Part shown: positions 1-64,000 of the stretch, one piece after another | How positions within the stretch are numbered: the first letter of the stretch is position 1 | Layout: the number at the start of each line of letters is the position of its first letter | Origin: Strigamia acuminata | Taxonomy: Eukaryota | DNA: 64,000 bases | Reading direction: 5' to 3' | NCBI GenBank assembly: GCA_949358305.1 | Contig: OX442314.1 | Span: 5,580,001 to 5,644,000 of the forward strand | Program-made: the position numbers and the translations under genes | The notes under the pieces: model-generated | Seen by the model: only the letters and a program-made list of their open reading frames with translations | Database searches by the model: none | Told to the model about the DNA's origin: nothing

Positions 1-1856
1 GAAATTGGGTTTAAGTCCGGCTTATGTGTCGTGCGAATTGACTTCGCAAGTCGACAGTCATTGCATGCCAACTCCTTGGACACTTCAGCCGGTTCCATCC
101 CGTAGACTTGATCATTTGCTGCCAAAAGACGCATCGAGTTGGTGTGAAGGTGGCCAAGACGACTATGCCACAGTCCAGTAGCGTCCTTCTTTGATGTGGT
201 GGCAGCAACCGTCTCCTTTTTAGGTAGAGAAGTCGTTTTAGGAATGGATGACGTCGGGATTGTCTGAATAACGTCGGAATAGGATGGGACAGGAGGAGAA
301 AGTTGGGTTGGTTTAGGACTGAGATTTGATAACGGATTGGTAGGAGTTGGGGTCGGAATTGGGTTCACGACGTCCGGAGATGGCAACTCAATACGAAAAT
401 CCGTTATTTGCTCCATTTTAGATTTCGGTTTCTTTTTCGGTTTCGGAATGGGCTCAAAATCAACCTCAGAAGTAACCAAGGTCTTGACAGGAGCTGTCGG
501 TGGAGGTTGAGAAGCTGTCGAAACTGCTGTTGGAAAAGTCGGAGTCACGCAAAGTCCATCGACATAGTATAGTCCGCCTTTCTCTTTTGCTCGAAGAACT
601 GATGAACGAATGTCGGATTGATAGACATTGATTTCTCCGTCGAATATGTGAATGTGAAACTTGTTTTTGTCGATTTTACTTACGGAGACTAGATTCGCCT
701 CAAAGTTCAGAGCAAATAAGACGTTGTGTAAAGTCACGAAACAATCACAGTTATCAATCGAGGTCTGAAGCCGCACGTTTCCACGTCCCGTAACTTTGGA
801 CTTGCCCTGTCCGAGCTCGATGTCGAATGGCGTAATCTGTTCAAAGTTCGAAAACCACGATTGAATGTGGGAAACGTGGTCGGTGGCCCCGCAGTCGACG
901 ATCCATTCATTTGACTGCATAAAATGTGCAATGGGACGCTCGATGATTTGGGGACAATTCACGAAAAAATTCGCATCTCGACGTGGCCTAGAACTGCCTC
1001 GTGGTTTGGGATCTTCCTGCTTCGACGCGTTCTTATTACGACGGCGACTCTTGCTGCGAGAGGAGCGTTGGACTTGCGCAACAGGTGCCTGGCGGTTCTG
1101 ACCATCGCTTTTCTGATGAGGGCACTTGTTGGCGTAATGTCCAAGTTCTTGGCAATTGAAACATCGAACTGTCGAAATATCACGCGGAGGTCGGGATTGA
1201 TTCCGTCGAGACTGACCAGTATTGGAAGTATGCGCCGATGCTGACTGAGAATTGTTCACATGTATCGATTTGAGGCGCATATACTCGGAGAGAAGCTGTT
1301 CGGCCACTAGAGCGGGCTTGAACTTGTCATCCGGCCAATGATATATGGCAAACGAAACTTGAGAATATTCTGGAGGAAGACGATGGAGGTATTGGTACGC
1401 ATGGTGGATATCTGATACCTCCTCTTGGACGGATTTAAGTTGGCTGACATGGTAGTCGACGCGGGCGATGAAATCCGCCATTTCCTCGTTCGGTTGGAGA
1501 CGGAGCGCAAGGAAATCCCAGCGCATCGCGGCTTGACGCGCGCGAGAGCTGGGAGCGTAGATCTGGGCCAACTTATCCCAAGATTGTTTGGGAGTGTCAC
1601 AATTATTGAGGGCTGACTTTTTCGCCTCCGAAACAAAACAGTAAATCAGGCCAAGCGCCTTGTCCTTTTTGCGCTGATATTTCGTTTTGTCCTTTTCCGA
1701 TGCGGTTTTCAGGTATTCGACTTCCTCGGTTTCCGTCACGTGGTGCCACAATCCTTCTGCTTTGAGGAGCATTCGCATGCTCCTCTGCCACGAGTCGTAA
1801 TTCCCTACAGCGAGTACGGGAACTCTGCCGCTGGTCGGATCGCTGACTTTTTGCAT
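1..1856 (-). CDS. Copia gag-pol polyprotein, N-terminal ~618 aa (partial; absent from ORF track because no stop lies in the window)
   Basis: Manual translation: MQKVSDPTSGRVPVLAVGNYDSWQRSMRMLLKAEGLW (Copia gag N-term), CFNCQELGHYANKC zinc knuckle, WIVDCGATDH protease, Pro/Thr-rich linker, LWHSRLGH...CNDC integrase HHCC. No stop codon down to position 1. Confidence 0.9.
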   Translation of the reverse strand, partial: MQKVSDPTSGRVPVLAVGNYDSWQRSMRMLLKAEGLWHHVTETEEVEYLKTASEKDKTKYQRKKDKALGLIYCFVSEAKKSALNNCDTPKQSWDKLAQIYAPSSRARQAAMRWDFLALRLQPNEEMADFIARVDYHVSQLKSVQEEVSDIHHAYQYLHRLPPEYSQVSFAIYHWPDDKFKPALVAEQLLSEYMRLKSIHVNNSQSASAHTSNTGQSRRNQSRPPRDISTVRCFNCQELGHYANKCPHQKSDGQNRQAPVAQVQRSSRSKSRRRNKNASKQEDPKPRGSSRPRRDANFFVNCPQIIERPIAHFMQSNEWIVDCGATDHVSHIQSWFSNFEQITPFDIELGQGKSKVTGRGNVRLQTSIDNCDCFVTLHNVLFALNFEANLVSVSKIDKNKFHIHIFDGEINVYQSDIRSSVLRAKEKGGLYYVDGLCVTPTFPTAVSTASQPPPTAPVKTLVTSEVDFEPIPKPKKKPKSKMEQITDFRIELPSPDVVNPIPTPTPTNPLSNLSPKPTQLSPPVPSYSDVIQTIPTSSIPKTTSLPKKETVAATTSKKDATGLWHSRLGHLHTNSMRLLAANDQVYGMEPAEVSKELACNDCRLAKSIRTTHKPDLNPI

Positions 1857-2729
1857 GATAGCAGCCAAGACGAGACAAAACGCGAAAAATCACAGAAGCG
1901 ACGAGAGTGGTATTGGTGCACTGGATTCGGAGCACTGGCGAACACGATGCACTTCACAACACACACACACCTCCCTCGTGGTTCAAAGCGGAAACCGTAA
2001 ATGGGGCGATTCCTTCTGAAGAAATCAGAAAACCCCCGATAGCCAGTCTGAGAGGGTCCGACCGGTTGCCTGGAACCGCGGGAAACCTCACTTGTACCAC
2101 GACAAGCACTATCGGGGAATACAACGGCACTTGCCCGGATTCGAGCGAAGGGTGCCGAGGATGCTAAATGTCCCACACCAAAATCCCCCTTAAATCTAAC
2201 AATAATAATAATACGACCCTGAAAAATAAAGAAGGCGAAATGGAGATTCTGTGTGGGCTGGTCACCACACCGTCGTGTAGAAAACACGGGTTTACTCGCT
2301 TTTCTCGAAAAAGCGGCTGAAAAGCGCATTCGACCCGAATAAATCGAGAAAAAATCCAAAAATCGTCGAAAAATAAATAAATCGACGATACTGTAGACAC
2401 ACCGGGGTGAATACAGCGGGTTTTGCCCGTTTCTAGATGATAACACGCCTTGTCGGCGGTGTCGAGTCGAAATCTCGGCGAAATCAGCGTTAAACCTGAA
2501 AATATAAAGATTTGCCGCAAAATTCGCGTAACCCGCGTAATTTTCGGCAAAGTTAGACAGGAGAACGTCGGTAGAACGTGGAATGAACGTCTCGAAGACG
2601 TTACGAAAATGACGAAAATCGGCTGAAATCGACGTCGGAATCTGAAAATAGTCAAAAATTTGCCGCGAATCGCGAAAATCGCGAATTTCTTGGCAAAAAT
2701 TAGTGGAAAGCATGCTAACAGAGGATAGC

Positions 2730-2747
2730 AACCATCCTCTGCTACCA
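2730..2747 (-). promoter_or_regulatory. Primer-binding site, tRNA-iMet 3' end
   Basis: Minus strand TGGTAGCAGAGGATGGTT, complementary to the 3' end of animal initiator tRNA-Met; 2 nt from the LTR end. Confidence 0.9.
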
Positions 2748-2749
2748 AT

Positions 2750-3081
2750 TGTAGCAGAGGAGGAGGAAATTAGCTCGGAATTACGAGCGAAAAATCGAAA
2801 ACGGAGTCGGAAAACGACTCGCAGAGTGCTCGCAAATACTCGCTCGCAGAATACTCGCGCCGAAAACGTTTCGAGCAAGATACGGCCGTGCACAAGCACT
2901 TATATGCCGTGGAATGATGCAAATAGCATATACAAATAATAAAATGATTTAATATAAACGAAATATCTTACATAGTGGTCCAAATCAGGTTGGGAAAGAG
3001 GATGGGCAAGCAACAACATGTGCAGCGCCATCTTGGATTCAAGAGAGTGTGAGAAGCGACACCTTGTGTCGCAATACAACA
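2750..3081 (-). repeat. 5' LTR of Copia 1 (~332 bp)
   Basis: Minus strand starts TGTTG at 3081 and ends ...TACA at 2750 next to the PBS. The partner LTR is outside the window, so the outer boundary is inferred. Confidence 0.7.
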
Positions 3082-4209
3082 TTACAAATTAGGAAAATAG
3101 TCAAAGTAACTTCCAAAACTAACAAATGCATGGTGCCTCATGCTAAAATACATAAACAATGACTAAATGACCAAAATATGATAAACAACTTAAAAGATCG
3201 GTAAATAAGCGATAATTGAGAAATACACTGGGAAAATGATAATTCAAGCCGAATCTATCTTACATTGACCACAAACACGGTCCGTAGACCAACAGAACCA
3301 CCGCCGCCGAGCCGTCGTACGAGAACAGAAGAAACCCACGAGAACCATCGTCTCCGACCATCGTTCGTGAGTTTGCAAAACGAAGACATTTGCCTTCGCT
3401 CAACAACATTGTGTTGTTTAAGCGCCATTTCTGACGCTTTGTAGCTTGCAACAGTCGTTGCAAGCCCTTCCATTGTTCCCGCTCATTTTACTTCGCGACT
3501 TGTCACATTCTGTGATATTTCCATCATTATTAATATATATTGTAATTAAAATCGAATAAATATATTGTGTCATTTTTATACTATAAACTGTCTTTTTATT
3601 CCTTTTCCTTAAACTTAACCCCTAGATAATTTAAGGCCGCCGATTGTAAGTCTTGAAAAGCATTCACCTGCGGTTTCAGGCTTATTAATTAGTAATAAGT
3701 CTGATATTAACCCGGATCGCAGCAAATTCAATAAAATTGTTGTAGTTATCAAATTTTTTACCGAAAATTTGATAACTACGTATAAAAATACATCATATAA
3801 AGACCTGTTGTACTTTTTACGTCGCAACTCCTTTAAGTATTAAGTGTATTATTAATTTACAGTTGCATAAAAGTAGAATTATTCCATAAATAAGATATAA
3901 ATGAAATAGCTTTTAACCGTAGACAGGATCACGACAACACATACTAAAAACTACCATAATGAGTTGTGCGATGTGAAAAACATGCTAAAGTATAAACACC
4001 AAACAGAACACTCAACGTATGGCGCTAAGTAACATGTGATAAAACAACTTGATGGCCACTTAATACAAAATTTACCATTTAATAAACTGAGCGCTTGTCT
4101 CTTCACTTTACATAGAACAAGATTACAGTTAACTTACAAATGATTCTCGACAAAATACCAAATTTGTTCTGTTTGGACCAGAAAAATTGAAATCTTTCCG
4201 AGAGTGGCT

Positions 4210-4594
4210 TTAATAGTTAAATCGATTATCCAAGCAGACTTTGAAGCAATTAAAACTGTTTACAATGAAAATATAGAAAGATAGTAATGACATTCCCAAA
4301 CCTGATCCTAGAATGCTGCCGATATCGCTTAACAATTGAGAGATTGGATATTTCTGTTTCTCTTCTATGTTCTCGGTGAAACTATCAGTGAATCGAATAG
4401 TTGCAACCGTGAAGAAATCAACTGCTAATTTAGCCCCATGGAAAATGGGTTGGTAAAATATATTTTCGCAAGGTTGTTTACATTTGCACTGTTTTTGATT
4501 CGAATCATAGTTCTTTAAGTATGTAAAATGAGAGATAGAAATATCTTTTGCGGTGTTACAGTCAGGCAAATTAGAAGTTACCATATATGGTAGT
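4210..4594 (-). CDS. Gene A exon 11: TM2 of repeat 2 and stop
   Basis: TTTCAG|LPYM...CKCKQPC...YPISQLLSDIGSILGSGLGMSLLSFYIF...NY*; GxS filter = GMS. Confidence 0.9.
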
Positions 4595-4769
4595 CTGAAA
4601 AATAAAAAGATCTAATTAATGAATTAAGAACAACAAAATGTGAAAATAAATAAAAATAAATGTGATAAAAGCAAATATAGATGTGTGAATTTGTAACCGA
4701 GCATGTTAACACGCAGCAATCTGCACTGAGGAGTGAATAAATTGAAAAGGTGTCAACCACTTATCATAC

Positions 4770-4879
4770 CTGCAGTTAATGCTTTGAAATAAATTGTTTT
4801 GCATGCAAGCGTTTTTACACATCACATAAGCAGTTTTGTTTTCTTCGCATGGATTGCGCTTGGTATTTCTTCGTACACT
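4770..4879 (-). CDS. Gene A exon 10 (repeat 2 thumb)
   Basis: AATAG|SVRRNTKRNPCEENKTAYVMCKNACMQNNLFQSINCR|GTATG; Cys spacing parallels exon 5. Confidence 0.85.
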
Positions 4880-4947
4880 CTATTTGATAAAATCAAGATT
4901 GGTATAAACTTGATGTACTGTAGTCTACATATTGTTTAATTAAATAC

Positions 4948-5043
4948 GTTAAATATTCGAAGTATTATTTCATTCGTCCAACCATATAATAAATCCAATG
5001 GTTCTAGAAGGTTCACTTCCTCTTCCTGGTTATTTAGGAATAA
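4948..5043 (-). CDS. Gene A exon 9 (repeat 2, equivalent of exon 4)
   Basis: TATAG|LFLNNQEEEVNLLEPLDLLYGWTNEIILRIFN|GTATTT; 96 nt, phase 0->0. Confidence 0.7.
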
Positions 5044-5248
5044 CTATATTAATAATATAGTACAAAATTAAGTGGCCTTGTGTGTCAGTTTTGGTTACTT
5101 AAAATTGATTTATTCAACTGAATGATAGTTAACCGAATGTAATTTGTAAAAAAAAATATTTCACAACCTACCAATACTATGTGGTGATCTCACTTTGTGG
5201 TGACCCAAAAAAAAGGAATGTTTGACACAAGAAGAAATTCTTAGCGTT

Positions 5249-6465
5249 TGTGGCGTCCTACTTTGTATAGGTTTAAATACTACTTAAGTGTGCTAACGTG
5301 GTTTACTTTACCTGTGATCGTTTATGTTAATACCCAAATAAATACTAAATGTATATGAAATGAACAAGGATTTATTCAATAGGCTTTTACGCCTTAAAAT
5401 ACACTCAGTAATATTCTATTGTATACTTTTTCCACACTCATTTTTGACCCTGGAAGCTGGGCTCCCATTGGCCGAGCCATTTCACCTGTGTAGTGATACA
5501 TAAAAGAAGACCGAAAACACCAGACTCAATACAAAATTCAAATAACATGTGCTTTCTAGACAAAGCAAGCACTAAAATGAAAAACAATTTGTTTTTAATT
5601 AAAAACACCATAAAACTATTTTTCAAAGATGGAAAACATGTTTTATTAGATAATAACATTGAATGTAAATAATTTCAAGCATTATTATTCAGGAATAGAC
5701 TAAAAATCATAAGGAACTACTTTTCCTCGTAGCAGTAGTTCCATTGCAGTTTTGAGTAATTGGACTAGGCCAATGGGAGCCCAGCTTCCAGGGTCAAGAA
5801 TGAGTGTAGAAAGAGTATAAAGTCGACTTGGTCAGAGTCGAACAAAGGATTTCTCAAGATGGCGTCTTCTGTTCCGTCAGGTCGCTGGAACAATGATGCC
5901 GTCTCGAGTAGTCGTTAATTCGTCGCGGATTCGTCGTTACGAACGCGGTGGAATGCTCAAAGAGTCTTCTATCCGTGTTGTCTACGGGTATGTTTTAGCG
6001 TCGCAGAGGCTTTGAGTCAGAACACGGGGCTCCGTACAAAGCGCTCGGACACTTGTTGGTGGGGAAATAATAACGGGGTGTTATTATTTCAGGTGTTTTC
6101 ACAAGTGCTATTTGTAGGAACAGCTCTCTTGTAAATCCGTGAGAGTTACAGTTGCACTTGGTTCAGCTGTCCTCTATCAATCCTAACTTATAGTTGAAGT
6201 TGGCCTGACGGTGAGGAAGTTGCTGTGTTCTTGGTGTCGTTTGTGAAGGTTCTGACTTTAGGCGGGAAACTCCACCTTTTATACAGTGGGGTTGGTGGGA
6301 ACGGTGTCATCCAATGGTGGCTGACCACCCGTCGCTCCACTCCCCTCGGGGCACACACCTGCTCGAAGGAGGCGGAGCCTACGCGAGGGAAACAACCCGC
6401 TTACTCGGGTGACTCAGATGAGAAGTATCTGCTCGGCGGGACACCTACCCATCTGGGTCACCACA
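5249..6465 (-). mobile_element. Solo LTR of a subfamily related to the Gypsy element at 34307, with an internal MITE
   Basis: TGTGGCG...CCACA flanked by 4-bp TSD CGTT; colinear with, but diverged from, the reverse complement of LTR 34307-35127. Confidence 0.85.
5422..5819. mobile_element. MITE with ~50-bp terminal inverted repeats inside the solo LTR
   Basis: TATACTTTTTCCACACTCATTTTTGACCCTGGAAGCTGGGCTCCCATTGGCC mirrored at 5768-5819. Confidence 0.7.
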
Positions 6466-6503
6466 CGTTGACCCCTTTTTGAGTCACCATAGAAAGGCTC
6501 ATC

Positions 6504-6575
6504 TGGAAATTCCATTGTTGCATTTTGGAAATTCCGTTGTTGCATTTTGGAAACTCCATTTTGCATTTTGAAACT
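6504..6575. repeat. Short tandem repeat (~22-bp unit TGGAAATTCCATTGTTGCATTT, ~3 degenerate copies)
   Basis: Direct inspection. Confidence 0.6.
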
Positions 6576-7374
6576 GGACAAGTTACTTCGAGTTATTGAT
6601 TGTAAGGCTTAAAGCCCTTGAATAAACTACTTTATTCCTTCTATATCTTGTAACAAGTATTATTTGGAGTAAACACAGATCACAGGTAAGTAAGACTAAC
6701 CACAAGAGTAACATCTTCTATAAGCTATTTAACAATACCGACAAAGGACGCAGCAACTTGTATTTTGATGCTTTAAGCATTAGATATGCAAAGGATTCAT
6801 AACCTCGATCAGAAAAGTTAACAGAAAGCAATGATACAAGTTCGCATCAATGTCATGGTGATATAAATTCTAGAAACAACTTAAAATGTTAAACTACGGA
6901 ATTTGTATCACCTTTTGGTTTCATGTAACTTAAACAATGATATTCTAATTAAGTGTTGAAGTGAAAAAGATTGAACCAACCCAATATTTAACGTACATAA
7001 AATTTTCTATTTTTGAAATATGTCGCCAGCTAGTGATAAACCCTTACATTAACTTTCCAAGTCATTTACAAGCAACTTAAGTTTAATGTAAATGTCTAAT
7101 TTACAGATGAAATTTAAGAAATGTGTAAATACTGTACAATGTTAATTTTCAAATTTCAATTTAATTTTCCAACAACTTTACAAAAACTGTAAAGCTTACA
7201 TTTACACATAAATTTTTGGAACATTTACAGTTCCTAAAGCCATATTTTCTCCAGTGGTAAAATTGTCACAAACTCAATTCTCATCAACTGGATTACTGGT
7301 CAACAAGAATTTAGTCAATTGGAACCTATCTTGACGAAATTCATGTGGGTTTCTGTTTATTGATTTTACCATAC

Positions 7375-7457
7375 CTTCATATGCTGGTAACACACTTCTG
7401 AAGGAAATAAGCGGTCAAATACAAATTCGAGGGGAACCATTTGGTTAGTTGTTTTTT
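7375..7457 (-). CDS. Gene A exon 8 (repeat 2, equivalent of exon 3)
   Basis: TTTTCAG|(E)KTTNQMVPLEFVFDRLFPSEVCYQHMK|GTATGG; phase 1->0 fits both neighbours. Confidence 0.65.
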
Positions 7458-7800
7458 CTGAAAAACAATGGAAAGATCTTTATCAATTTTCAAAAGTATC
7501 AGCAATTTTAATTACAGTTAAATACGGATTTGAAAAAAGCATTCGATTATTTTATGCACAATGGCCTTAAAATGAAAGAATGAACTTTACACGATTTTTG
7601 TCTAAAAACTGATTGTCCAATAGAATGATCGGGCTGATTGCTAATGTATATACAGTAATCTAGGAATAATTTGGGCAACCATTTCCAATTAGTCTAAAAT
7701 AAAACTTTAAAAAATTGCCAATTAATCCCATGCTGAAATGGTGGCAAATTAATAACCTCTTTAATTTTCCAAACCAAGCAATGTCATTAATGGGCTGGAC

Positions 7801-8068
7801 ACACAGGTTCAAATCCTGTTGTCTATGAAAGTTTTTATTTTTATTTTTTATTTACTTTTAGCAGTAATTTTAATGTTTGTAATTTTATATTTGTTAAAAA
7901 ATTAAAATTAATTGAATTAAAATTTTCTGAAAACAAATATAAAATTACAAACATTAAAATTACTGCTAAAAATAAATAAAAAATAAAGGTAAAAATTTTC
8001 ATAGACAACAGGATTTTAACCTGTGTGGAAAGATACCTAGTCCATTGCCTTAACCACTGGACCACCAC
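7801..8068. repeat. Foldback palindrome whose arm carries a tRNA-derived (SINE-like) head
   Basis: Arms 7801-~7895 and ~7930-8027 are reverse complements; minus strand GTGGTCCAGTGGTTAAGGC (A-box-like) and GGTT(C/A)AAATCC (B-box-like). Confidence 0.5.
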
Positions 8069-8920
8069 TACAAACTATTGTTGTCTTCATGAAGACAGTC
8101 ATGTTGGTGAACAAAGTTCTGATCATTGAATCTCAAATGATGAAATTACATCATTGAATGTCAAATGAAAAAATTCAACCTGGATCTTGGAACTATTTTT
8201 TACCTAGCAACAGTTGTTTACAATATTCCTCCGCAAGCCTAATTATTCCCAAAAGTGTACTATCACCATAGAAAGAGTCCAAATTTAATGTTTGATTTAT
8301 TTCTTTCTGCCTGTTCATGGCATAAAAACCTTTGGGCAGCTTATTTACCTGTTTGAGGTAAATAAATTCCTCAAAAATTGTGGTCATGACCGAAGAGTCT
8401 TATTGGTGCACTCCCCTTGTTAGTAGTGTGACAATGGGTATGCCACAGCCTCCATGAGTGGTTGCATGGAACATGCAGGTGAGTACAGCAGAATGTTGTT
8501 TTACCAACCTCGTCATACATGGGATTCTCACCGTGTGTGATGGTTCGGTTGCCGGTGTGGCTTGCCCTCATGGCACTACCAACACGCCGGGAGATGGGAG
8601 TCTCTAACCCCTAGACAAATGGATTAAAGGCCAACAACCAACAATCTGGAGTCTCTTGTCTTTCATTACGTGAGTATGCGTCCCAAACCATGGTAACCAG
8701 GTTAACCAGGCTGCCATGGCAACAACCATACCACTCAGTTAAAATGCCACAGGTGCAAAGAAGTGCCTTGTGTTGATTTCCAGACGGTAGAGGAGCTACT
8801 GTCACAGCAGCAGTTCAAAACAAATTTGTCACCTTGTCCCAAAAATCCCAAAAAATCCCAAATCACCCAACTTTACGGTATGTGTGTCTGTGAAATTACC
8901 TGCTGCAATTACATTCTTAC

Positions 8921-9005
8921 CTGAAATTATTTGTGAACAATGTCCAAAAGGGAGGGGAATAAGAGTTTTTGATGTGTTCAATACAGCTTTAAATCCACGA
9001 AAATA
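8921..9005 (-). CDS. Gene A exon 7 (repeat 2, equivalent of exon 2)
   Basis: TATAG|YFRGFKAVLNTSKTLIPLPFGHCSQIIS(G)|GTAAG; 85 nt, phase 0->1. Confidence 0.8.
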
Positions 9006-9064
9006 CTATAAACATCAAACAATTTAACATAATTTTCTTGTCGTGATTATATTTGAGAATATAC

Positions 9065-9160
9065 CTTATAAGATAACTGATCATCAAGAATGATTGTTTC
9101 GTGGACGTTGAGTTTGTTCCATATTTCTTCCAATGACAATTCGTTGCTGAACAATTGCCA
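9065..9160 (-). CDS. Gene A exon 6, 3' part (after the insertion)
   Basis: WQLFSNELSLEEIWNKLNVHETIILDDQLSYK|GTAT. Joins NNISP in frame when 9165-12687 and one TGGT TSD are removed; the paralog fragment at 24277 independently reads NNISPWQL. Confidence 0.85.
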
Positions 9161-9164
9161 TGGT

Positions 9165-12100
9165 TGTGACGGTGACGACCACAACTCCTATCGCATGATA
9201 GTACCGGGTATAAGTCGCGTGGAATAGTGAATAATACGAGATAAAATAAAGCCCAGGAGAAAAAGGTTCTGCAGAATTCTGCATGTTGTGCAGAAAAATT
9301 TTCTTCAGAAAAACTTACCAAATTCTGCAGAATTCTTCAGAAAAATGTTAACCTTTTCTGCAGAATATTTTCTGCAGAAAGCATTTTCTGCAGAAAAAAG
9401 TACCAAATTCTGCAGAATTCTGCAGAAAAATGTTAACCTTTTCTGCAGAATATCTGCAGAATTCTGAAAAAAAATAGATTTCCATACTTATACATTTACA
9501 AACTCAAATTTTTTTTCACCATATAAAGCCATTTAGTTTCTTTTAAAACCCATATTCAACAATTAGTTTTCATTGTTATTAGCACAAATTGCATGTTTTA
9601 TTAGTGAGTTTGCGGTTGCCAATTATTCCTTATAATTATGAGTTACAAGCTCATAATTATAATTATAATTCCTTCTTGAAATAGGCACTTGCGGTGCAAT
9701 AAATATATTTTATAAATTATACTTATAAATACCATGTAATGGTAGAACAAATCCCTATGCAAAAGAAAATGAAAATCTGTAGTTTTACTAATTTGACAGT
9801 TTTCAGACATGAAATTGTCTTCCAGTTTATTTATTTACTTACCTGGAATGATTTTAGTTGTTTCTATCCTTCGATGGCAGAAAGAAATTGTGATTGAGGC
9901 TGATTGTTGAAACAGGTCAGGCAGCCATTTTGAATTTGCATTAGCACCATCAGCGCCATTTGCAATAGTGGGAGGAGCTTCAAATAGTGTTACGCGATCT
10001 GATTGGCTCCCTTATTTTACAAAATAGTGTAAAAGTTGAGGAGTTACGTTATGTTATAAGTCCATTTTTATAATTATGAGCTTGTAACTCATAATTATAA
10101 GAAACAATTGGCAACCGCAAACTCACTATAGACATTTTTATTTATCTTTATTTAAATCTTTTAGTTTTTTTTCTTACCATGACCTCTGCTGGAATTGAAC
10201 CTGGGATCCATTGTTCTAAAGCCCAGTGCTCTATCCACTCGGCTTGTATAGCTTATACTATTGGAATGCATAACTTCTCTTATATAGTTACTTTTTCCGA
10301 AATGGTTTTAAATTTTCAAATAGTCTCAGCTTTAAATAAAACGTTTAAATAAATAAAGTTTAATTTAAAGAAGTTGTAAATGTTTATATGTGTATTAAAG
10401 AAACTAAATGCATCCATTCGGAAAATTTGATTTAAACTAAAAACAATAACTTCATCTTTTTGTTTAAAATTTCTGCGTAACTTTGCAGAAATGGAGAAGG
10501 AATAAATTCTGCACTTCATTCAGCGTCGAGGGGGTAGCCAATCGCAAAAATCCCGTACAAGATTCAATTTGAAATCCTTGAAGAGTTCATGAGATTTCAA
10601 GGATTTTGAAATCCAAAATCTTTGCCTGTACGAGATTTCCAACATTGGCTACCCTTTCGTTCGGCCTACAATTATTCTGCACAATTCTGCAGAAAAAAAA
10701 GATTTTCTGGCAAATTTTTTCGGCTGGCATTTTTTCTGCAGAATTCTGCAGAGAGAAAAAGATTTTCTGCAGAATTTTTTCTGCTGGCAAACTTTCTGCA
10801 GAATTCTGCAGATTCTTTTTACCTGGGAGACAACAAGTTTCTCAAAACACTACATTTATTGTTGTAAAACAATAGAATCAAATCTAAAAGTTATACATAA
10901 ACTAATGCCGACATTTGGCAAGTTAAAAGCACATTTAACTATACAATAAAATGGCCGAATGGCCCTAAAATAATAACATTACGGTTATTGGTGATCCTGG
11001 GTTCGGGAACGGCAAAACGCCCGCTCGACCGAGTTAAAAGATGTCATCTACGCGTAGCCGGGCTGGCTGTGTCCTCGCGGCTTCCGTCGGCGCTTCGTAA
11101 TCGTGGAACTGGTTCCTTCGCGTTCCGGGTTCGTATCGTGTAATGGTCCGTGTAATGCTGTTTGGTTCGATCCGAGAGGTGCGGTTGACTCATGTGCACC
11201 GCCACAACTAGGGTTGGAAATTGGTAATGAATAAATGAAGTCATTTATTCGCCAAGGTTCCGCTTGCGAATTATATTTAATTCGCGATGTTGTGAGTTTA
11301 ATAAATTAACTCAATAAATTATATTCAATTTATTGTTACGAATTTGATTCGTCATACAGTGAAATAAGTCTCGTGACTTACTTCGGTTGTTAACTTGTTG
11401 CCAAGTTTAAACAATTAAGGTGTATTTATCAACTACAAAATATAATAAAGGTTAAACATCGCAACACACAATTGCCGTCAAAGTTCGCCTTGCTGAGCAG
11501 AACAGTATCGCGCGTGCCCTAAATAACAGTGCGGTGAGAGACGGCACTGGTATTCAGGGGGATATAGCCCGCAGTTCTGCACAACAGAATTAATCACCCG
11601 AGATACTACTCATAAGTAGACTGCTTTGGCACCATCACCGAAGAGATATAACATTCCCAAACACATAGTGCTACTGGCGGTAACTGCATGTTTTGCATGC
11701 AGACTGCTTTGGCACCATCAGGTGATGGAGTCAATCTCTTGCAGTAACAGTGCTACTGACGGTTACTAAATACTTTGGTATCACACGTGATTCTATTGTC
11801 CGACCACGAGGATACTTATGCGGGAGGCTTTCTCCTCGGCAAGACCGTTTGACGGAAACATGAATAGTCCGAACTTCGCCTTCAGTTGACGGGGGTTGCA
11901 TGGCTCAGCAGAGATACTACCCGAGATGTTTGACACAAGAAGAAATTCTTAGCGTTTGTGGCGTCCTACTTTGTATAGGTTTAAATACTACTTAAATGTG
12001 CTAACGTGGTTTACTTTACCTGTGATCGTTTATGTTAATACCCAAATAAATACTAAATGTATATGAAATGAACAAGGATTTATTCAATAGGCTTTTACGC

Positions 12101-12687
12101 CTTAAAATACACTCAGTAATATTCTATTGTATACTTTTTCCACACTCATTTTTGACCCTGGTGGGAACTTTATACTCTTTCTACACTCACTCTTGACCCT
12201 GGAAGCTGGGCTCCCACCCGGTCCTACCGGACCATGCCCTGAGTAAGAAACGGCTATTTGACATGCGGAACATACCAAATAACCAGAAAACAAGACTAAC
12301 TTAACTTCCTGTTGTCAGGGAGTTTTATACTCGGTGGGATTAGGTTCCACCAATCTCGTATCGCAGGAAGTGGATACGGAGATGCAAATTGGGATTATGC
12401 TAATCTTTCAGCATAAACCGGAACTGGATACCGGGGACAGGAAATGGATACACAGAACGGAAATACATTCTGAAAATGGGTTTCGTGTCGCGCACCCGGG
12501 ATAAAGCAAGAATACCCGCTTTATCTTATTGAATATTGATAATATAACTTTATATTATCGATTTAGATTACATTTATTCGTAACAAACATAATAATATGT
12601 TTGTGAACTATTTCTGCGGAGAATAGTAAGTTCGAGGTTGAATTTGCCGCTAGTACTAGTGGCGCCATCTATTGCTAATTTGTCACA
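9165..12687. mobile_element. 3.5-kb non-coding LTR-like insertion (probable solo LTR) in gene A exon 6, with nested elements
   Basis: Termini TGTGAC...GTCACA; 4-bp TSD TGGT (9161-9164 / 12688-12691); removal restores the reading frame. Confidence 0.85.
9252..10827. mobile_element. Non-autonomous CACTA/EnSpm-like DNA transposon
   Basis: Termini CCCAGG...CCTGGG, 2-bp TSD AG, subterminal arrays of TTCTGCAGAA palindromes at both ends; degenerate tRNA-like head at ~10180-10245. Confidence 0.7.
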
Positions 12688-13375
12688 TGGTGATATATTA
12701 TTGAAGGATTTGTTAGTTTGTTTCACTAAATTCGATCTGGCTCCATCAATGTCATTATCTTGTGTTTCACCACAGACTGTGACAGACGGATATTTGGTAA
12801 AAGGTTGTGGAACTATTCTCACAATTTTTGTTGCCGGTTCTTCCATGTAGTAGTTTACACGAATTTGCAAGCAATACAATGTGATTCCCGAGCAAATTAT
12901 AACCAGAATTATCTTAAAATTAAGTGAAACTACATTTCTTTTAATTTGCTTTTGACTCTGAGTTATTTTCTTTCTGCATTTGTCATAAACTCGGTGAATC
13001 TTATTAACCGGTTTTTTTCTTCGAATGTTTGCTAGATACCAAGTGATTTCAGGCAACAAAGTTAAAGACAGACCGAGAAATAGGCCCAGATTGCCTCCTA
13101 AATCTGATAGTAAAGCAATAACATCATATGTGTACCGTTCTTCATACACGTTGATTTTATCATTAGTTATTGCTAACGATACGGATAAAGTGTTTTTATC
13201 ATCTGCTCGGCCTGCATCCGTGGATGGTATAAACATTAAATATTCACATGGACGTCGACATTGACAATCAGCAATTGGGTCGGTAGTTTCAATTAAACGA
13301 TTTGCAATACCATATAGTTCATGGGTGGTGTTTGAACATTTGCGAAGTGGTAAATCTATCTTTGTAAAGGGAAAT
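12688..13375 (-). CDS. Gene A exon 6, 5' part: TM2 of repeat 1, basic linker, TM1 of repeat 2
   Basis: One open frame: CQCRRPC...YDVIALLSDLGGNLGLFLGLSLTLLPEITW-(K/R-rich linker)-IILVIICSGITLYCLQIRVNYYMEEP...YPSVTVC...NNISP. Confidence 0.9.
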
Positions 13376-13444
13376 CTTGCAAAGAAGATTATTGATTAAT
13401 ATTTTGACTGTAGTTACTGTATAGAATATATTATGCATTCTTAC

Positions 13445-13551
13445 CTGCAAGTCAGATGTTTTTTAAATTTTTCCATTAAGCATGCACGGTAGCATTCTCT
13501 GTATTCGTTTTTGCTGGAACATGAACTCGTGGATGAATTGAGAAATATGAA
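13445..13551 (-). CDS. Gene A exon 5 (repeat 1 thumb, Cys-rich)
   Basis: TTTAG|FIFLNSSTSSCSSKNEYRECYRACLMEKFKKHLTCR|GTAAG; phase 2. Confidence 0.85.
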
Positions 13552-13612
13552 CTAAAATGTAAAAATTTATCGATATTGTGTGATAACTTTCAATTAAGAC
13601 TAAAAAATTTAC

Positions 13613-13705
13613 TTTGTTAAAACTCAAATTTATTTTTAATATTTCACCAAGCTTTGGTATTGTTACATCAAAGTGCCTGCCGAAATCGGAGAACGACATG
13701 AAAAG
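13613..13705 (-). CDS. Gene A exon 4 (repeat 1)
   Basis: TTAG|LFMSFSDFGRHFDVTIPKLGEILKINLSFNK|GTAAAT; 93 nt, homologous to 53942-54034. Confidence 0.8.
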
Positions 13706-13782
13706 CTAAGTAAAAATAAAAATAAAAATTTATAACAAAATTTTTATTTCGTGATTCATTAGTAATAATTTAGTATGCTTAC

Positions 13783-13874
13783 TAGGTATGGCGCAATAAG
13801 GCAAACATAATCATATTTATTTTCAATATTTATAGTCAATAATTTCCGAACCAACGATTTGCTAGTAGCTATAG
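13783..13874 (-). CDS. Gene A exon 3 (repeat 1)
   Basis: TTAG|(S)IATSKSLVRKLLTINIENKYDYVCLIAPYL|GTAAGC; 92 nt, homologous to paralog B exon 3. Confidence 0.75.
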
Positions 13875-13972
13875 CTAAATCCATAAATGAAATTTGTGTT
13901 ATCCACTAGGTTATGAATCATATACAGAGTATTGTATACTGTATATGATACTGTATGTCATGACTTATGACA

Positions 13973-14664
13973 TGTTGGATGTAATCGCACGCCACTACAA
14001 TACTTACTATTGTATATCTAAATCTATTGTTACATTAAATAAACCTCATTTTGCATGTATGTGCCGTTGCAATGAATATGTAGTATCGTGGGTTTTTCCT
14101 CATGAGGGATTCTGAAACATTCCACAACATGGGTTATGGGCCCAACATGATTTAAGAGCGGACAACATTTGATAAATCAAAATTAGAAGTCGGTGCCGCA
14201 GTTTATCACGTTTATTTCTCACGAAAAGAGGTACAAACAGGAAGATTCGAATAAAATGGCGGCCAAACTCGAACCCACCATTACTTACGTGAGAAGTTAA
14301 ATGGGCGTAATTACCCGACGTGGGAATATCGAGTGCGGATATTGCTCAAGTCAAGGGATGCGTGGTTCGTGATCGTTGATGATGTGCCAATTAAAACTCT
14401 AGGCGAAACCGATGATGCCTTCAAGGTAGGAGTTAAAGAATGGACGACCAAGGACGTTGAAGCGTTGAATATAATTTTGCAAACGATCGACACTGCTCAA
14501 CTACGGCACGTGTTGAACCACGACACGGCAAAGGCGGCTTGGAACGCACTCAAGACTGAGAATCAGGGTGAAGTTGCAGAATTGAAAGTCCAAAAGCGGG
14601 TCGGGCTTGCGCATATTCGAATGAAACCAGCGGAGACGGTGGCGACGTATCTGGATCGGATGAT
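13973..14664 (+). mobile_element. Truncated, degenerate Copia (short LTR, half-tRNA PBS, frameshifted gag start)
   Basis: LTR TGTTG...CAACA 13973-14129; GGTTATGGGCCCA at 14132-14144; gag-like EKLNGRNYPTWEYRVRILLKSRDAW...TAKAAWNALK. Confidence 0.75.
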
Positions 14665-14953
14665 ATTTTCCACGAGATTACATTGACACTCCCCCTGGCG
14701 GTGGAGAGCCTCAAACGGGATTTGTACATCAGATGAAAGGTGACACAAATTAAAACAACAGTAACGTTTGTATAACAAAATGGCACTTGAACAAACAGGT
14801 TCAAGCACATTGTTGTATTTAAGTGGATTAAGTTAGAATAAAGAATTGTGACCGCTTGGCCACCCACGGTGAACTGCGTCACTCCACACACCGCCCAGTG
14901 GCCCTAAGACCGTCCACCTTCGCAGGGTGGACTGGCCCACCTAGGGAAGGATG

Positions 14954-17900
14954 TGTTAGGTTGACGTTTTCCTGTTTGTCCTCGCATCCGCGTAGATCAT
15001 CGGATTGCATATTGTGGATAAATGCAATCAGTGTGTTGCCATGTTGATGTCCCGTATTGCAGTCGGTTGATTCTGGTTTTTAATCCCAATGCTGGTTTTG
15101 TACCGCAACCGACTCCTATTACGTGACAACACACACAACCTGTCATCTGCTCAAATGAGCACTTATTGTTTATGTTGTTCTGTTTGTTTTATCCATTAGT
15201 TTTGTCTTTCTGTAAAGAACAAGTCAGTGTATTGAAACAATGATTTGTTCTATGATTTCATTGTGTTTGAGATCGAGGGCGATTAGCCTCGAACCAGGTT
15301 TTATGTTACACACATACTTTTGTAATAAAAGATGGCGGACGCGTGTCCGATTTATCCGCCCAGCCAAAATGATGTTTCCGAGTTATTTCGACAGCGCACA
15401 GGCCATTGCAACTCTTCAAAGTGGTAGCAGAGGGTAAAAACGGTCTGGCAACGATGTTTTTGAAGAAGAAACGGCCATTTTGCGACTACGAGAAGTCGCC
15501 GAGTGTGCGCCCGCCCAGCTCGTCGTAAAAACGAGTTTTTGGTGCGGATTTCATCGCGGAACTTATCGTGGATTCGTGTGCGGAGTTTACAACGAGGTTC
15601 GAGTGTTTTTGTGAACGTTTCCAGCACGGAAAATACGTGTTGTCAACGTCCCGACGTCGTGGGAAAAAGCGACGATCGGATTTATCGTGTTTCGAGATTT
15701 CTGCAAGTGCGTGCGAATCCCGGCGCTTTGTAGGAATTTTCTACGGTGTTGTGTGCCCAACTAGACACACTATTGGATTACCAAGGACGGTAGGAACAAT
15801 TGTCGATTTTATTTTTGGCGAAATAAGCCATTTTTTCAAACGAATCCACGCCCGATGAAATCCAAGATGGCGGCGGCCATCGTTCATCGTGTCTGCGCTT
15901 GAACACGGACGTTTTCAAGCAGTTTTGGGATATCCAGCGCTGGAAATTAACAACGTTGGACACCATTAGAACCGTGGGAAGGATATCCGACAATCGGCGG
16001 AATTTTCGAAGCGTTATTTACGTCGCTTCGACGAATTTCGAGCGACGAGCGAACGTTTAGCAAACGAGACGAGTTTGCCGACGATTTCAAGAGGAAACCC
16101 TGGTTTTGCACATAGGGTGCACCAGTTGAGAGGGATTCTCCTCACATTAGCACCCCGGCGTGCGTGTGAGTTAATTCGACGGCGACGAGGTGGCATACCG
16201 TCATTTTTCCCTCGTTTTGTGCGACGTGCGCATACGAGAAGGCACGTCAGCCCATTTCCGTGCAGGATCAACGTTTTGCGGCGTGGGATCTCATCACGGA
16301 AGCCACCTTCACACCGACAGTGTACATTTATTTATTATCTCGTGAAACTCTGTTAGTTTTAAGGTTTTGTTGTGGTCCCCTGTTAGAATCGGTGCTACCC
16401 TACGTCCAGTCGGGCACGTAGCACTGTATTCTTGGCTAGGCTTATCCACGGCCACCCAACCATCCCGCGGGCCCCAGGAGGCGCGAACGGAAGAGTTGGG
16501 GGATTGCTAGTCAAGGTTTTTCAATCTCACTTATTGAGATTCCCCGGGTTGTGTGCATTATTCGCCTTCAATTTTGGGGGAATTCTGCATCCGTGCGACG
16601 AATTTACGTGGTTTGTGTAACTTGTGCTTCGGTTCTTCACTAAATTTCGTCGCAAATTTCCCGAAATGGCGTCCTACGACCGCCATGATGATTACAAGGA
16701 CGTGAAAAAGTTGGACGGAACCAACTATCCGACCTGGAGCGTACAGGTACAGCTCCTCCTCCAATCGTACGGTGTTTGGGGCCACGTGACCGGCAAGACA
16801 AAAGAGCCGCCGGCCGGATCACCGTTTCGAGAGACAAGGGATTTTGAGAAAGGCGAAGAAAGGGCCCGCTCCACCATTTGTTTGGCTTGCGGCGAGGCCC
16901 AACAGGTCGTGGCGGTTGCCCAGGCCACTGCTAAAGAAGTGTGGGAGGCACTGAAAGCTGCCTACCAGCCCACGACCCGGGCACGCAAAGCCCGTCTTCG
17001 CAGGGAATTTTTAGACATGCGGTTGCATGAAAACGAAGAGATGTTTGTTTTCACCGCACGTGTTGATCGGAAAGTAGTACAGCTTGCAGATGTCAAGATT
17101 CAAATTTCTGATGAGTTTCACGCCTTTCAATATCTTGACCTGCTGCCACCCCAATACGAACCGGTCAAGCAGACGGTTTATCACTGGGGTGACACAGAGT
17201 TCACGGCAGCAGCGGTCAAGGAACGCCTGGTAGGCGAATACAACCGCCTACATGTAACAACCGACGAGTTTGGCGTGCCTTCCAAGGCGCCATTGGAGAA
17301 CACTGGTGCCTTCTTTAACCAAGGCGGAAGACAACGCGGACGTGGTGGAAATGCACCCGGCGGCCCACGCATCTGTTTTACTTGCGGTGGGACGGGCCAC
17401 TTCGCCCGTGAATGCCCTACTCCACCGAAACAGCAATTCCAAGCAAAAGGAAACCAAACTGGACAATTTAGAGGCAATCCACGGGGCAAGGGACGTGGAA
17501 GAGGCCAGCAAAAGGCCACTGTCACACAGGCTGACATATTCAGTGACTCTCCAGTCTCTTATTACTCCGCGGCGATTTGGCTTCAACAACAACCCCCTGT
17601 GCCGGCTTCCCACGTGTCTCACGCGAATTATGATTCGCAATGGTACGTCGACACAGGGGCGACGGACCATTTCTCCTTCAACAAAGACTGGTTCTCCGAC
17701 TTCAAGCCATTAACTGGCCACGTGCAACAGGGAGAAGGAAAGTCGAGAATCGAAGGAATAGGAAATGTGACGTTGACATCGATTTATGGAACCCGCACCC
17801 GTGCAATTACATTGCATAATGTATTTTATGCACCCAACTTTAGGAAGAATTTGATTTCGTTGGGTCGCACGGATGAAGCTGGGGCAACGACCATGATTAA

Positions 17901-20900
17901 AAATGGCAAAATGGTTATTTATAACGACAAAATTGATGACCCTTCCATCACTGCGGAACGCACGAGTGATCGGATGTATAAGGTCAATTGTCGTATTTCC
18001 CCTGTGAACACTGCCGCATTACCTGCGCAACAGGCTGCGACAGTGTCTCCTAGTCCGCTTATAAAAGGCGATGAAGTTGTAAATTCGATACTAACATACC
18101 CTAGTTTTAAGGACGCATTAACCCAAAATTCGAGTGAGTCAGGGAAACCTGCACCAGCGATAAAGGGGCAAGCGAGTGTTGCGAACAACGCGCCTGCGAA
18201 TGTTACGACTAATGCGCAAGCGAATGTTTCGAATAAAATTAAGGCAAAGATTGCCAATGCCTCTAAGGAGGCAGGTTCAATTGTGCAGAACAATGCAGAC
18301 ATAGCAGAGAATGGAAAAAATTCTACTAATGGGGTTAAAACTTTTGACAAGAAAGATAAGGCTCAAACGATGGACATTTGGCACTCCCGCCTAGGGCATT
18401 TAAATGCAAAGGGAATTGCGGGATTAGAAAAGTCAACTGATGTTTTTGGGCTGAAACTCTCGAATAAGGAGTTGTCGACGTGTGACTTTTGCGCCAGGGC
18501 GAAGAGTACACGTGCTAGTTTTCCCCCAATAATTGGAATTACGACAAAAAGCATTTTGGAAATAGTACACTTAGACGTGTGGGGCCCCGCTCCAGTTCAA
18601 ACATTGGGTGGGGCATACTATTATCTCATTCTCATCGATGATTTTTCCCGTTTTATGTGGATAATTATCATGAAACGGAAAAGTGACGTTTTAGGACATT
18701 TCAAGCGGTGGCTACTTGAAGTTGAGCGAACGACCTCTAAGAAGGTAAAGGCCATAAAAACCGATAATGGAGGGGAATTCATATCTAGACAATGGGACGC
18801 TTATGTGGCGACAATTGGGCTTAAGTGTATGAGGACTAATGCATACAGCCCAGAAATGAATTCGGTCGCCGAACGGGCGAACCGTACCATTCTTAATGGT
18901 ACTCGGGCACTTCTTTTTGAGAATAAATTTCCCGCCACTTTATGGGCAGAGCTTGCTGTTTCAGTTGTATATCTGAAAAACCGTTTTCCACATACGGGAA
19001 TTGGGGGAAAAACACCTTATTCTGTGTTTTATGATAAGAAATTGTCCCTTCGCCATGTCAAGTGCATTGGCTCATTGACTTATGTCCATATCCCAGCTCA
19101 GACTCGGGGTGGGAAATTACAAGACAGGGCATGGGCTGGGGCATTAATTGGATATGCCGCTTCTACACGCGGCTACAGAATTTGGGATCCAAATAAAAAT
19201 CAGGTGTTTTTGTCTAAACACGTCAAAATTTTTGAAAACAATTTCTGGTTTGAATTGGGGACGGTTACGTCGCCTGAATTGGAGAATGACTTTGATACTT
19301 CGAGTTCGGACTCGTTCAATGGGTCATTTTCTGACGACGACAGTGTTGTCGGTGACCCAATTCCGGCGGAAATCCCGGAACCCCCTCCTGCGATACAGGA
19401 GGTTCCACAACCTGCTCCGCAGCAGAAAGTGAAACCCGCATTGCCCACGACCCCAAAGCCTACTCTTAGACCTGAATTGAGGCCAGTCGCTAAACAGGCA
19501 GCTCAGCAACCCCCACTTATACCCGTTGAGGGGAACCCTATTCTTGGGGATAGGGAAACAGGGGATGAGCCTGTTGAAGAAATTGGTGGGGCGAAGGGGG
19601 ATGATGGGAATTACTTCAACATCTATCCTGACAATGATGGGGAACCTGAAATTCCTCCTGGGATTCAAACACGGCGTGGATCACGATCAAAGAAAAAGCA
19701 AGGGAACGTGATGTTACATCCGGAACTACTGCCGTTAAACATGGCGGAATGGGAACGACGCGCATCCGTCCGTAAAGACGGAGCGACGGCGGGACAAATA
19801 GATGTTGTTTACATCACGCCCTTAAAGGATAAGATAAGAAGTCGAGTTGACATCGCACGGTGGTGCGATGAAGAAGGGTACGCATATGATGCGACCTTAT
19901 TTGACTTTAAGACATTAGAGGGGGACGGTGAACCGTTAGGGTTTGCAGGTTTCTGTGCCGTCGAGCCAGAAACCTACGAAGAAGCCATGTACCACATCAA
20001 GCGTCCTGATTGGATAAAAGCCATGAGAGAGGAAATTGATGTGTTCGATGAAAGAACGGTTTACAAGGAAGTTGACAAAACAACTTTAGATGAGGGTACG
20101 ACTCTCTTGGGATCGAAATGGATATACAAAATGAAGCGCGACCACACGGGTGTTATCCAACGCTATCGAGCCCGACTCGTCGCACAGGGCTTTAAGCAAA
20201 AGCCCGGAGTTGACTTTACGGAGGTGTTCTCCCCCGTCGTCAACTTCGTGCTAGTGATAGTGTTCTTCTGCACTTTGGTGATACTCAAGGGATGGCGGGA
20301 TTTACACCTGGATATCAAGGCCGCGTACCTTTACGGGGACCTCGATACGGTACAGTACATGGAGATCCCCAAGGGATATCGTACCGCCCATAATAAGCAT
20401 AAATGCTGGATGCTTTTAAAAGCACTTTACGGATTACACCAGTCCGGTCGTATGTGGTACCAGGTCCTCCACATACGACTACTTGAATTGGGCTTTCAAC
20501 CGTTGTTGGGTTTAAACTGTGTCTATGCCCTAGACAACGATGCAATAGTCATCTTTTACGTGGACGATATCGTGTTGTTTTCCAAGGATGACTATGTGGA
20601 ACAATGCGTTTTGAAGTGGTTACGGGAATCGTTTGAAGTAGTGAGTCTGGGGCCCGTAACTTTACTTTTAGGAATTGAGTTTGATAGGTCCGGGGGCATG
20701 ATTAAAATCCACCAACGGAAATATATTGAAAAGCTTTGTAAAGCGTACGGGATTGACTCGTGCCATCGAGTAAAGGTTCCAGTAACCCCGGGAACCATGA
20801 TTCAAGGTGTAAGAACCGGGGAAAAAGCCGACACCTCATTCCCGTACAGATCTCTGGTCGGAAGTCTGTTGTTCATCGCCAGCCGAACCAGACCCGACAT

Positions 20901-21986
20901 ACTGTTTTCAGTAATAGTGCTTTCCCAGTATAACGAGACGCATTCGACGCGCCATGTCAATATGTTACTGCAGGTCCTGCGATATTTGGCCACCACGTCG
21001 AATTATTCGATTAACTTATCGAACTGTAAAAACGAGAATTTGACAGTTTACACCGACGCGTCGTTTGCCCTAGATCAAGACAGACGACGAAGCTTTGGGG
21101 GACATATTGTCTATATGGGTGGCATTCCCATCTCGTGGAATTGCCACAAACAATCGATGACCTCCCTGTCGATCATGGAGAGCGAATTTCTCGCCGTGGT
21201 CGATGGGGTGAAAGAAGTTATTTGGCTCGAGCGCCTTTACGACGCGAAGATAATGTTTTGTCTCGAGCGAAATACGCCCTGTGTTTTTGCGGATAGCCAG
21301 CCGGCTATCCAATACTGTAAGAATAGGATCGAGAACAGGGCAAATAAACATATAGACGTGAAGCTCCATTTCGTTAGAGATTGGTTTGAGAAAGGAACGT
21401 TTTTGATCGAGCATGTTTCCGGCGAATTAAATGTCGCGGATATTCTGACGAAATGGTTAGCTAAATCCAGATTGAACGCGCTATGCGAATACATCTTTGT
21501 AATTGACAAATAGCTAAACGAAGGGGGATTTGTTAGGTTGACGTTTTCCTGTTTGTCCTCGCATCCGCGTAGATCATCGGATTGCATATTGTGGATAAAT
21601 GCAATCAGTGTGTTGCCATGTTGATGTCCCGTATTGCAGTCGGTTGATTCTGGTTTTTAATCCCAATGCTGGTTTTGTACCGCAACCGACTCCTATTACG
21701 TGACAACACACACAACCTGTCATCTGCTCAAATGAGCACTTATTGTTTATGTTGTTCTGTTTGTTTTATCCATTAGTTTTGTCTTTCTGTAAAGAACAAG
21801 TCAGTGTATTGAAACAATGATTTGTTCTATGATTTCATTGTGTTTGAGATCGAGGGCGATTAGCCTCGAACCAGGTTTTATGTTACACACATACTTTTGT
21901 AATAAAAGATGGCGGACGCGTGTCCGATTTATCCGCCCAGCCAAAATGATGTTTCCGAGTTATTTCGACAGCGCACAGGCCATTGC
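14954..21986 (+). mobile_element. Copia LTR retrotransposon 2 carrying an MBD-like domain (CopiaMBD type)
   Basis: 5' LTR 14954-15418; PBS TGGTAGCAGAGG 15422-15433; PPT ~21516-21528; 3' LTR 21531-21986 matches the 5' LTR but lacks the last 9 nt; intact polyprotein. Confidence 0.95.
16666..21513 (+). CDS. Copia gag-PR-IN-MBD-RT-RNaseH polyprotein (1615 aa from ATG 16666)
   Basis: KLDGTNYPTW; CFTCGGTGHFAREC; WYVDTGATDH; WHSRLGH..CDFC; HLDVWG/TDNGGEF/AER; MBD-like segment; RARLVAQG, YVDD; ADILTK. Confidence 0.95.
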   Translation: MASYDRHDDYKDVKKLDGTNYPTWSVQVQLLLQSYGVWGHVTGKTKEPPAGSPFRETRDFEKGEERARSTICLACGEAQQVVAVAQATAKEVWEALKAAYQPTTRARKARLRREFLDMRLHENEEMFVFTARVDRKVVQLADVKIQISDEFHAFQYLDLLPPQYEPVKQTVYHWGDTEFTAAAVKERLVGEYNRLHVTTDEFGVPSKAPLENTGAFFNQGGRQRGRGGNAPGGPRICFTCGGTGHFARECPTPPKQQFQAKGNQTGQFRGNPRGKGRGRGQQKATVTQADIFSDSPVSYYSAAIWLQQQPPVPASHVSHANYDSQWYVDTGATDHFSFNKDWFSDFKPLTGHVQQGEGKSRIEGIGNVTLTSIYGTRTRAITLHNVFYAPNFRKNLISLGRTDEAGATTMIKNGKMVIYNDKIDDPSITAERTSDRMYKVNCRISPVNTAALPAQQAATVSPSPLIKGDEVVNSILTYPSFKDALTQNSSESGKPAPAIKGQASVANNAPANVTTNAQANVSNKIKAKIANASKEAGSIVQNNADIAENGKNSTNGVKTFDKKDKAQTMDIWHSRLGHLNAKGIAGLEKSTDVFGLKLSNKELSTCDFCARAKSTRASFPPIIGITTKSILEIVHLDVWGPAPVQTLGGAYYYLILIDDFSRFMWIIIMKRKSDVLGHFKRWLLEVERTTSKKVKAIKTDNGGEFISRQWDAYVATIGLKCMRTNAYSPEMNSVAERANRTILNGTRALLFENKFPATLWAELAVSVVYLKNRFPHTGIGGKTPYSVFYDKKLSLRHVKCIGSLTYVHIPAQTRGGKLQDRAWAGALIGYAASTRGYRIWDPNKNQVFLSKHVKIFENNFWFELGTVTSPELENDFDTSSSDSFNGSFSDDDSVVGDPIPAEIPEPPPAIQEVPQPAPQQKVKPALPTTPKPTLRPELRPVAKQAAQQPPLIPVEGNPILGDRETGDEPVEEIGGAKGDDGNYFNIYPDNDGEPEIPPGIQTRRGSRSKKKQGNVMLHPELLPLNMAEWERRASVRKDGATAGQIDVVYITPLKDKIRSRVDIARWCDEEGYAYDATLFDFKTLEGDGEPLGFAGFCAVEPETYEEAMYHIKRPDWIKAMREEIDVFDERTVYKEVDKTTLDEGTTLLGSKWIYKMKRDHTGVIQRYRARLVAQGFKQKPGVDFTEVFSPVVNFVLVIVFFCTLVILKGWRDLHLDIKAAYLYGDLDTVQYMEIPKGYRTAHNKHKCWMLLKALYGLHQSGRMWYQVLHIRLLELGFQPLLGLNCVYALDNDAIVIFYVDDIVLFSKDDYVEQCVLKWLRESFEVVSLGPVTLLLGIEFDRSGGMIKIHQRKYIEKLCKAYGIDSCHRVKVPVTPGTMIQGVRTGEKADTSFPYRSLVGSLLFIASRTRPDILFSVIVLSQYNETHSTRHVNMLLQVLRYLATTSNYSINLSNCKNENLTVYTDASFALDQDRRRSFGGHIVYMGGIPISWNCHKQSMTSLSIMESEFLAVVDGVKEVIWLERLYDAKIMFCLERNTPCVFADSQPAIQYCKNRIENRANKHIDVKLHFVRDWFEKGTFLIEHVSGELNVADILTKWLAKSRLNALCEYIFVIDK

Positions 21987-22410
21987 TGAGTGGTGTGGTG
22001 AGAGAGACGGAGCCAAGGAAGCAGAGAGGACAAACTTAGAGTCAAGTTGAGAGATTCAAGTAAAGGCATGAAGGTGCTGACTCTGCTCTTCTCACCATTC
22101 ACCACTGTGACGCTCAGTAACATGGCGATGTGCCTGTTGCAGCCTCCATGAGCAGACATATGGGTCGTACTGGGTAAGTACGACAGAATGTCTGTCAGTG
22201 ATCGACCACATCACCCATGGGGTTCAGGCCCTGTGTGTGACCAGTCTGTTGTTGATGTAGCGTGCATAACAGCACTGCCACACATGGATAGATGCTTAGT
22301 TGTTTTTTTTGTTTTTCATTTCAAACAATTCATACAAACTTAAACATGGATTATTCCAATATTAAGACCTGCACCACTATACATAGTAAATGTTTTATGT
22401 TTATAGTTAC

Positions 22411-22483
22411 AAAATTTAAATGTTGAGCATATTCCATATGAAGTGTCAGTTTCTGTCAGTGCAACCGTTTTGTTTGAAAATCC
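22411..22483 (-). CDS. Gene A exon 2 (repeat 1)
   Basis: TTCAG|GFSNKTVALTETDTSYGICSTFKF|GTAACT; 73 nt, same length as the paralog B exon. Confidence 0.8.
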
Positions 22484-22546
22484 CTGAATAAATCAAATTT
22501 AAGTTAAATTCAATCTTTTAATTTTTAAAAATGACTTATTTTTTAC

Positions 22547-23041
22547 CTTCATTTTTGTGCTGACAATCTCTTTGGTTAAATTGGTCGCTCTCCAAAGTTC
22601 ATCCATATTATAAGTTGGAATTTTCATCAGACGTTTCATCATGTTTCCACATTCATAGTTGGGGGAATACAGATCATCCACAACATTTGTAAAAGTTTTA
22701 TTCCAAAGCCTGACCATTTCTTTCGTGTTACAACTACAGATCATCAAATTTGGTAACACAATATCTTCCGATTTGCTCATTACGTCAACAGCCGTAGGAT
22801 AACTTAAGTAATGCATTACTCTATCGTAGGTCTGATAAGTGAGCATGCATGTGCAAAATAGGAGCAAAATTAGCCAAAATATATGACGTCTGCTCCAATG
22901 TTTTCTACTGCTTACGAAATCATCCAGACCAATTAAACTGCAGTTTGGTTTTTTGGCGTCATCTTTTATCACACGTTGAATTTCTGTGCGTAGTTTTCTT
23001 AATCTTCGCATATTTCTTACCATCAAGTAATTTTTCTGCAT
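22547..23041 (-). CDS. Gene A exon 1: N-terminus, TM1 and beta1-beta2 of DEG/ENaC repeat 1
   Basis: NCSLIGL...RRHIFWLILLLFCTCMLTYQTYDRVMHYLSYPTAVDV...LPNLMIC; donor AAG|GTAAAA, phase 0. Confidence 0.85.
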
Positions 23042-24318
23042 TATACTGCTGTATTTTCTGTACTTTAGGCCACACCACAGCTGAGTTTAGACTTGTCTCT
23101 TTTCGTCTGTTGGCTATAATGTCTTATTTCCCCTGATAACGGTTTCCATGACGATTATTGATTCATTTAAGCTTATTTCTTGCTAAAGCGGCTGTATAAT
23201 GTAGACGTTGGGCGGTGATTGCATTTTAAATCGTGTTCTCTTTATCGTCAATTTTGATCTGAGAATGTATATCGGTCATGGTTCACACCCAATGACCTAT
23301 ATATTTCTTGGTAACGTTACTGAATAATTTAGATGTTGTTCATATAATTACGTTCCGCACACACTGCTTGAAATTTCATATTTACAAAATTTAAATGTAA
23401 GTAAATATGAAGTGTAAATTTATATTTAACGCGTTAAGTAAATATAATGTTAAATGTATGTTAAATATGAACGCAAAAGTTATATTTAATTCATATTTAC
23501 CTATAGTAAATTTAATTTATGCGAAAGTTATATTTAATTCATATTTACTTACAGTTAATTTAATGATACTAAAAATAACAATATGGTTTGCCTCGACGAG
23601 TCCGATCGCCGACACTTCCGCCGCCTACAGACACCCGTTTGCCACTTGAATAATGGCTGAACGCAGAACAAATTGACATATAATTTTTTTTTGCCTTATG
23701 TTCGGCTACGCGTCCACTCGCCCGCCTGCCCTCGTCCCTACAGCTGCCTGAAACGTCCATACAGTCGCCCGCCCGCCCACCCTCGTCTGTCCACTCCTAA
23801 GTGGAGAAATTTGTTGACCATTTACAGGAAGTTACGTGAAACAGAGAGAAGGTTGAAACTAAAATTTTACTTTTTAAATGATTGAAAATGGTTAAAAATG
23901 CAAATAATTTGTCATGTTTTTTTTTGCTTTTTTGGGTCAAATTGGACGTTCTTTCTCAAATTCGGATTGAAAACACGAGGAAGTGGTCAAAATATAAGAA
24001 ATATTCGTGTAAAATGTGAATAAAATTCCTTTTTAAGCCGAATTTTGGTTGAAATGATAGAAATTGATGCCAATTATTATCAAATGTATAATAAAAAAAT
24101 TTATTTTCTCACGAAGTGTAACGAAATTCACTAAAATTATTCAAATTATTCAAATTTCTTTTGTAAAACGCTGGAAATGCGAATAAATAAACTTATTTCT
24201 GCATTTTTGGGCAAAATTTCTGACAATTTGTGACAGAACTCAACAAAAAATTCGTATTTTCGGCCATTTTTGTGTTAAAACTAACAGGACCTGCAACAAC
24301 ATATCACCGTGGCAATTG

Positions 24319-27300
24319 TGTGAGAGTGTGTTTGACAAATGATGTAAATCTGTTTACATATTATTATTTGATCGTGACAACCGTCGTTTTGGTTATGTTT
24401 GGTTGTCATGACTATCGTTGTTTTGTTGTGTGATTGTAATGGTGCCGATGAGAGGTGAAGGAGAATAAAAGTGCCAAAAGTTGTGTTTAAATTACCAAAC
24501 TGGTATGTTTATTTGCCTCAAGTGGTAGCAGAGGATTGGTTTGTATGTTTGGTGATTTATGATTCCTGGCTTGGTAAAAAGCAAGACTGCAAAGAGCAGA
24601 AAAGAGGTGAAAAATTGCAAAATAAGGCCTATAAAGAGAAAAAGAAAGATGCAACAATGAGCGACTCTATGTTAAAAAGTAACAAGCAGTCGACAAATGA
24701 ACAATAAATTGGGCGACAAAGCGCCAGAGTGGTGAAGTTTGACAACGATCAAGCAAGAAAGTGAAATTGAAAGAAAAAGGGCACAAAAAGAGAAAAATTT
24801 GCAAGAATAAAACGAGACGACGATGGCAGATGCGATACAAGGCGGAAGTATCAATAGAATTGAACTGTTAAGTGACTCGAATTATTTTTTATGGAGCATG
24901 CAAGTGGAAGCGGTGCTCCAAGCCAAAGATTTGTGGTTGGACGTCATTGAGGGCGAGGAACCAGATCCGGATGAGGAAGAGGACGAGTGGAATATATGGC
25001 GACGGAAGAATAGTCAAGCGCTAGGGATTATTATAGTCACCTTATCGGCAGAGCAAGCTGGGATGCACAAAGGAATTAGAAGCAGCAAGGAGCTGTGGGA
25101 TCGCCTAGCAGAGCGACATGAAGGGAAGCAAGCGGACAGACAGATTGATATTGGCCACGAACTGACGAGTGTGAAGATGGCTAAGAACGAAGATGCGGAA
25201 CATTATCTAAATAGAGTGGACACAATTGCACAGAGATCGGCGGCGGCAGGCAAAAATATCACACAGAAGGAAAGAGTATATTATGCAATTAAGGGGTTGA
25301 GCAAGAAATACAACCACATTGCAAAGTCGTATTATGCAAAGAGGGACATAAAGATGGACAATTTGCGCCGAGCCATCCGACTGCAAGCAAGTTGGGAAGA
25401 CGAAGAGGAAGGGAGCGAGAATAAGGCGTACAGAGCGTTCAAGCAACGAGGTGGAAGGAAAGGCAGACCCAATGGGGGCGAATGCTACACTTGTGGTAAA
25501 CAGGGGCATTTTGCACGGGATTGCAAAAGTAGTACGACGGTTAGGACCAACGATGGAGCATGTTATGAATGCGGCAAGCAGGGGCATCGAGCGCGGGATT
25601 GTTGGAGTAAGGGTCGTGGACGTGGACGAGGACAAGCTCAAACAGGACGCGGACAAGGCGAGGCGCGAGGAGGAACGGTTGCGCGTTACGCAAATAAGTC
25701 TAAGCCAGAAGCGACAAAGACGTACGCGCTCAACGCCGCCATGTCGGCTGCAGATTTGGGCAAAATGGAGTGGTTGCTAGACTCAGGCGCGACCACGCAC
25801 CTCACATCACGCAGGGAATTTTTGCACGATTTTCAAGCTGAAAGGGGATATGTCTATTTGGCCGAAGAGTCTGCAAAAATGGAATCCAGAGGGAACGGAA
25901 CGGTCGAGTTAATAAGTCACGTGGACGGACAAGACGTAAATTTGAACATGCGAAACGTAACATACGTACCAACTTTGAGAGGAAATTTAATTTCCATATG
26001 TCAGCTAACGGGAGAAGGAAACAAAGTGGTTTTTGACAATAAAGGAGCGGAAATTATAGCTGCAGATGGTGTACTGATCGGAAGAGCGACGCTAAGAGAA
26101 AAAATGTACATTCTGCAGGCGAAGAGCATCGTGATGCAAGACTTCGTGAATAGGGTGAGAGACATTGCGCGACCTAAACCAGGCACGGCGACACCAGGCC
26201 AGAGAGAGATTGACAACAAGATGTTGTGGCATGCACGCATGGGTCATATGTCGCAGCAAAAAATGGACCAAGTCAAGAAAAGCGAATTGCTCAAAGGCGC
26301 GAATTACAGCATGTGTCAGTTACCACCCTGCAAGTATTGTATTGCAGGAAAGCAGCCGAGAAAACCTTTTAAACAGACACAAGGAACCGCTACAACTCGA
26401 CCATTGGAGTTATGGCATGCGGATTTATGCGGTCCGATGGAAAAGTCCATAGGCGGAAGCCGGTACGCACTCGTAATTATAGATGACTATTCAAAATACG
26501 TCTATTGCAGTTACCTACAAGACAAAAGCCAGGCAGTGGAGGAAATAGAGTTCCACAGACAACGGGAAGAGAGAACAAGCGGATTGAAATTAGACAGATT
26601 GCGAACGGACAATGGAGGAGAGTTCTGTGGGGCGGATGCTGAATATAATTGGCGAAAGATCGGAGTAAAACACGAGCGTACGGTTCCATACTCACCTCAG
26701 AGCAACGGAGTCGTTGAGAAATATAACAGGACATTGTCTGAGAAAACAAGAACTTTGCTCAAAGATGCTCATTTGCCGGACGAGTTTTGGGCTGAAGCAT
26801 GGGCAACGGCGGTGTATACTGTAAACCGCTCACCAACGACGGCAAGTCCAGAGACGACTCCATACGAGATAAGAACTGGCAGAAAACCGGTTGGAATTCA
26901 TTTTCGTGTTTTTGGATGCACGGGCCATTATCACATCCCGAAACAAAGGAGATTGGGCAAATTTGATCAAGTGACGAGGGTAGGAATAATGGTGGGATAT
27001 TCAGCCAACCGGAAAGCCTATCGTTTATATGACGAAGCACGGGGGCATATAATTGAATCGAGGGACGTTTATTTCGAGGAAATGGCGCGCGACAGCAAGG
27101 CGCAGGAGGAGCAAATTGCGGAAATGATGGCCCAGGAAGACACATTGGGGGACACAGAAGGCGAGAATCGACGGCAGGACGAGGCACTCCAAGAGGAGGA
27201 ACAAGACGGAGCAATTGGCAACGATGAGAGTGACGAGGACGTTGCAGATCAAAGTGACGATGACGTTGCGAACGAAAGTGACGAGGATGTAGAACAAGAG

Positions 27301-29194
27301 CCCGATGAGCGACCAGTCGTGCAAGCGCGGGAAAGGAGACCGATAGGAACATTTGCGGAAAGGCAGCTGAGACTTCATGGTCAGTTGCAGGCGAGGGAGA
27401 GGATTCTCCAAGAGCGTGGCGTACGACGATCCGAAAGGATCGCTCACAAGGGCGCGGGTGGGGATGTAGCCAGAGTTATCAAGTCTTTATTCACTCCCGC
27501 GACATACACGGAAGCGGTGGAGTGTGAAGAACGCGACCATTGGGTGAAGGCAATGGAGAATGAGATGAGTTCCATGGGTATTCACAAGGTGTGGAGATTA
27601 GAGGCTCGATCGGAATCCAAGAAGCCGATCAAAAGCAAGTGGGTGTTCAGAATAAAATTACACTTGGACGGTTGTATCAAGAAATACAAAGCAAGATTAG
27701 TAGCGGTGGGCTGTGGCCAGAAACCGGGAGAAGATTACGACAGAACTTTTGCGCCAGTAATGAAAATTCAATCTCTGCGGTTATTGCTGGCAATTGCAGC
27801 TAAAAAGAAACTTCGAATTAGGCAGTATGACGTTGAAACGGCATACTTATACGGTCTACTCGATGAGGAAATACATATGTTGCAGCCAGAGGGTTTTGCA
27901 GTTCCAGGACAAGAGGACAAGATATGTTTTTTGCAGAAGAGTTTGTATGGATTGCGACAATCCGGCAGATGCTGGAATAAACGACTAAATCAGGCATTAA
28001 AGGACATTGGTTTACAGCGGCTAAAAGGGGATCCGTGTGTCTATACCTGCATCGAGGAAGATTCTTATTTCGCTGTCGGGATATTCGTGGACGACATCAT
28101 TGCGATCGGGTCAACAGATGCAGTGATAGATCGTCACATGAACGAATTGGGAAAAATATTCAAACTGATGAATATGGGAACACCAAGTCAAATTTTGGGC
28201 ATGAGAGTGAGCGTGCACAAGAAGGGCATAATGCTCACGCAGGAAGATTACGCCAAGAAGATTGTGAAGAAGTATGGAATGGACGGTTGCGCGGCAAAGC
28301 AAACTCCTTTGCCAATTGACCAAAACCTAGACGTGACAGGAGATTCGAAACCAGTTGACAGAAGCCTTTACCAAGAAATCCTTGGGAGTTTGATGTATCT
28401 AATGCTTGGGTCGAGGCCGGACCTAGCTTATGCTGTGAGCAAGCTATCTACGTTTTCCACCAAGCCGACCGAGATGCATCTAAACGCTTTAAAGAGAGTA
28501 CTTCAGTACGTAAAGGGGACAACCCATTATGGAATTCTATTCGACAGGACCCGAGGACCGTTAGAGCTCATGACAGATGCAAGTTGGAGCGTCGGACCAG
28601 ATGCGAGATCTTTCAGTGGTTACATCGTGACGTACGGTGGATCTTTGGTCAGTTGGAAGACCAAAAAGCAACAACTTGTAACTTTGTCGTCATGTGAAGC
28701 CGAAATTGTGGCGCTTTCCGAGGGAGTCTAGGAGCTCAAGTGGGTGCGGGGACTGATTGCGGAGTTGCAAATGGAGAGCATTCAGACGGGACTTAACACC
28801 TTCTGCGACAGCAAGTCGGCGATTGACTTCTCTGAAGACGTACAGTTGGGAGAGAGGACAAAGCACCTACTCAGGAAATATATGTTCATAAAAGATGAAG
28901 TTGAAGTGGGTAACATCAAGTTGAATTTTGTTCCAACCGAGGCAATGATGGCAGATCCCTTGACAAAACCTGTGTCGGGAGAAAAGGGGATTTGTGAGAG
29001 TGTGTTTGACAAATGATGTAAATCTGTTTACATATTATTATATGATCGTGACAACCGTCGTTTTGGTTATGTTTGGTTGTCATGACTATCGTTGTTTTGT
29101 TGTGTGATTGTAATGGTGCCGATGAGAGGTGAAGGAGAATAAAAGTGCCAAAAGTTGTGTTTAAATTACCAAACCGGTATGTTTATTTGCCTCA
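24319..29194 (+). mobile_element. Copia LTR retrotransposon 3 (full length, 4.9 kb)
   Basis: 202-bp LTRs 24319-24520 and 28993-29194 (2 differences seen); TSD AATTG; iMet PBS 24523-24536; PPT 28977-28990. Confidence 0.95.
24823..29016 (+). CDS. Copia 3 gag-pol polyprotein with one in-frame TAG (28729-28731) in RNase H
   Basis: Two CCHC knuckles, WLLDSGAT, WHARMGH, TDNGGEF, FVDD, SSCEAE; the same frame continues after TAG to ADPLTK. Confidence 0.9.
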
Positions 29195-29792
29195 AATTGT
29201 TCAACAACAATTTATGATTTGATGAAATCTGGGAAAAAATCAACGTCCACGAAACAGTCACACTTAATAATGAATTAGCTGATAAGGTATATTTCTTAAT
29301 ATAACCATGGCTAAAATATTATATTAAATTATTTAATATTTATAGTATTTTCGTGGATTAAAAACAATGCTGAATGCATCAAAAAGTCTTATTCCCCTTC
29401 TTTTTAGACATTATACACAAGTAAATTCAGGTTAGTTTTAATGGGGCCGAAATTCTCACGTTTATTCATCACATGAGATGCAAAATTTATCAAGTGCAAC
29501 AGGGGAAAATCAGTTTTCACACTTATTCATCATTGCAGCTGTGGAATAAGCCTGAAAACTGTCTTTTTCCTGGGTTTCTCTACTGGTATTTACCGGTATC
29601 AAAAACCATTATTTTTAAGAAAATACCCAATACCGAATACCGTCTTTAGTTCGATATTGGTACCGGTTTCTTCAGTTAGGGGTCGCTGCGATAGTGGCAT
29701 TTATAATGGACGTTGAATGGCATTTTTTTAAACATAAAAATGCGAAATTATCGATTTTTTAACTTAAAAATGTGAGTTTTTCGATTTTTATA

Positions 29793-31174
29793 CAGTGGTG
29801 GAAAAAAGTTTGAGACGCCTACAGAATTTTTATTTGCAAGTCAAATTTTAATGCAAATTCTTGCAGTTGTTTTATCACATTCTAAAGCAATATACTACTC
29901 TTCTTCCATTTAGAGATGATATTAATGTTCCAATGTTTGAATTTCACCAAATAATGCACCTACCCATGCTAAGGACAACACCAAATAATCTAAAATATTT
30001 AGTTAATTCAATGACAAATAGGTTCATTATAGTTATTAGAACGAATAGGAAACATACCAAACATTAGAAATGAAAATTGGTTATATTTAGAGCACATGGT
30101 CTCAAACTTTTTTCCAGCATAAATGACATTTTTTGAACAATGCTTTATTGTCATGATATAAACCTGTAAATAAATTTTCGAGTAAAAATTTGACTTACAA
30201 CTAAGAAACCTGTAGTGGTCTCAAACTTTTTTCTAAGCTTGTTAACCCGATCCGATCCGATCCGCCAATCCGCGGATTTGATCCGCTCGGATCGGATGCG
30301 GATGGTTTTTCGACTGATCCGCCTGCGGATCGGATCGGATCGGATGGGTGACCAATCCAAGCCATCAATCCGTGGATCGGATTGGGCGAATCCGCGGATT
30401 GATCCGAGCGATCCGCCATTTAAAAAAAAATAAATTTAACGTGTTTTTTTTTCGAATAACAACGGAATTACAACTGTTTACAATACAATTAGCAATAAGT
30501 TATTGTTAATTGTACTGTAAACACTTGTAATTCCGTTGTTATTTGGAAAAAAACAATCAAATTGTCGGGCGTTAGCTGTCGATTGTCGGCCGGACGTTTT
30601 CGGCTCTCGCGCTCGTCAACCGTCTATTGTCGGGCGGACGTTTTTGGCTCTCGCGCCCGTCAACCGTCGATTGTCGGGCGGACGTTTTTGGCTCTCGCGC
30701 CCGTCGTTTAATGTTTAATGTTATTTTATTTGATGATTTTATAATTCGTAAATAAAATAGTGTTATATAATTTAAAAAAACTGTTATTTACGCCAATCGA
30801 CGGGCGCGAGAGCCAAAAACGTCCGCCCGCCAATCGACGGTTGACGGGCGCGAGAGCCGAAAACGTCCGGCCGACAATCGACAGCTAACGCCCGACAATC
30901 AACGGCTGACGCCCGATAATCGACGACCGCGACATTCGACAGTAGGGCGTCGGACCCCGTTTTTCATCGGGTATCGACGAAAAAATCTGCGGATTGATCC
31001 GCAATCCGCGGATTGATTGCGGATCGGATCGGATCGGATCGGATTGGCTGATCTGGGAATGCGGATCGGATCGGATCCGCATTTTCCGATCCGCAATATT
31101 TCGGATCGGATGCGGATTGGCCAGAAATCCGATCCAATCCGATCCGTTAACAAGCTTACTTTTTTCCACCACTG
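29793..31174. mobile_element. Tc1/mariner-like MITE hosting a hAT MITE in its right TIR
   Basis: TA|CAGTGGTGGAAAAAAG ... CTTTTTTCCACCACTG|TA. Confidence 0.75.
30234..31158. mobile_element. hAT-like MITE with GATCC/GGATC subterminal arrays and an internal foldback
   Basis: 13-bp TIR TAAGCTTGTTAAC, 8-bp TSD CTTTTTTC (30226-30233 / 31159-31166); internal inverted arms ~30562-30705 / ~30795-30899. Confidence 0.8.
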
Positions 31175-31479
31175 TATGTAAAAATTAGAAAATAATTGAT
31201 TTTTTTCCACATAAAATTCAGAATACATTGAAAATTTCTTAACTAAAAAATCTTATAACCTCTCAATTTATCAATTTAACTATTCAACAATTCAACTAAT
31301 ACAACTAACACCTGATAACATAACAACCCCACATTCATCAAACTGCCACAACCCATTCAAAATAATATTTTAAAAAAAATAAACAAAAATTACAATTCAA
31401 ACATTACGGTTATAATAAAAATATTTAACATTGTAGCTGTTTATTTTATTTTATTACCGAAAAATACCGGATAACCGGT

Positions 31480-32160
31480 TCGAGAGGCCTAGTCGAAGAC
31501 AGGGATTCATCCGGTTTATGTGAAGCACAAGTCGATTTAGCAATCCGGCAGTGGTTACAAGACAGCTCGCGACATACCTCCGCCGGATCCAGACCATAAA
31601 TTTGCGGGATGACCGCGAGTGTCCGCATGGCACCGGTATGCAGATGTCTAAGCCGACTATGCCATATGCCAGTTGCGTCTTTGGTAAAAGATGTTGCAGA
31701 AAACAGTTTCTTCGCAGGATGGAGCAAACTGCAACGCTTTTGCGTAGGTATGGATGGGAAAGGAGTTAGAAACACGAGTTTGCGAGGTAGGCAATTACAG
31801 GCTGTAGAGATGCGGTAGGAGGAAACATGGACAAAGAAGGTACATCAACACGAAGGTCAGTTATGTCTGAAAACTTGGTGTTCGTCTTTCTCGAGTGTTT
31901 TGGTATAGGCTCAAAATCCAAATGTAGTGGGTTGGTGTGTTCAACAGTGTCGCATCGGTCACATTATTTGACACATCCTGGACAGACGTCGGATTGCATC
32001 CAATGTCTGGTGGAGCAGTCATAGTCGGTAGAAATGGGGCATGATCAATGGTAATGGTGTCACGCGCCCCATCGCTCACTTCAAAACAGGGGTGGAATGT
32101 GTCTACGTCTGACCAGTTGTCTAGGTGGGCGGGTCAACGATGCGCGACTGAGATGCATCA
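31480..32160 (-). pseudogene. Degenerate Copia PR-IN linker/integrase fragment related to Copia 1
   Basis: KDATGIWHSRLRHLHTGAMRTLA..IYGLDPAEVCRELSCNHCRIAKS vs Copia 1 KDATGLWHSRLGHLHTNSMRLLA..VYGMEPAEVSKELACNDCRLAKS. The right boundary is approximate. Confidence 0.8.
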
Positions 32161-32598
32161 ATGCAACTCAAACTCAATTAAAAAAAGGATTCCCAAAAAG
32201 TGGTGTCTTGTAAACAATAAGCTATTACATCTGAATTAAAATTGAAATACACTTTATTTATCACTTGATTATATCCTCATAGGATTTAACAATGAAAATA
32301 AAACTAATTAATCAACATTTCAATAACAGTCCTAACAATTATTACTGAACATATTTCTAGCATTTATTTACTAGCAGTTCTTTCAATTACTTGCAGTAAA
32401 ACATTAAAAGCAATTAACATTACATTGATTTATAAAGAGAAAAATGAAATGACCACTTCCCTATTTTTGGTTAATTTCTTTGTTCCAGCATCGGCCTTGA
32501 CAAGCTCCCAGCGTTGGATGTGGGTTTTCACAGGTGGACGAGGCTCGGGGCAATTCGACTCACAGCTGTTTCTTCTCCGTTCCTTTCTTCTTTGGTTG

Positions 32599-32672
32599 GA
32601 GGCACATCTGACTTGTTCATCTCATGGTTGGCGGCACATCTGACTTGTTCATCTCATGGTTGGAGGCACATC
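32599..32672. repeat. 32-bp tandem repeat, ~2.3 copies
   Basis: G(A/C)GGCACATCTGACTTGTTCATCTCATGGTTG repeated. Confidence 0.7.
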
Positions 32673-35210
32673 AGGAATGTCACCTTTTTTATCCATTAAA
32701 AAAAGGTATAAAAGTGGAGGTTAGGAACAAGGGTAACTTGTCCCAACTTGGTCAACAATCTCCACGTTAAATCAAAAACTCCTTTCCTTAGACAGAGAAA
32801 AACGTTTCACAGATATGGACACATTGAATGTTGGAGGTCGACTGAAGAACTTGGAGAAGTTCTACAGTGTAGGGGCTGCCATATCCTGTTTACATTAATA
32901 AACACAGTCTATGGCAGGTTGGTTGACCACCCAGCTTGATGTGGTTGTAACTGTTGGATCATACCATGGCGGGTAAGACCATATCTCCGTCACATGGTTT
33001 AGACACAACAAAACTCTCACAAACACTGAACCTTCAAACATCAATAAATCATGTAAGAAGTTAACACCTCATCAATTCAAAATTACAATCAACATTACTA
33101 CAGATAAAAACAAACTCTATTTTTAAACATAAAATGATCTAACACAATATGTATAACTCTAAAATACACTTTTCAAAGTAAAGAAAATAAAAGCAATACA
33201 CCAGTGACCTCTGGGGTGACGACAATGGGCGGATGATTGGTAGTGATGATTACATTTCTATGAAATGAATCCTAATATTTGTTGTCGTGAAATAGTGTAG
33301 TGACCACCAAAATGAAAAAAGTTCACTTTTTTCTTTTAGAACAAAATCAATTTCTGTGTGAGTGGTCAAGATAGTCCGGTCAGTTTTTCTGTAACAACTT
33401 GTATCAAATCAATTGTATAATATCAACAAATAAATGATGTTACTTACGAGTAAAAAAAGAAAAAAAATTTCTATTGTCTGCATATTTTTTATTCGAAACA
33501 AACATGAAATAAATGACTCAATAATCGTCGTAGAGTTACCATGGGGAATGAAACATTACAGTAAACAGGAGAGAAGAGACAAGTCAAAACACATCTCTGG
33601 TCTGGCCCCAAATACGAAAAAAACAGCAGTATAATGCAGAAAAATTACTTGATTGAAAGAAATATGCGAAGATTAAGAAAACTACGTACAGAAATTCAAT
33701 TCATGATAAAAGATGACGACGACAAACCGAACTGTAGTTTAATTGGTTTGGATGATTTCGTAAGCAGTAGAAAACATTGGAGCAGACGTCATTTATTTTG
33801 GCTAATTTTGCTCCTATTTTGCACATGCATGCTCACTTATCAGACATGTGACAGAATAATGCTTTACTTAAGTTATCCTACGGCTGTTGATGTAATGAGC
33901 AAATCAGAAGATATTGTGTTACCAAATTTGATAATCTGTAGTGGCAACACAAAAGAAATGGCCAGGCTTTGGAATAAAAGTGATGACCATTCAAGCCCCT
34001 ATGAATGTTCAAACATGGTCAAACAACTGATGGCAATTCCAAATTACAATATGGATGAACTTTGGAAAGCGACCAATTTGACCAAAGAGATAGTTAGCGT
34101 AAAAATGAAGGTAAAAAATATAATTAATCTTTTACATGAAAACTCCTAATTTAATTTTGCAGGGATTTTCAAACCAAACAGTTGTTCTTACGGAAACTAA
34201 CACTGCATTTGGAATATGCTCAACATTTCAATTTTGTAATTATAAACAAAAAAAATACTGTATATACTTGATAATACAAATATGATTTATTGGTCTAGCC
34301 GTAGCGTGTGGTGACCCAGTTGGATAAGTGTCCCCCCAGAGCGGATACTTGTCCTCTGAGTCACTGTGATTGAAGAGTCGTTCCCCCCCGAGTTGGCTCC
34401 ACCTCCCCATGGCAGGTGTGTGCCCCGAGGGGGAGGAAGCGGCTGGTGGTCAGCCCCCATTGGTTGATCGCCGGCCCTTCACCCCACTGCATAAAAGGCT
34501 GTGTTTCCCGCCTAAAGTCAGAACTTACACAAACGACACCAAGAACACAGCAACTACCTCACCGTCAGGCCAACTTCAACTACAAGTTAGGATTGATCGA
34601 GGATCGCTGAGTAAAGTGCAAACTGTAACTCTCACGAAGTCACTTGCGAGCTATTCCTGCGAAAGCACGAGAATAGCCCTTGTGAAATCACCCAGAATAA
34701 TCGCCCAGACGATTATTCGCCGAAGTAAGTGTCCGAGCGCTTTGTAGGGAACCCCAAAGTTCCTAGACGAGGCCTCTGCGACGCTAAACCAAACCCTAGA
34801 CAACAGGCACGGATAGAAGACTCGAGAGAGCATTCCACCGCGTCCGTGAAGACGAATCCGTGACGAATTAACGACAACTCGAGACGCCGCCTTTGTTCCG
34901 CCGACCACGCGGAATCGACGACGCCATCTTGAGAAATCCTTTGTTCGACGCTGACCACGTCGACTCTAGAATTATTACTGAGTGTATTTTAAAGGCATAA
35001 AGCCTGGTGAATAAATTAACTGTTTATTTACATACATTTGGTATTCATTTGGGTATTTGCATAATTGATCACAGGTAAAGTATTACACGTTAGCGCTATT
35101 TAAACCTATACAAAGTAGGACGCGACACGTGGGGGTCTGTCCGGGATTTAGAAATAAATCTCAAATCTGAACTTGTGATCTCTCAATAAGATAACCCAAA
35201 TCGAAAGAAA

Positions 35211-38200
35211 ATGTCAGACAAAGACGAACAATCCACGTCTGAAACCGAGCAGAGAATGCCCGAGAAGGGAAAAAGGACCTCCGACTACCACCTAAGGTCG
35301 GATGGCCCCGTCCCTGAAATGTCCGCAAAGGCGAAAGCCCGAGCGAACAAAAGGAGAGCGAAGGCGCAGAAAGAGGAGCAAGCTGCATCGCTCGCGGCCC
35401 TAGACGGGCCAGAGCGAGAGCGGGTTCCCTTGAATATGCAACCCTTCGAAGATACCGATACGGAAGCCCTAGAAAATCGAGAAGAAATTCGCGACGTATC
35501 ACCAGGACGAGTATCGATATTGATGACCGAGGAGACGAACCAAGCTCCAAAAAAAAAAACGGTCACGGTCGGCACAAACCCATCGCCACCAACGGCTCAG
35601 ATGTCCGTAGAGCAAACCCCACGGAAAAACGACGGCGGGACCCCGATAACCCCCCGAGTTACGGCGAGTCCTGCAGTTGTTTCCTTCGAAGTATCTCACC
35701 TAATTCGGTTGACGCAGCAAGCTGCCCAGCTGAAAGCGATGATAGACATTCCAGTAGGAACGTCAGTCTGGGAATCGATTACCCTACTCACTGACGCTAT
35801 CTGTGCGGCACAAGCCCCGACGCCGGTCGCAAGACCAGCAGCGGAGACGCCCATGCCCCAGGTAACGCCCAGTGACACCGGAGGTTTTGCACCAGACCCC
35901 AACAAAGCACTTCACGAATCCAGAGAGAAAGCCCGCGAAGAAGCCAGACAAGAAGCGATTAATCGCCAACGAAGACTGAGCGCAGAGCGGCGAGAACTCT
36001 GGAGGGAAGAGGAAGAAAGGGAGCAACGCGAGAGAAGAACCACCGAGAGAACAGAGAAACTAGTCCAAAAAATGAGGGAAGAACGAGAAGCTAAAATTCG
36101 AAAAGAATGGAACGCAACAGTAGAAGGGCGACATCGAGAAGCTCAAGAGTACGAAGACCAATTTCAAGCGCTCGTAGCTCAAAGAAAAGCAGAAAAGCTA
36201 CAAATGTTGCGAAAAGAAGCCATTTTACAACATCAGAAATGGGAAGAGAAACATCGCGAGAGGCTGAGAGAAGAGGAAGCCAGAAAAGAAAAAGAGCAAT
36301 TTCTAAAAGAGAAAGAAGAATGGGAACGAGACAGATGGACCGAAGAGTACAAAGCGAAGAAGCAAGCCATAATAGACGAGCAAAAAAGATGGGAAGCCGA
36401 AAACTGGGAAAAAGAAACGGAAAAGTTCCAAAAAGAGTACGAACAAGACGACTCGGACAGGAAGAAAAATGAAGAAAACCTGAAACGGAAACCAGAACCC
36501 CCCAGCGGCTCTGATACCGACACAGGAGAAGGTGCAACAAAGCCGGCAAAAACGGCGAAAAGGGGGAAATCTCGAAAGAGAGACGAGTCGGTCCCAAAAA
36601 CAAAGGACCGTCACCCCTCAAAAAGATCCGAGACGGGAGCAGCCATCGACGCGTTACTCGAAAAGAAAAACGCAAATAAAAATCGGGAACGCCCCGAAAG
36701 CGAGGAAAACAGATGGCATTCTTTTTACGAGAACAACGACGGAGAGGAGCCGCCGCCATCCGGAGGCTCGAAAGAGAAGAAGGCTGGCGGAGAGACCCCA
36801 CCGAGAGGGCCGAGGTTTCACCCCCAAGGAGATCCCTCCGAGCCCTCCGATTCGTCGGACGACGACAACCCGAGTCGACCATCTACAGGGAGGAGTCGAG
36901 AGGGCAGCGATGGGCACCGGTCGAACCGACCGAATGCTTCAAACCGCTCTTCCCGAAGCTCCAACCCTCGCTCCGAAGAAGGGAACTTTCAGGACTCATC
37001 TGGCCGCCATTACACGATGGCTGAGCTAGGCCGAGCCCTGCTGAACTCTTTCAGAAGAGAAGGAATTGATCTAGGCCATCCAGGCGACGAGCATAACCGC
37101 GCAGGAGAGAGGGTTAAGCGCAAATATGGCGTACGCAACGAACCAAGCGGTGAAGCCACGGGTAACATCCGCTGGCAGCACTATATTCAAATGCGATTTG
37201 ACGGTTCGTGGAAAGCCGGAGACCGCTTCCTGGACGAAGTAATGCGTATCAAGAAAGCGACAAAAGCCACCGTCGCCGACATGCTAACCCACGGTCTAGT
37301 GGAACTAACCACGGGATCAGCTCGAGAATGGTATCAGGGACTGAAAAACCCAACCTGGGACGATTTTCTCGTCCGTTTCGATCTCCGATACGGCGAGACT
37401 CCAGACGAGATCAGTAACAAACTACGTGGTCTACGACAAGCCCCAGGAGAAACATTAGCCGACTACGACGCCCGAGCGAAACTTCTGTTTGCAAGAGCGC
37501 CGTATGAAATAAACCCCGCTGGTTTTACGATGATCTTTTACGGAGGATTATCGGCCCACTCGCAAAGAATTCTGCTAGACATGCGTGCACCCCGCACTGG
37601 CGATTACCAAGATGTCAGTAACTATCTTCTAACAAACACGTTAGAAATAGAACAGCGGTATTACGCCACTCTGCCCCCGGAAGAAGCTGACGCGCACGAG
37701 AAACGGTTGCAGACGAGCGCCGAACGTCACAAGACCTCAGAGAAATTAATGAGACCAAGTGAATATTTGAGCGGCATAATGAGTCTCACCGAAGCATCCT
37801 TCGGACAAATGCTGACGCCTAAAACAGGCAGTACTCTTCCAGCCAACCCGATAGCTGCCCCAAAGAAAGCACCGGCAGCAACGGCGATGCAGGTGACCTC
37901 GACGGACTCCACCCAGATGGAGAAAGTCGAAGAGGCAACACCTCTCGCCACGGCTAAAGAAGAAGAGCCAGCGTCAAGCGACGAGGAAGCCCTAAATGAG
38001 CACCTCGAAAACTTATCGACGGGATGCGACGATCAAGGACCCTATTTGCACCACGCGCACCGAGCCCTAGCAATCGCACAATTCAGAGCATTTACGAATT
38101 GTAAATGAACTTCACGATGGGTGATGAATTGTAAAACAGCAAAAGCGACGGTCGAAATAAAACTTAACAACTTTTAATTTTACTTGAGTTGAAAAATGAC

Positions 38201-41200
38201 ATTCTTTTTCACAAGTGACGCGTGGTCAGCGAGTTGAGGGTGGAATGTGTGGTGCATAGAAAAAACGGGGTCTACATCCGGTCAACAAGGGCCGAAAGAT
38301 ACCCAATTTACATAAAAGAGGGCTCTCGAAAAGACCCTCGAGCGATTTATATAACACAAAAAGAACACAGACAATTTAATGCAATAACACAACTGAAAAG
38401 TCAGCAAAAACCATGATGAAACACAATTAAACACGATAATACACAATAAGGCACAATGAATGAAAAAGAACACAAAACACAAAACAAAACACAAAACACT
38501 TAATTGTAATAAACACAAATCAATCACTAAATTCAATCGATAATTAAACTAAGACAAAATTACTAAAATCAAATACATGAATAAACATTAAAAACAAATT
38601 AAATCAGTCTAGATTTTACATTGGGGGGGGGGGGAATTCAATTAGTCTGAAGCCTCTAAAGAACACAGTCTTTGTACTGGGCGTCTCAAAGTTTTTCCTT
38701 CGGGCAAAGTCAATTCACAAGAGCGTATTTTTTCGTCCCGTCCGATAAAGGTATTTGAAACTCTTGCCATTTTCCATGACATTCGAGGCTGACCTTGTTC
38801 TTGAATGAGAACCAAATCCCCAATTTGAACTTCTTTTGAGGTTCGTACACGACGGAATTCACGAAGCTCGACAAGGTACTCGTGCGTCCAACGACGCCAA
38901 AGCAAATTAATCAAACGTTGACGCAGCTTCCATCGCTTCACGAGCTCGGGTCGAAATGAATTGTCGACACGACTTTCTGGACTGTAGACGTCTGGAAGCG
39001 TGATGAGACGTCCTCCGGTCAAAAAATGAGAAGGCGTCAGCGGTTCTTGCTCCAACGGATCGTCCGTAACGTAAGTGATTGGTCTCGAATTAACCGCAGC
39101 TTCGACCTCTGTCAAAACGGTCGACAGTTCTTCAAAGTCCAACGATGATCGAGCAAGGACTTTTTTTAAGCTCAGTTTAACAGTTTTGACCAGTCGCTCC
39201 CAAAATCCGCCCCACCACGGAGCCAATTCGACGATAAATTTCCACTGTATTTTTTGCTTTGACAAGAACCCCTGGAACAGCTCGTGCGAGAAGCTGTTGA
39301 TGAATAAAGACAAGTCTTTTTCGGCTCGCTTAAAGGTTTTAGCATTGTCTGAGTAGACAATGCCAGGGACTCCTCTTCTTGCAATAAGTCGTTTAAATGC
39401 GAGAATGAATTTCTCCGTAGTGAGATCAGATACAAGTTCTAAATGAACAGCTCGCACCACGGCACAAGTGAACAGAGCGATGTAAGTCTTTTTTCCGTTT
39501 TTAGTGTATAGTGGTCCGGCGAAGTCTATGCCAATAATTTGAAATGGCTCCGCACGATTCACTCTGTCCGCAGGTAGCAGACCGACCGTTTGAGTCATCA
39601 ATTTTGCGTTCACTCTTCGACAAGTCACGCATCGGGAAATCAATGTCTTGATGAATTTTCTTCCTTTTTTAACCCAGTATTTCGCTCTAAATTCTGACAG
39701 AGTGTTGCCTAGTCCTCCATGTAAAGTTCTATGATGACAATCTTCGACTATTAATTTTACAGCCGGTGAATTTGAATCCAAAACGATGGGGCTCACAAAA
39801 TTTTCTATTCCCGTGTTAAAACGTATTCTCGAGTCGATTCGTATAATTTCATTCTGGTCGAGAACTACGGCTACGCTTGCTAGGGGTGAATCGCTTTTCA
39901 GTTTCGTTGAATTTTTCAAGCTATATATTTCCTCCGAAAATCTCTGTTTTTGTATACTGCGCAACCAATAAATTTCGGCTGTTTCTAACTCTTCCGTCTT
40001 TAACGGTCCGATGACTGTTTCGATTTTTCTTGAATTGTGGCAAAATCTCAAAATCCAGGCGGTGATTCGTTTGACTTTGGTCCAACTGCTGTACTTTTCA
40101 ATATCGAAAATCGCCTCTTCACTTGATCGAGTCACATTTACGCGAGTATCTATTTCTTCAATTTCTTCTTCAAAGTTGGACTCTGTTTCTTCGTCGAATT
40201 TTTGTGGCCAATGTGTCTCGTCCTTTTTCAGCCACTCAGGGCCGCTCCACCATTCGATGTCTTGAACCAATTTGTCGGCCTCCATTCCTCGGGTTAACTT
40301 ATCCGCTGGATTGACCTTCCCCGGGCAATGACGCCAACAGGCGACCTCGGTGTTCGTGCGGATTTCGCGGACTCGGTTCGAGACGAATGGATTTGACTTC
40401 TTCTGTTGCTCGCGAATCCAGAAATATGTAATGGACGAATCGGTCCAGTAGAAAACACGCTGAATTTCTAACTTCTTGAGTTTCACGGCAACTCGCGACA
40501 GCAGCAATGCGCCCATCAATTCGAGTTTGGGCAGCGTTAAAGACTTCAGTGGTGCAACGCGCGACTTCGACATACAGAGTGTGACTTCTACGGATGTTTC
40601 ATTTTTTGTTCGAATGTAGACCACGACTCCATATGCTTTGGGGCTTGCGTCGCAAAACAAATGCAATTCACGATCTGGATTTGATTGTTGTCCAGCGCTG
40701 TAATGTCGAGGAACGGCAATTTTTCTTAGCAATACGACTTGTTGTCGCCAACTTGACCATTGTTTTGAAATGTCGGGGGGTAATGGCGAATCCCAACCTA
40801 TATTTCGAGTCCATAATTCCTGGAACATCAGTTTGCCGACAATTACGAATGGTGTCGCAAATCCTAATGGATCGTAAATCCTTGCCACGGACTGAACGAT
40901 CAAACGTTTTGATTCCTTGAGTTGATCTTGTGCGTCAGCCCATTCGCCTATTTCGAGCAGGAGGTGGTCGGTTATAAAGTTCCAGATCAGTCCCAACACG
41001 GACGTCGAGTGTTTGTCGGCGTCGACCAGATTTGCGTCCGACGGAATTTCTCTCGCAAAAAGTTCTCGCAAGCTTTGTGAGTTCGATTGCCATTTGCGTA
41101 GGGGCATGTGCGCTTCCATCATCAATTTGCGAGCTTCGTGGAATATTTTTTCCACCTCCCCTTCGGATTTGGCGCAACCGAGCAAGTCGTCGACGTAAAA

Positions 41201-44200
41201 TTTATCTTTGATTTGAGCAACTGTTTCTTCATATTTTTCACGCATGTTGTCGAGATGTAGTTGAATTGAGTCGTTTAAAAGGTAGGGACTTGATTTGACT
41301 CCGAATACTACTCTTTTCTGGCGCATAACTCTGGGCTTCACAAACTGCCGACCGTCCCATTCTTCCGGTGTCCAAAGGAAACGAACGAAATCCCGATCTG
41401 CCATTCTCAGCAATAGCTGTAAAAACGCCTTTTCTATGTCCGAAAGATAAGCAAATGGTTCTTTTCGAAACAAAATCAGCAATATAAGTATTTCTGGCAG
41501 CAAATTAGGACCGCTGTCCAGGCAATCGTTCAGTGAAAGTTCATTTTTTCCTTTAGCTGAGGCATCGAAAACGATCCGAATCTTTGTCGTGACGCGATCT
41601 TCTTTAATAACGGCTCGGTGTGGCATGTAGTACGAATTTTCATGTTGCGGTTCATTAACTTCTTCGATTATTCCATCACGTATTTGATCGTCGAAAATTT
41701 GTTTGTAGGCGGCGTAGAATCCTGGATTTTTCTTAAATTTTCTTACCAGATTCCAAAAACGTTTCTCAGCAATTTCGTAATTATTGTGAAGTTTTCTCGG
41801 TTCGACCAACCACGGCAATGCGACGACGTATCTTCCTTCTTCTCTCGTCACTTGTTCGCGAAAACGAATTGCGCAGGAATTTCGATCGGTCAATGTTTCG
41901 TCTTCACTCTCGTGGCGAATGCCGATGGATTCGAGCTCCCAGAATTTTTTCAGACTCTCGTCCAGTCGCTCCTCGAGACGCACACTGCACACGCGGGTGA
42001 CTAGTGTGGACATTGTCGTGACATTTATTGATGACCCCATCAAAGTCCAGCCAAATAGCGTCTCTATGGCGATCAAATTTTCCTCGATTTTTCGTATGCA
42101 TCCCGTAAGTATCTTCGCGATACAGTCTGCGCCTAAAAGAATAAAAATATCGCAATTAGTATTGTTTCCAGAATCAATCACGATTTGATCGCGTTCGAGG
42201 GCGGCTCGTAAGCCAGCCTGCAATTTGGTACAAATGGGTTTTGTAATCCATGGCGTTTCAAGCGCATTAACGCAGAGCGATCGATTTTTGTCGCCAACAT
42301 TGCACAATTTGAGTTCAAATCGATTTCCTTTAGTGTTCAATGGTGTCTGATTTCCAAAAGTGTGCACGCTTAAATGTTCCTCTCCATTCGGCTTTAAATG
42401 CATGTCTTTTGCCAAACTAGCCAGTACGAAGGAACTTTGGCTTCCGGGATCGATCAAACATTGCACGGTGGACTCACGAGATTCGTTTTGAATTTTTACG
42501 AATATTGTTGCCAATGTTGTGGTCGGAGGTTGAGCGTACGCAGCGAGATTTTCGTTGGTTGATACGAGCAGAGTGACTTTTTCTTTTGGTGTCTCAGATG
42601 GTCCTTCGCACACGAGTTGGTTGTGATGGCGTTGACACAGTTTACATGTCACACGGTAGGTGCAGTTTCGAGACGAATGTCCCTTTTTTAAGCATTTGAA
42701 GCAGCGACCTTCCTTTTTGACGAATTCTTTACGCTCGGTTGCCGTCGTTAAACACCCGTCACGCTCATGAGTCTTGTTGCAAAACATGCAATTGCTGATT
42801 GTTGTGCTCAAAACACGAGCAGACGGCACGCGGTTGTGAGTTTTGTGAACAGGCTTGTCCACATCAACTTTTTCAGGTTTGCTTTTTTCTGTTGAGCGGT
42901 GAAGATCTTGAAAGTTCTCAATTTTATTGTGGTGCACGAGTTCGTTACGCACCATGTCCAACAAATCTTTAGCTTTGTATTTCCCGTCGGGATATTGACG
43001 TGAAAATTCCAGCGAAATTTGTCGTGGCACTAGTCCTAGAATGAGTGGACACGCTGTTGCGTCAATGGCATCAACATTCATATTTGCCGCATTCAGACCG
43101 CGTACGTGTGTTTCACACTCATCGTACAATTTTTGAAGAGGAATAGGATCGAGAATATCACGTACGGGTTTCATTTTCATTAGGGAGCGTAAATGTGCGC
43201 TGAGAAGAACATCTGTACGGCCAAAGCGTTCGAGCAACAATTTTTTAGCGATCGGATAGTTTTCATTTGTTGGCGGTAATCCCTTCAACACGAGTGCTGC
43301 TTCTCCATCCAAGAGCGACTTTAAATACACCAATTTACTTTGCGCAGAAATGTTCGTTTTGGTGTCAATTGAGATCTCAAAATTACCCCAAAAGTCAGCC
43401 CAGTCCAGCGGATCTCCTTTGAATTTAATTGTGTCGTACTTGGGCAGTCGCATGGGTGAGTCTTGTGGCACACTCGCGGTCCCGTGGTAATTATTTGTTA
43501 TCGGCGGGAGTACAGGTGTGGTTGGGGGCGCGATGAAAGTAATTAGCGCCTCGTCGATTTCGACACCACAATCAATAATTTTTTCGTGATATTCAGTCTC
43601 GGATCGAGTGATTTCTTCATCTATCTCTTGTTCGTCGGTGAGCATGGCCAAGATTTTGGCGTCGAGCGATTTGAGTTCATTTGATTTTGCTTGTAGATGC
43701 ACTTTTATCTTTTTTAAATCGAGTTCATTTATAGGTATACCAGCGAGAATTGTTTTGGCCTTCGTTATAGTTGTGGTGGTCAGCCTACGGGTTACTGCAC
43801 GCTGAGCCTTCAACACGGCGAGGTCGTCGGCCATTGTTAAATTCGAGATGCTACTTGCAGTTTTTTCAGATTGAAGTTACGAGTTTGTTCCCTGGAAAGA
43901 TGTCCCGGGTTTCGGCACCAATTTACGAATTGTAAATGAACTTCACGATGGGTGATGAATTGTAAAACAGCAAAAGCGACGGTCGAAATAAAACTTAACA
44001 ACTTTTAATTTTACTTGAGTTGAAAAATGACATTCTTTTTCACAAGTGACGCGTGGTCAGCGAGTTGAGGGTGGAATGTGTGGTGCATAGAAAAAACGGG
44101 GTCTACATCCGGTCAACAAGGGCCGAAAGATACCCAATTTACATAAAAGAGGGCTCTCGAAAAGACCCTCGAGCGATTTATATAACACAAAAAGAACACA

Positions 44201-44720
44201 GACAATTTAATGCAATAACACAACTGAAAAGTCAGCAAAAACCATGATGAAACACAATTAAACACGATAATACACAATAAGGCACAATGAATGAAAAAGA
44301 ACACAAAACACAAAACAAAACACAAAACACTTAATTGTAATAAACACAAATCAATCACTAAATTCAATCGATAATTAAACTAAGACAAAATTACTAAAAT
44401 CAAATACATGAATAAACATTAAAAACAAATTAAATCAGTCTAGATTTTACAGAGCACACGTGCAGGCAACAAAAGCGAGAGGGGCATTGGGAGGAAAAAG
44501 ACGATTCCCGACGCCCTTCGTCCCGAAAAAACCGGGATTCACTCCCACAGGGGATAAAAGTAACATCAAATGTTACAGCTGCGGAGAATACGGTCACTAT
44601 TCCGACAAATGCGAAAAAACCGTCAAAGAAAAGGGCATCATGCAAACCTTGATGAAAATGATGATGGAGTTGAATACTAATCTGGCAAAAAACTCCCAAG
44701 CGCAGGCGTCGCCGAAATAA
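35211..44720 (+). CDS. gag: Gypsy gag (~1047 aa), split by the BEL insertion: 35211-38090 + 44457-44720
   Basis: Removing BEL and one GAGCA TSD joins ..QFRA|HVQATK.. in frame; retrotransposon-gag motif (GSAREWY..TWDDF..LRQAPGETLADY) and C-terminal CYSCGEYGHYSDKC. Confidence 0.9.
38091..44451 (-). mobile_element. BEL/Pao LTR retrotransposon, full length
   Basis: 530-bp LTRs 38091-38620 and 43922-44451 appear identical; TSD GAGCA; tRNA-Phe PBS TGGTGCCGAAACCCGGGA 43920->43903. Confidence 0.95.
38642..43834 (-). CDS. BEL/Pao gag-pol polyprotein (1730 aa)
   Basis: F.GDPLDW..FW, triple Cys/His knuckles, LIDPGS protease, RIVFDAS, FYVDD, LHLFCDAS, IDFAGP/SDNA/WGGFWER integrase. Confidence 0.95.
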   Translation of the reverse strand: MADDLAVLKAQRAVTRRLTTTTITKAKTILAGIPINELDLKKIKVHLQAKSNELKSLDAKILAMLTDEQEIDEEITRSETEYHEKIIDCGVEIDEALITFIAPPTTPVLPPITNNYHGTASVPQDSPMRLPKYDTIKFKGDPLDWADFWGNFEISIDTKTNISAQSKLVYLKSLLDGEAALVLKGLPPTNENYPIAKKLLLERFGRTDVLLSAHLRSLMKMKPVRDILDPIPLQKLYDECETHVRGLNAANMNVDAIDATACPLILGLVPRQISLEFSRQYPDGKYKAKDLLDMVRNELVHHNKIENFQDLHRSTEKSKPEKVDVDKPVHKTHNRVPSARVLSTTISNCMFCNKTHERDGCLTTATERKEFVKKEGRCFKCLKKGHSSRNCTYRVTCKLCQRHHNQLVCEGPSETPKEKVTLLVSTNENLAAYAQPPTTTLATIFVKIQNESRESTVQCLIDPGSQSSFVLASLAKDMHLKPNGEEHLSVHTFGNQTPLNTKGNRFELKLCNVGDKNRSLCVNALETPWITKPICTKLQAGLRAALERDQIVIDSGNNTNCDIFILLGADCIAKILTGCIRKIEENLIAIETLFGWTLMGSSINVTTMSTLVTRVCSVRLEERLDESLKKFWELESIGIRHESEDETLTDRNSCAIRFREQVTREEGRYVVALPWLVEPRKLHNNYEIAEKRFWNLVRKFKKNPGFYAAYKQIFDDQIRDGIIEEVNEPQHENSYYMPHRAVIKEDRVTTKIRIVFDASAKGKNELSLNDCLDSGPNLLPEILILLILFRKEPFAYLSDIEKAFLQLLLRMADRDFVRFLWTPEEWDGRQFVKPRVMRQKRVVFGVKSSPYLLNDSIQLHLDNMREKYEETVAQIKDKFYVDDLLGCAKSEGEVEKIFHEARKLMMEAHMPLRKWQSNSQSLRELFAREIPSDANLVDADKHSTSVLGLIWNFITDHLLLEIGEWADAQDQLKESKRLIVQSVARIYDPLGFATPFVIVGKLMFQELWTRNIGWDSPLPPDISKQWSSWRQQVVLLRKIAVPRHYSAGQQSNPDRELHLFCDASPKAYGVVVYIRTKNETSVEVTLCMSKSRVAPLKSLTLPKLELMGALLLSRVAVKLKKLEIQRVFYWTDSSITYFWIREQQKKSNPFVSNRVREIRTNTEVACWRHCPGKVNPADKLTRGMEADKLVQDIEWWSGPEWLKKDETHWPQKFDEETESNFEEEIEEIDTRVNVTRSSEEAIFDIEKYSSWTKVKRITAWILRFCHNSRKIETVIGPLKTEELETAEIYWLRSIQKQRFSEEIYSLKNSTKLKSDSPLASVAVVLDQNEIIRIDSRIRFNTGIENFVSPIVLDSNSPAVKLIVEDCHHRTLHGGLGNTLSEFRAKYWVKKGRKFIKTLISRCVTCRRVNAKLMTQTVGLLPADRVNRAEPFQIIGIDFAGPLYTKNGKKTYIALFTCAVVRAVHLELVSDLTTEKFILAFKRLIARRGVPGIVYSDNAKTFKRAEKDLSLFINSFSHELFQGFLSKQKIQWKFIVELAPWWGGFWERLVKTVKLSLKKVLARSSLDFEELSTVLTEVEAAVNSRPITYVTDDPLEQEPLTPSHFLTGGRLITLPDVYSPESRVDNSFRPELVKRWKLRQRLINLLWRRWTHEYLVELREFRRVRTSKEVQIGDLVLIQEQGQPRMSWKMARVSNTFIGRDEKIRSCELTLPEGKTLRRPVQRLCSLEASD

Positions 44721-44738
44721 ATTCAGCTTCGTCTGCGC
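44687..44738 (+). promoter_or_regulatory. -1 programmed ribosomal frameshift signal (gag->pol)
   Basis: In-frame slippery heptamer A AAA AAC 44687-44693, 6-nt spacer, stem GCGCAGGCG...CGTCTGCGC; the -1 frame is open from here into pol. Confidence 0.8.
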
Positions 44739-47700
44739 CAGCCGCGGAAATTAAAAAGAAGAAATATCACACTGGACCCGCAGGTCATGCCTTGGCAGAA
44801 GCACAAATCAAAGATCGCATGCAAACAGTTCCGAAGAAGGAAGAAAAAGTGACGCTGACGAGTATGCAAGTGAGAACGAAGCCGGACGTCGACATGGATT
44901 GGACGGACCTTCCGTTCAATCTGGAGGTCGAACCTCAGAAGCTACGAGTATTTCACTGCAACGTCACGAAAACGCATTGTGAGACTCTGTGTATGCTGCC
45001 AGTGGAGATAGAAAACCAAAAATTGTTCGGTCTGCTGGATTCAGGAGCGGATCGTTCATTCATATCCGAAGATATAGTAAAGGACTTGGATATTGGAAAA
45101 AAAGTGGCACAAGTGAACGCGAACGTAGAATTACTCACCGCCAACGGCTACGTCAAGCCGAAGGGCGTAGTTCGCATCATGATCGACTGGAAAGGGGGGA
45201 ACCTGTCCCATCCCTTCATAGTCTTGCCATCCCACGACAAAGTATTCCTCCTAGGGATGGATATCATGGCAAAACTGAAGATTCAGCCAAACCCGATAAC
45301 CCGTTCATGGAACTGGATAAGTCCCGAGGGAGAACGGCCAGTCCCAGTAGTTCCCCAAAAATTACTGGACGAAGCCAAGGACAAAGAGGAATATGGACGA
45401 GGATTGCGAAAATTCGTCCAAGATTACGATTTCGCAGCCTTCACTCTGGAATTACAGAGGAGTAACGTCGTGGACACACTGGTCGAGGAGGCAGCACTGC
45501 GCGTTAACGAGGCATCGCTACTAAGGCGAGTGCTTCGAAAACATGAAAGGATTCTGACCAAGACACCTGGTCGAACGACAGAAGCAACCCACGAAATAGT
45601 CTTAACCACAGACAAGCCGATTCGAGTGCCTTACAAGGGGATGAACCCCCAGAAAAGAGACATTGTGACGCAAATGTGCCAAGACATGCTCGACAAGGGC
45701 ATAGTAACTCAAGCGCTGGGCGAATACGCGATGCGGATCGTCCTGGTAATGCGTCCAGGCTCGGAACCTCGACTATGCATTGATTATCGTCCCCTGAATG
45801 CGATAACAGTTATAGACCCGATTCAGATGCCGTCTATAGACTCGATTCTCCGGGAGCTGAGCCCATTCAAGTGGGTAACCACCATGGACCTGTCAAAGGG
45901 GTATTGGCAAGTGGAGCTCAAACCCGAAGACAAACTGAAAACGGCTTTCTACTCCCCGATAGGAAGATTAATGTTCAACGTGATGCCGTTCGGGCTTGTA
46001 AACGCCCCGAGCACGTTCCAGAAGTTAATCGAAAGCGTGTTGGGAGATATGCTTCACGACTTCGTGTGGGCGTATCTCGACGACATCATAATAACGTCGG
46101 ACACATTCGAAGAGCATATAGACCACATCGATAGAGTGGTCTCTCGCCTAGCCAAGGCGGGACTCCACATCCATCCAGGGAAGAGCAAGTTTTGCAGAAA
46201 AGAGCTTGCCTTCCTAGGATATCAAATAGGAGTCGAGGGAATCGCGATTGACCCCGAAAAGGTCAAAGCAATAAACGGATTCCCCGCCCCCGAAGATATA
46301 AAAGGTGTCCAGAGATTTATGGGCATGGTCAATTTCTTCGGCCGACTACTCGCTGGTCTGGCTGAGGTGGCCGCGCCTATAACGGATCTCTTACGAACGG
46401 ATAAAGAGTTTGAGTGGACGGTCCAGTGCGAGGCCGCATTTAGCACCATCAAGCAAATGCTGGCTGACGTCGAAAAGATGCCATTGCCGGACCTAAACCG
46501 ACCGTTCGTGTTGCACACCGACGCGAGTAAAATCGGACTGGGTGCAGCCCTTCTGCAGACCCACGTGTACAACGGAATCTCGCAGGAAGTACCCTGTATG
46601 TTTATAAGCAGAAAAATACAGGGCGCAGAAAAAAATTACACGGCAACGGAACTGGAATGCCTAGCCGTAATTTGGGCAGTTCGGAAATTTCGCGACTATC
46701 TGGAGTACACGAACTTCGAGGTTCAGACAGATCACCAAGCACTAAGCTGGTTGATGAAGCTCAAGGAACCTTCCGGCCGACTCGCACGATGGCAACTGGA
46801 GTTAATGGCGTGCGATATAACAATTACGTACCGCCCCGGGAAGTACAATCATGTGGCCGACGCCCTCTCAAGAGCCCCAGCCTCTGACCCCCAAGGTCCA
46901 GACGACGACGGCGAGGACGACACCCACCTCTTGTACTGCCCGACTCCACGAAGAATATGGCGTTTGCGGAAGGCGAACGAGCTACCAGTGATGGAGCCCG
47001 AAGATAGAACGTTTTGTGGTTTTTGGACTCGAACATACCAGCCAGCTGGGACGAACGATTCAACACCCGAAATTCAACCTCCACCCCCCGGAGAAACCCA
47101 CAAAACACTACTACGCGCCTTCACAGCAAAAATTGAAGAAAAAACGCAATACGCTCCACCCACAAGACGTGAGTTCGTCGAACACCAGGCAGCCGACAGA
47201 AAATGTCAAATTATAACGCAATATTTGCTAAACGGCGATTTTCCGGAAGGGATGACAAACCCACACCGCCGAAAGCAGTTCGCCAAAGAGGCAACGAGCT
47301 ACCTCATAGACGATGAACTCCTGGTAAAATACCACCCGACGTTTCAAGACGACCTCAGCGGAGCGGGAAACTCGGTTAAGGTGGTCGTACCGGCATCGCT
47401 GCACACCCGACTGTTGTGGCTGATGCACGGACACCCGCTCGCCAGCCATTCCGGCGTGGCGAGGACCCTTTATCGAGTAAAACAACTTTTCTTCTGGCCG
47501 GGCGCGCGGCAAAAGATAACGAAATTTATCCGACACTGCCCCCGGTGCCAAGCGTGCAGACCGCGAGATAAAGTGGCCAGAAACGCCATGTCTCTCGGAC
47601 CCTACGCACCGTTTGACTGCTTAAGCATAGACTTGATGGGCCCCAAGCCCACAACGGGAAACAGGAACATGTATATTCTCGTAATTATGGACGTGGCCAC

Positions 47701-48823
47701 CCGATGGCCGGAGCTGTACGCCCTCGTGAAGCCCTCGGCTGAAAACATAGTCGAGTGCCTTTACGACGTGGCAATGCGATTTGGGTTTCCCAGAAAACTC
47801 ATTTCGGATAACGGCCCCCAATTCCGATCAAGAATATATAAGGACTTCTGTAGAAAATTTAGAATGGATGCATCGAACACCTCCACGTATAATCCTCAGA
47901 CAAATCCAGTCGAGAGATTAAATAAAGACATAAAATATGCGCTGACAGTATTCACCGATATTCACAATCGATGGGACGAATACCTGCGAGAAATCGCTTT
48001 CAGCATTCGCTCAACCGTGTCAAGAACACGCGAATTCTCACCGGCGTACCTAAACTTCGCCCGCGAATTAAGGATGCCATGGGACCCACGCGTTGCCGAA
48101 GCTGTTAACGTATTAGACCCATCGAGCCCACATGAGTACGTGTGCCGGTTGGAACAGACTATATCCGACACATACCAGCACATGATGGCGCATATTTTCA
48201 ACATGAGAGAGCGAATCGCAGATAAAGAAGGCGACCTCGCTTTCGCGAACTTTAAAGTGAACGATCTAGTGTGGAAGGAGGCACACACGTTGTCCAATGC
48301 AGCGAGGGGCATCGCCGCCGGTTTAGCCGACAAGAGGGACGGTCCCTATGTAATTGTGGCCGAACACGGCGGCAACGCATACCAACTACGCCGCTTAGAG
48401 GACAACAAAAATTTTCAGTCGATACATGGCCGAGATTTAAGGCCATATCTGCCAGAGTTTCCCCAAGAAATCTGGCTGGAAGGTCAGACACACAGCGGCC
48501 AAGGGGGCACCGTGGTCGACACGTTCCAAAAAGCAAATGTAGCTGCAAATATAGCGGAGGACGAGGACGAATTCTTCGACGCCGAATCCCCAGCCGACAA
48601 GGCTCCAGCTCAGCCGGAGCAAGCAATTTCGGAGAGGGAGGAAGCAGAAGAATGTACTTCTGAAATGGAAAATAAAAAAATTAATAACGAGAAAAACGCC
48701 AACACATCGGAGATGAACGAGCAAGTAGAGTCACGATCTACGAGCACGTCGAAAATCAACCTTCGACCACGACGAAGCAATAATCCGTTCATTCGGGACG
48801 GCAAAGTCGTGGGGAAGAACTAA
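44690..48823 (+). CDS. pol: Gypsy pol (PR-RT-RNaseH-IN), copy 1
   Basis: LLDSGA, RLCIDYR, YLDD, TDAS, ADALSR, HHCC, IDLMGP/SDNG/VER, GPY. Confidence 0.95.
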   Translation, partial: KLPSAGVAEINSASSAPAAEIKKKKYHTGPAGHALAEAQIKDRMQTVPKKEEKVTLTSMQVRTKPDVDMDWTDLPFNLEVEPQKLRVFHCNVTKTHCETLCMLPVEIENQKLFGLLDSGADRSFISEDIVKDLDIGKKVAQVNANVELLTANGYVKPKGVVRIMIDWKGGNLSHPFIVLPSHDKVFLLGMDIMAKLKIQPNPITRSWNWISPEGERPVPVVPQKLLDEAKDKEEYGRGLRKFVQDYDFAAFTLELQRSNVVDTLVEEAALRVNEASLLRRVLRKHERILTKTPGRTTEATHEIVLTTDKPIRVPYKGMNPQKRDIVTQMCQDMLDKGIVTQALGEYAMRIVLVMRPGSEPRLCIDYRPLNAITVIDPIQMPSIDSILRELSPFKWVTTMDLSKGYWQVELKPEDKLKTAFYSPIGRLMFNVMPFGLVNAPSTFQKLIESVLGDMLHDFVWAYLDDIIITSDTFEEHIDHIDRVVSRLAKAGLHIHPGKSKFCRKELAFLGYQIGVEGIAIDPEKVKAINGFPAPEDIKGVQRFMGMVNFFGRLLAGLAEVAAPITDLLRTDKEFEWTVQCEAAFSTIKQMLADVEKMPLPDLNRPFVLHTDASKIGLGAALLQTHVYNGISQEVPCMFISRKIQGAEKNYTATELECLAVIWAVRKFRDYLEYTNFEVQTDHQALSWLMKLKEPSGRLARWQLELMACDITITYRPGKYNHVADALSRAPASDPQGPDDDGEDDTHLLYCPTPRRIWRLRKANELPVMEPEDRTFCGFWTRTYQPAGTNDSTPEIQPPPPGETHKTLLRAFTAKIEEKTQYAPPTRREFVEHQAADRKCQIITQYLLNGDFPEGMTNPHRRKQFAKEATSYLIDDELLVKYHPTFQDDLSGAGNSVKVVVPASLHTRLLWLMHGHPLASHSGVARTLYRVKQLFFWPGARQKITKFIRHCPRCQACRPRDKVARNAMSLGPYAPFDCLSIDLMGPKPTTGNRNMYILVIMDVATRWPELYALVKPSAENIVECLYDVAMRFGFPRKLISDNGPQFRSRIYKDFCRKFRMDASNTSTYNPQTNPVERLNKDIKYALTVFTDIHNRWDEYLREIAFSIRSTVSRTREFSPAYLNFARELRMPWDPRVAEAVNVLDPSSPHEYVCRLEQTISDTYQHMMAHIFNMRERIADKEGDLAFANFKVNDLVWKEAHTLSNAARGIAAGLADKRDGPYVIVAEHGGNAYQLRRLEDNKNFQSIHGRDLRPYLPEFPQEIWLEGQTHSGQGGTVVDTFQKANVAANIAEDEDEFFDAESPADKAPAQPEQAISEREEAEECTSEMENKKINNEKNANTSEMNEQVESRSTSTSKINLRPRRSNNPFIRDGKVVGKN

Positions 48824-49199
48824 AAATAAAAGAAAATGTGATAACATGGAGCGGAGGCCTTGTAAAATAAAAAGATTTACTTACGAGAGCTGCTGCACAT
48901 GTTGAGACGCGAAAATTTGGCTAAGTCCAAACTTCGCAACGAATTGTCGCAGTCACCACTAACAGACGAGAAGTTATGACGTATCGGGCGACCACGTGAC
49001 AATAAAACCACGCGGTCGACCCCGTAGCGTCATTGCCAGCACGGCGGATCTCGCAAAGTACGAGACGCGTTCGAGACCCACAATTCTCAGCGTCGATAGG
49101 CCCAGTTTCCGACTGTTTTTAACACGACGAGACGCGTTTTTTGCTTCTCCCCAAAGAGAAAACAAAGACCTCTCAAAAACTTCATTTTCCTAAATTGAA

Positions 49200-52100
49200 A
49201 TGGCCGATCGACGCAACCCACGATTAGAGCCGAGCGCATCGTCGAGAGACGAGAGCGACGGCCTAATCGTAAACGCTGAAGAAGATGAGAATTGGGACGA
49301 ACAACCGCCGTTGCAGGTAAATTAGTGTGATTTCCCCAGAGAAATCACATAATTCTTTGAATCTGTTGCATCCAACCCAGATTGGAGCGTGACCTGTGAC
49401 TGATATATTTCTTTCTGTTTTATTATTGATTTAAGGCTGGCTAAAAACCCGAGAGTGGACCCAGATTCACCTCGGAGTCAAGGCCGCCAAAAAACTAGAA
49501 CAAAGGAAGTGTTCGCGGAATGGCGTCGCGGCAAACCAAAACCAAAACTAAAGGTTTTCTTTCTTTTAAATTTAAACATCGTAATAAATTAAAATACGAT
49601 TAGAGTTAAAATAAAAAAGTTTAACGTAAAATTAAGATTTTAACGATCGGTTCTGCCTGCGACCCCTTCCTAAAAGCGGATCACCTGAGTTCAAAAGTAG
49701 TGTTGGATCAGCGCTACAACGGCGGAGATCATCGCAGAACTGCGAAACAAGAAAATAAGACCGACGGCCGCAACAAAAGAAAGGAGTTGCTGCCACCGTC
49801 GATCTTGAGCATATTTCTGATCCCCATCGTTAACTGGGATTTATTATATTAATCTTGTGATCTAAAATTATTCAGGTCGACCCGCTAGAATCGTGGGACG
49901 CCCTGCCGTCGACGGCGTCAACCGCCAACAACATCTTTCGCGGAGCCCTGCCGATTTACCTGCGGCAGGCCTATCCTGCGGAGACCAGCGCCTGGAAAAT
50001 TCGATTGATGTATTCCAGGACCCTCGAAGAAAAATTCGAGCGATCAAAAACGCTGGTCGAGTGCATGACGAAGGAGATGAGGGAGCGAGTGGGGCCGCGG
50101 ATCCCACACGATTCGGATCCGCCGAGCCCCGTTTACTCCGGGTATCTGGAAGAGGCTTACCCAGGCACGGTGGCCGAGCTGCACACCTCCCACAGGTGGC
50201 GCGAGGCCCCGACCTTGGCAGCCCGCCAGAGAATAGTGGACGACGAGATCGAACGCTTAAAGCGCACCGAGACTCACGGAGTAACCCGAGTTCTCGAGAG
50301 AAACGGTTTCTCCCCCGAAGAAATCCGTAGATGGCTTCGCGACATCGAAGAAGACCATTTGACGCCCAGATGGATACCTCCGGCGAATTTTACGGCCACA
50401 CAGTCTGAGATGTGGCAGTTATACCACGCTGGTATCCTGGGAAGTCGCCGCCATCACAGAAGATCGAAGCGTCCGGCGGAGTCCGCCCCACGCGGACCCG
50501 CACGAAGAAGACAGGCCGTCTCCCCAATAGAGGCCGGCCCGTCAACGAGTCGCGACTACCGCAGCCGCTCGAGCAGCTCCAGTTCCCGAACTCGAGTTGT
50601 CGTGCGCTCGGAGTGTCGCCGAGTAGTAACGCTCGAGCCTGCCTCGCCAGACGACGCGCGGGCTGAGCGAACAGTCGAAACTTCCGCCCACTGGGCTGCG
50701 AGGACCGAGACACACCAAGATCGAGGAAAGAAAAGATCCTCGTTGTTCATGGCGATTACCACACAGTCGTCAGATCAATCCTCGTCGCGACGAACCGTCT
50801 CATCACACCAGAGACCGAATTCTCCGACGGACGTCCCCCAGAGGACGGCCCAACGAAGATCCGTCGCAGCCAGCACCCGGAGGAATCGGAAGCGCAAAGT
50901 ACGTCAGAAGTTGCGAGCACAATCCCTGATAGCTAAGGGATTAGAGAAGGAGCGAGAGATGGCCGCCGCAAAAAGGTCCGAACCCCAGAGTCTCGGACCC
51001 ACGGCTGGACCGTCCAGGCGCCAAGCAGAGATTGATTTGGGAGAGTTGACGGAAGAGCAAATGTCCCCAGATGAGTCGGACAAAGATGGGCCGGTTACAA
51101 AACAGGATCTGGCCGTAGCATTGAAGAACGCCTTCCGAGGATACGCGGCCAACCGGCCGTCGGGCTCAACACCGGCTGTGCCAACCGCGCTTGTGCCCCC
51201 ACAAGTGCAATCGCGATGGCCGCCACTCCTCGAGGGTACAAACCCAGCCGTGACCGCGTGGACCCCTCCCCGGATGATTCCGGTGGGAGATCCAGCTCCG
51301 AAACGGGTCAGATACGATAATCTACCCGGGCTGGGCCGTCCACCGTCACCCCCAACGCCACGAGTGTGTCGACCTTATCGCAACGCCGAATGGTACGCAC
51401 AGCGAGAGATGGACGCTCGATGCCGGCGTGAAGCGGCCTATCCTCCACTCGGCGAGCTACAGGAATACCTGGCCGAATACGAGAACCCCGCGATTGCCGA
51501 GTTGGCCATACGACAGGCCGACGCCGCCCAGACTCACCACATCAATTGGGCGATCGAACAGATGCGGACGCTGTCACAACAATTCAGTGACAATCCGGAC
51601 CGCGCTCACCCCTGCCATCGGAGCAGCTTGAATTTGGCCGTGACGAACGTCATGGCCCAGCTGTTGTCCCTGGGCGTCTTCTTGGACAGTCGGCAGGCTA
51701 TGGCAGCCTGGACAATTGTCGACCGTGAGGGAGTTCACCTTCCTCGGGCGTTGTACCAGGTATGGGCCGGATGGACTCCTGAGCCCGCCTCGCTACGCTT
51801 CGACCTGGCCCGGAATACGGAGAACCCCGGCTTGCAGTTTTCGAAGATGCGTTCGTTAGCATTCCGCTACCGGAACCCCGGAGTCCACCCTTCCTTGTTG
51901 CGAACAATTCGGGAGGTTCCGGAGATACTAGGAACGGCAGCGAGCCTCCCACAGGCCATCGAGACCGCCCCCCCAGAGGCGGCGGTCCAACCATACATAC
52001 CGACCCCAAAGCCGGTATTCCCGAAGGAGAAGCGGTACGCGAATCGACCCAAATTGATTCCGAAGCGCTCCAACCGAGGACCGCGAACTCCTCCGCTGCC

Positions 52101-52662
52101 CTCTCCTTCGCCACCAGCGGCAGAGCTGGCCGCTCTTGCAACAGAGCCGGCTACGCCACCGTTGGAGAGTCCAATGGAGATTCCACTTCCTCCATCGCCT
52201 CCGCCGCCCCCAGCAGCGCAGCTTTATTTGAGGCTGGGAGTGGAATACCCCTTCCTTCAGATGTCGGAGTTCACGCGACAACGCATCATTGACTCCGATG
52301 ATCACGGCGAGTCGATCCTCAAATGGCTGACCAGAGAGGCCCGATCTACCATGGACGCCGTCTTCCATCGTCGAATCTTGCGAGCCCACCGGAAACCCGG
52401 ATCGAGCGCCGAGTCGCGAAGGATCCGGCTCGTTCCCGACCGATTCCCGGCATCCACCCGGATTTGGATCCACGAACGTACGGGGCTGATTGGCGAGCCG
52501 GTCGGCGGTCACCCGCAGTACTTCATCAACGAGCGACAGAATCCTGCGGATCTGACAACCTCTCTGCCCCCGGATTTACCACCGCCGCCCCCGGCAGTGC
52601 CACCAGTGATCCTCCGCCCATGCAGAGGAGTGCTGCCGGCTCTTCGCAGAGGAGAGCGATAA
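49200..52662 (+). CDS. Gypsy accessory ORF3, probably spliced (49200-49316 + 49876-52662, ~967 aa), function unknown
   Basis: 885-aa ORF intact in both element copies; frame open upstream to acceptor TTCAG| at 49875; upstream ATG exon ends CAG|GTAAAT in phase 0. Confidence 0.75.
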
Positions 52663-53673
52663 AATTGAGATCGCTCCGATCCGAGATCGAAGCTGGAGGA
52701 GGGACGTGTGGTGACCCAGTTGGATAAGTGTCCCCCCAGAGCGGATACTTGTCCTCTGAGTCACTGTGATTGAAGAGTCGTTCCCCCCCGAGTTGGCTCC
52801 ACCTCCCCATGGCAGGTGTGTGCCCCGAGGGGGAGGAAGCGGCTGGTGGTCAGCCCCCATTGGTTGATCGCCGGCCCTTCACCCCACTGCATAAAAAGCT
52901 GTGTTTCCCGCCTAAAGTCAGAACTTACACAAACGACACCAAGAACACAGCAACTACCTCACCGTCAGGCCAACTTCAACTACAAGTTAGGATTGATCGA
53001 GGATCGCTGAGTAAAGTGCAAACTGTAACTCTCACGAAGTCACTTGCGAGCTATTCCTGCGAAAGCACGAGAATAGCCCTTGTGAAATCACCCAGAATAA
53101 TCGCCCAGACGATTATTCGCCGAAGTAAGTGTCCGAGCGCTTTGTAGGGAACCCCAAAGTTCCTAGACGAGGCCTCTGCGACGCTAAACCAAACCCTAGA
53201 CAACAGGCACGGATAGAAGACTCGAGAGAGCATTCCACCGCGTCCGTGAAGACGAATCCGTGACGAATTAACGACAACTCGAGACGCCGCCTTTGTTCCG
53301 CCGACCACGCGGAATCGACGACGCCATCTTGAGAAATCCTTTGTTCGACGCTGACCACGTCGACTCTAGAATTATTACTGAGTGTATTTTAAAGGCATAA
53401 AGCCTGGTGAATAAATTAACTGTTTATTTACATACATTTGGTATTCATTTGGGTATTTGCATAATTGATCACAGGTAAAGTATTACACGTTAGCGCTATT
53501 TAAACCTATACAAAGTAGGACGCGACAAGCGTCTAGCAAATCATTTGACCGGAAATTATTAACAGCAAATATTAAAAAAACTGATGACTCCATATGCCCT
53601 ATAGCTCCGTACCTAGTAGGCTAATCTTACTAAATTATTTGTAATGTATCAGAAAACGCAATTTTTCTTTTTA

Positions 53674-53843
53674 CCGTATTTCTTTGATTAAGAGTCGCAC
53701 TCGAATAGTAGCCGCAGCTACTATTTGAGGAACATAACAGTTTCAGGCAATTTTTCAATAAATTTTAATATTTTTTCAACATATTTTAATATAATGAACG
53801 TTTCTTCGAATAAGAGCCGCGGCTCTTATTTGAAGAAATACGG
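53674..53843. mobile_element. pogo/Tigger-like MITE in paralog B intron 3
   Basis: TA|CCGTATTTCTT...AAGAAATACGG|TA. Confidence 0.7.
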
Positions 53844-54426
53844 TATTTATTTACTTTTTCCCATTTAACTTTTTAATTTATTCATGGTTTCTTATTCGTT
53901 AATTTTTTCTTATTGATTTTATTTTTTCATTTTTTATCTAGTTCTATATGTCATTTTACGATTTTGGAAGAATTCTATACGTAACAACACAAAACCTTGG
54001 TGAAACATTAAAAATAAATTTAGGTTTTGACAAAGTAAATTTTAAATGAAAATTATTGTGTAACATCTTATTTATAACTTATTAAATTTTAGTTCATATT
54101 TCTTAATTCACCTATGAGTTCATGCATCAGTGAAGACGAATACAAACAATGCTATCATGGATGCTTAATGAAAAAATTTAAAAAACATCTGACGTGCAGG
54201 TAAGAATGTTTCATATATAGCAGGGTGTGCAGAAACACAAAGTAAATATTAAGCAGAATCTTTATTCCAACTTGTGTGTCGCCATCTTGATGAAGAACGC
54301 AAAACAACAAGTAAAAGTAACCACACACAGATAGCGCCACAAAAACCCAAAGCCTAAAGAGTTCAGACCAGATATAAAATATAAAAGAGCAATTACTCAA
54401 ATTACAAGTCTATACTCCACACAATA

Positions 54427-54920
54427 AGGGGTTTCAAATGAGTGATTAGTTGATTACTTTGATTACTTTGATTAGTCGATTACTTGATGTGTCATGTGAC
54501 TGGATTCAACCAATCCCGAGAATAATCATTTCGTCAAATAAGCAACTAAGGAACTAATCAAGTAATCACCCCAAACCATGATTTTCTGCTGACTTGGGCC
54601 GATTATAAGTGCTCTCTCAACTGAAACCAACATGGCGGCGCCAGACCCCCTTCAACTACACAAGGTCATAATATAACAAAGTCTGCTCAGTTTAGATTAA
54701 ACTGAACACATGAAACGAGTTAGGTAGTTGCAATTATTATTTGTAGGAACTTTTTTTTAAACAATTGCAATGTATTTAGGTTACAATTTAAACAATTCCG
54801 CCCATCGGAGCAATAATCACATCATCAAATTTTTGTTGGGCCCTCAATAATTGAGTGATTACGATTATTGCAATAAAATAATCAACTAATCACAATAATC
54901 GCTCATTTAATGACACCCCT
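54427..54920. mobile_element. MITE-like element with imperfect TIRs, superfamily uncertain
   Basis: AGGGGTTTCAAATGAG...CTCATTTAATGACACCCCT flanked by TA; subterminal GATTA/TAATC repeats. Confidence 0.45.
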
Positions 54921-56189
54921 TACTATCAATTGCGGCACTGTACACATATATAAATATAAATATCAACAGAATGATAATATACAGAGTGAGTCCAAAGTCT
55001 GGAAATGTTTTTTATTGAAATTGAGTAAAGATATATGTATCAATACAATTAATGTCTTCGAATAGGAAGTTGATGATGGGATATCCAGTTGTGATCTTAA
55101 ATGGGTGATGGGTCGAGGTAGCAACATTCTAAAGCACGGAAGTTGAATTTGCACCAACTGATTTTGGGGTTGTCGGCAATATATGTTAAGGCGCGACGTC
55201 GGAATTACTCTTGCTTCCCCAATGAATAATTGCGGCATTTCAATTTAGGGTCGTTGCGGTATTACGTGTCGCGGAACGATTGTATAACCTGACGCAACAC
55301 GTCTGTATGACGTGATGTGACAGTTTGTCGCGTCCTACTTGGTATAGGTTTAAATAGCGCTAACGTGTAATACTTTACCTGTGATCAATTATGTAAATAC
55401 CCAAATGAATACCAAATGTATGTAAATAAACAGGTAATTTATTCACCAGGCTTTATGCCTTTAAAATACACTCAGTAATAATTCTAGAGTCGACGTGGTC
55501 AGCGTCGAACAAAGGATTTCTCAAGATGGCGTCGTCGATTCCGCGTGGTCGGCGGAACAAAGGCGGCGTCTCGAGTTGTCGTCAATTCGTCACGGATTCG
55601 TCTTCACGGACGCGGTGGAATGCTCTTTCGAGTCTTCTATCCGTGCCTGTTGTCTAGGGTTTGTTTAGCGTCGCAGAGGCCTCGTCTAGGAACTTTGGGG
55701 TTCCCTACAAAGCACTCGGACACTTACTTCGGCGAATAATCGTCTGGGCGATTATTCTGGGTGATTTCACAAGGGCTATTCTCGTGCTTTCGCAGGAATA
55801 GCTCGCAAGTGACTTCGTGAGAGTTACAGTTTGCACTTTACTCAGCGATCCTCGATCAATCCTAACTTGTAGTTGAAGTTGGCCTGACGGTGAGGTAGTT
55901 GCTGTGTTCTTGGTGTCGTTTGTGTAAGTTCTGACTTTAGGCGGGAAACACAGCCTTTTATGCAGTGGGGTGAAGGGCCGGCGATCAACCAATGGGGGCT
56001 GACCATCAGCCGCTTCCTCCCCCTCGGGGCACACACCTGCCATGGGGAGGTGGAGCCAACTCGGGGGGGAACGACTCTTCAATCACAGTGACTCAGAGGA
56101 CAAGCATCCGCCCTGGGGGGACACTTATCCAACTGGGTCACCACACGTCCCTCCTCCAGCTTCGATCTCGGATCGGAGCGATCTCAATT

Positions 56190-59100
56190 TTATCGCTCTC
56201 CTCTGCGAAGAGCCGGCAGCACTCCTCTGCATGGGCGGAGGATCACTGGTGGCACTGCCGGGGGCGGCGGTGGTAAATCCGGGGGCAGAGAGGTTGTCAG
56301 ATCCGCAGGATTCTGTCGCTCGTTGATGAAGTACTGCGGGTGACCGCCGACCGGCTCGCCAATCAGTCCCGTACGTTCGTGGATCCAAATCCGGGTGGAT
56401 GCCGGGAATCGGTCGGGAACGAGCCGGATCCTTCGCGACTCGGCGCTCGATCCGGGTTTCCGGTGGGCTCGCAAGATTCGGCGATGGAAGACGGCGTCCA
56501 TGGTAGATCGGGCCTCTCTGTTCAGCCATTTGAGGACCGACTCGCCGTGATCATCGGAGTCAATGATGCGTTGTCGCGTGAACTCCGACATCTGAAGGAA
56601 GGGGTATTCCACTCCCAGCCTCAAATAAAGCTGCGCTGCTGGGGGCGGCGGAGGCGATGGAGGAAGTGGAATCTCCATTGGACTCTCCAACGGTGGCGTA
56701 GCCGGCTCTGTTGTAAGAGCGGCCAGCTCTGCCGCTGGTGGCGAAGGAGAGGGCAGCGGAGGAGTTCGCGGTCCTCGGTTGGAGCGCTTCGGAATCAATT
56801 TGGGTCGATTCGCATACCGCTTCTCCTTTGGGAATACCGGCTTTGGGGTCGGTATGTATGGTTGGACCGCCGCCTCTGGGGGGGCGGTCTCGATGGCCTG
56901 TGGGAGGCTCGCTGTCGTTCCCGGTATCTCCGGAGCCTCCCGAATTGTTCGCAACAAGGAAGGGTGGACTCCGGGGTTCCGGTAGCGGAATGCCAACGAA
57001 CGCATCTTCGAAAACTGCAGGCCTGGGTTCTCCGTATTCCTGGCCAGGTCGAAGCGCAGCGAGGCGGGCTCAGGAGTCCATCCGGCCCATACCTGGTACA
57101 ACGCCCGAGGAAGGTGAACTCCCTCACGGTCGACGATTGTCCAGGCCGCCATAGCCTGCCGACTGTCCAAGAAGACGCCCAGGGACAGCAGCTGGGCCAT
57201 GACGTTCGTCACTGCCAAATTCAAACTGCTCCGATGGCAGGGGTGAGCGCGGTCCGGATTGCCACTGAATTGTTGTGACAGCGTCCGCATCTGTTCGATC
57301 GCCCAATTGATGTGGTGGGTTTGGGCGGCGTCGGCCTGTCGTATGGCCAACTCGGCAATCGCGGGGTTCTCGTATTCGGCCAGATATTCTTGTAGCTCGC
57401 TGAGTGGGGGATAGGCCGCTTCACGCCGGCATCGAGCGTCCATCTCTCGCTGGGCGTACCATTCGGCGTTGCGATAAGGTCGACACACTCGTGGCGTTGG
57501 GGGTGACGGTGGACGGCCCAGCCCGGGTAGATTATCGTATCTGACCCGCTTCGGAGCTGGATCCCCCACCGGAATCATCCGGGGAGGGGTCCAAGCGGTC
57601 ACGGCTGGGTTTGTACCCTCGAGGAGTGGCGGCCATCGCGATTGCACTTGTGGGGGCACAAGCGCGGTGGGCACAGCCGGTGTTGAGCCCGACGGCCGGT
57701 TGGCCGCGTATCCTCGGAAGGCGTTCTTCAATGCTACGGCCAGATCCTGTTTTGTAACCGGCCCATCTTTGTCCGACTCATCTGGGGACATTTGCTCTTC
57801 CGTCAACTCTCCCAAATCAATCTCTGCTTGGCGCCTGGACGGTCCAGCCGTGGGTCCGAGACTCTGGGGTTCGGACCGTTTCGCGGCGGCCATCTCTCGC
57901 TCCTTCTCTAATCCCTTAGCTATCAGGGATTGTGCTCGCAACTTCTGACGTACTTTGCGCTTTCGATTCCTCCGGGTGCTGGCTGCGACGGATCTTCGTT
58001 GGGCCGTCCTCTGGGGGACGTCCGTCGGAGAATTCGGTCTCTGGTGTGATGAGACGGTTCGTCGCGACGAGGATTGATCTGACGACTGTGTGGTAATCGC
58101 CATGAACAACGAGGATCTTTTCTTTCCTCGATCTTGGTGTGTCTCGGTCCTCGCAGCCCAGTGGGCGGAAGATTCGACTGTTCGCTCAGCCCGCGCGTCG
58201 TCTGGCGAGGCAGGCTCGAGCGTTACTACTCGGCGACACTCCGAGCGCACGACAACTCGAGTTCGGGAACTGGAGCTGCTCGAGCGGCTGCGGTAGTCGC
58301 GGCTCGTTGACGGGCCGGCCTCTATTGGGGAGACGGCCTGTCTTCTTCGTGCGGGTCCGCGTGGGGCGGACTCCGCCGGACGCTTCGATCTTCTGTGATG
58401 GCGGCGACTTCCCAGGATACCAGCGTGGTATAACTGCCACATCTCAGACTGCGTGGCCGTAAAATTCGCCGGTGGTATCCATCTGGGTGTCAGATGATCT
58501 TCTTCGATGTCGCGAAGCCATCTACGGATTTCTTCGGGGGAGAAACCGTTTCTCTCGAGAACTCGGGTTACTCCGTGAGTCTCGGTGCGCTTTAAGCGTT
58601 TGATCTCGTCGTCCACTATTCTCTGGCGGGCTGCCAAGGTCGGGGCCTCGCTCCACCTATGGGAGGTGTGCAGCTCGGCCACCGTGCCTGGGTAAGCCTC
58701 TTCCAGGTACCCGGAGTAAACGGGGCTCGGCGGATCCGCATCGGGTGGGATCCGCGGCCCCACTCGCTCCCTCATCTCCTTCGTCATGCACTCGACCAGC
58801 GTTTTTGATCGCTCGAATTTTTCCTCGAGGGTCCTGGAATACATCAATCGGATTTTCCAGGCGCTGGTCTCTGCAGGATAGGCCTGCCGCAGGTAAATCG
58901 GCAGGGCTCCGCGAAAGATGTTGTTGGCGGTTGACGCCGTCGGAGGCAGGGCGTCCCACGATTCTAGCGGGTCGACCTGAATAATTTTAGATCACAAGAT
59001 TAATATAATAAATCCCAGTTAACGATGGGGATCAGAAATATGCTCAAGATCGACGGTGGCAGCAACTCCTTTCTTTTGTTGCGGCCGTCGGTCTTATTTT

Positions 59101-59654
59101 CTTGTTTCGCAGTTCTGCGATGATCTCCGCCGTCGTAGCGCTGATCCAACACTACTTTTGAACTCAGGTGATCCGCTTTTTTGGAAGGGGTCGCAGGCAA
59201 AACCGATCGTTAAATTTTAATTTCTTACGTTAAATTTTTTTATTTTAACTCTAATCGTATTTTAATTTATTACGATGTTTAAATTTAAAAGAAAGAAAAC
59301 CTTTAGTTTTGGTTTTGGTTTGCCACGACGCCATTCCGCGAACACTTCCTTTGTTCTAGTTTTTTGGCGGCCTTGACTCCGAGGTGAATCTGGGTCCACT
59401 CTCGGGTTTTTAGCCAGCCTTAAATCAACAATAAAACAGAAAGAAATATATCAGTCACAAGTCACGCTCCAATCTGGGTTGGATGCAACAGATTCAAAGA
59501 ATTATGTGATTTCTCTGGGGAAATCACACTAATTTACCTGCAACGGCGGTTGTTCGTCCCAATTCTCATCTTCTTCTGCATTTACGATTAGGCCGTCGCT
59601 CTCGTCTCTCGACGATGCGCTCGGCTCTAATCGTGGGTTGCGTCGATCGGCCAT
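56190..59654 (-). CDS. Gypsy accessory ORF3, copy 2 (59654-59538 + 58976-56190)
   Basis: ATG, donor and acceptor all conserved; 885-aa ORF intact. Confidence 0.75.
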
Positions 59655-60034
59655 TTCAATTTAGGAAAATGAAGTTTTGTTTGAGAGGTCTTTGTCTTTC
59701 TCTTTGGGGGAGAAGCAAAAACACGTCTCGTCGTGTTAAAAACAGTCGGAAACTGGGCCTATCGACGCTGAGAATTGTGGGTCTCGAACGCGTCTCGTAT
59801 TTTGCGAGATCCGCCGTGCTGGCAATGACGCTACGGGGTCGACCGCGTGGTTTCGTTGTCACGTGGTCGCCCGCTACGTCATAACTTCTCGTCTGTTAGT
59901 GGTGACTGCGACAATTCGTTGCGAAGTTTGGATTTAGCTAATTTTTCGCGTCTCAACATGTGCAGCAGCTCTCGTAAGTAAATCTTTTTATTTTACAAGG
60001 CCTCCGCTCCATGTTATCACATTTTCTTTTATTT

Positions 60035-63000
60035 TTAGTTCTTCCCCACGACTTTGCCGTCCCGAATGAACGGATTATTGCTTCGTCGTGGTCGAAGGTT
60101 GATTTTCGACGTGCTCGTAGATCGTGACTCTACTTGCTCGTTCATCTCCGATGTGTTGGCATTTTTCTCATTACTAATTTTTTTATTTTCCATTTCAGAA
60201 GTACTTTCTTCTGCTTCCTCCCTCTCCGAAATTGCTTGCTCCGGCTGTGCTGGAGCCTCGTCGGCCGGAGATTCGGCGTCGAAGAATTCATCCTCGTCCT
60301 CCGCTATATTTTCAGCTTCATTTGTTTTTTGGAACGTGTCGACCACGGTGCCCCCTTGGCCGCTGTGTGTCTGACCTTCCAGCCAGATTTCTTGGGGAAA
60401 CTCTGGCAGATATGGCCTTAAATCTCGGCCATGTATCGACTGAAAATTTTTGTTGTCCTCTAAGCGGCGTAGTTGGTATGCGTTGCCGCCGTGTTCGGCC
60501 ACAATTACATAGGGACCGTCCCTCTTGTCGGCTAAACCTGCGGCGATGCCCCTCGCTGCATTGGACAACGTGTGTGCCTCCTTCCACACTAGATCATTCA
60601 CTTTAAAGTTCGCGAAAGCGAGATCGCCTTCTTTATCTGCGATTCTTTCTCTCATGTTGAAAATATGCGCCATCATATGCTGGTATGTGTCGGATATAGT
60701 CTGTTCCAACCGGCACACGTACTCGTGTGGGCTCGATGGGTCTAATACGTTAACAGCTTCGGCAACGCGTGGGTCCCATGGCATCCTTAATTCGCGGGCG
60801 AAGTTGAGGTACGCCGGTGAGAATTCGCGTGTTCTTGACACGGTTGAGCGAATGCTGAAAGCGATTTCTCGCAGGTATTCGTCCCATCGATTGTGAATAT
60901 CGGTGAATACTGTCAGCGCATATTTTATGTCTTTATTTAATCTCTCGACTGGGTTTGTCTGAGGATTATACGTGGAGGTGTTTGATGCATCCATTTTAAA
61001 TTTTCTACAGAAGTCCTTATATATTCTCGATCGGAATTGGGGGCCGTTATCCGAAATGAGTTTTCTGGGAAACCCAAATCGCATTGCCACGTCGTAAAGG
61101 CACTCGACTATGTTTTCAGCCGAGGGCTTCGCGAGGGCGTACAGCTCCGGCCATCGGGTGGCCACGTCCATAATTACGAGAATATACATGTTCTTGTTTC
61201 CCGTTGTGGGCTTGGGGCCCATCAAGTCTATGCTTAAGCAGTCAAACGGTGCGTAGGGTCCGAGAGACATGGCGTTTCTGGCCACTTTATCTCGCGGTCT
61301 GCACGCTTGGCACCGGGGGCAGTGTCGGATAAATTTCGTTATCTTTTGCCGCGCGCCCGGCCAGAAGAAAAGTTGTTTTACTCGATAAAGGGTCCTCGCC
61401 ACGCCAGAATGGCTGGCGAGCGGGTGTCCGTGCATCAGCCACAACAGTCGGGTGTGCAGCGATGCCGGCACGACCACTTTAACCGAGTTTCCCGCTCCGC
61501 TGAGGTCATCTTGAAACGTCGGGTGGTATTTTACCAGGAGTTCATCATCTATGAGGTAGCTTGTTGCTTCTTTGACGAACTGTTTCCGGCGGTGTGGGTT
61601 TGTCATCCCTTCCGGAAATTCGCCGTTCAGCAAATATTGCGTTATAATTTGACATTTTGTGTCTGCTGCCTGGTGTTCGACGAACTCACGTCTCGTGGGT
61701 GGAGCGTATTGTGTTTTTTCTTCAATTTTTGCTGTGAAGGCGCGTAGTAGTGTTTTGTGGGTTTCTCCGGGGGGCGGAGATTGAATTTCGGATGTTGAAT
61801 TGTTTGTCCCAGCTGGCTGGTATGTTCGAGTCCAAAAACCACAAAACGTTCTATCTTCAGGCTCCATCACTGGTAGCTCGTTCGCCTTTCGCAAACGCCA
61901 TATTCTCCGTGGAGTCGGGCAGTACAAGAGGTGGGTGTCGTCCTCGCCGTCGTCGTCTGGTCCCTGGGGGTCAGAGGCTGGGGCTCTCGAGAGGGCGTCG
62001 GCCACATGATTGTACTTCCCGGGGCGGTACGTAATTGTTATATCGCACGCCATTAACTCCAGTTGCCATCGTGCGAGTCGGCCGGAGGGTTCCTTGAGCT
62101 TCATCAACCAGCTTAGTGCCTGGTGATCTGTCTGAACCTCGAAGTTCGTGTACTCCAGATAGTCGCGAAATTTCCGAACTGCCCAAATTACGGCTAGGCA
62201 TTCTAGTTCCGTTGCCGTATAATTTTTCTCCGCGCCCTGTATTTTTCTGCTTATAAACATACAGGGTACTTCTTGCGAGATTCCGTTGTACACGTGGGTC
62301 TGCAGAAGGGCTGCACCCAGTCCGATTTTACTCGCGTCGGTGTGCAACACGAACGGTCGGTTTAGGTCCGGCAATGGCATCTTTTCGACGTCAGCCAGCA
62401 TTTGCTTGATAGTGCTAAATGCGGCCTCGCACTGGACCGTCCACTCAAACTCTTTATCCGTTCGTAAGAGATCCGTTATAGGCGCGGCCACTTCAGCCAG
62501 ACCAGAGAGTAGTCGGCCGAAGAAATTGACCATGCCCATGAATCTCTGGACACCTTTTATATCTTCGGGGGCGGGGAATCCGTTTATTGCTTTGACTTTT
62601 TCGGGGTCAATCGCGATTCCCTCGACTCCTATTCGATATCCTAGGAAGGCAAGCTCTTTCCTGCAAAACTTGCTCTTCCCTGGATGGATGTGGAGTCCTG
62701 CCTTGGCTAGGCGAGAGACCACTCTATCGATGTGGTCTATGTGTTCTTCGAATGTGTCCGACGTTATTATGATGTCGTCGAGATACGCCCACACGAAGTC
62801 GTGCAGCATATCTCCCAACACGCTTTCGATCAGTTTCTGGAACGTGCTCGGGGCGTTTACAAGCCCGAACGGCATCACGTTGAACATTAGTCTTCCTATC
62901 GGGGAGTAGAAAGCCGTTTTCAGTTTGTCTTCGGGTTTTAGCTCCACTTGCCAATACCCCTTTGACAGGTCCATGGTGGTTACCCACTTGAACGGGCTCA

Positions 63001-64000
63001 GTTCCCGGAGGATCGAGTCTATAGACGGCATCTGAATCGGGTCTATAACCGTTATCGCGTTCAGGGGGCGATAATCAATGCATAGTCGAGGTTCCGAGCC
63101 TGGACGCATCACCAGGACGATCCGCATGGCGTATTCGCCCAGGGCTTGCGTTACTATGCCCTTGTCGAGCATGTCTTGGCACATTTGCGTCACGATGTCT
63201 CTTTTCTGGGGGTTCATCCCCTTGTAAGGCACTCGAATCGGCTTGTCTGTGGTTAAGACTATTTCGTGTGTTGCTTCCGTCGTTCGACCAGGTGTCTTGG
63301 TCAGAATTCTTTCATGCTTTCGAAGCACTCGCCTTAGTAGCGATGCCTCGTTAACACGCAGTGCTGCCTCCTCGACCAGGGTGTCCACGACGTTACTCCT
63401 CTGTAATTCCAGAGTGAAGGCTGCGAAATCGTAATCTTGGACGAATTTTCGCAATCCTCTTCCGTATTCCTCTTTGTCCTTGGCTTCGTCCAGTAATTTT
63501 TGGGGAACTACGGGGACTGACCGTTCTCCCTCGGGACTTATCCAGTTCCATGAACGGGTTATCGGGTTTGGCTGAATTTTCAGTTTCGCCATGATGTCCA
63601 TCCCTAGGAGGAATACTTTGTCGTGGGATGGCAAGACTATGAAGGGGTGGGACAGGTTCCCCCCCGTCCAGTCGATCATGATGCGAACTACGCCCTTCGG
63701 CTTGACGTAGCCGTTGGCGGTGAGCAATTCTACGTTCGCGTTCACTTGTGCCACCTTCTTTCCAATATCCAAGTCTTTTACTATATCTTCGGATATGAAT
63801 GAACGATCCGCTCCTGAATCCAGTAGACCGAACAATTTTTGGTTTTCTATCTCCACTGGCAGCATACACAGAGTTTCGCAATGTGCTTTCGTGACATTGC
63901 AGTGAAATACGCGTAATGTCTGGGGCTCAACCTCCAGATTGAACGGAAGGTCCGTCCAATCCATGTCGACCTCCGGTTTCGTTCTCACTTGCATACTCGT
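60035..64000 (-). CDS. pol: Gypsy pol, copy 2 (5' partial)
   Basis: Same motifs as copy 1; uninterrupted. Confidence 0.95.
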   Translation of the reverse strand, partial: TSMQVRTKPEVDMDWTDLPFNLEVEPQTLRVFHCNVTKAHCETLCMLPVEIENQKLFGLLDSGADRSFISEDIVKDLDIGKKVAQVNANVELLTANGYVKPKGVVRIMIDWTGGNLSHPFIVLPSHDKVFLLGMDIMAKLKIQPNPITRSWNWISPEGERSVPVVPQKLLDEAKDKEEYGRGLRKFVQDYDFAAFTLELQRSNVVDTLVEEAALRVNEASLLRRVLRKHERILTKTPGRTTEATHEIVLTTDKPIRVPYKGMNPQKRDIVTQMCQDMLDKGIVTQALGEYAMRIVLVMRPGSEPRLCIDYRPLNAITVIDPIQMPSIDSILRELSPFKWVTTMDLSKGYWQVELKPEDKLKTAFYSPIGRLMFNVMPFGLVNAPSTFQKLIESVLGDMLHDFVWAYLDDIIITSDTFEEHIDHIDRVVSRLAKAGLHIHPGKSKFCRKELAFLGYRIGVEGIAIDPEKVKAINGFPAPEDIKGVQRFMGMVNFFGRLLSGLAEVAAPITDLLRTDKEFEWTVQCEAAFSTIKQMLADVEKMPLPDLNRPFVLHTDASKIGLGAALLQTHVYNGISQEVPCMFISRKIQGAEKNYTATELECLAVIWAVRKFRDYLEYTNFEVQTDHQALSWLMKLKEPSGRLARWQLELMACDITITYRPGKYNHVADALSRAPASDPQGPDDDGEDDTHLLYCPTPRRIWRLRKANELPVMEPEDRTFCGFWTRTYQPAGTNNSTSEIQSPPPGETHKTLLRAFTAKIEEKTQYAPPTRREFVEHQAADTKCQIITQYLLNGEFPEGMTNPHRRKQFVKEATSYLIDDELLVKYHPTFQDDLSGAGNSVKVVVPASLHTRLLWLMHGHPLASHSGVARTLYRVKQLFFWPGARQKITKFIRHCPRCQACRPRDKVARNAMSLGPYAPFDCLSIDLMGPKPTTGNKNMYILVIMDVATRWPELYALAKPSAENIVECLYDVAMRFGFPRKLISDNGPQFRSRIYKDFCRKFKMDASNTSTYNPQTNPVERLNKDIKYALTVFTDIHNRWDEYLREIAFSIRSTVSRTREFSPAYLNFARELRMPWDPRVAEAVNVLDPSSPHEYVCRLEQTISDTYQHMMAHIFNMRERIADKEGDLAFANFKVNDLVWKEAHTLSNAARGIAAGLADKRDGPYVIVAEHGGNAYQLRRLEDNKNFQSIHGRDLRPYLPEFPQEIWLEGQTHSGQGGTVVDTFQKTNEAENIAEDEDEFFDAESPADEAPAQPEQAISEREEAEESTSEMENKKISNEKNANTSEMNEQVESRSTSTSKINLRPRRSNNPFIRDGKVVGKN

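What the first reader, a model, noticed from the sequence alone, without database searches (positions are those of the whole stretch)
4210..23041. Natural concatemer: two DEG/ENaC channel subunits fused in one 4-TM polypeptide
Seen: within one exon (13375-12688) the TM2/filter of one subunit (LLSDLGGNLGLFLGLS) is followed, with no stop or intron, by a ~40-aa Lys/Arg-rich linker, a second TM1 and YPSVTVC. A second full ectodomain and TM2 (LLSDIGSILGSGLGMS) follow. The intron-phase series 0,1,0,0,2 occurs twice, as expected from tandem duplication with fusion of last exon to first exon. The repeats are strongly diverged, so the fusion looks old. Established: DEG/ENaC subunits normally have two TMs with cytoplasmic termini and assemble as trimers. 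Inference: a covalent heterodimer would fix stoichiometry (dimer plus a separate monomer), need linker cleavage, or form a non-trimeric assembly. I cannot tell from sequence alone whether such fusions are already described in this lineage.
Basis: partly seen in the sequence, partly recalled or inferred. Interest (0 to 1): 0.9.

Follow-up and report, generated by a model that had tools for sequence, protein, structure and literature searches.

The report
Centipede ion channel with fused subunits
A gene family, most likely of soil centipedes, encodes two sodium-channel (DEG/ENaC) subunits in one reading frame, which would pre-fix two of the three places in a likely sensory channel, but the copy in this window is interrupted by a mobile-element insertion and no transcript has yet been seen.

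Summary
The fusion is real. One exon runs without stop or intron from TM2 of one DEG/ENaC unit through a 39-aa basic linker into TM1 of a second; intron phases 0,1,0,0,2 repeat twice. It is not a one-off: 34 of 150 database hits carry a TM2-to-TM1 junction, 15 of the 21 looked up are Strigamia maritima proteins, and first and second units sort into two separate clades, pointing to one old fusion that then multiplied. Both halves of a relative fold like the centipede antennal channels BRTNaC1/PDPNaC1. No RNA evidence was obtained. Likely mechanism: tandem plus a separate single subunit gives an asymmetric trimer. Decapod shrimps hold independent three-unit chains. Ten literature searches found no natural DEG/ENaC concatemer.

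The parts
22547..23041 (-). Exon 1: N-terminus, degenerate pre-TM1 motif (IG in place of HG), TM1 of unit 1
   Evidence: Pfam ASC 4-89, E 3e-12; model
22411..22483 (-). Exon 2 (phase 0 to 1)
14949..21986 (+). Young Ty1/copia-type element inside intron 2 (LTRs 99.8% identical, 1630-aa ORF 16621-21513); not part of the coding sequence
13783..13874 (-). Exon 3 (phase 1 to 0)
13613..13705 (-). Exon 4 (phase 0 to 0)
13445..13551 (-). Exon 5 (phase 0 to 2), thumb cysteines of unit 1
12688..13375 (-). Fused exon 6, 5' part: end of ectodomain 1, TM2 of unit 1, linker, TM1 and PxxTxC motif of unit 2
12919..13035 (-). 39-aa basic linker between TM2 (unit 1) and TM1 (unit 2); no stop, no Met, no intron
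   Evidence: gapless paralog contigs span it
9165..12687 (.). 3,523-bp multi-copy composite mobile-element insertion splitting exon 6; 4-bp target duplication at 9161-9164; in-frame stop at 12576-12574
9065..9160 (-). Fused exon 6, 3' part (ends phase 0)
8921..9005 (-). Exon 7 (counterpart of exon 2; phase 0 to 1)
7375..7457 (-). Exon 8 (phase 1 to 0)
4948..5043 (-). Exon 9 (phase 0 to 0)
4770..4879 (-). Exon 10 (phase 0 to 2), thumb cysteines of unit 2
4210..4594 (-). Exon 11: end of ectodomain 2, TM2 of unit 2 (DIGS in place of DxGG), stop
   Evidence: Pfam ASC 332-450, E 1.5e-11
33634..54199 (+). Paralog, exons 1-5 of unit 1 (86% DNA identity in exon 1), exon 3 split by a 19.2-kb LTR block (34307-53527); exon 6 not found up to the window end
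24278..29430 (+). Remnant of a further paralog's unit 2 (end of exon 6, exon 7), split by a copia element (24319-29195) and carrying a stop

Best explanation
The gene belongs to an old, expanded family, most likely of geophilomorph centipedes, in which two diverged DEG/ENaC subunits lie in one reading frame; intact members likely make one four-TM protein that fills two of the three places of a trimeric sensory channel and would be completed by a separately encoded single subunit, while this window's copy is split by an insertion and is probably inactive. Steps: (1) shown - tandem duplication and loss of the stop fused the last exon of copy 1 to the first exon of copy 2; (2) shown - the fused gene multiplied as a unit and kept a short basic linker; (3) predicted - both units fold as BRTNaC1-like subunits with the linker in the cytoplasm as a helical extension of TM2 plus a short loop; (4) inferred - unit 2, which lost the pre-TM1 segment and changed the second Gly of DxGG, acts as a fixed modifying subunit, giving an asymmetric pore; (5) inferred - a free single-unit DEG/ENaC closes the trimer, and the family serves heat, acid or chemical sensing in the antenna.
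For: Junction open in one exon and doubled intron phases. S. maritima T1JEH2 is 60% identical over 98% of the fused exon. 34 of 150 hits have TM2 followed by TM1 in one chain; 21 of the 34 were looked up, 15 are S. maritima. In 22 of 22 Strigamia-type junctions that I picked, GxS to YxxxP spans 71-99 aa and K+R exceeds D+E. Whole-unit tree, 59 rows: 18 of 18 second units in one clade (SH-aLRT 91, with one fragment labelled single), 14 of 15 first units in another (93); TM2-region tree agrees for last units (96). Paralog contigs in two DNA runs cross TM2-linker-TM1 without gaps at about 87% identity. An unnamed 1,154-nt contig encodes the junction in one 241-aa ORF (P0019). dN/dS 0.33 over 194 codons against the neighbouring paralog. 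AlphaFold2 of relative P0013: pLDDT 76.8, pTM 0.70, TM2 helix 359-408, loop, TM1 423-452; unit 2 matches BRTNaC1 at Z 21.2 (324 aligned, rmsd 3.8) and unit 1 PDPNaC1 at Z 20.6 (316, 3.4). Both units keep 8 thumb cysteines. Fourth position of DxGG is Gly in 23 of 23 first units, 1 of 9 second units. Closest solved relatives are trimers and antennal sensors. Engineered ASIC concatemers form functional trimers (PMC10329638, passages).
Against: No transcript was seen across the linker; all S. maritima entries are uncharacterised gene models and many are partial or mis-assembled (T1JEH2 has a duplicated N-terminus and lacks the last TM2). Clade supports are under 95, from the quick search, and one first unit (P0118) falls outside; no formal one-clade test was run. 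The 31 best-supported differences from paralogs in exon 6 are 10 synonymous to 21 non-synonymous, not distinguishable from neutral (p 0.31). All three family copies in this window are disrupted. No partner subunit is identified, and nothing here measures stoichiometry; the angle between the two units in the model could not be read. The role of the DxGG glycine in the gate is recalled from chicken ASIC1, not from a call.
Confidence: 0.5

Rival explanations
1. The 4-TM protein is made but assembles without a partner and keeps three-fold pores: two tandems give a trimer with one unit left dangling, or three tandems give two linked trimers (clustered channels).
For: Needs no second gene; incomplete incorporation of tandem subunits is a known behaviour of engineered constructs (title of PMC2234567 in search listing); linker of 31-44 aa beyond the helices is flexible at its end.
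Against: Unit 2 keeps the full fold and all thumb cysteines over deep divergence, which argues against a habitually idle unit; linker length is tightly held, as for a fixed neighbour geometry.
Confidence: 0.2
2. Two tandems form a four-subunit (dimer-of-dimers) pore, as K2P and two-pore channels do, breaking the family's trimer rule.
For: Two-unit chains tile evenly only into even-numbered rings; second-unit TM2 carries a larger residue at the second Gly of DxGG in 8 of 9 cases, which a wider ring could hold; a tetrameric state has been claimed for ASIC1a (PMC4529235, title and abstract start only).
Against: The DEG/ENaC entries I read about are trimers, including both centipede relatives; each unit superposes on trimer subunits at Z about 21; independent decapod fusions stop at three units, matching a trimer.
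Confidence: 0.12
3. The two units end up as separate proteins: the linker is cut, or transcripts start or end inside exon 6.
For: The linker is rich in dibasic sites; one ATTAAA and several GT dinucleotides lie in it; 18 of 22 junctions have a Met before the second TM1.
Against: The linker is cytoplasmic by topology and charge, out of reach of lumenal convertases (established knowledge); this copy and 3 relatives have no Met before TM1 of unit 2 and no stop after TM2 of unit 1; linker sequence is not conserved beyond length and charge.
Confidence: 0.1
4. The family is mostly decaying or mis-annotated: read-through fusions of neighbouring genes that are not expressed.
For: Three of three copies in the window are disrupted; no RNA holder; gene models do merge tandem genes (P0023 and P0009 have closely similar units).
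Against: The junction lies inside one exon, so it cannot be a splicing artefact of annotation; position-specific clades, open linkers at 25-60% identity and dN/dS 0.33 need long selection.
Confidence: 0.08

Closest known systems
BRTNaC1 (Scolopendra heat-activated DEG/ENaC; PDB 8YMR/8YMW; PMC9974506)
   Same: Best sequence hit among solved chains (E 4e-10 for the fused exon) and best fold match (Z 21); compact ectodomain; centipede.
   Different: 431 aa, two TMs, one unit per chain; only about 20-30% identical; the window gene has two units in one chain.
PDPNaC1 (Scolopendra proton-gated channel; PDB 9JF7; PMC12714832)
   Same: Second-best solved relative (E 3e-7; Z 20.6); also lacks a canonical HG motif.
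   Different: 421-aa homotrimer; no fusion.
ASIC / ENaC / FaNaC / pickpocket (Pfam ASC PF00858)
   Same: TM1-PxxTxC, cysteine-rich thumb, DxGGxxGxxxGxS TM2 in each unit.
   Different: Two TMs per chain and non-covalent trimers; here four TMs per chain, and unit 2 departs from DxGG and lacks the pre-TM1 segment.
Engineered ASIC concatemers (PMC10329638)
   Same: C-terminus of one subunit joined to the N-terminus of the next on the cytoplasmic side; functional.
   Different: Artificial, three units, full tails plus 19-aa linkers; the natural one has two units and only about 39 aa between the helices.
Internally repeated channels: K2P, TPC (two repeats), Nav/Cav (four repeats) - recalled
   Same: Works like them in principle: duplication and fusion fix subunit order and let repeats specialise.
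   Different: Unrelated fold; their repeat number divides the tetramer evenly, two does not divide three.

Membership tests
DEG/ENaC (Pfam ASC) | ASC profile match above the curated cut-off | tested here: met
   Exons 1, 6 and 11 score 46.8, 51.7, 44.4 bits against cut-off 23.6; the spliced model itself was not scanned with Pfam, own TM1/TM2 profiles give order 1-2-1-2
DEG/ENaC (Pfam ASC) | Hand-shaped ectodomain with cysteine-rich thumb between two TM helices | tested here: met
   8 cysteines in register in each unit; model of relative P0013 matches BRTNaC1/PDPNaC1 at Z 20.6-21.2 for each half
DEG/ENaC (Pfam ASC) | TM2 with DxGG and GxS belt | tested here: met
   Unit 1 DLGG...GLS; unit 2 keeps GMS but has DIGS
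DEG/ENaC (Pfam ASC) | Two TMs per polypeptide | tested here: not met
   Four hydropathy peaks in the 800-aa model; each unit meets it, the chain does not - this is the variant feature
DEG/ENaC (Pfam ASC) | Pre-TM1 HG motif | tested here: not met
   IG in unit 1, segment absent in unit 2; PDPNaC1 also lacks a canonical HG, so not disqualifying
DEG/ENaC (Pfam ASC) | Trimeric assembly and cation conduction | not testable with these tools
   Tandem plus a full monomer, or two tandems, exceeds the 1000-residue limit; no functional data
BRTNaC1/PDPNaC1 orthology | Supported clade with these channels | tested here: inconclusive
   P0049 (431 aa, same matched range as BRTNaC1) lies in the same broad group (SH-aLRT 91) but outside both unit clades
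Intact, expressed gene (this copy) | Uninterrupted reading frame | tested here: not met
   Insertion in exon 6 and stop at 12576-12574; six weak in-frame splice bypasses exist on paper

The most novel reading that the evidence does not exclude
Arthropods have repeatedly turned the trimeric DEG/ENaC channel into a covalently linked one: geophilomorph centipedes built a large receptor family on a two-unit chain that either recruits interchangeable single subunits (a combinatorial sensory code with a fixed scaffold) or forms the family's first four-subunit pore, and decapod shrimps independently evolved complete single-chain trimers - the DEG/ENaC counterpart of the Kv-to-Nav transition.
Probability: 0.55. 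Interest if true: 0.88.

Novelty: new variant of a known kind. Interest (0 to 1): 0.76.

Why it matters
DEG/ENaC channels are textbook two-helix subunits that trimerise. A natural two-unit chain poses a clean arithmetic problem (two does not divide three) that one expression experiment can settle, and it bears on the old trimer-versus-tetramer dispute and on how heteromer order is fixed. It shows repeats specialising inside one chain (pore Gly changed only in unit 2). It points to an overlooked, expanded candidate sensory receptor family in eyeless centipedes, and the search turned up three-unit chains in farmed and wild shrimps. Such genes are easy to miss because curation pipelines split 'fused' models (PMC5952958, passage).

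Tried and rejected
No whole genome is held for this window, so copy number could not be counted. No RNA holder listed; run X6 laid 0 contigs on the fused exon: no evidence either way. Metagenome scan: 72 pattern matches, none confirmed. Word-index search with T1JEH2 returned only itself among 6,173 candidates. Single-sequence fold of T1JEH2 failed (pLDDT 31.9). ESM Atlas for P0013 gave only ASC clusters of 376-485 aa; the query for the shrimp protein did not complete. Complex prediction was not run: the informative assemblies exceed 1000 residues and the two halves would pass by likeness to solved trimers. Summed contig depth (about 10-fold over unique contigs on the linker; far higher on TM2) is only a hint of many paralogs, not a copy number. 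12688 as a splice donor: rejected (TG). Furin-type cleavage: judged unlikely on topology. Junctions in P0032, P0039, P0085 (gaps 132-340 aa) and P0017 (overlap) are counted in the 34 but are probably mis-predictions. Literature: ten answered searches listed no paper on natural DEG/ENaC concatemers; subscription papers are not covered, and of the 57 supplements of PMC4244043 only file 57 and a few small ones could be searched.
Full report
Observation. The minus strand from 13374 reads without a stop through the end of a DEG/ENaC ectodomain, TM2 (LLSDLGGNLGLFLGLS), a 39-residue linker with 13 Lys/Arg and one acidic residue, a second TM1 and YPSVTVC. Pfam ASC hits exon 1, this exon and the last exon above cut-off. 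Using the nearest database protein as a guide I placed all exons: 23041-22547, 22483-22411, 13874-13783, 13705-13613, 13551-13445, 13375-12688 plus 9160-9065, 9005-8921, 7457-7375, 5043-4948, 4879-4770, 4594-4210. All ten introns are GT-AG, phases run 0,1,0,0,2 twice, the model is 800 aa with one terminal stop and four hydropathy peaks, and the halves align at 21.6% (E 5.5e-12).

Position 12688 is followed by TG, not GT. It is the edge of a 3,523-bp insertion with 6-bp inverted ends and a 4-bp target duplication; the exon resumes at 9160, and the S. maritima relative is continuous over this point. With the insertion kept, the frame gains 37 foreign residues and stops at 12576-12574: 553 aa, three TMs. 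The insert is multi-copy along its whole length and a contig in run X6 ends its match exactly at 12687; it holds nested repeats. Six in-frame bypasses through weak GT/AG sites exist on paper. Runs X1 and X2 have contigs that cross the junction unchanged (8876-9191, 8870-9191), while run X3, same species label and another study, has a contig identical over 8878-9164 that continues with 13 other letters. I could not read those letters, so a polymorphic insertion allele is probable, not shown.

The fusion is a family. The fused exon is 60% identical over 98% of its length to Strigamia maritima T1JEH2. The exhaustive search gave 165 hits, 150 listed; with my own TM1 and TM2 profiles 34 of the 150 have TM2 followed by TM1 in one chain (four of them look like mis-predictions). 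I looked up 21 of the 34: 15 S. maritima, one unnamed 1,154-nt contig, and one each of Penaeus, Palaemon, Halocaridina, Polypedilum and Helobdella. The window's organism is therefore inferred to be a Strigamia-like centipede (halves 46-60% identical to the best S. maritima proteins). In 22 Strigamia-type junctions (the model plus 21 hits that I chose; multi-unit P0005/8/9/31, P0017, P0032 and non-myriapod chains left out) the spacing from GxS to the next YxxxP is 71-99 aa, median 77, and all are basic. In a 59-row tree of whole units, 18 of 18 second units form one clade (SH-aLRT 91; it includes P0093, an N-terminally incomplete entry) and 14 of 15 first units another (93), with mirrored sub-groups (quick search, supports under 95, no one-clade test). 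This fits one old fusion that then duplicated as a unit. In the window's own species, paralog contigs cross TM2-linker-TM1 without gaps in X1 (12845-13072, 30 differences) and X3 (12845-13099, 32 differences). Against the neighbouring paralog dN/dS is 0.33 over 194 codons; the 31 best-supported differences in exon 6 (of about 400 listed or hidden) include no stop but are not distinguishable from neutral (10 synonymous, p 0.31).

Structure. The complete S. maritima member P0013, folded with a 53-row alignment, gives pLDDT 76.8 and pTM 0.70; TM2 of unit 1 continues as a long helix (359-408), a low-confidence loop follows, then TM1 of unit 2 (423-452). Each half matches the centipede antennal channels best: residues 423-775 to BRTNaC1 at Z 21.2, residues 51-379 to PDPNaC1 at Z 20.6, ASICs at about 15. 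The same two lead the sequence search of solved chains. BRTNaC1 is a heat-activated two-TM antennal channel (PMC9974506, passages); PDPNaC1 a proton-gated homotrimer without a canonical HG motif (PMC12714832, abstract start, passages and section 7). Unit 2 is specialised: it lacks the roughly 21-residue pre-TM1 segment, and the second Gly of DxGG is kept in 23 of 23 first units but 1 of 9 second units. From recall of chicken ASIC1 this Gly lines the gate.

Mechanism. Shown: fusion, expansion, conserved linker length and charge. Predicted: two complete subunit folds joined in the cytoplasm. Inferred: since two does not divide three, the chain most likely supplies two adjacent subunits and a free single-unit DEG/ENaC the third, giving an asymmetric pore of fixed order (0.5). 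Rivals: self-assembly with a dangling unit or linked trimers (0.2), a dimer-of-dimers tetramer (0.12), separation into two proteins (0.1), a non-expressed or artefactual family (0.08). I put the existence of real 4-TM products at about 0.8. A sensory role rests only on the nearest characterised relatives, at 20-30% identity. This copy is probably inactive in the sequenced animal.

Wider pattern. Decapod proteins carry three TM2 motifs in one chain: Penaeus (1001-1093 aa, middle ectodomain shrunken; five Logan contigs of 3.4-4.0 kb hold the whole ORF, possibly transcripts), Halocaridina (1289 aa, order 1-2-1-2-1-2), Palaemon and several unnamed ones. Their units group by position in the TM2-region tree and apart from the centipede ones, so this looks like an independent, complete single-chain trimer. 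S. maritima P0005/P0008 and Polypedilum P0023 also show three units, but with closely similar units, which may be merged gene models.

Novelty. Ten library searches listed nothing on natural DEG/ENaC concatemers. Term look-ups found no 'fused', 'fusion' or relevant 'tandem' in PMC8438182 and PMC9822975, no 'fused' or 'fusion' in PMC5203786, nothing on multi-unit ENaCs in the 8 passages of PMC7067487, and no ENaC term in the main supplementary text of the S. maritima genome paper (most other supplements not searchable). Engineered concatemers are known and functional (PMC10329638, passages). The library lacks most subscription papers, so 'not described' is limited to these searches. Verdict: a real, apparently undescribed architecture within a known family; the weak points are the broken state of this copy and the lack of any transcript or functional data.

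Noticed in passing
Proteins P0040/P0151-P0155 (Penaeus vannamei XP_069977668.1), P0136 (Halocaridina rubra KAK7013173.1), P0057 (Palaemon carinicauda XP_068238851.1), unnamed P0026, P0034, P0063, P0074: Three DEG/ENaC units in one chain of 1000-1290 aa, units grouping by position in the tree; middle ectodomain shrunken in most. Candidate natural single-chain trimers, independent of the centipede fusion; whole ORF present on five 3.4-4.0-kb Logan contigs.
   Followed up: partly
Proteins P0005, P0008, P0009, P0031 (S. maritima where named) and P0023 (Polypedilum vanderplanki): Two or three closely similar units per model; either recent concatemers or merged tandem genes.
   Followed up: partly
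window 24278-29430 (+) and 12687-9165: Two different elements inserted within a few bases of the same spot of exon 6 in two paralogs (4-bp and 5-bp target duplications); coincidence or insertion hot spot.
   Followed up: no
window 33634-54199 (+): Paralog with exon 3 split by a 19.2-kb block with matching LTRs that holds gypsy-type and BEL/Pao-type ORFs (35190-38108, 38642-43876, 44681-48823, 49861-52662); a second similar element runs from about 55300 to the window end. Element types named from ORF features by recall.
   Followed up: no
window 49861-52662 (+) and 56190-58991 (-): A 933-aa Pro/Arg-rich extra ORF lies after pol inside both copies of the gypsy-type element, near-identical and intact in both; function not examined.
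   Followed up: no
window 13058-13147, run depth: Summed contig depth over TM2 is about 20 times that over the linker in X1 and X3, with loose ends showing other sequences after TM2: a hint of a very large DEG/ENaC repertoire in this species.
   Followed up: no
window 14949-21986 (+): Very young copia-type element (LTRs 99.8% identical, intact 1630-aa ORF) in intron 2, nested in an older copia remnant near 14255-14686.
   Followed up: no

Follow-up and report, generated by a model that had tools for sequence, protein, structure and literature searches.

A young Copia retrotransposon with a methyl-CpG-binding domain that has valine at the conserved tyrosine position

What does a methyl-CpG-binding domain (MBD) do within the polyprotein of a retrotransposon, and does it still read methylated DNA when one of its conserved contact residues has been replaced? 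The question is raised by an element in a window of 64,000 nucleotides (the whole stretch of DNA analyzed here), which is marked as Copia by its LTRs, an RVT_2 domain, and an integrase ahead of the reverse transcriptase (RT). A stop-free frame of 1630 codons on the forward strand (16621-21513) follows the Copia domain order, the gag-pol product being arranged as Gag, CCHC knuckle, protease, integrase, SH3, linker, MBD, RT, and RNase H (Table 1). The primer-binding site is presumably complementary to the 3' end of the initiator Met tRNA, and we take Asp652, Asp715, and Glu751 to be the D,D(35)E residues of the integrase core. The linker between SH3 and MBD is likely disordered, going by its composition; the hydrophobic stretch that follows the MBD is common to MBD-bearing and MBD-less relatives and is the likely site of integrase/RT cleavage. 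Over 456 nt the two LTRs do not differ, thus the insertion is very recent, and the element is recognizable as a young Copia LTR retrotransposon. Its description as intact in the original prediction holds for the unbroken ORF and the identical LTRs, but not for the right end, where 9 nt are missing from the end of the 3' LTR; no target-site duplication was found at the ends of the element, and we infer a small deletion across the 3' junction.

Table 1. Coordinates of the element, its insertion target, and the host gene within the 64-kb window.
Feature	Position	Strand	Details	Basis
Host ASC (DEG/ENaC) channel gene	4213..23086	-	element antisense in its intron	
Multi-copy short repeat (insertion target)	14847..14951 (left part), resumes ~21985 to 22320	.		
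5' LTR	14954..15418	+	465 nt, TG...CA	
Primer-binding site	15422..15432	+		sequence
Untranslated leader	15433..16665	+	~1.2 kb, CpG-rich: 9.0 CpG per 100 nt, o/e 1.49	
Single gag-pol ORF	16666..21513	+	1615 aa from first ATG	
Integrase	18379..19251	+	HHCC region, D,D(35)E core, SH3 domain	Pfam
SH3-MBD linker	19261..19725	+	Pro/acid-rich: 155 aa, 26 Pro, 27 Asp/Glu	
MBD	19729..19911	+	residues 1037-1097 of the stop-free frame	Pfam
MBD codons	19771 (Arg), 19801 (Asp), 19807 (Val for Tyr), 19837 (Arg)	+		
Hydrophobic stretch ahead of RT start motif	19933..19980	+		aligned rows
RT and RNase H	19960..21510	+	YVDD at 20557	
Polypurine tract	21520..21528	+		
3' LTR	21531..21986	+		

The identity of the domain is supported by sequence profiles and by a structural model. 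Pfam family PF01429, with a gathering cut-off of 21 bits, matched residues 1042-1097 of the full polyprotein at 34.3 bits (E 1.8e-8) and the excised segment at 39.6 bits, and the Pfam domain order places the MBD in frame between SH3_retrovirus (804-877) and RVT_2 (1158-1389), with no stop in the ORF. A segment of 80 aa scored 46.7 bits on a profile made without it; in the chance control, the top score from 2000 shuffles (1355 reported) was 8.6 bits, and the reversed segment gave -1.9. Across the six frames of the window, the segment was the sole match under E 0.3. Among PDB sequences, it matched 28 to E 0.1, including solved structures of MBD1, MBD2, MBD3, MeCP2, and MBD4. The alignment-based AlphaFold2 model (29-row alignment) had a pLDDT of 86, and its top Foldseek matches were all MBD domains (MeCP2, MBD4, and MBD2, probability 1.00), with rmsd of 1.2-1.6 A over 56-57 columns against MBD4 and MeCP2; this model depends on the alignment, since a single-sequence fold of the segment had a pLDDT of 47 and gave no MBD. 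As modelled, the segment has the MBD fold, with a beta-sheet and helix wedge, two arginine fingers, and their Asp. In the alignment with PDB chains, Arg1051, Asp1061, and Arg1073 correspond to R22, D32, and R44 of MBD1 (the arginine fingers and their Asp), which we take to be R111, D121, and R133 in MeCP2 numbering, whereas Val1063 aligns with the conserved Tyr of MBDs. The core Trp, the Cys, and Phe-x-Phe are kept as well as all three contact residues. The original prediction, which had called an MBD at this position in the integrase-RT interval, with Arg, Asp, and Arg retained and Val at the Tyr123 position, was therefore right on each of these counts, and the Pfam profile check that it proposed yielded a significant match, with a structural match of the model in addition.

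MBD-carrying Copia elements, termed CopiaMBD, have been reported with the same architecture in Strigamia and Stegodyphus (de Mendoza, Pflueger and Lister, 2019; PMC6673714, cited throughout from the accessible parts of its text and tables), in agreement with the mention of such elements in centipede and spiders in the original prediction. As a homologue query, the MBD region alone found no relatives among 369 candidates; a query of MBD plus RT succeeded, and the best 120 of its 578 matches were used. The tree of RT and RNase H (RH) was built from 118 of 122 proteins, four being dropped as too short in the RT. Among the matches listed, the element falls inside a 39-row clade (SH 99) in which all 39 rows contain an MBD or its remnant, the weakest with single E values of 0.018 and 0.38, whereas none of the 79 rows outside the clade scored under E 0.7 on the family MBD profile. 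With 38 chosen rows, IQ-TREE supported the clade at 100/99 and a nine-row subclade at 100/100. The 100/99 clade includes P0015, a protein of Stegodyphus mimosarum with an MBD that agrees by eye with the spider rows of PMC6673714; the RT phylogeny with published CopiaMBDs that had been suggested thus groups the element with this spider protein, in a tree that contained no Strigamia RT. The link to Strigamia is drawn instead from the integrase-tail/SH3 part of P0132, a CopiaMBD fragment named as Strigamia maritima, for which P0002, P0001, and P0003 were the three best matches among the stored proteins; in the SH3-region tree (support 82/88), P0001 and P0132 both fall within an open group of 16 rows. 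RT/RH identity to any database relative is at most 49% among the matches listed. The element almost certainly belongs to the CopiaMBD family as a new member with an architecture already published.

Relatives of CopiaMBD were also observed in Araneus ventricosus (P0032, P0035, P0036, and P0042 are proteins of A. ventricosus or Trichonephila clavipes), and T. clavipes has a truncated remnant with E 1.2e-8 on the family profile. The 2019 study scanned the Nephila clavipes genome too and, in its accessible text, reports matches only in Strigamia and Stegodyphus (PMC6673714); the family is thus wider than published, with relatives in A. ventricosus and T. clavipes. A literature search that reached a minority of subscription journals found the name CopiaMBD in no paper other than PMC6673714; from 2020 on, 10.1101/2021.11.30.470311 merely cites the 2019 work in its accessible part.

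Contigs in runs X1-X3 bridge position 14951 to 21985/21988 with few letters between, therefore the target of the insertion was a multi-copy short repeat, which sits in an intron of the opposite-strand ASC channel gene. Element contigs exceed flank contigs in depth by a factor of about 13 to 50 (5041 vs. 107-110 in X1, 888-950 vs. 35-69 in X3); depth is no copy number and is taken only as a sign that the family has many copies. The two 150-nt flanks of this one insertion site contain 4.0 and 2.0 CpG per 100 nt, compared with 5.8 in the window, where the CpG o/e of 1.16 is not evidence on host methylation because young transposons make up most of the window. The flanking ASC exon has its two best matches in Strigamia maritima (one protein at 59% over 98% of the query, E 2e-76; the other at 47%), the remaining three of five matches having E 7e-4 or worse in a search limited to proteins of 395-2000 aa. 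The host is therefore likely a centipede related to Strigamia, which bears out the myriapod part of the hint at a myriapod/chelicerate host in the original prediction.

On the reverse strand of the same gene region, one frame at 12574-13395 spans the end of one ASC (DEG/ENaC) unit and the start of the next, which suggests a tandem two-unit channel gene; this junction is also present in two S. maritima gene models, and an ASC paralogue lies on the forward strand from about 33565. The gene cluster is occupied as well by MBD-less Copia, BEL, and Gypsy elements. A second Copia (24319-29197, forward strand), which has no MBD and is flanked by a 5-nt target duplication, falls outside the CopiaMBD clade in the RT/RH tree, has an ORF that stops inside RNase H, and breaks into an ASC-like exon fragment. 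A fragment of another Copia (14130-14690, forward strand), with a primer-site-like motif and a truncated gag, is located just left of the target repeat. Two copies of a Gypsy element (34305-53528, forward strand; 55325-64000, reverse strand) are 97-98% alike, and in both an extra Pro/Arg-rich ORF after pol is open (49861-52662, 933 aa), for which no Pfam family and no usable Atlas match were found. From 38090, the Gypsy contains a nested BEL/Pao element whose LTRs are identical, and 44-nt tandem units form an inverted, MITE- or foldback-like pair at 30561-30899.

As far as the sequence goes, what sets the element apart is the Val at the Tyr position. In Table S3 of PMC6673714 (all 73 rows, by eye), Tyr is found in 22 of 22 CopiaMBD rows, a count for that table only, so that a Val-bearing Strigamia copy could be among the other published sequences; the three CopiaMBD domains tested by DAP-seq all have Tyr. 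The same study describes the methyl-reading Tyr as conserved in "most" CopiaMBD copies, hence as typical rather than defining. Among the matches listed, Tyr is present in 38 of the 39 Copia-borne MBDs collected (Phe in the remaining one), and Arg1, Asp, and Arg2, all kept by the element, are retained in 36, 36, and 34 of them, respectively; this set omits three repeat proteins that are no MBDs, one fragment, and exact duplicates, holds six derived rows apart, and counts P0152 as Copia by likeness alone. The Val is common to the high-depth family and is no private error: a contig of depth 4338 reproduces 19729-19829 without any difference, Val codon included, and the identical Val codon also occurs in the unaligned end of another deep contig (depth 3188, about 80% alike; one contig, by eye). 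A literature search found no experiment on a Tyr-to-Val MBD, and MeCP2 Y123A gave nothing relevant.

We give slightly better than even credence to a reading in which the MBD stays on the integrase and tethers the integration complex to methylated CpG with weaker affinity. The protease would cut between integrase and RT at the hydrophobic stretch, between the end of the MBD (1097) and the start of the RT (1114), so that the MBD would cap a Pro/acidic integrase tail of 155 aa. From there the MBD would tether the integration complex to methylated CpG DNA, and the exchange of Tyr for Val would lower the affinity, so that insertion would be steered to methylated DNA more weakly than in relatives; the predicted weakening follows from the loss of a conserved residue. 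The targeting domains of Ty1 and Ty5 are located in the integrase tail. Ty1 has a long disordered C-terminal module there (PMC8487063, accessible part). Published work on MBDs indicates that the arginines form stair motifs reading mCG (PMC3315304), that the Tyr gives a water-mediated contact and is not strictly required, and that MBD3, with Phe, still binds mCG, its F34Y mutation lifting affinity about tenfold (10.1101/338061). Since the arginines read mCG and the Tyr is dispensable in these accounts, the likeliest reading is a methyl-CpG tether of reduced affinity. Compared with the Phe of MBD3, Val departs further from Tyr, as both the ring and the hydroxyl are lost, and the sole support found for a moderate effect of ring loss is a simulation of MBD1 Y34A.

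The published family is consistent with such a tether. Three Strigamia CopiaMBDs bind methylated CpG-dense DNA in DAP-seq, insertion biases are described in both published hosts, and epigenetic targeting by the MBD, as proposed in the original prediction too, is an existing hypothesis for the family, its role in integration being stated as unproven (PMC6673714). Most transposons are methylated in Strigamia maritima (PMC7343188, accessible part). Against tethering count the single observed site of the element, which is intronic with CpG-poor flanks whereas Strigamia CopiaMBDs are enriched between genes (PMC6673714), and the MBD-less elements that share its gene cluster.

The strongest competitor of the weakened methyl-CpG tether is that the MBD is a general tether to DNA or chromatin that is blind to CpG methylation (or reads TG), in a branch that would be drifting from methyl reading. 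It would suit the Val found where 38 of the 39 listed relatives have Tyr, an exchange that requires two base changes in a codon common to the high-depth contigs. In a sister clade (P0005-P0009 and P0019, support 100/100), an MBD-like domain missed by the Pfam search stands in the same place (97% in profile-profile comparison); its six members all keep Arg1 and have all lost Asp and Tyr, five of the six have lost Arg2, and the Tyr position is Arg in five of six. Ile or Val is also found at this position in three host proteins of Drosophila, Tribolium, and Daphnia (PMC6673714, Table S3, by eye), and the flanks of the observed site are CpG-poor. However, a single insertion site is no sample, and the element retains the two arginines together with the Asp holding Arg1 in place, the carriers of methyl recognition (10.1101/338061; PMC3315304); we therefore regard a methylation-blind tether as unlikely.

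Distinctly less probable is a domain that binds methylated DNA and acts outside target choice, either freed to compete with host MBDs or on the methylated leader of the element itself. Such roles are listed as possible in PMC6673714, the leader is CpG-rich with 9 CpG per 100 nt, and the 155-aa linker could contain a second protease site. The conserved hydrophobic stretch before the RT, however, is downstream of the MBD, the extended C-terminal module of Ty1 is likewise part of the integrase tail (PMC8487063), and insertion biases occur in both published hosts (PMC6673714).

It is very improbable that the MBD is a decaying relic and the Val a first step of neutral loss, as might be read from the long branch of the element in the MBD tree (1.06) and from a relative at single-copy depth in which Gly replaces Arg1 and Glu occupies the Tyr position. 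The element has lost none of the core residues (Trp, Cys, and Phe-x-Phe) and none of the three contact residues, and changes in the domain are mostly synonymous, although the counts are small: 3 of 3 listed MBD differences in near-identical high-depth contigs (two of them in the X3 contig that spans the whole MBD), and 11 of 15 listed changed codons in the low-depth relative (17 of its 32 differences listed). In the protease-integrase linker, by contrast, 4 of 6 listed changes are non-synonymous.

An independent capture of the MBD from an MBD1-like host gene is hardly credible: human MBD1 is the top PDB sequence match (42 vs. 33 bits for MBD2) and a profile of 30 host-type MBDs scores 69.7 against 53.3 for one of 39 Copia MBDs, but the profile score of 69.7 is circular because the host set was chosen by likeness to the query, and the location of the MBD as in the RT relatives, the helix Cys (37 of 39 Copia MBDs vs. 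4 of 30 host-type), the GATAG loop shared with Strigamia CopiaMBDs (PMC6673714), and the MBD tree, whose few columns resolve origin weakly, point to Copia MBDs, so this candidate was set aside. The four host-type MBDs with the Copia-typical helix Cys (P0141, P0142, P0153, and P0156), one of which is a BTB-HMG-MBD protein, may offer a lead toward the donor family of the domain.

The low-depth relative and the six sister polyproteins have lost contact residues, thus the methyl-reading residues appear dispensable in this branch. We tentatively consider, as a rather doubtful proposition, that a centipede CopiaMBD branch is retuning or abandoning methyl reading while still spreading. If so, the Val family, the relative without Arg1, and the sister clade with its rebuilt DNA face would form a natural series of reader changes, along which a captured reader of epigenetic marks would shift in what it reads and hence in where the transposon lands. 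PMC6673714 leaves undecided whether integration is steered by the MBD; here, a young multi-copy family with a naturally altered reader shares one small genome with Copia, BEL, and Gypsy elements that have no MBD, and this coexistence would make it possible to compare insertion sites within that genome against a methylome.

The closest known systems are the CopiaMBD elements of Strigamia maritima and Stegodyphus, which share with the element the Copia domain order, with the MBD in frame between integrase and RT (PMC6673714). The element falls in one RT clade with that of S. mimosarum and has kept the Asp and the two arginines, and its likely host is a centipede, as for the Strigamia elements. 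The element differs in its Val, its MBD is by eye near none of the rows of Table S3, and its methyl binding is a prediction, whereas three Strigamia members bind methylated DNA in DAP-seq (PMC6673714). Human MBD3 (Phe34) likewise keeps the arginine fingers while the Tyr is replaced, and serves as a model of weaker but retained mCG binding (10.1101/338061, accessible part); it is a host NuRD subunit in which Phe retains the ring, whereas the present domain belongs to a transposon and its Val has no ring. In chromoviruses, a C-terminal integrase chromodomain is proposed to steer integration (PMC6673714), and the element also has an epigenetic reader at the integrase tail. Chromoviruses are Gypsy elements that read histone methylation, with targeting experimentally shown, whereas the element is a Copia with a reader of DNA-methylation type; Pfam found RVT_2 and the MBD in it, and no chromodomain. 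By analogy, the element may resemble chromoviruses in its working, while it is no member of that group.

Follow-up and report, generated by a model that had tools for sequence, protein, structure and literature searches.

The window, the whole 64,000-nt stretch of Strigamia acuminata contig OX442314.1 analysed here, carries two copies of an LTR retrotransposon: copy A on the forward strand (Table 1) and copy B, inverted, from about 55326 to past the window end. TG...CA LTRs, a target duplication and a pol in the order PR-RT-RH-IN place the element in Gypsy/Ty3. The LTRs of copy A agree with each other at 822 of 823 aligned positions, and a 4-nt target duplication (AGCG) flanks it on both sides; this insertion must be very recent. 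The BEL/Pao element that breaks its gag (38090-44450, minus strand) has an intact 1744-codon ORF, near-identical LTRs and a 5-nt target duplication, GAGCA. A CCHC knuckle lies in the gag portion beyond this insertion (from about 44451), and the N-terminal ~600 residues of Gag (35211-37100, plus strand) are charged and of low complexity and include a long run of coiled-coil character. Pfam held no match to the 959-residue Gag stretch as a whole. The nearest pol that we found is 44% identical in its RT part. Gypsy pol proteins P0021 and P0097-P0099 are recorded under a Rickettsia endosymbiont of Ceutorhynchus, so that either host DNA contaminates this record or the record contains an insertion. 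The primer site of the element, TGGGGGTCTGTCCGGGAT, is presumably tRNA-Pro-like. An assignment to the Osvaldo lineage is not supported: mosquito Osvaldo elements, in the portion of the source that covers them, are primed by tRNA-Lys and have LTRs about 1-2 kb long (PMC3286476), and neither the LTR of only 821 nt nor the primer site fits.

The retroelements of the window are nested within a cluster of DEG/ENaC (ASC) host genes, represented by three pieces (12577-13395 and 22502-23086, minus strand; 33565-34146, plus strand); the introns of one host gene there are short (about 69 and 98 nt) and AT-rich. Remnants of a related LTR family, ~80% identical, lie at 5249-6467 and 11957-12126 (both minus strand) with no internal genes in the window; they retain AATAAA and CAG|GTAAAG but lack the GTAAGT of 34725. 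At 16621-21513 (plus strand), an intact Copia polyprotein holds a methyl-CpG-binding domain (PF01429, E 1.8e-8) in the interval between integrase and RT, the arrangement of CopiaMBD. That family is known, according to the relevant part of its description, solely from one centipede and two spiders (PMC6673714), and the present element may widen its range. This Copia element and the DEG/ENaC genes, with their short introns, would fit an arthropod host.

Table 1. Features of the Gypsy element and its third gene (window positions)
Feature	Position	Strand	Remarks
5' LTR, copy A	34307..35127	+	TG...CA ends; 821 nt; equals the 3' LTR at 822/823 aligned positions
Candidate leader donor CAG|GTAAAG	35066..35085	+	putative; intron from 35075; 3' of AATAAA 35010; kept in the ~80% LTR family
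gag, copy A	35190..38108	+	split by the BEL/Pao insertion at 38090
pol, copy A	44681..48823	+	Pfam domains arranged as in Gypsy: protease, RT, RNase H, integrase
Candidate leader acceptor	49137..49156	+	putative, from sequence; pyrimidine tract plus AG
First coding exon	49200..49316	+	proposed; acidic; 117 nt (39 codons) from its ATG; ends in phase 0 at donor CAG|GTAAAT
Possible 8-nt microexon	49381..49388	+	from frame arithmetic alone; weak donor; 47-nt downstream intron
Candidate middle exon	49436..49553	+	118 nt, basic; weakly supported
GC-rich island in intron	49646..49810	+	GC 0.52; two predicted hairpins
Third-gene main exon	49876..52662	+	928 codons plus stop
Conserved block 1	49888..50199	+	P0092: 30% identity over 104 aa, pairwise E 7e-13; score 146, 0/300 shuffles
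Basic NLS-like run RRNRKRKVRQK	50878..50910	+	sequence; in the low-complexity linker
Conserved block 2, predicted helical bundle	51448..51828	+	P0092: 23% over 120 aa, pairwise E 3e-6; score 83, 0/300 shuffles
Polypurine tract	52695..52704	+	sequence reading
3' LTR, copy A	52707..53527	+	AATAAA near 53411
Third ORF, copy B	56190..58991	-	intact; same length as in copy A; no indel

Between pol and the 3' LTR lies a third gene. The preliminary description placed an 885-residue ORF here, open from 49876 and ending about 45 nt before the 3' LTR; this ORF is real, with its count from the first ATG (50008) corrected to 884 codons and the distance from stop to LTR measured at 44 nt. From stop to stop (49861-52662), the frame spans 933 uninterrupted codons, 928 of them from the acceptor TTCAG|49876, and across the region the remaining five frames hold 13-29 stops each. 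It was also said to be intact in both diverged copies: intact it is, with no indel between them, but 54 changes in 2787 nt (1.9%) amount to modest divergence only. Contigs from two public runs of one study match 44500-53600 in 2525 and 8720 records (a depth that is not a copy number), some of them less than 90% alike, so this Gypsy family has many variants. In these contigs, none of the 12 listed indels (of 29) shifts the frame of the third ORF, and one of them inserts an extra codon where the stop lies. Contigs of low depth have gaps and skips within the ORF, and therefore some copies are damaged.

Third-ORF codons of copies A and B differ by 39 synonymous and 14 non-synonymous changes, that is a pN/pS of 0.12 (binomial p 4e-13) and not one near 1, in an estimate made from two copies 1.9% apart; the other two frames give 1.3 and 4.3. 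The same comparison of pol yields 96 synonymous and 22 non-synonymous changes (pN/pS 0.067), not significantly different (Fisher p 0.31). Selection acts on the third gene with nearly the same strength as on pol; the element therefore needs it. Synonymous to non-synonymous changes stand at 10:5 for residues 1-170, 9:1 for 171-500, 16:2 for 501-680 and 4:6 for 681-928, making the C-terminal tail the least constrained part of the protein. At fourfold sites, copies A and B diverge by 0.079 in pol and 0.038 in the third ORF, against an overall LTR divergence of about 0.012; lineages may have recombined, or additional constraint may act. Divergence in the non-coding intron is 7/440, compared with 20/525 at fourfold sites of the ORF (p 0.049) and 46/581 at those of pol.

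The third gene is not env. Its product is made up of 12% Arg, 12% Pro and 8% Ser, with Arg-rich runs, 23 RS/SR pairs and 19 SP/TP sites, and it contains the basic run RRNRKRKVRQK that had been singled out as NLS-like. A hydropathy scan largely bears out the earlier impression that signal peptide and transmembrane segment are lacking: it detected no signal peptide (the predicted N-terminus is charged) and no C-terminal anchor or hydrophobic segment, the six most hydrophobic 19-mers all falling within block 2, where the top one reaches a borderline Kyte-Doolittle value of 1.65. Cysteines number six (residues 102, 286, 537, 555, 619 and 955) and form no cluster, and there is one N-glycosylation sequon in 967 residues. 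As had been expected, no named family, env or host, came up in Pfam, PHROGs, NCBIfam or PDB sequences; fold comparison was less telling, the low-confidence predicted structures (pLDDT 42 and 38) giving no specific fold. A very diverged env would agree with the position after pol and with probable spliced expression, as in the env-bearing elements covered by PMC12992720 in part. It would also account for three R-x-[KR]-R sites, yet such sites are expected in a protein with 12% Arg, and the missing signal peptide and anchor, the few cysteines and the single sequon largely refute this possibility, to which we give a very small chance indeed.

Among 1,835,955,588 protein representatives, HMMER (E <=0.001) returned a single relative, P0092 (E 1e-7), a hypothetical metagenome protein of 525 aa encoded on one 2921-nt JGI contig. 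The two proteins share two helical blocks in conserved order (Table 1), whereas similarity of the linker (15/300 shuffles) and the tail (51/300) is not significant. The YL..AYP motif, noticed earlier as occurring twice, is indeed there and widens to L-x-x-x-[YF]-P: both proteins use it twice in block 1, 62 residues apart, and the product of the third gene (the third protein) has an extra copy in its tail. Both linkers also carry basic runs, P0092 having two of the form K-K-x-R, and the N-terminus of P0092 passes from acidic to basic to block 1, the same order as in the three-exon model discussed below. A profile built from three sequences found no additional member. From these sequences, the third gene belongs to a small, unnamed two-block protein family; the genomic setting of P0092 may not be a retrotransposon. 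The literature that we searched does not describe this family, which may nevertheless be annotated in a repeat database of the Repbase type. The pN/pS of 0.12 (p 4e-13) and a distant relative with both blocks uphold the proposal of a maintained, non-env accessory protein. Alternatively, the gene might be a captured host gene or mobile-element piece, kept for a reason unrelated to the element's own RNA. Its introns would be simpler to explain if they had been brought along with a gene, and bdelloid LTR elements, in the passages available from PMC5408684, did capture enzyme ORF3s. Against such a capture, no named host family matches the third protein, a single relative in 1.84 billion representatives is unlike a conserved host gene, and selection is near that of pol (Fisher p 0.31); we consider it improbable.

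We strongly infer, from the sequence, that the third protein is made from a spliced RNA. Block 1 begins 4 codons past the acceptor at 49876 and 40 codons ahead of the first ATG; translation must therefore start upstream and an additional exon is needed. Copy differences in 49876-50007 are synonymous in 3 of 4 cases, and a more diverged contig, one per run, begins to match at 49871, 5 nt before the acceptor, its upstream part being different and AT-rich. The position of block 1 and these contig breaks favour the spliced origin put forward in the preliminary description, the splicing event itself being predicted. The 117-nt ATG exon proposed there is likewise consistent with the sequence: it joins 49876 in phase 0, and its two copy differences (49274 and 49277) are both synonymous. 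Its GC content is 0.56, against 0.28 and 0.38 in the flanks, and none of the 12 listed indels (of 14) within 49120-49990 touches a proposed exon (p about 0.009 for 9 clusters). Lying downstream of pol, this exon fits without gag; the 5' exons proposed here are sequence-based predictions.

It is plausible that the mature message also includes the middle exon. Its GC content (0.51) drops to 0.28 and 0.17 in the flanks, at AG and GT, and its one copy difference is synonymous in its frame. At its end it is similar to the part of P0092 that immediately precedes block 1 (score 11, with 18 of 300 shuffles as good), whereas three alternative upstream models score 0 ahead of block 1. The exon had been called frame-compatible, which holds after a phase-2 partner (the microexon, or a weak donor at 49309 or 49240) and fails on its own, and a diverged contig that tracks it to 49548 has no GT at the expected donor. 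The GC-rich island further downstream is matched by diverged contigs whose AT-rich flanks differ; it forms no convincing exon and no outstanding RNA structure, its hairpins (folding z -1.9) being at the background level of the element, above which folding found no candidate RNA structure in the element. Upstream of 49200, the sequence suggests that the 5' LTR supplies a non-coding leader, whose U5 donor would join the acceptor at 49156, with an internal promoter as an alternative. The stretch 34518-35075 contains no ATG, and both candidate leader pieces are free of ATG upstream of 49200. In both runs, a diverged contig also has a pyrimidine tract ending in AG at the acceptor (loose ends at 49164).

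How would such a gene serve the element? Our leading account, held tentatively, is that the element maintains under selection a gene of an unnamed two-block family which is expressed from a multiply spliced RNA and whose nuclear product helps the element express its own unspliced RNA. The 5'-LTR transcript would very probably run from the U5 donor to 49156, through the ATG exon and optionally the middle exon to 49876, and end in the 3' LTR, giving a product of 967 to 1009 residues. This product is probably nuclear and would carry two helical modules joined by a basic linker rich in Ser, Arg and Pro, in line with the basic NLS-like runs common to the third protein and P0092. Its likeliest single job, which we can propose only with reserve, might be to bind intron-retaining genomic RNA or its machinery and promote export and translation, in the manner of CERV or Rev. 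We suggest an export helper because the apparently strong splice sites of the element would otherwise convert its transcript into third-gene mRNA; the choice of a CERV/Rev-like job rests on these putative sites around gag-pol, the basic Arg/Ser-rich protein with its many proline-directed phosphorylation sites, and the CERV precedent. At 967 residues or more, the protein is far above the size of Rev-like proteins, which argues against an export role, and env-bearing Gypsy elements also splice and are not known to need such an export protein. Neither the sequence searches nor the low-confidence predicted structures connected the third protein with CERV, with Rev or with an RNA-binding family, and a pattern scan found no strict leucine-rich export motif, such patterns being unreliable.

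The same nuclear cues would suit a transactivator or anti-silencing factor, acting either on the LTR or on silencing by small RNAs or chromatin of the host, for which foamy virus Tas/Bet and plant VANC are precedents. Foamy virus accessory genes sit between pol and the 3' LTR, as the third gene does, and a long low-complexity linker with a proline-rich tail would suit an activator or scaffold. Conversely, no DNA-binding or chromatin-reader family was matched in Pfam, NCBIfam or PDB sequences, and a CpG observed/expected of 1.0-1.2 in the element and its flanks gives no sign of methylation pressure. On balance we judge this role rather unlikely in absolute terms, and nearly as likely as export. 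A role in the cytoplasm or the particle would rank behind, and a captured gene after it: the protein might package RNA, assemble condensates, target integration or promote cell-to-cell movement, without being a fusogen. Strongly basic low-complexity stretches can bind RNA in any compartment, one helix is borderline hydrophobic (KD 1.65), and a short helix bears a loose likeness to one of Gag. This last likeness is at chance level (126/1000 shuffles; whole proteins 127/200), hydrophobicity anywhere in P0092 peaks at only KD 1.33, and NLS-like runs occur in both proteins; we regard a cytoplasmic or particle role as unlikely.

A broader picture, which we regard as doubtful, would be that an arthropod-type Gypsy lineage independently evolved the layout of a complex retrovirus, a multiply spliced subgenomic RNA encoding a hitherto undescribed two-domain nuclear regulator of genomic-RNA export or silencing. 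It would be a second such invention among animal retrotransposons beside CERV, and old enough for relatives of ~25% identity. In animal LTR retrotransposons, few non-envelope accessory proteins have a known job, and the literature at hand shows regulation of the element's own RNA for CERV alone. The third gene, intact in young copies and under pol-like selection, defines an unnamed two-block family; if its protein does export or protect genomic RNA, it would be a clean case of retrotransposons gaining retrovirus-like regulation and would provide a new tool to study host nuclear retention or silencing.

Third ORFs that are not env are already known from bdelloid rotifers, plants and nematodes, as the consulted portions of PMC5408684, PMC7264820 and PMC10309623 report. 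The env-F of errantiviruses and the sORF2 of the mdg1 clade occupy the same position as the third gene, and env is expressed from a spliced subgenomic RNA (PMC12992720, PMC13486581 and PMC13524379, in part). In contrast to errantivirus env (PMC12992720), the third protein lacks a signal peptide, a membrane anchor and conserved cysteines. The short upstream exon of env lies before or in gag, whereas the candidate ATG exon of the third gene follows pol (same three sources). Additional sense ORFs of plant LTR elements are conserved and sit between pol and the 3' LTR; the third gene differs in its animal host, in lacking a transmembrane segment and in its own predicted multi-exon structure (sections of PMC7264820). 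The bdelloid ORF3s likewise lie downstream of pol in LTR elements of animals, are not env and typically have spliced messages, but they encode GDSL esterases, DEDDy exonucleases, and coiled-coil or transmembrane proteins, while the third protein has no Pfam family (PMC5408684, in part). What we describe is a real, selected and probably spliced accessory gene, with a known layout and of a family for which we found no earlier description. The precedent worked out in an animal Gypsy element is CERV of C. elegans Cer1, a nuclear protein made from a spliced mRNA and required for genomic RNA export (PMC10309623, as excerpted). Both are non-env Gypsy proteins, CERV translated from a multi-exon spliced mRNA and the third gene likely so. 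Both have a basic NLS candidate, ordered domains on flexible linkers and no homology to known proteins, on what the excerpt says of CERV. CERV is shorter (517 aa), begins with exons that it has in common with gag, in the gag frame, and has a cysteine-rich loop (C4 finger) in its M domain and a G-protein-like domain, whereas the third protein has no cysteine cluster (same excerpt). In the third gene, the candidate coding exons all come after pol, and the predicted protein, of 967-1009 aa, would be all-helical where ordered.
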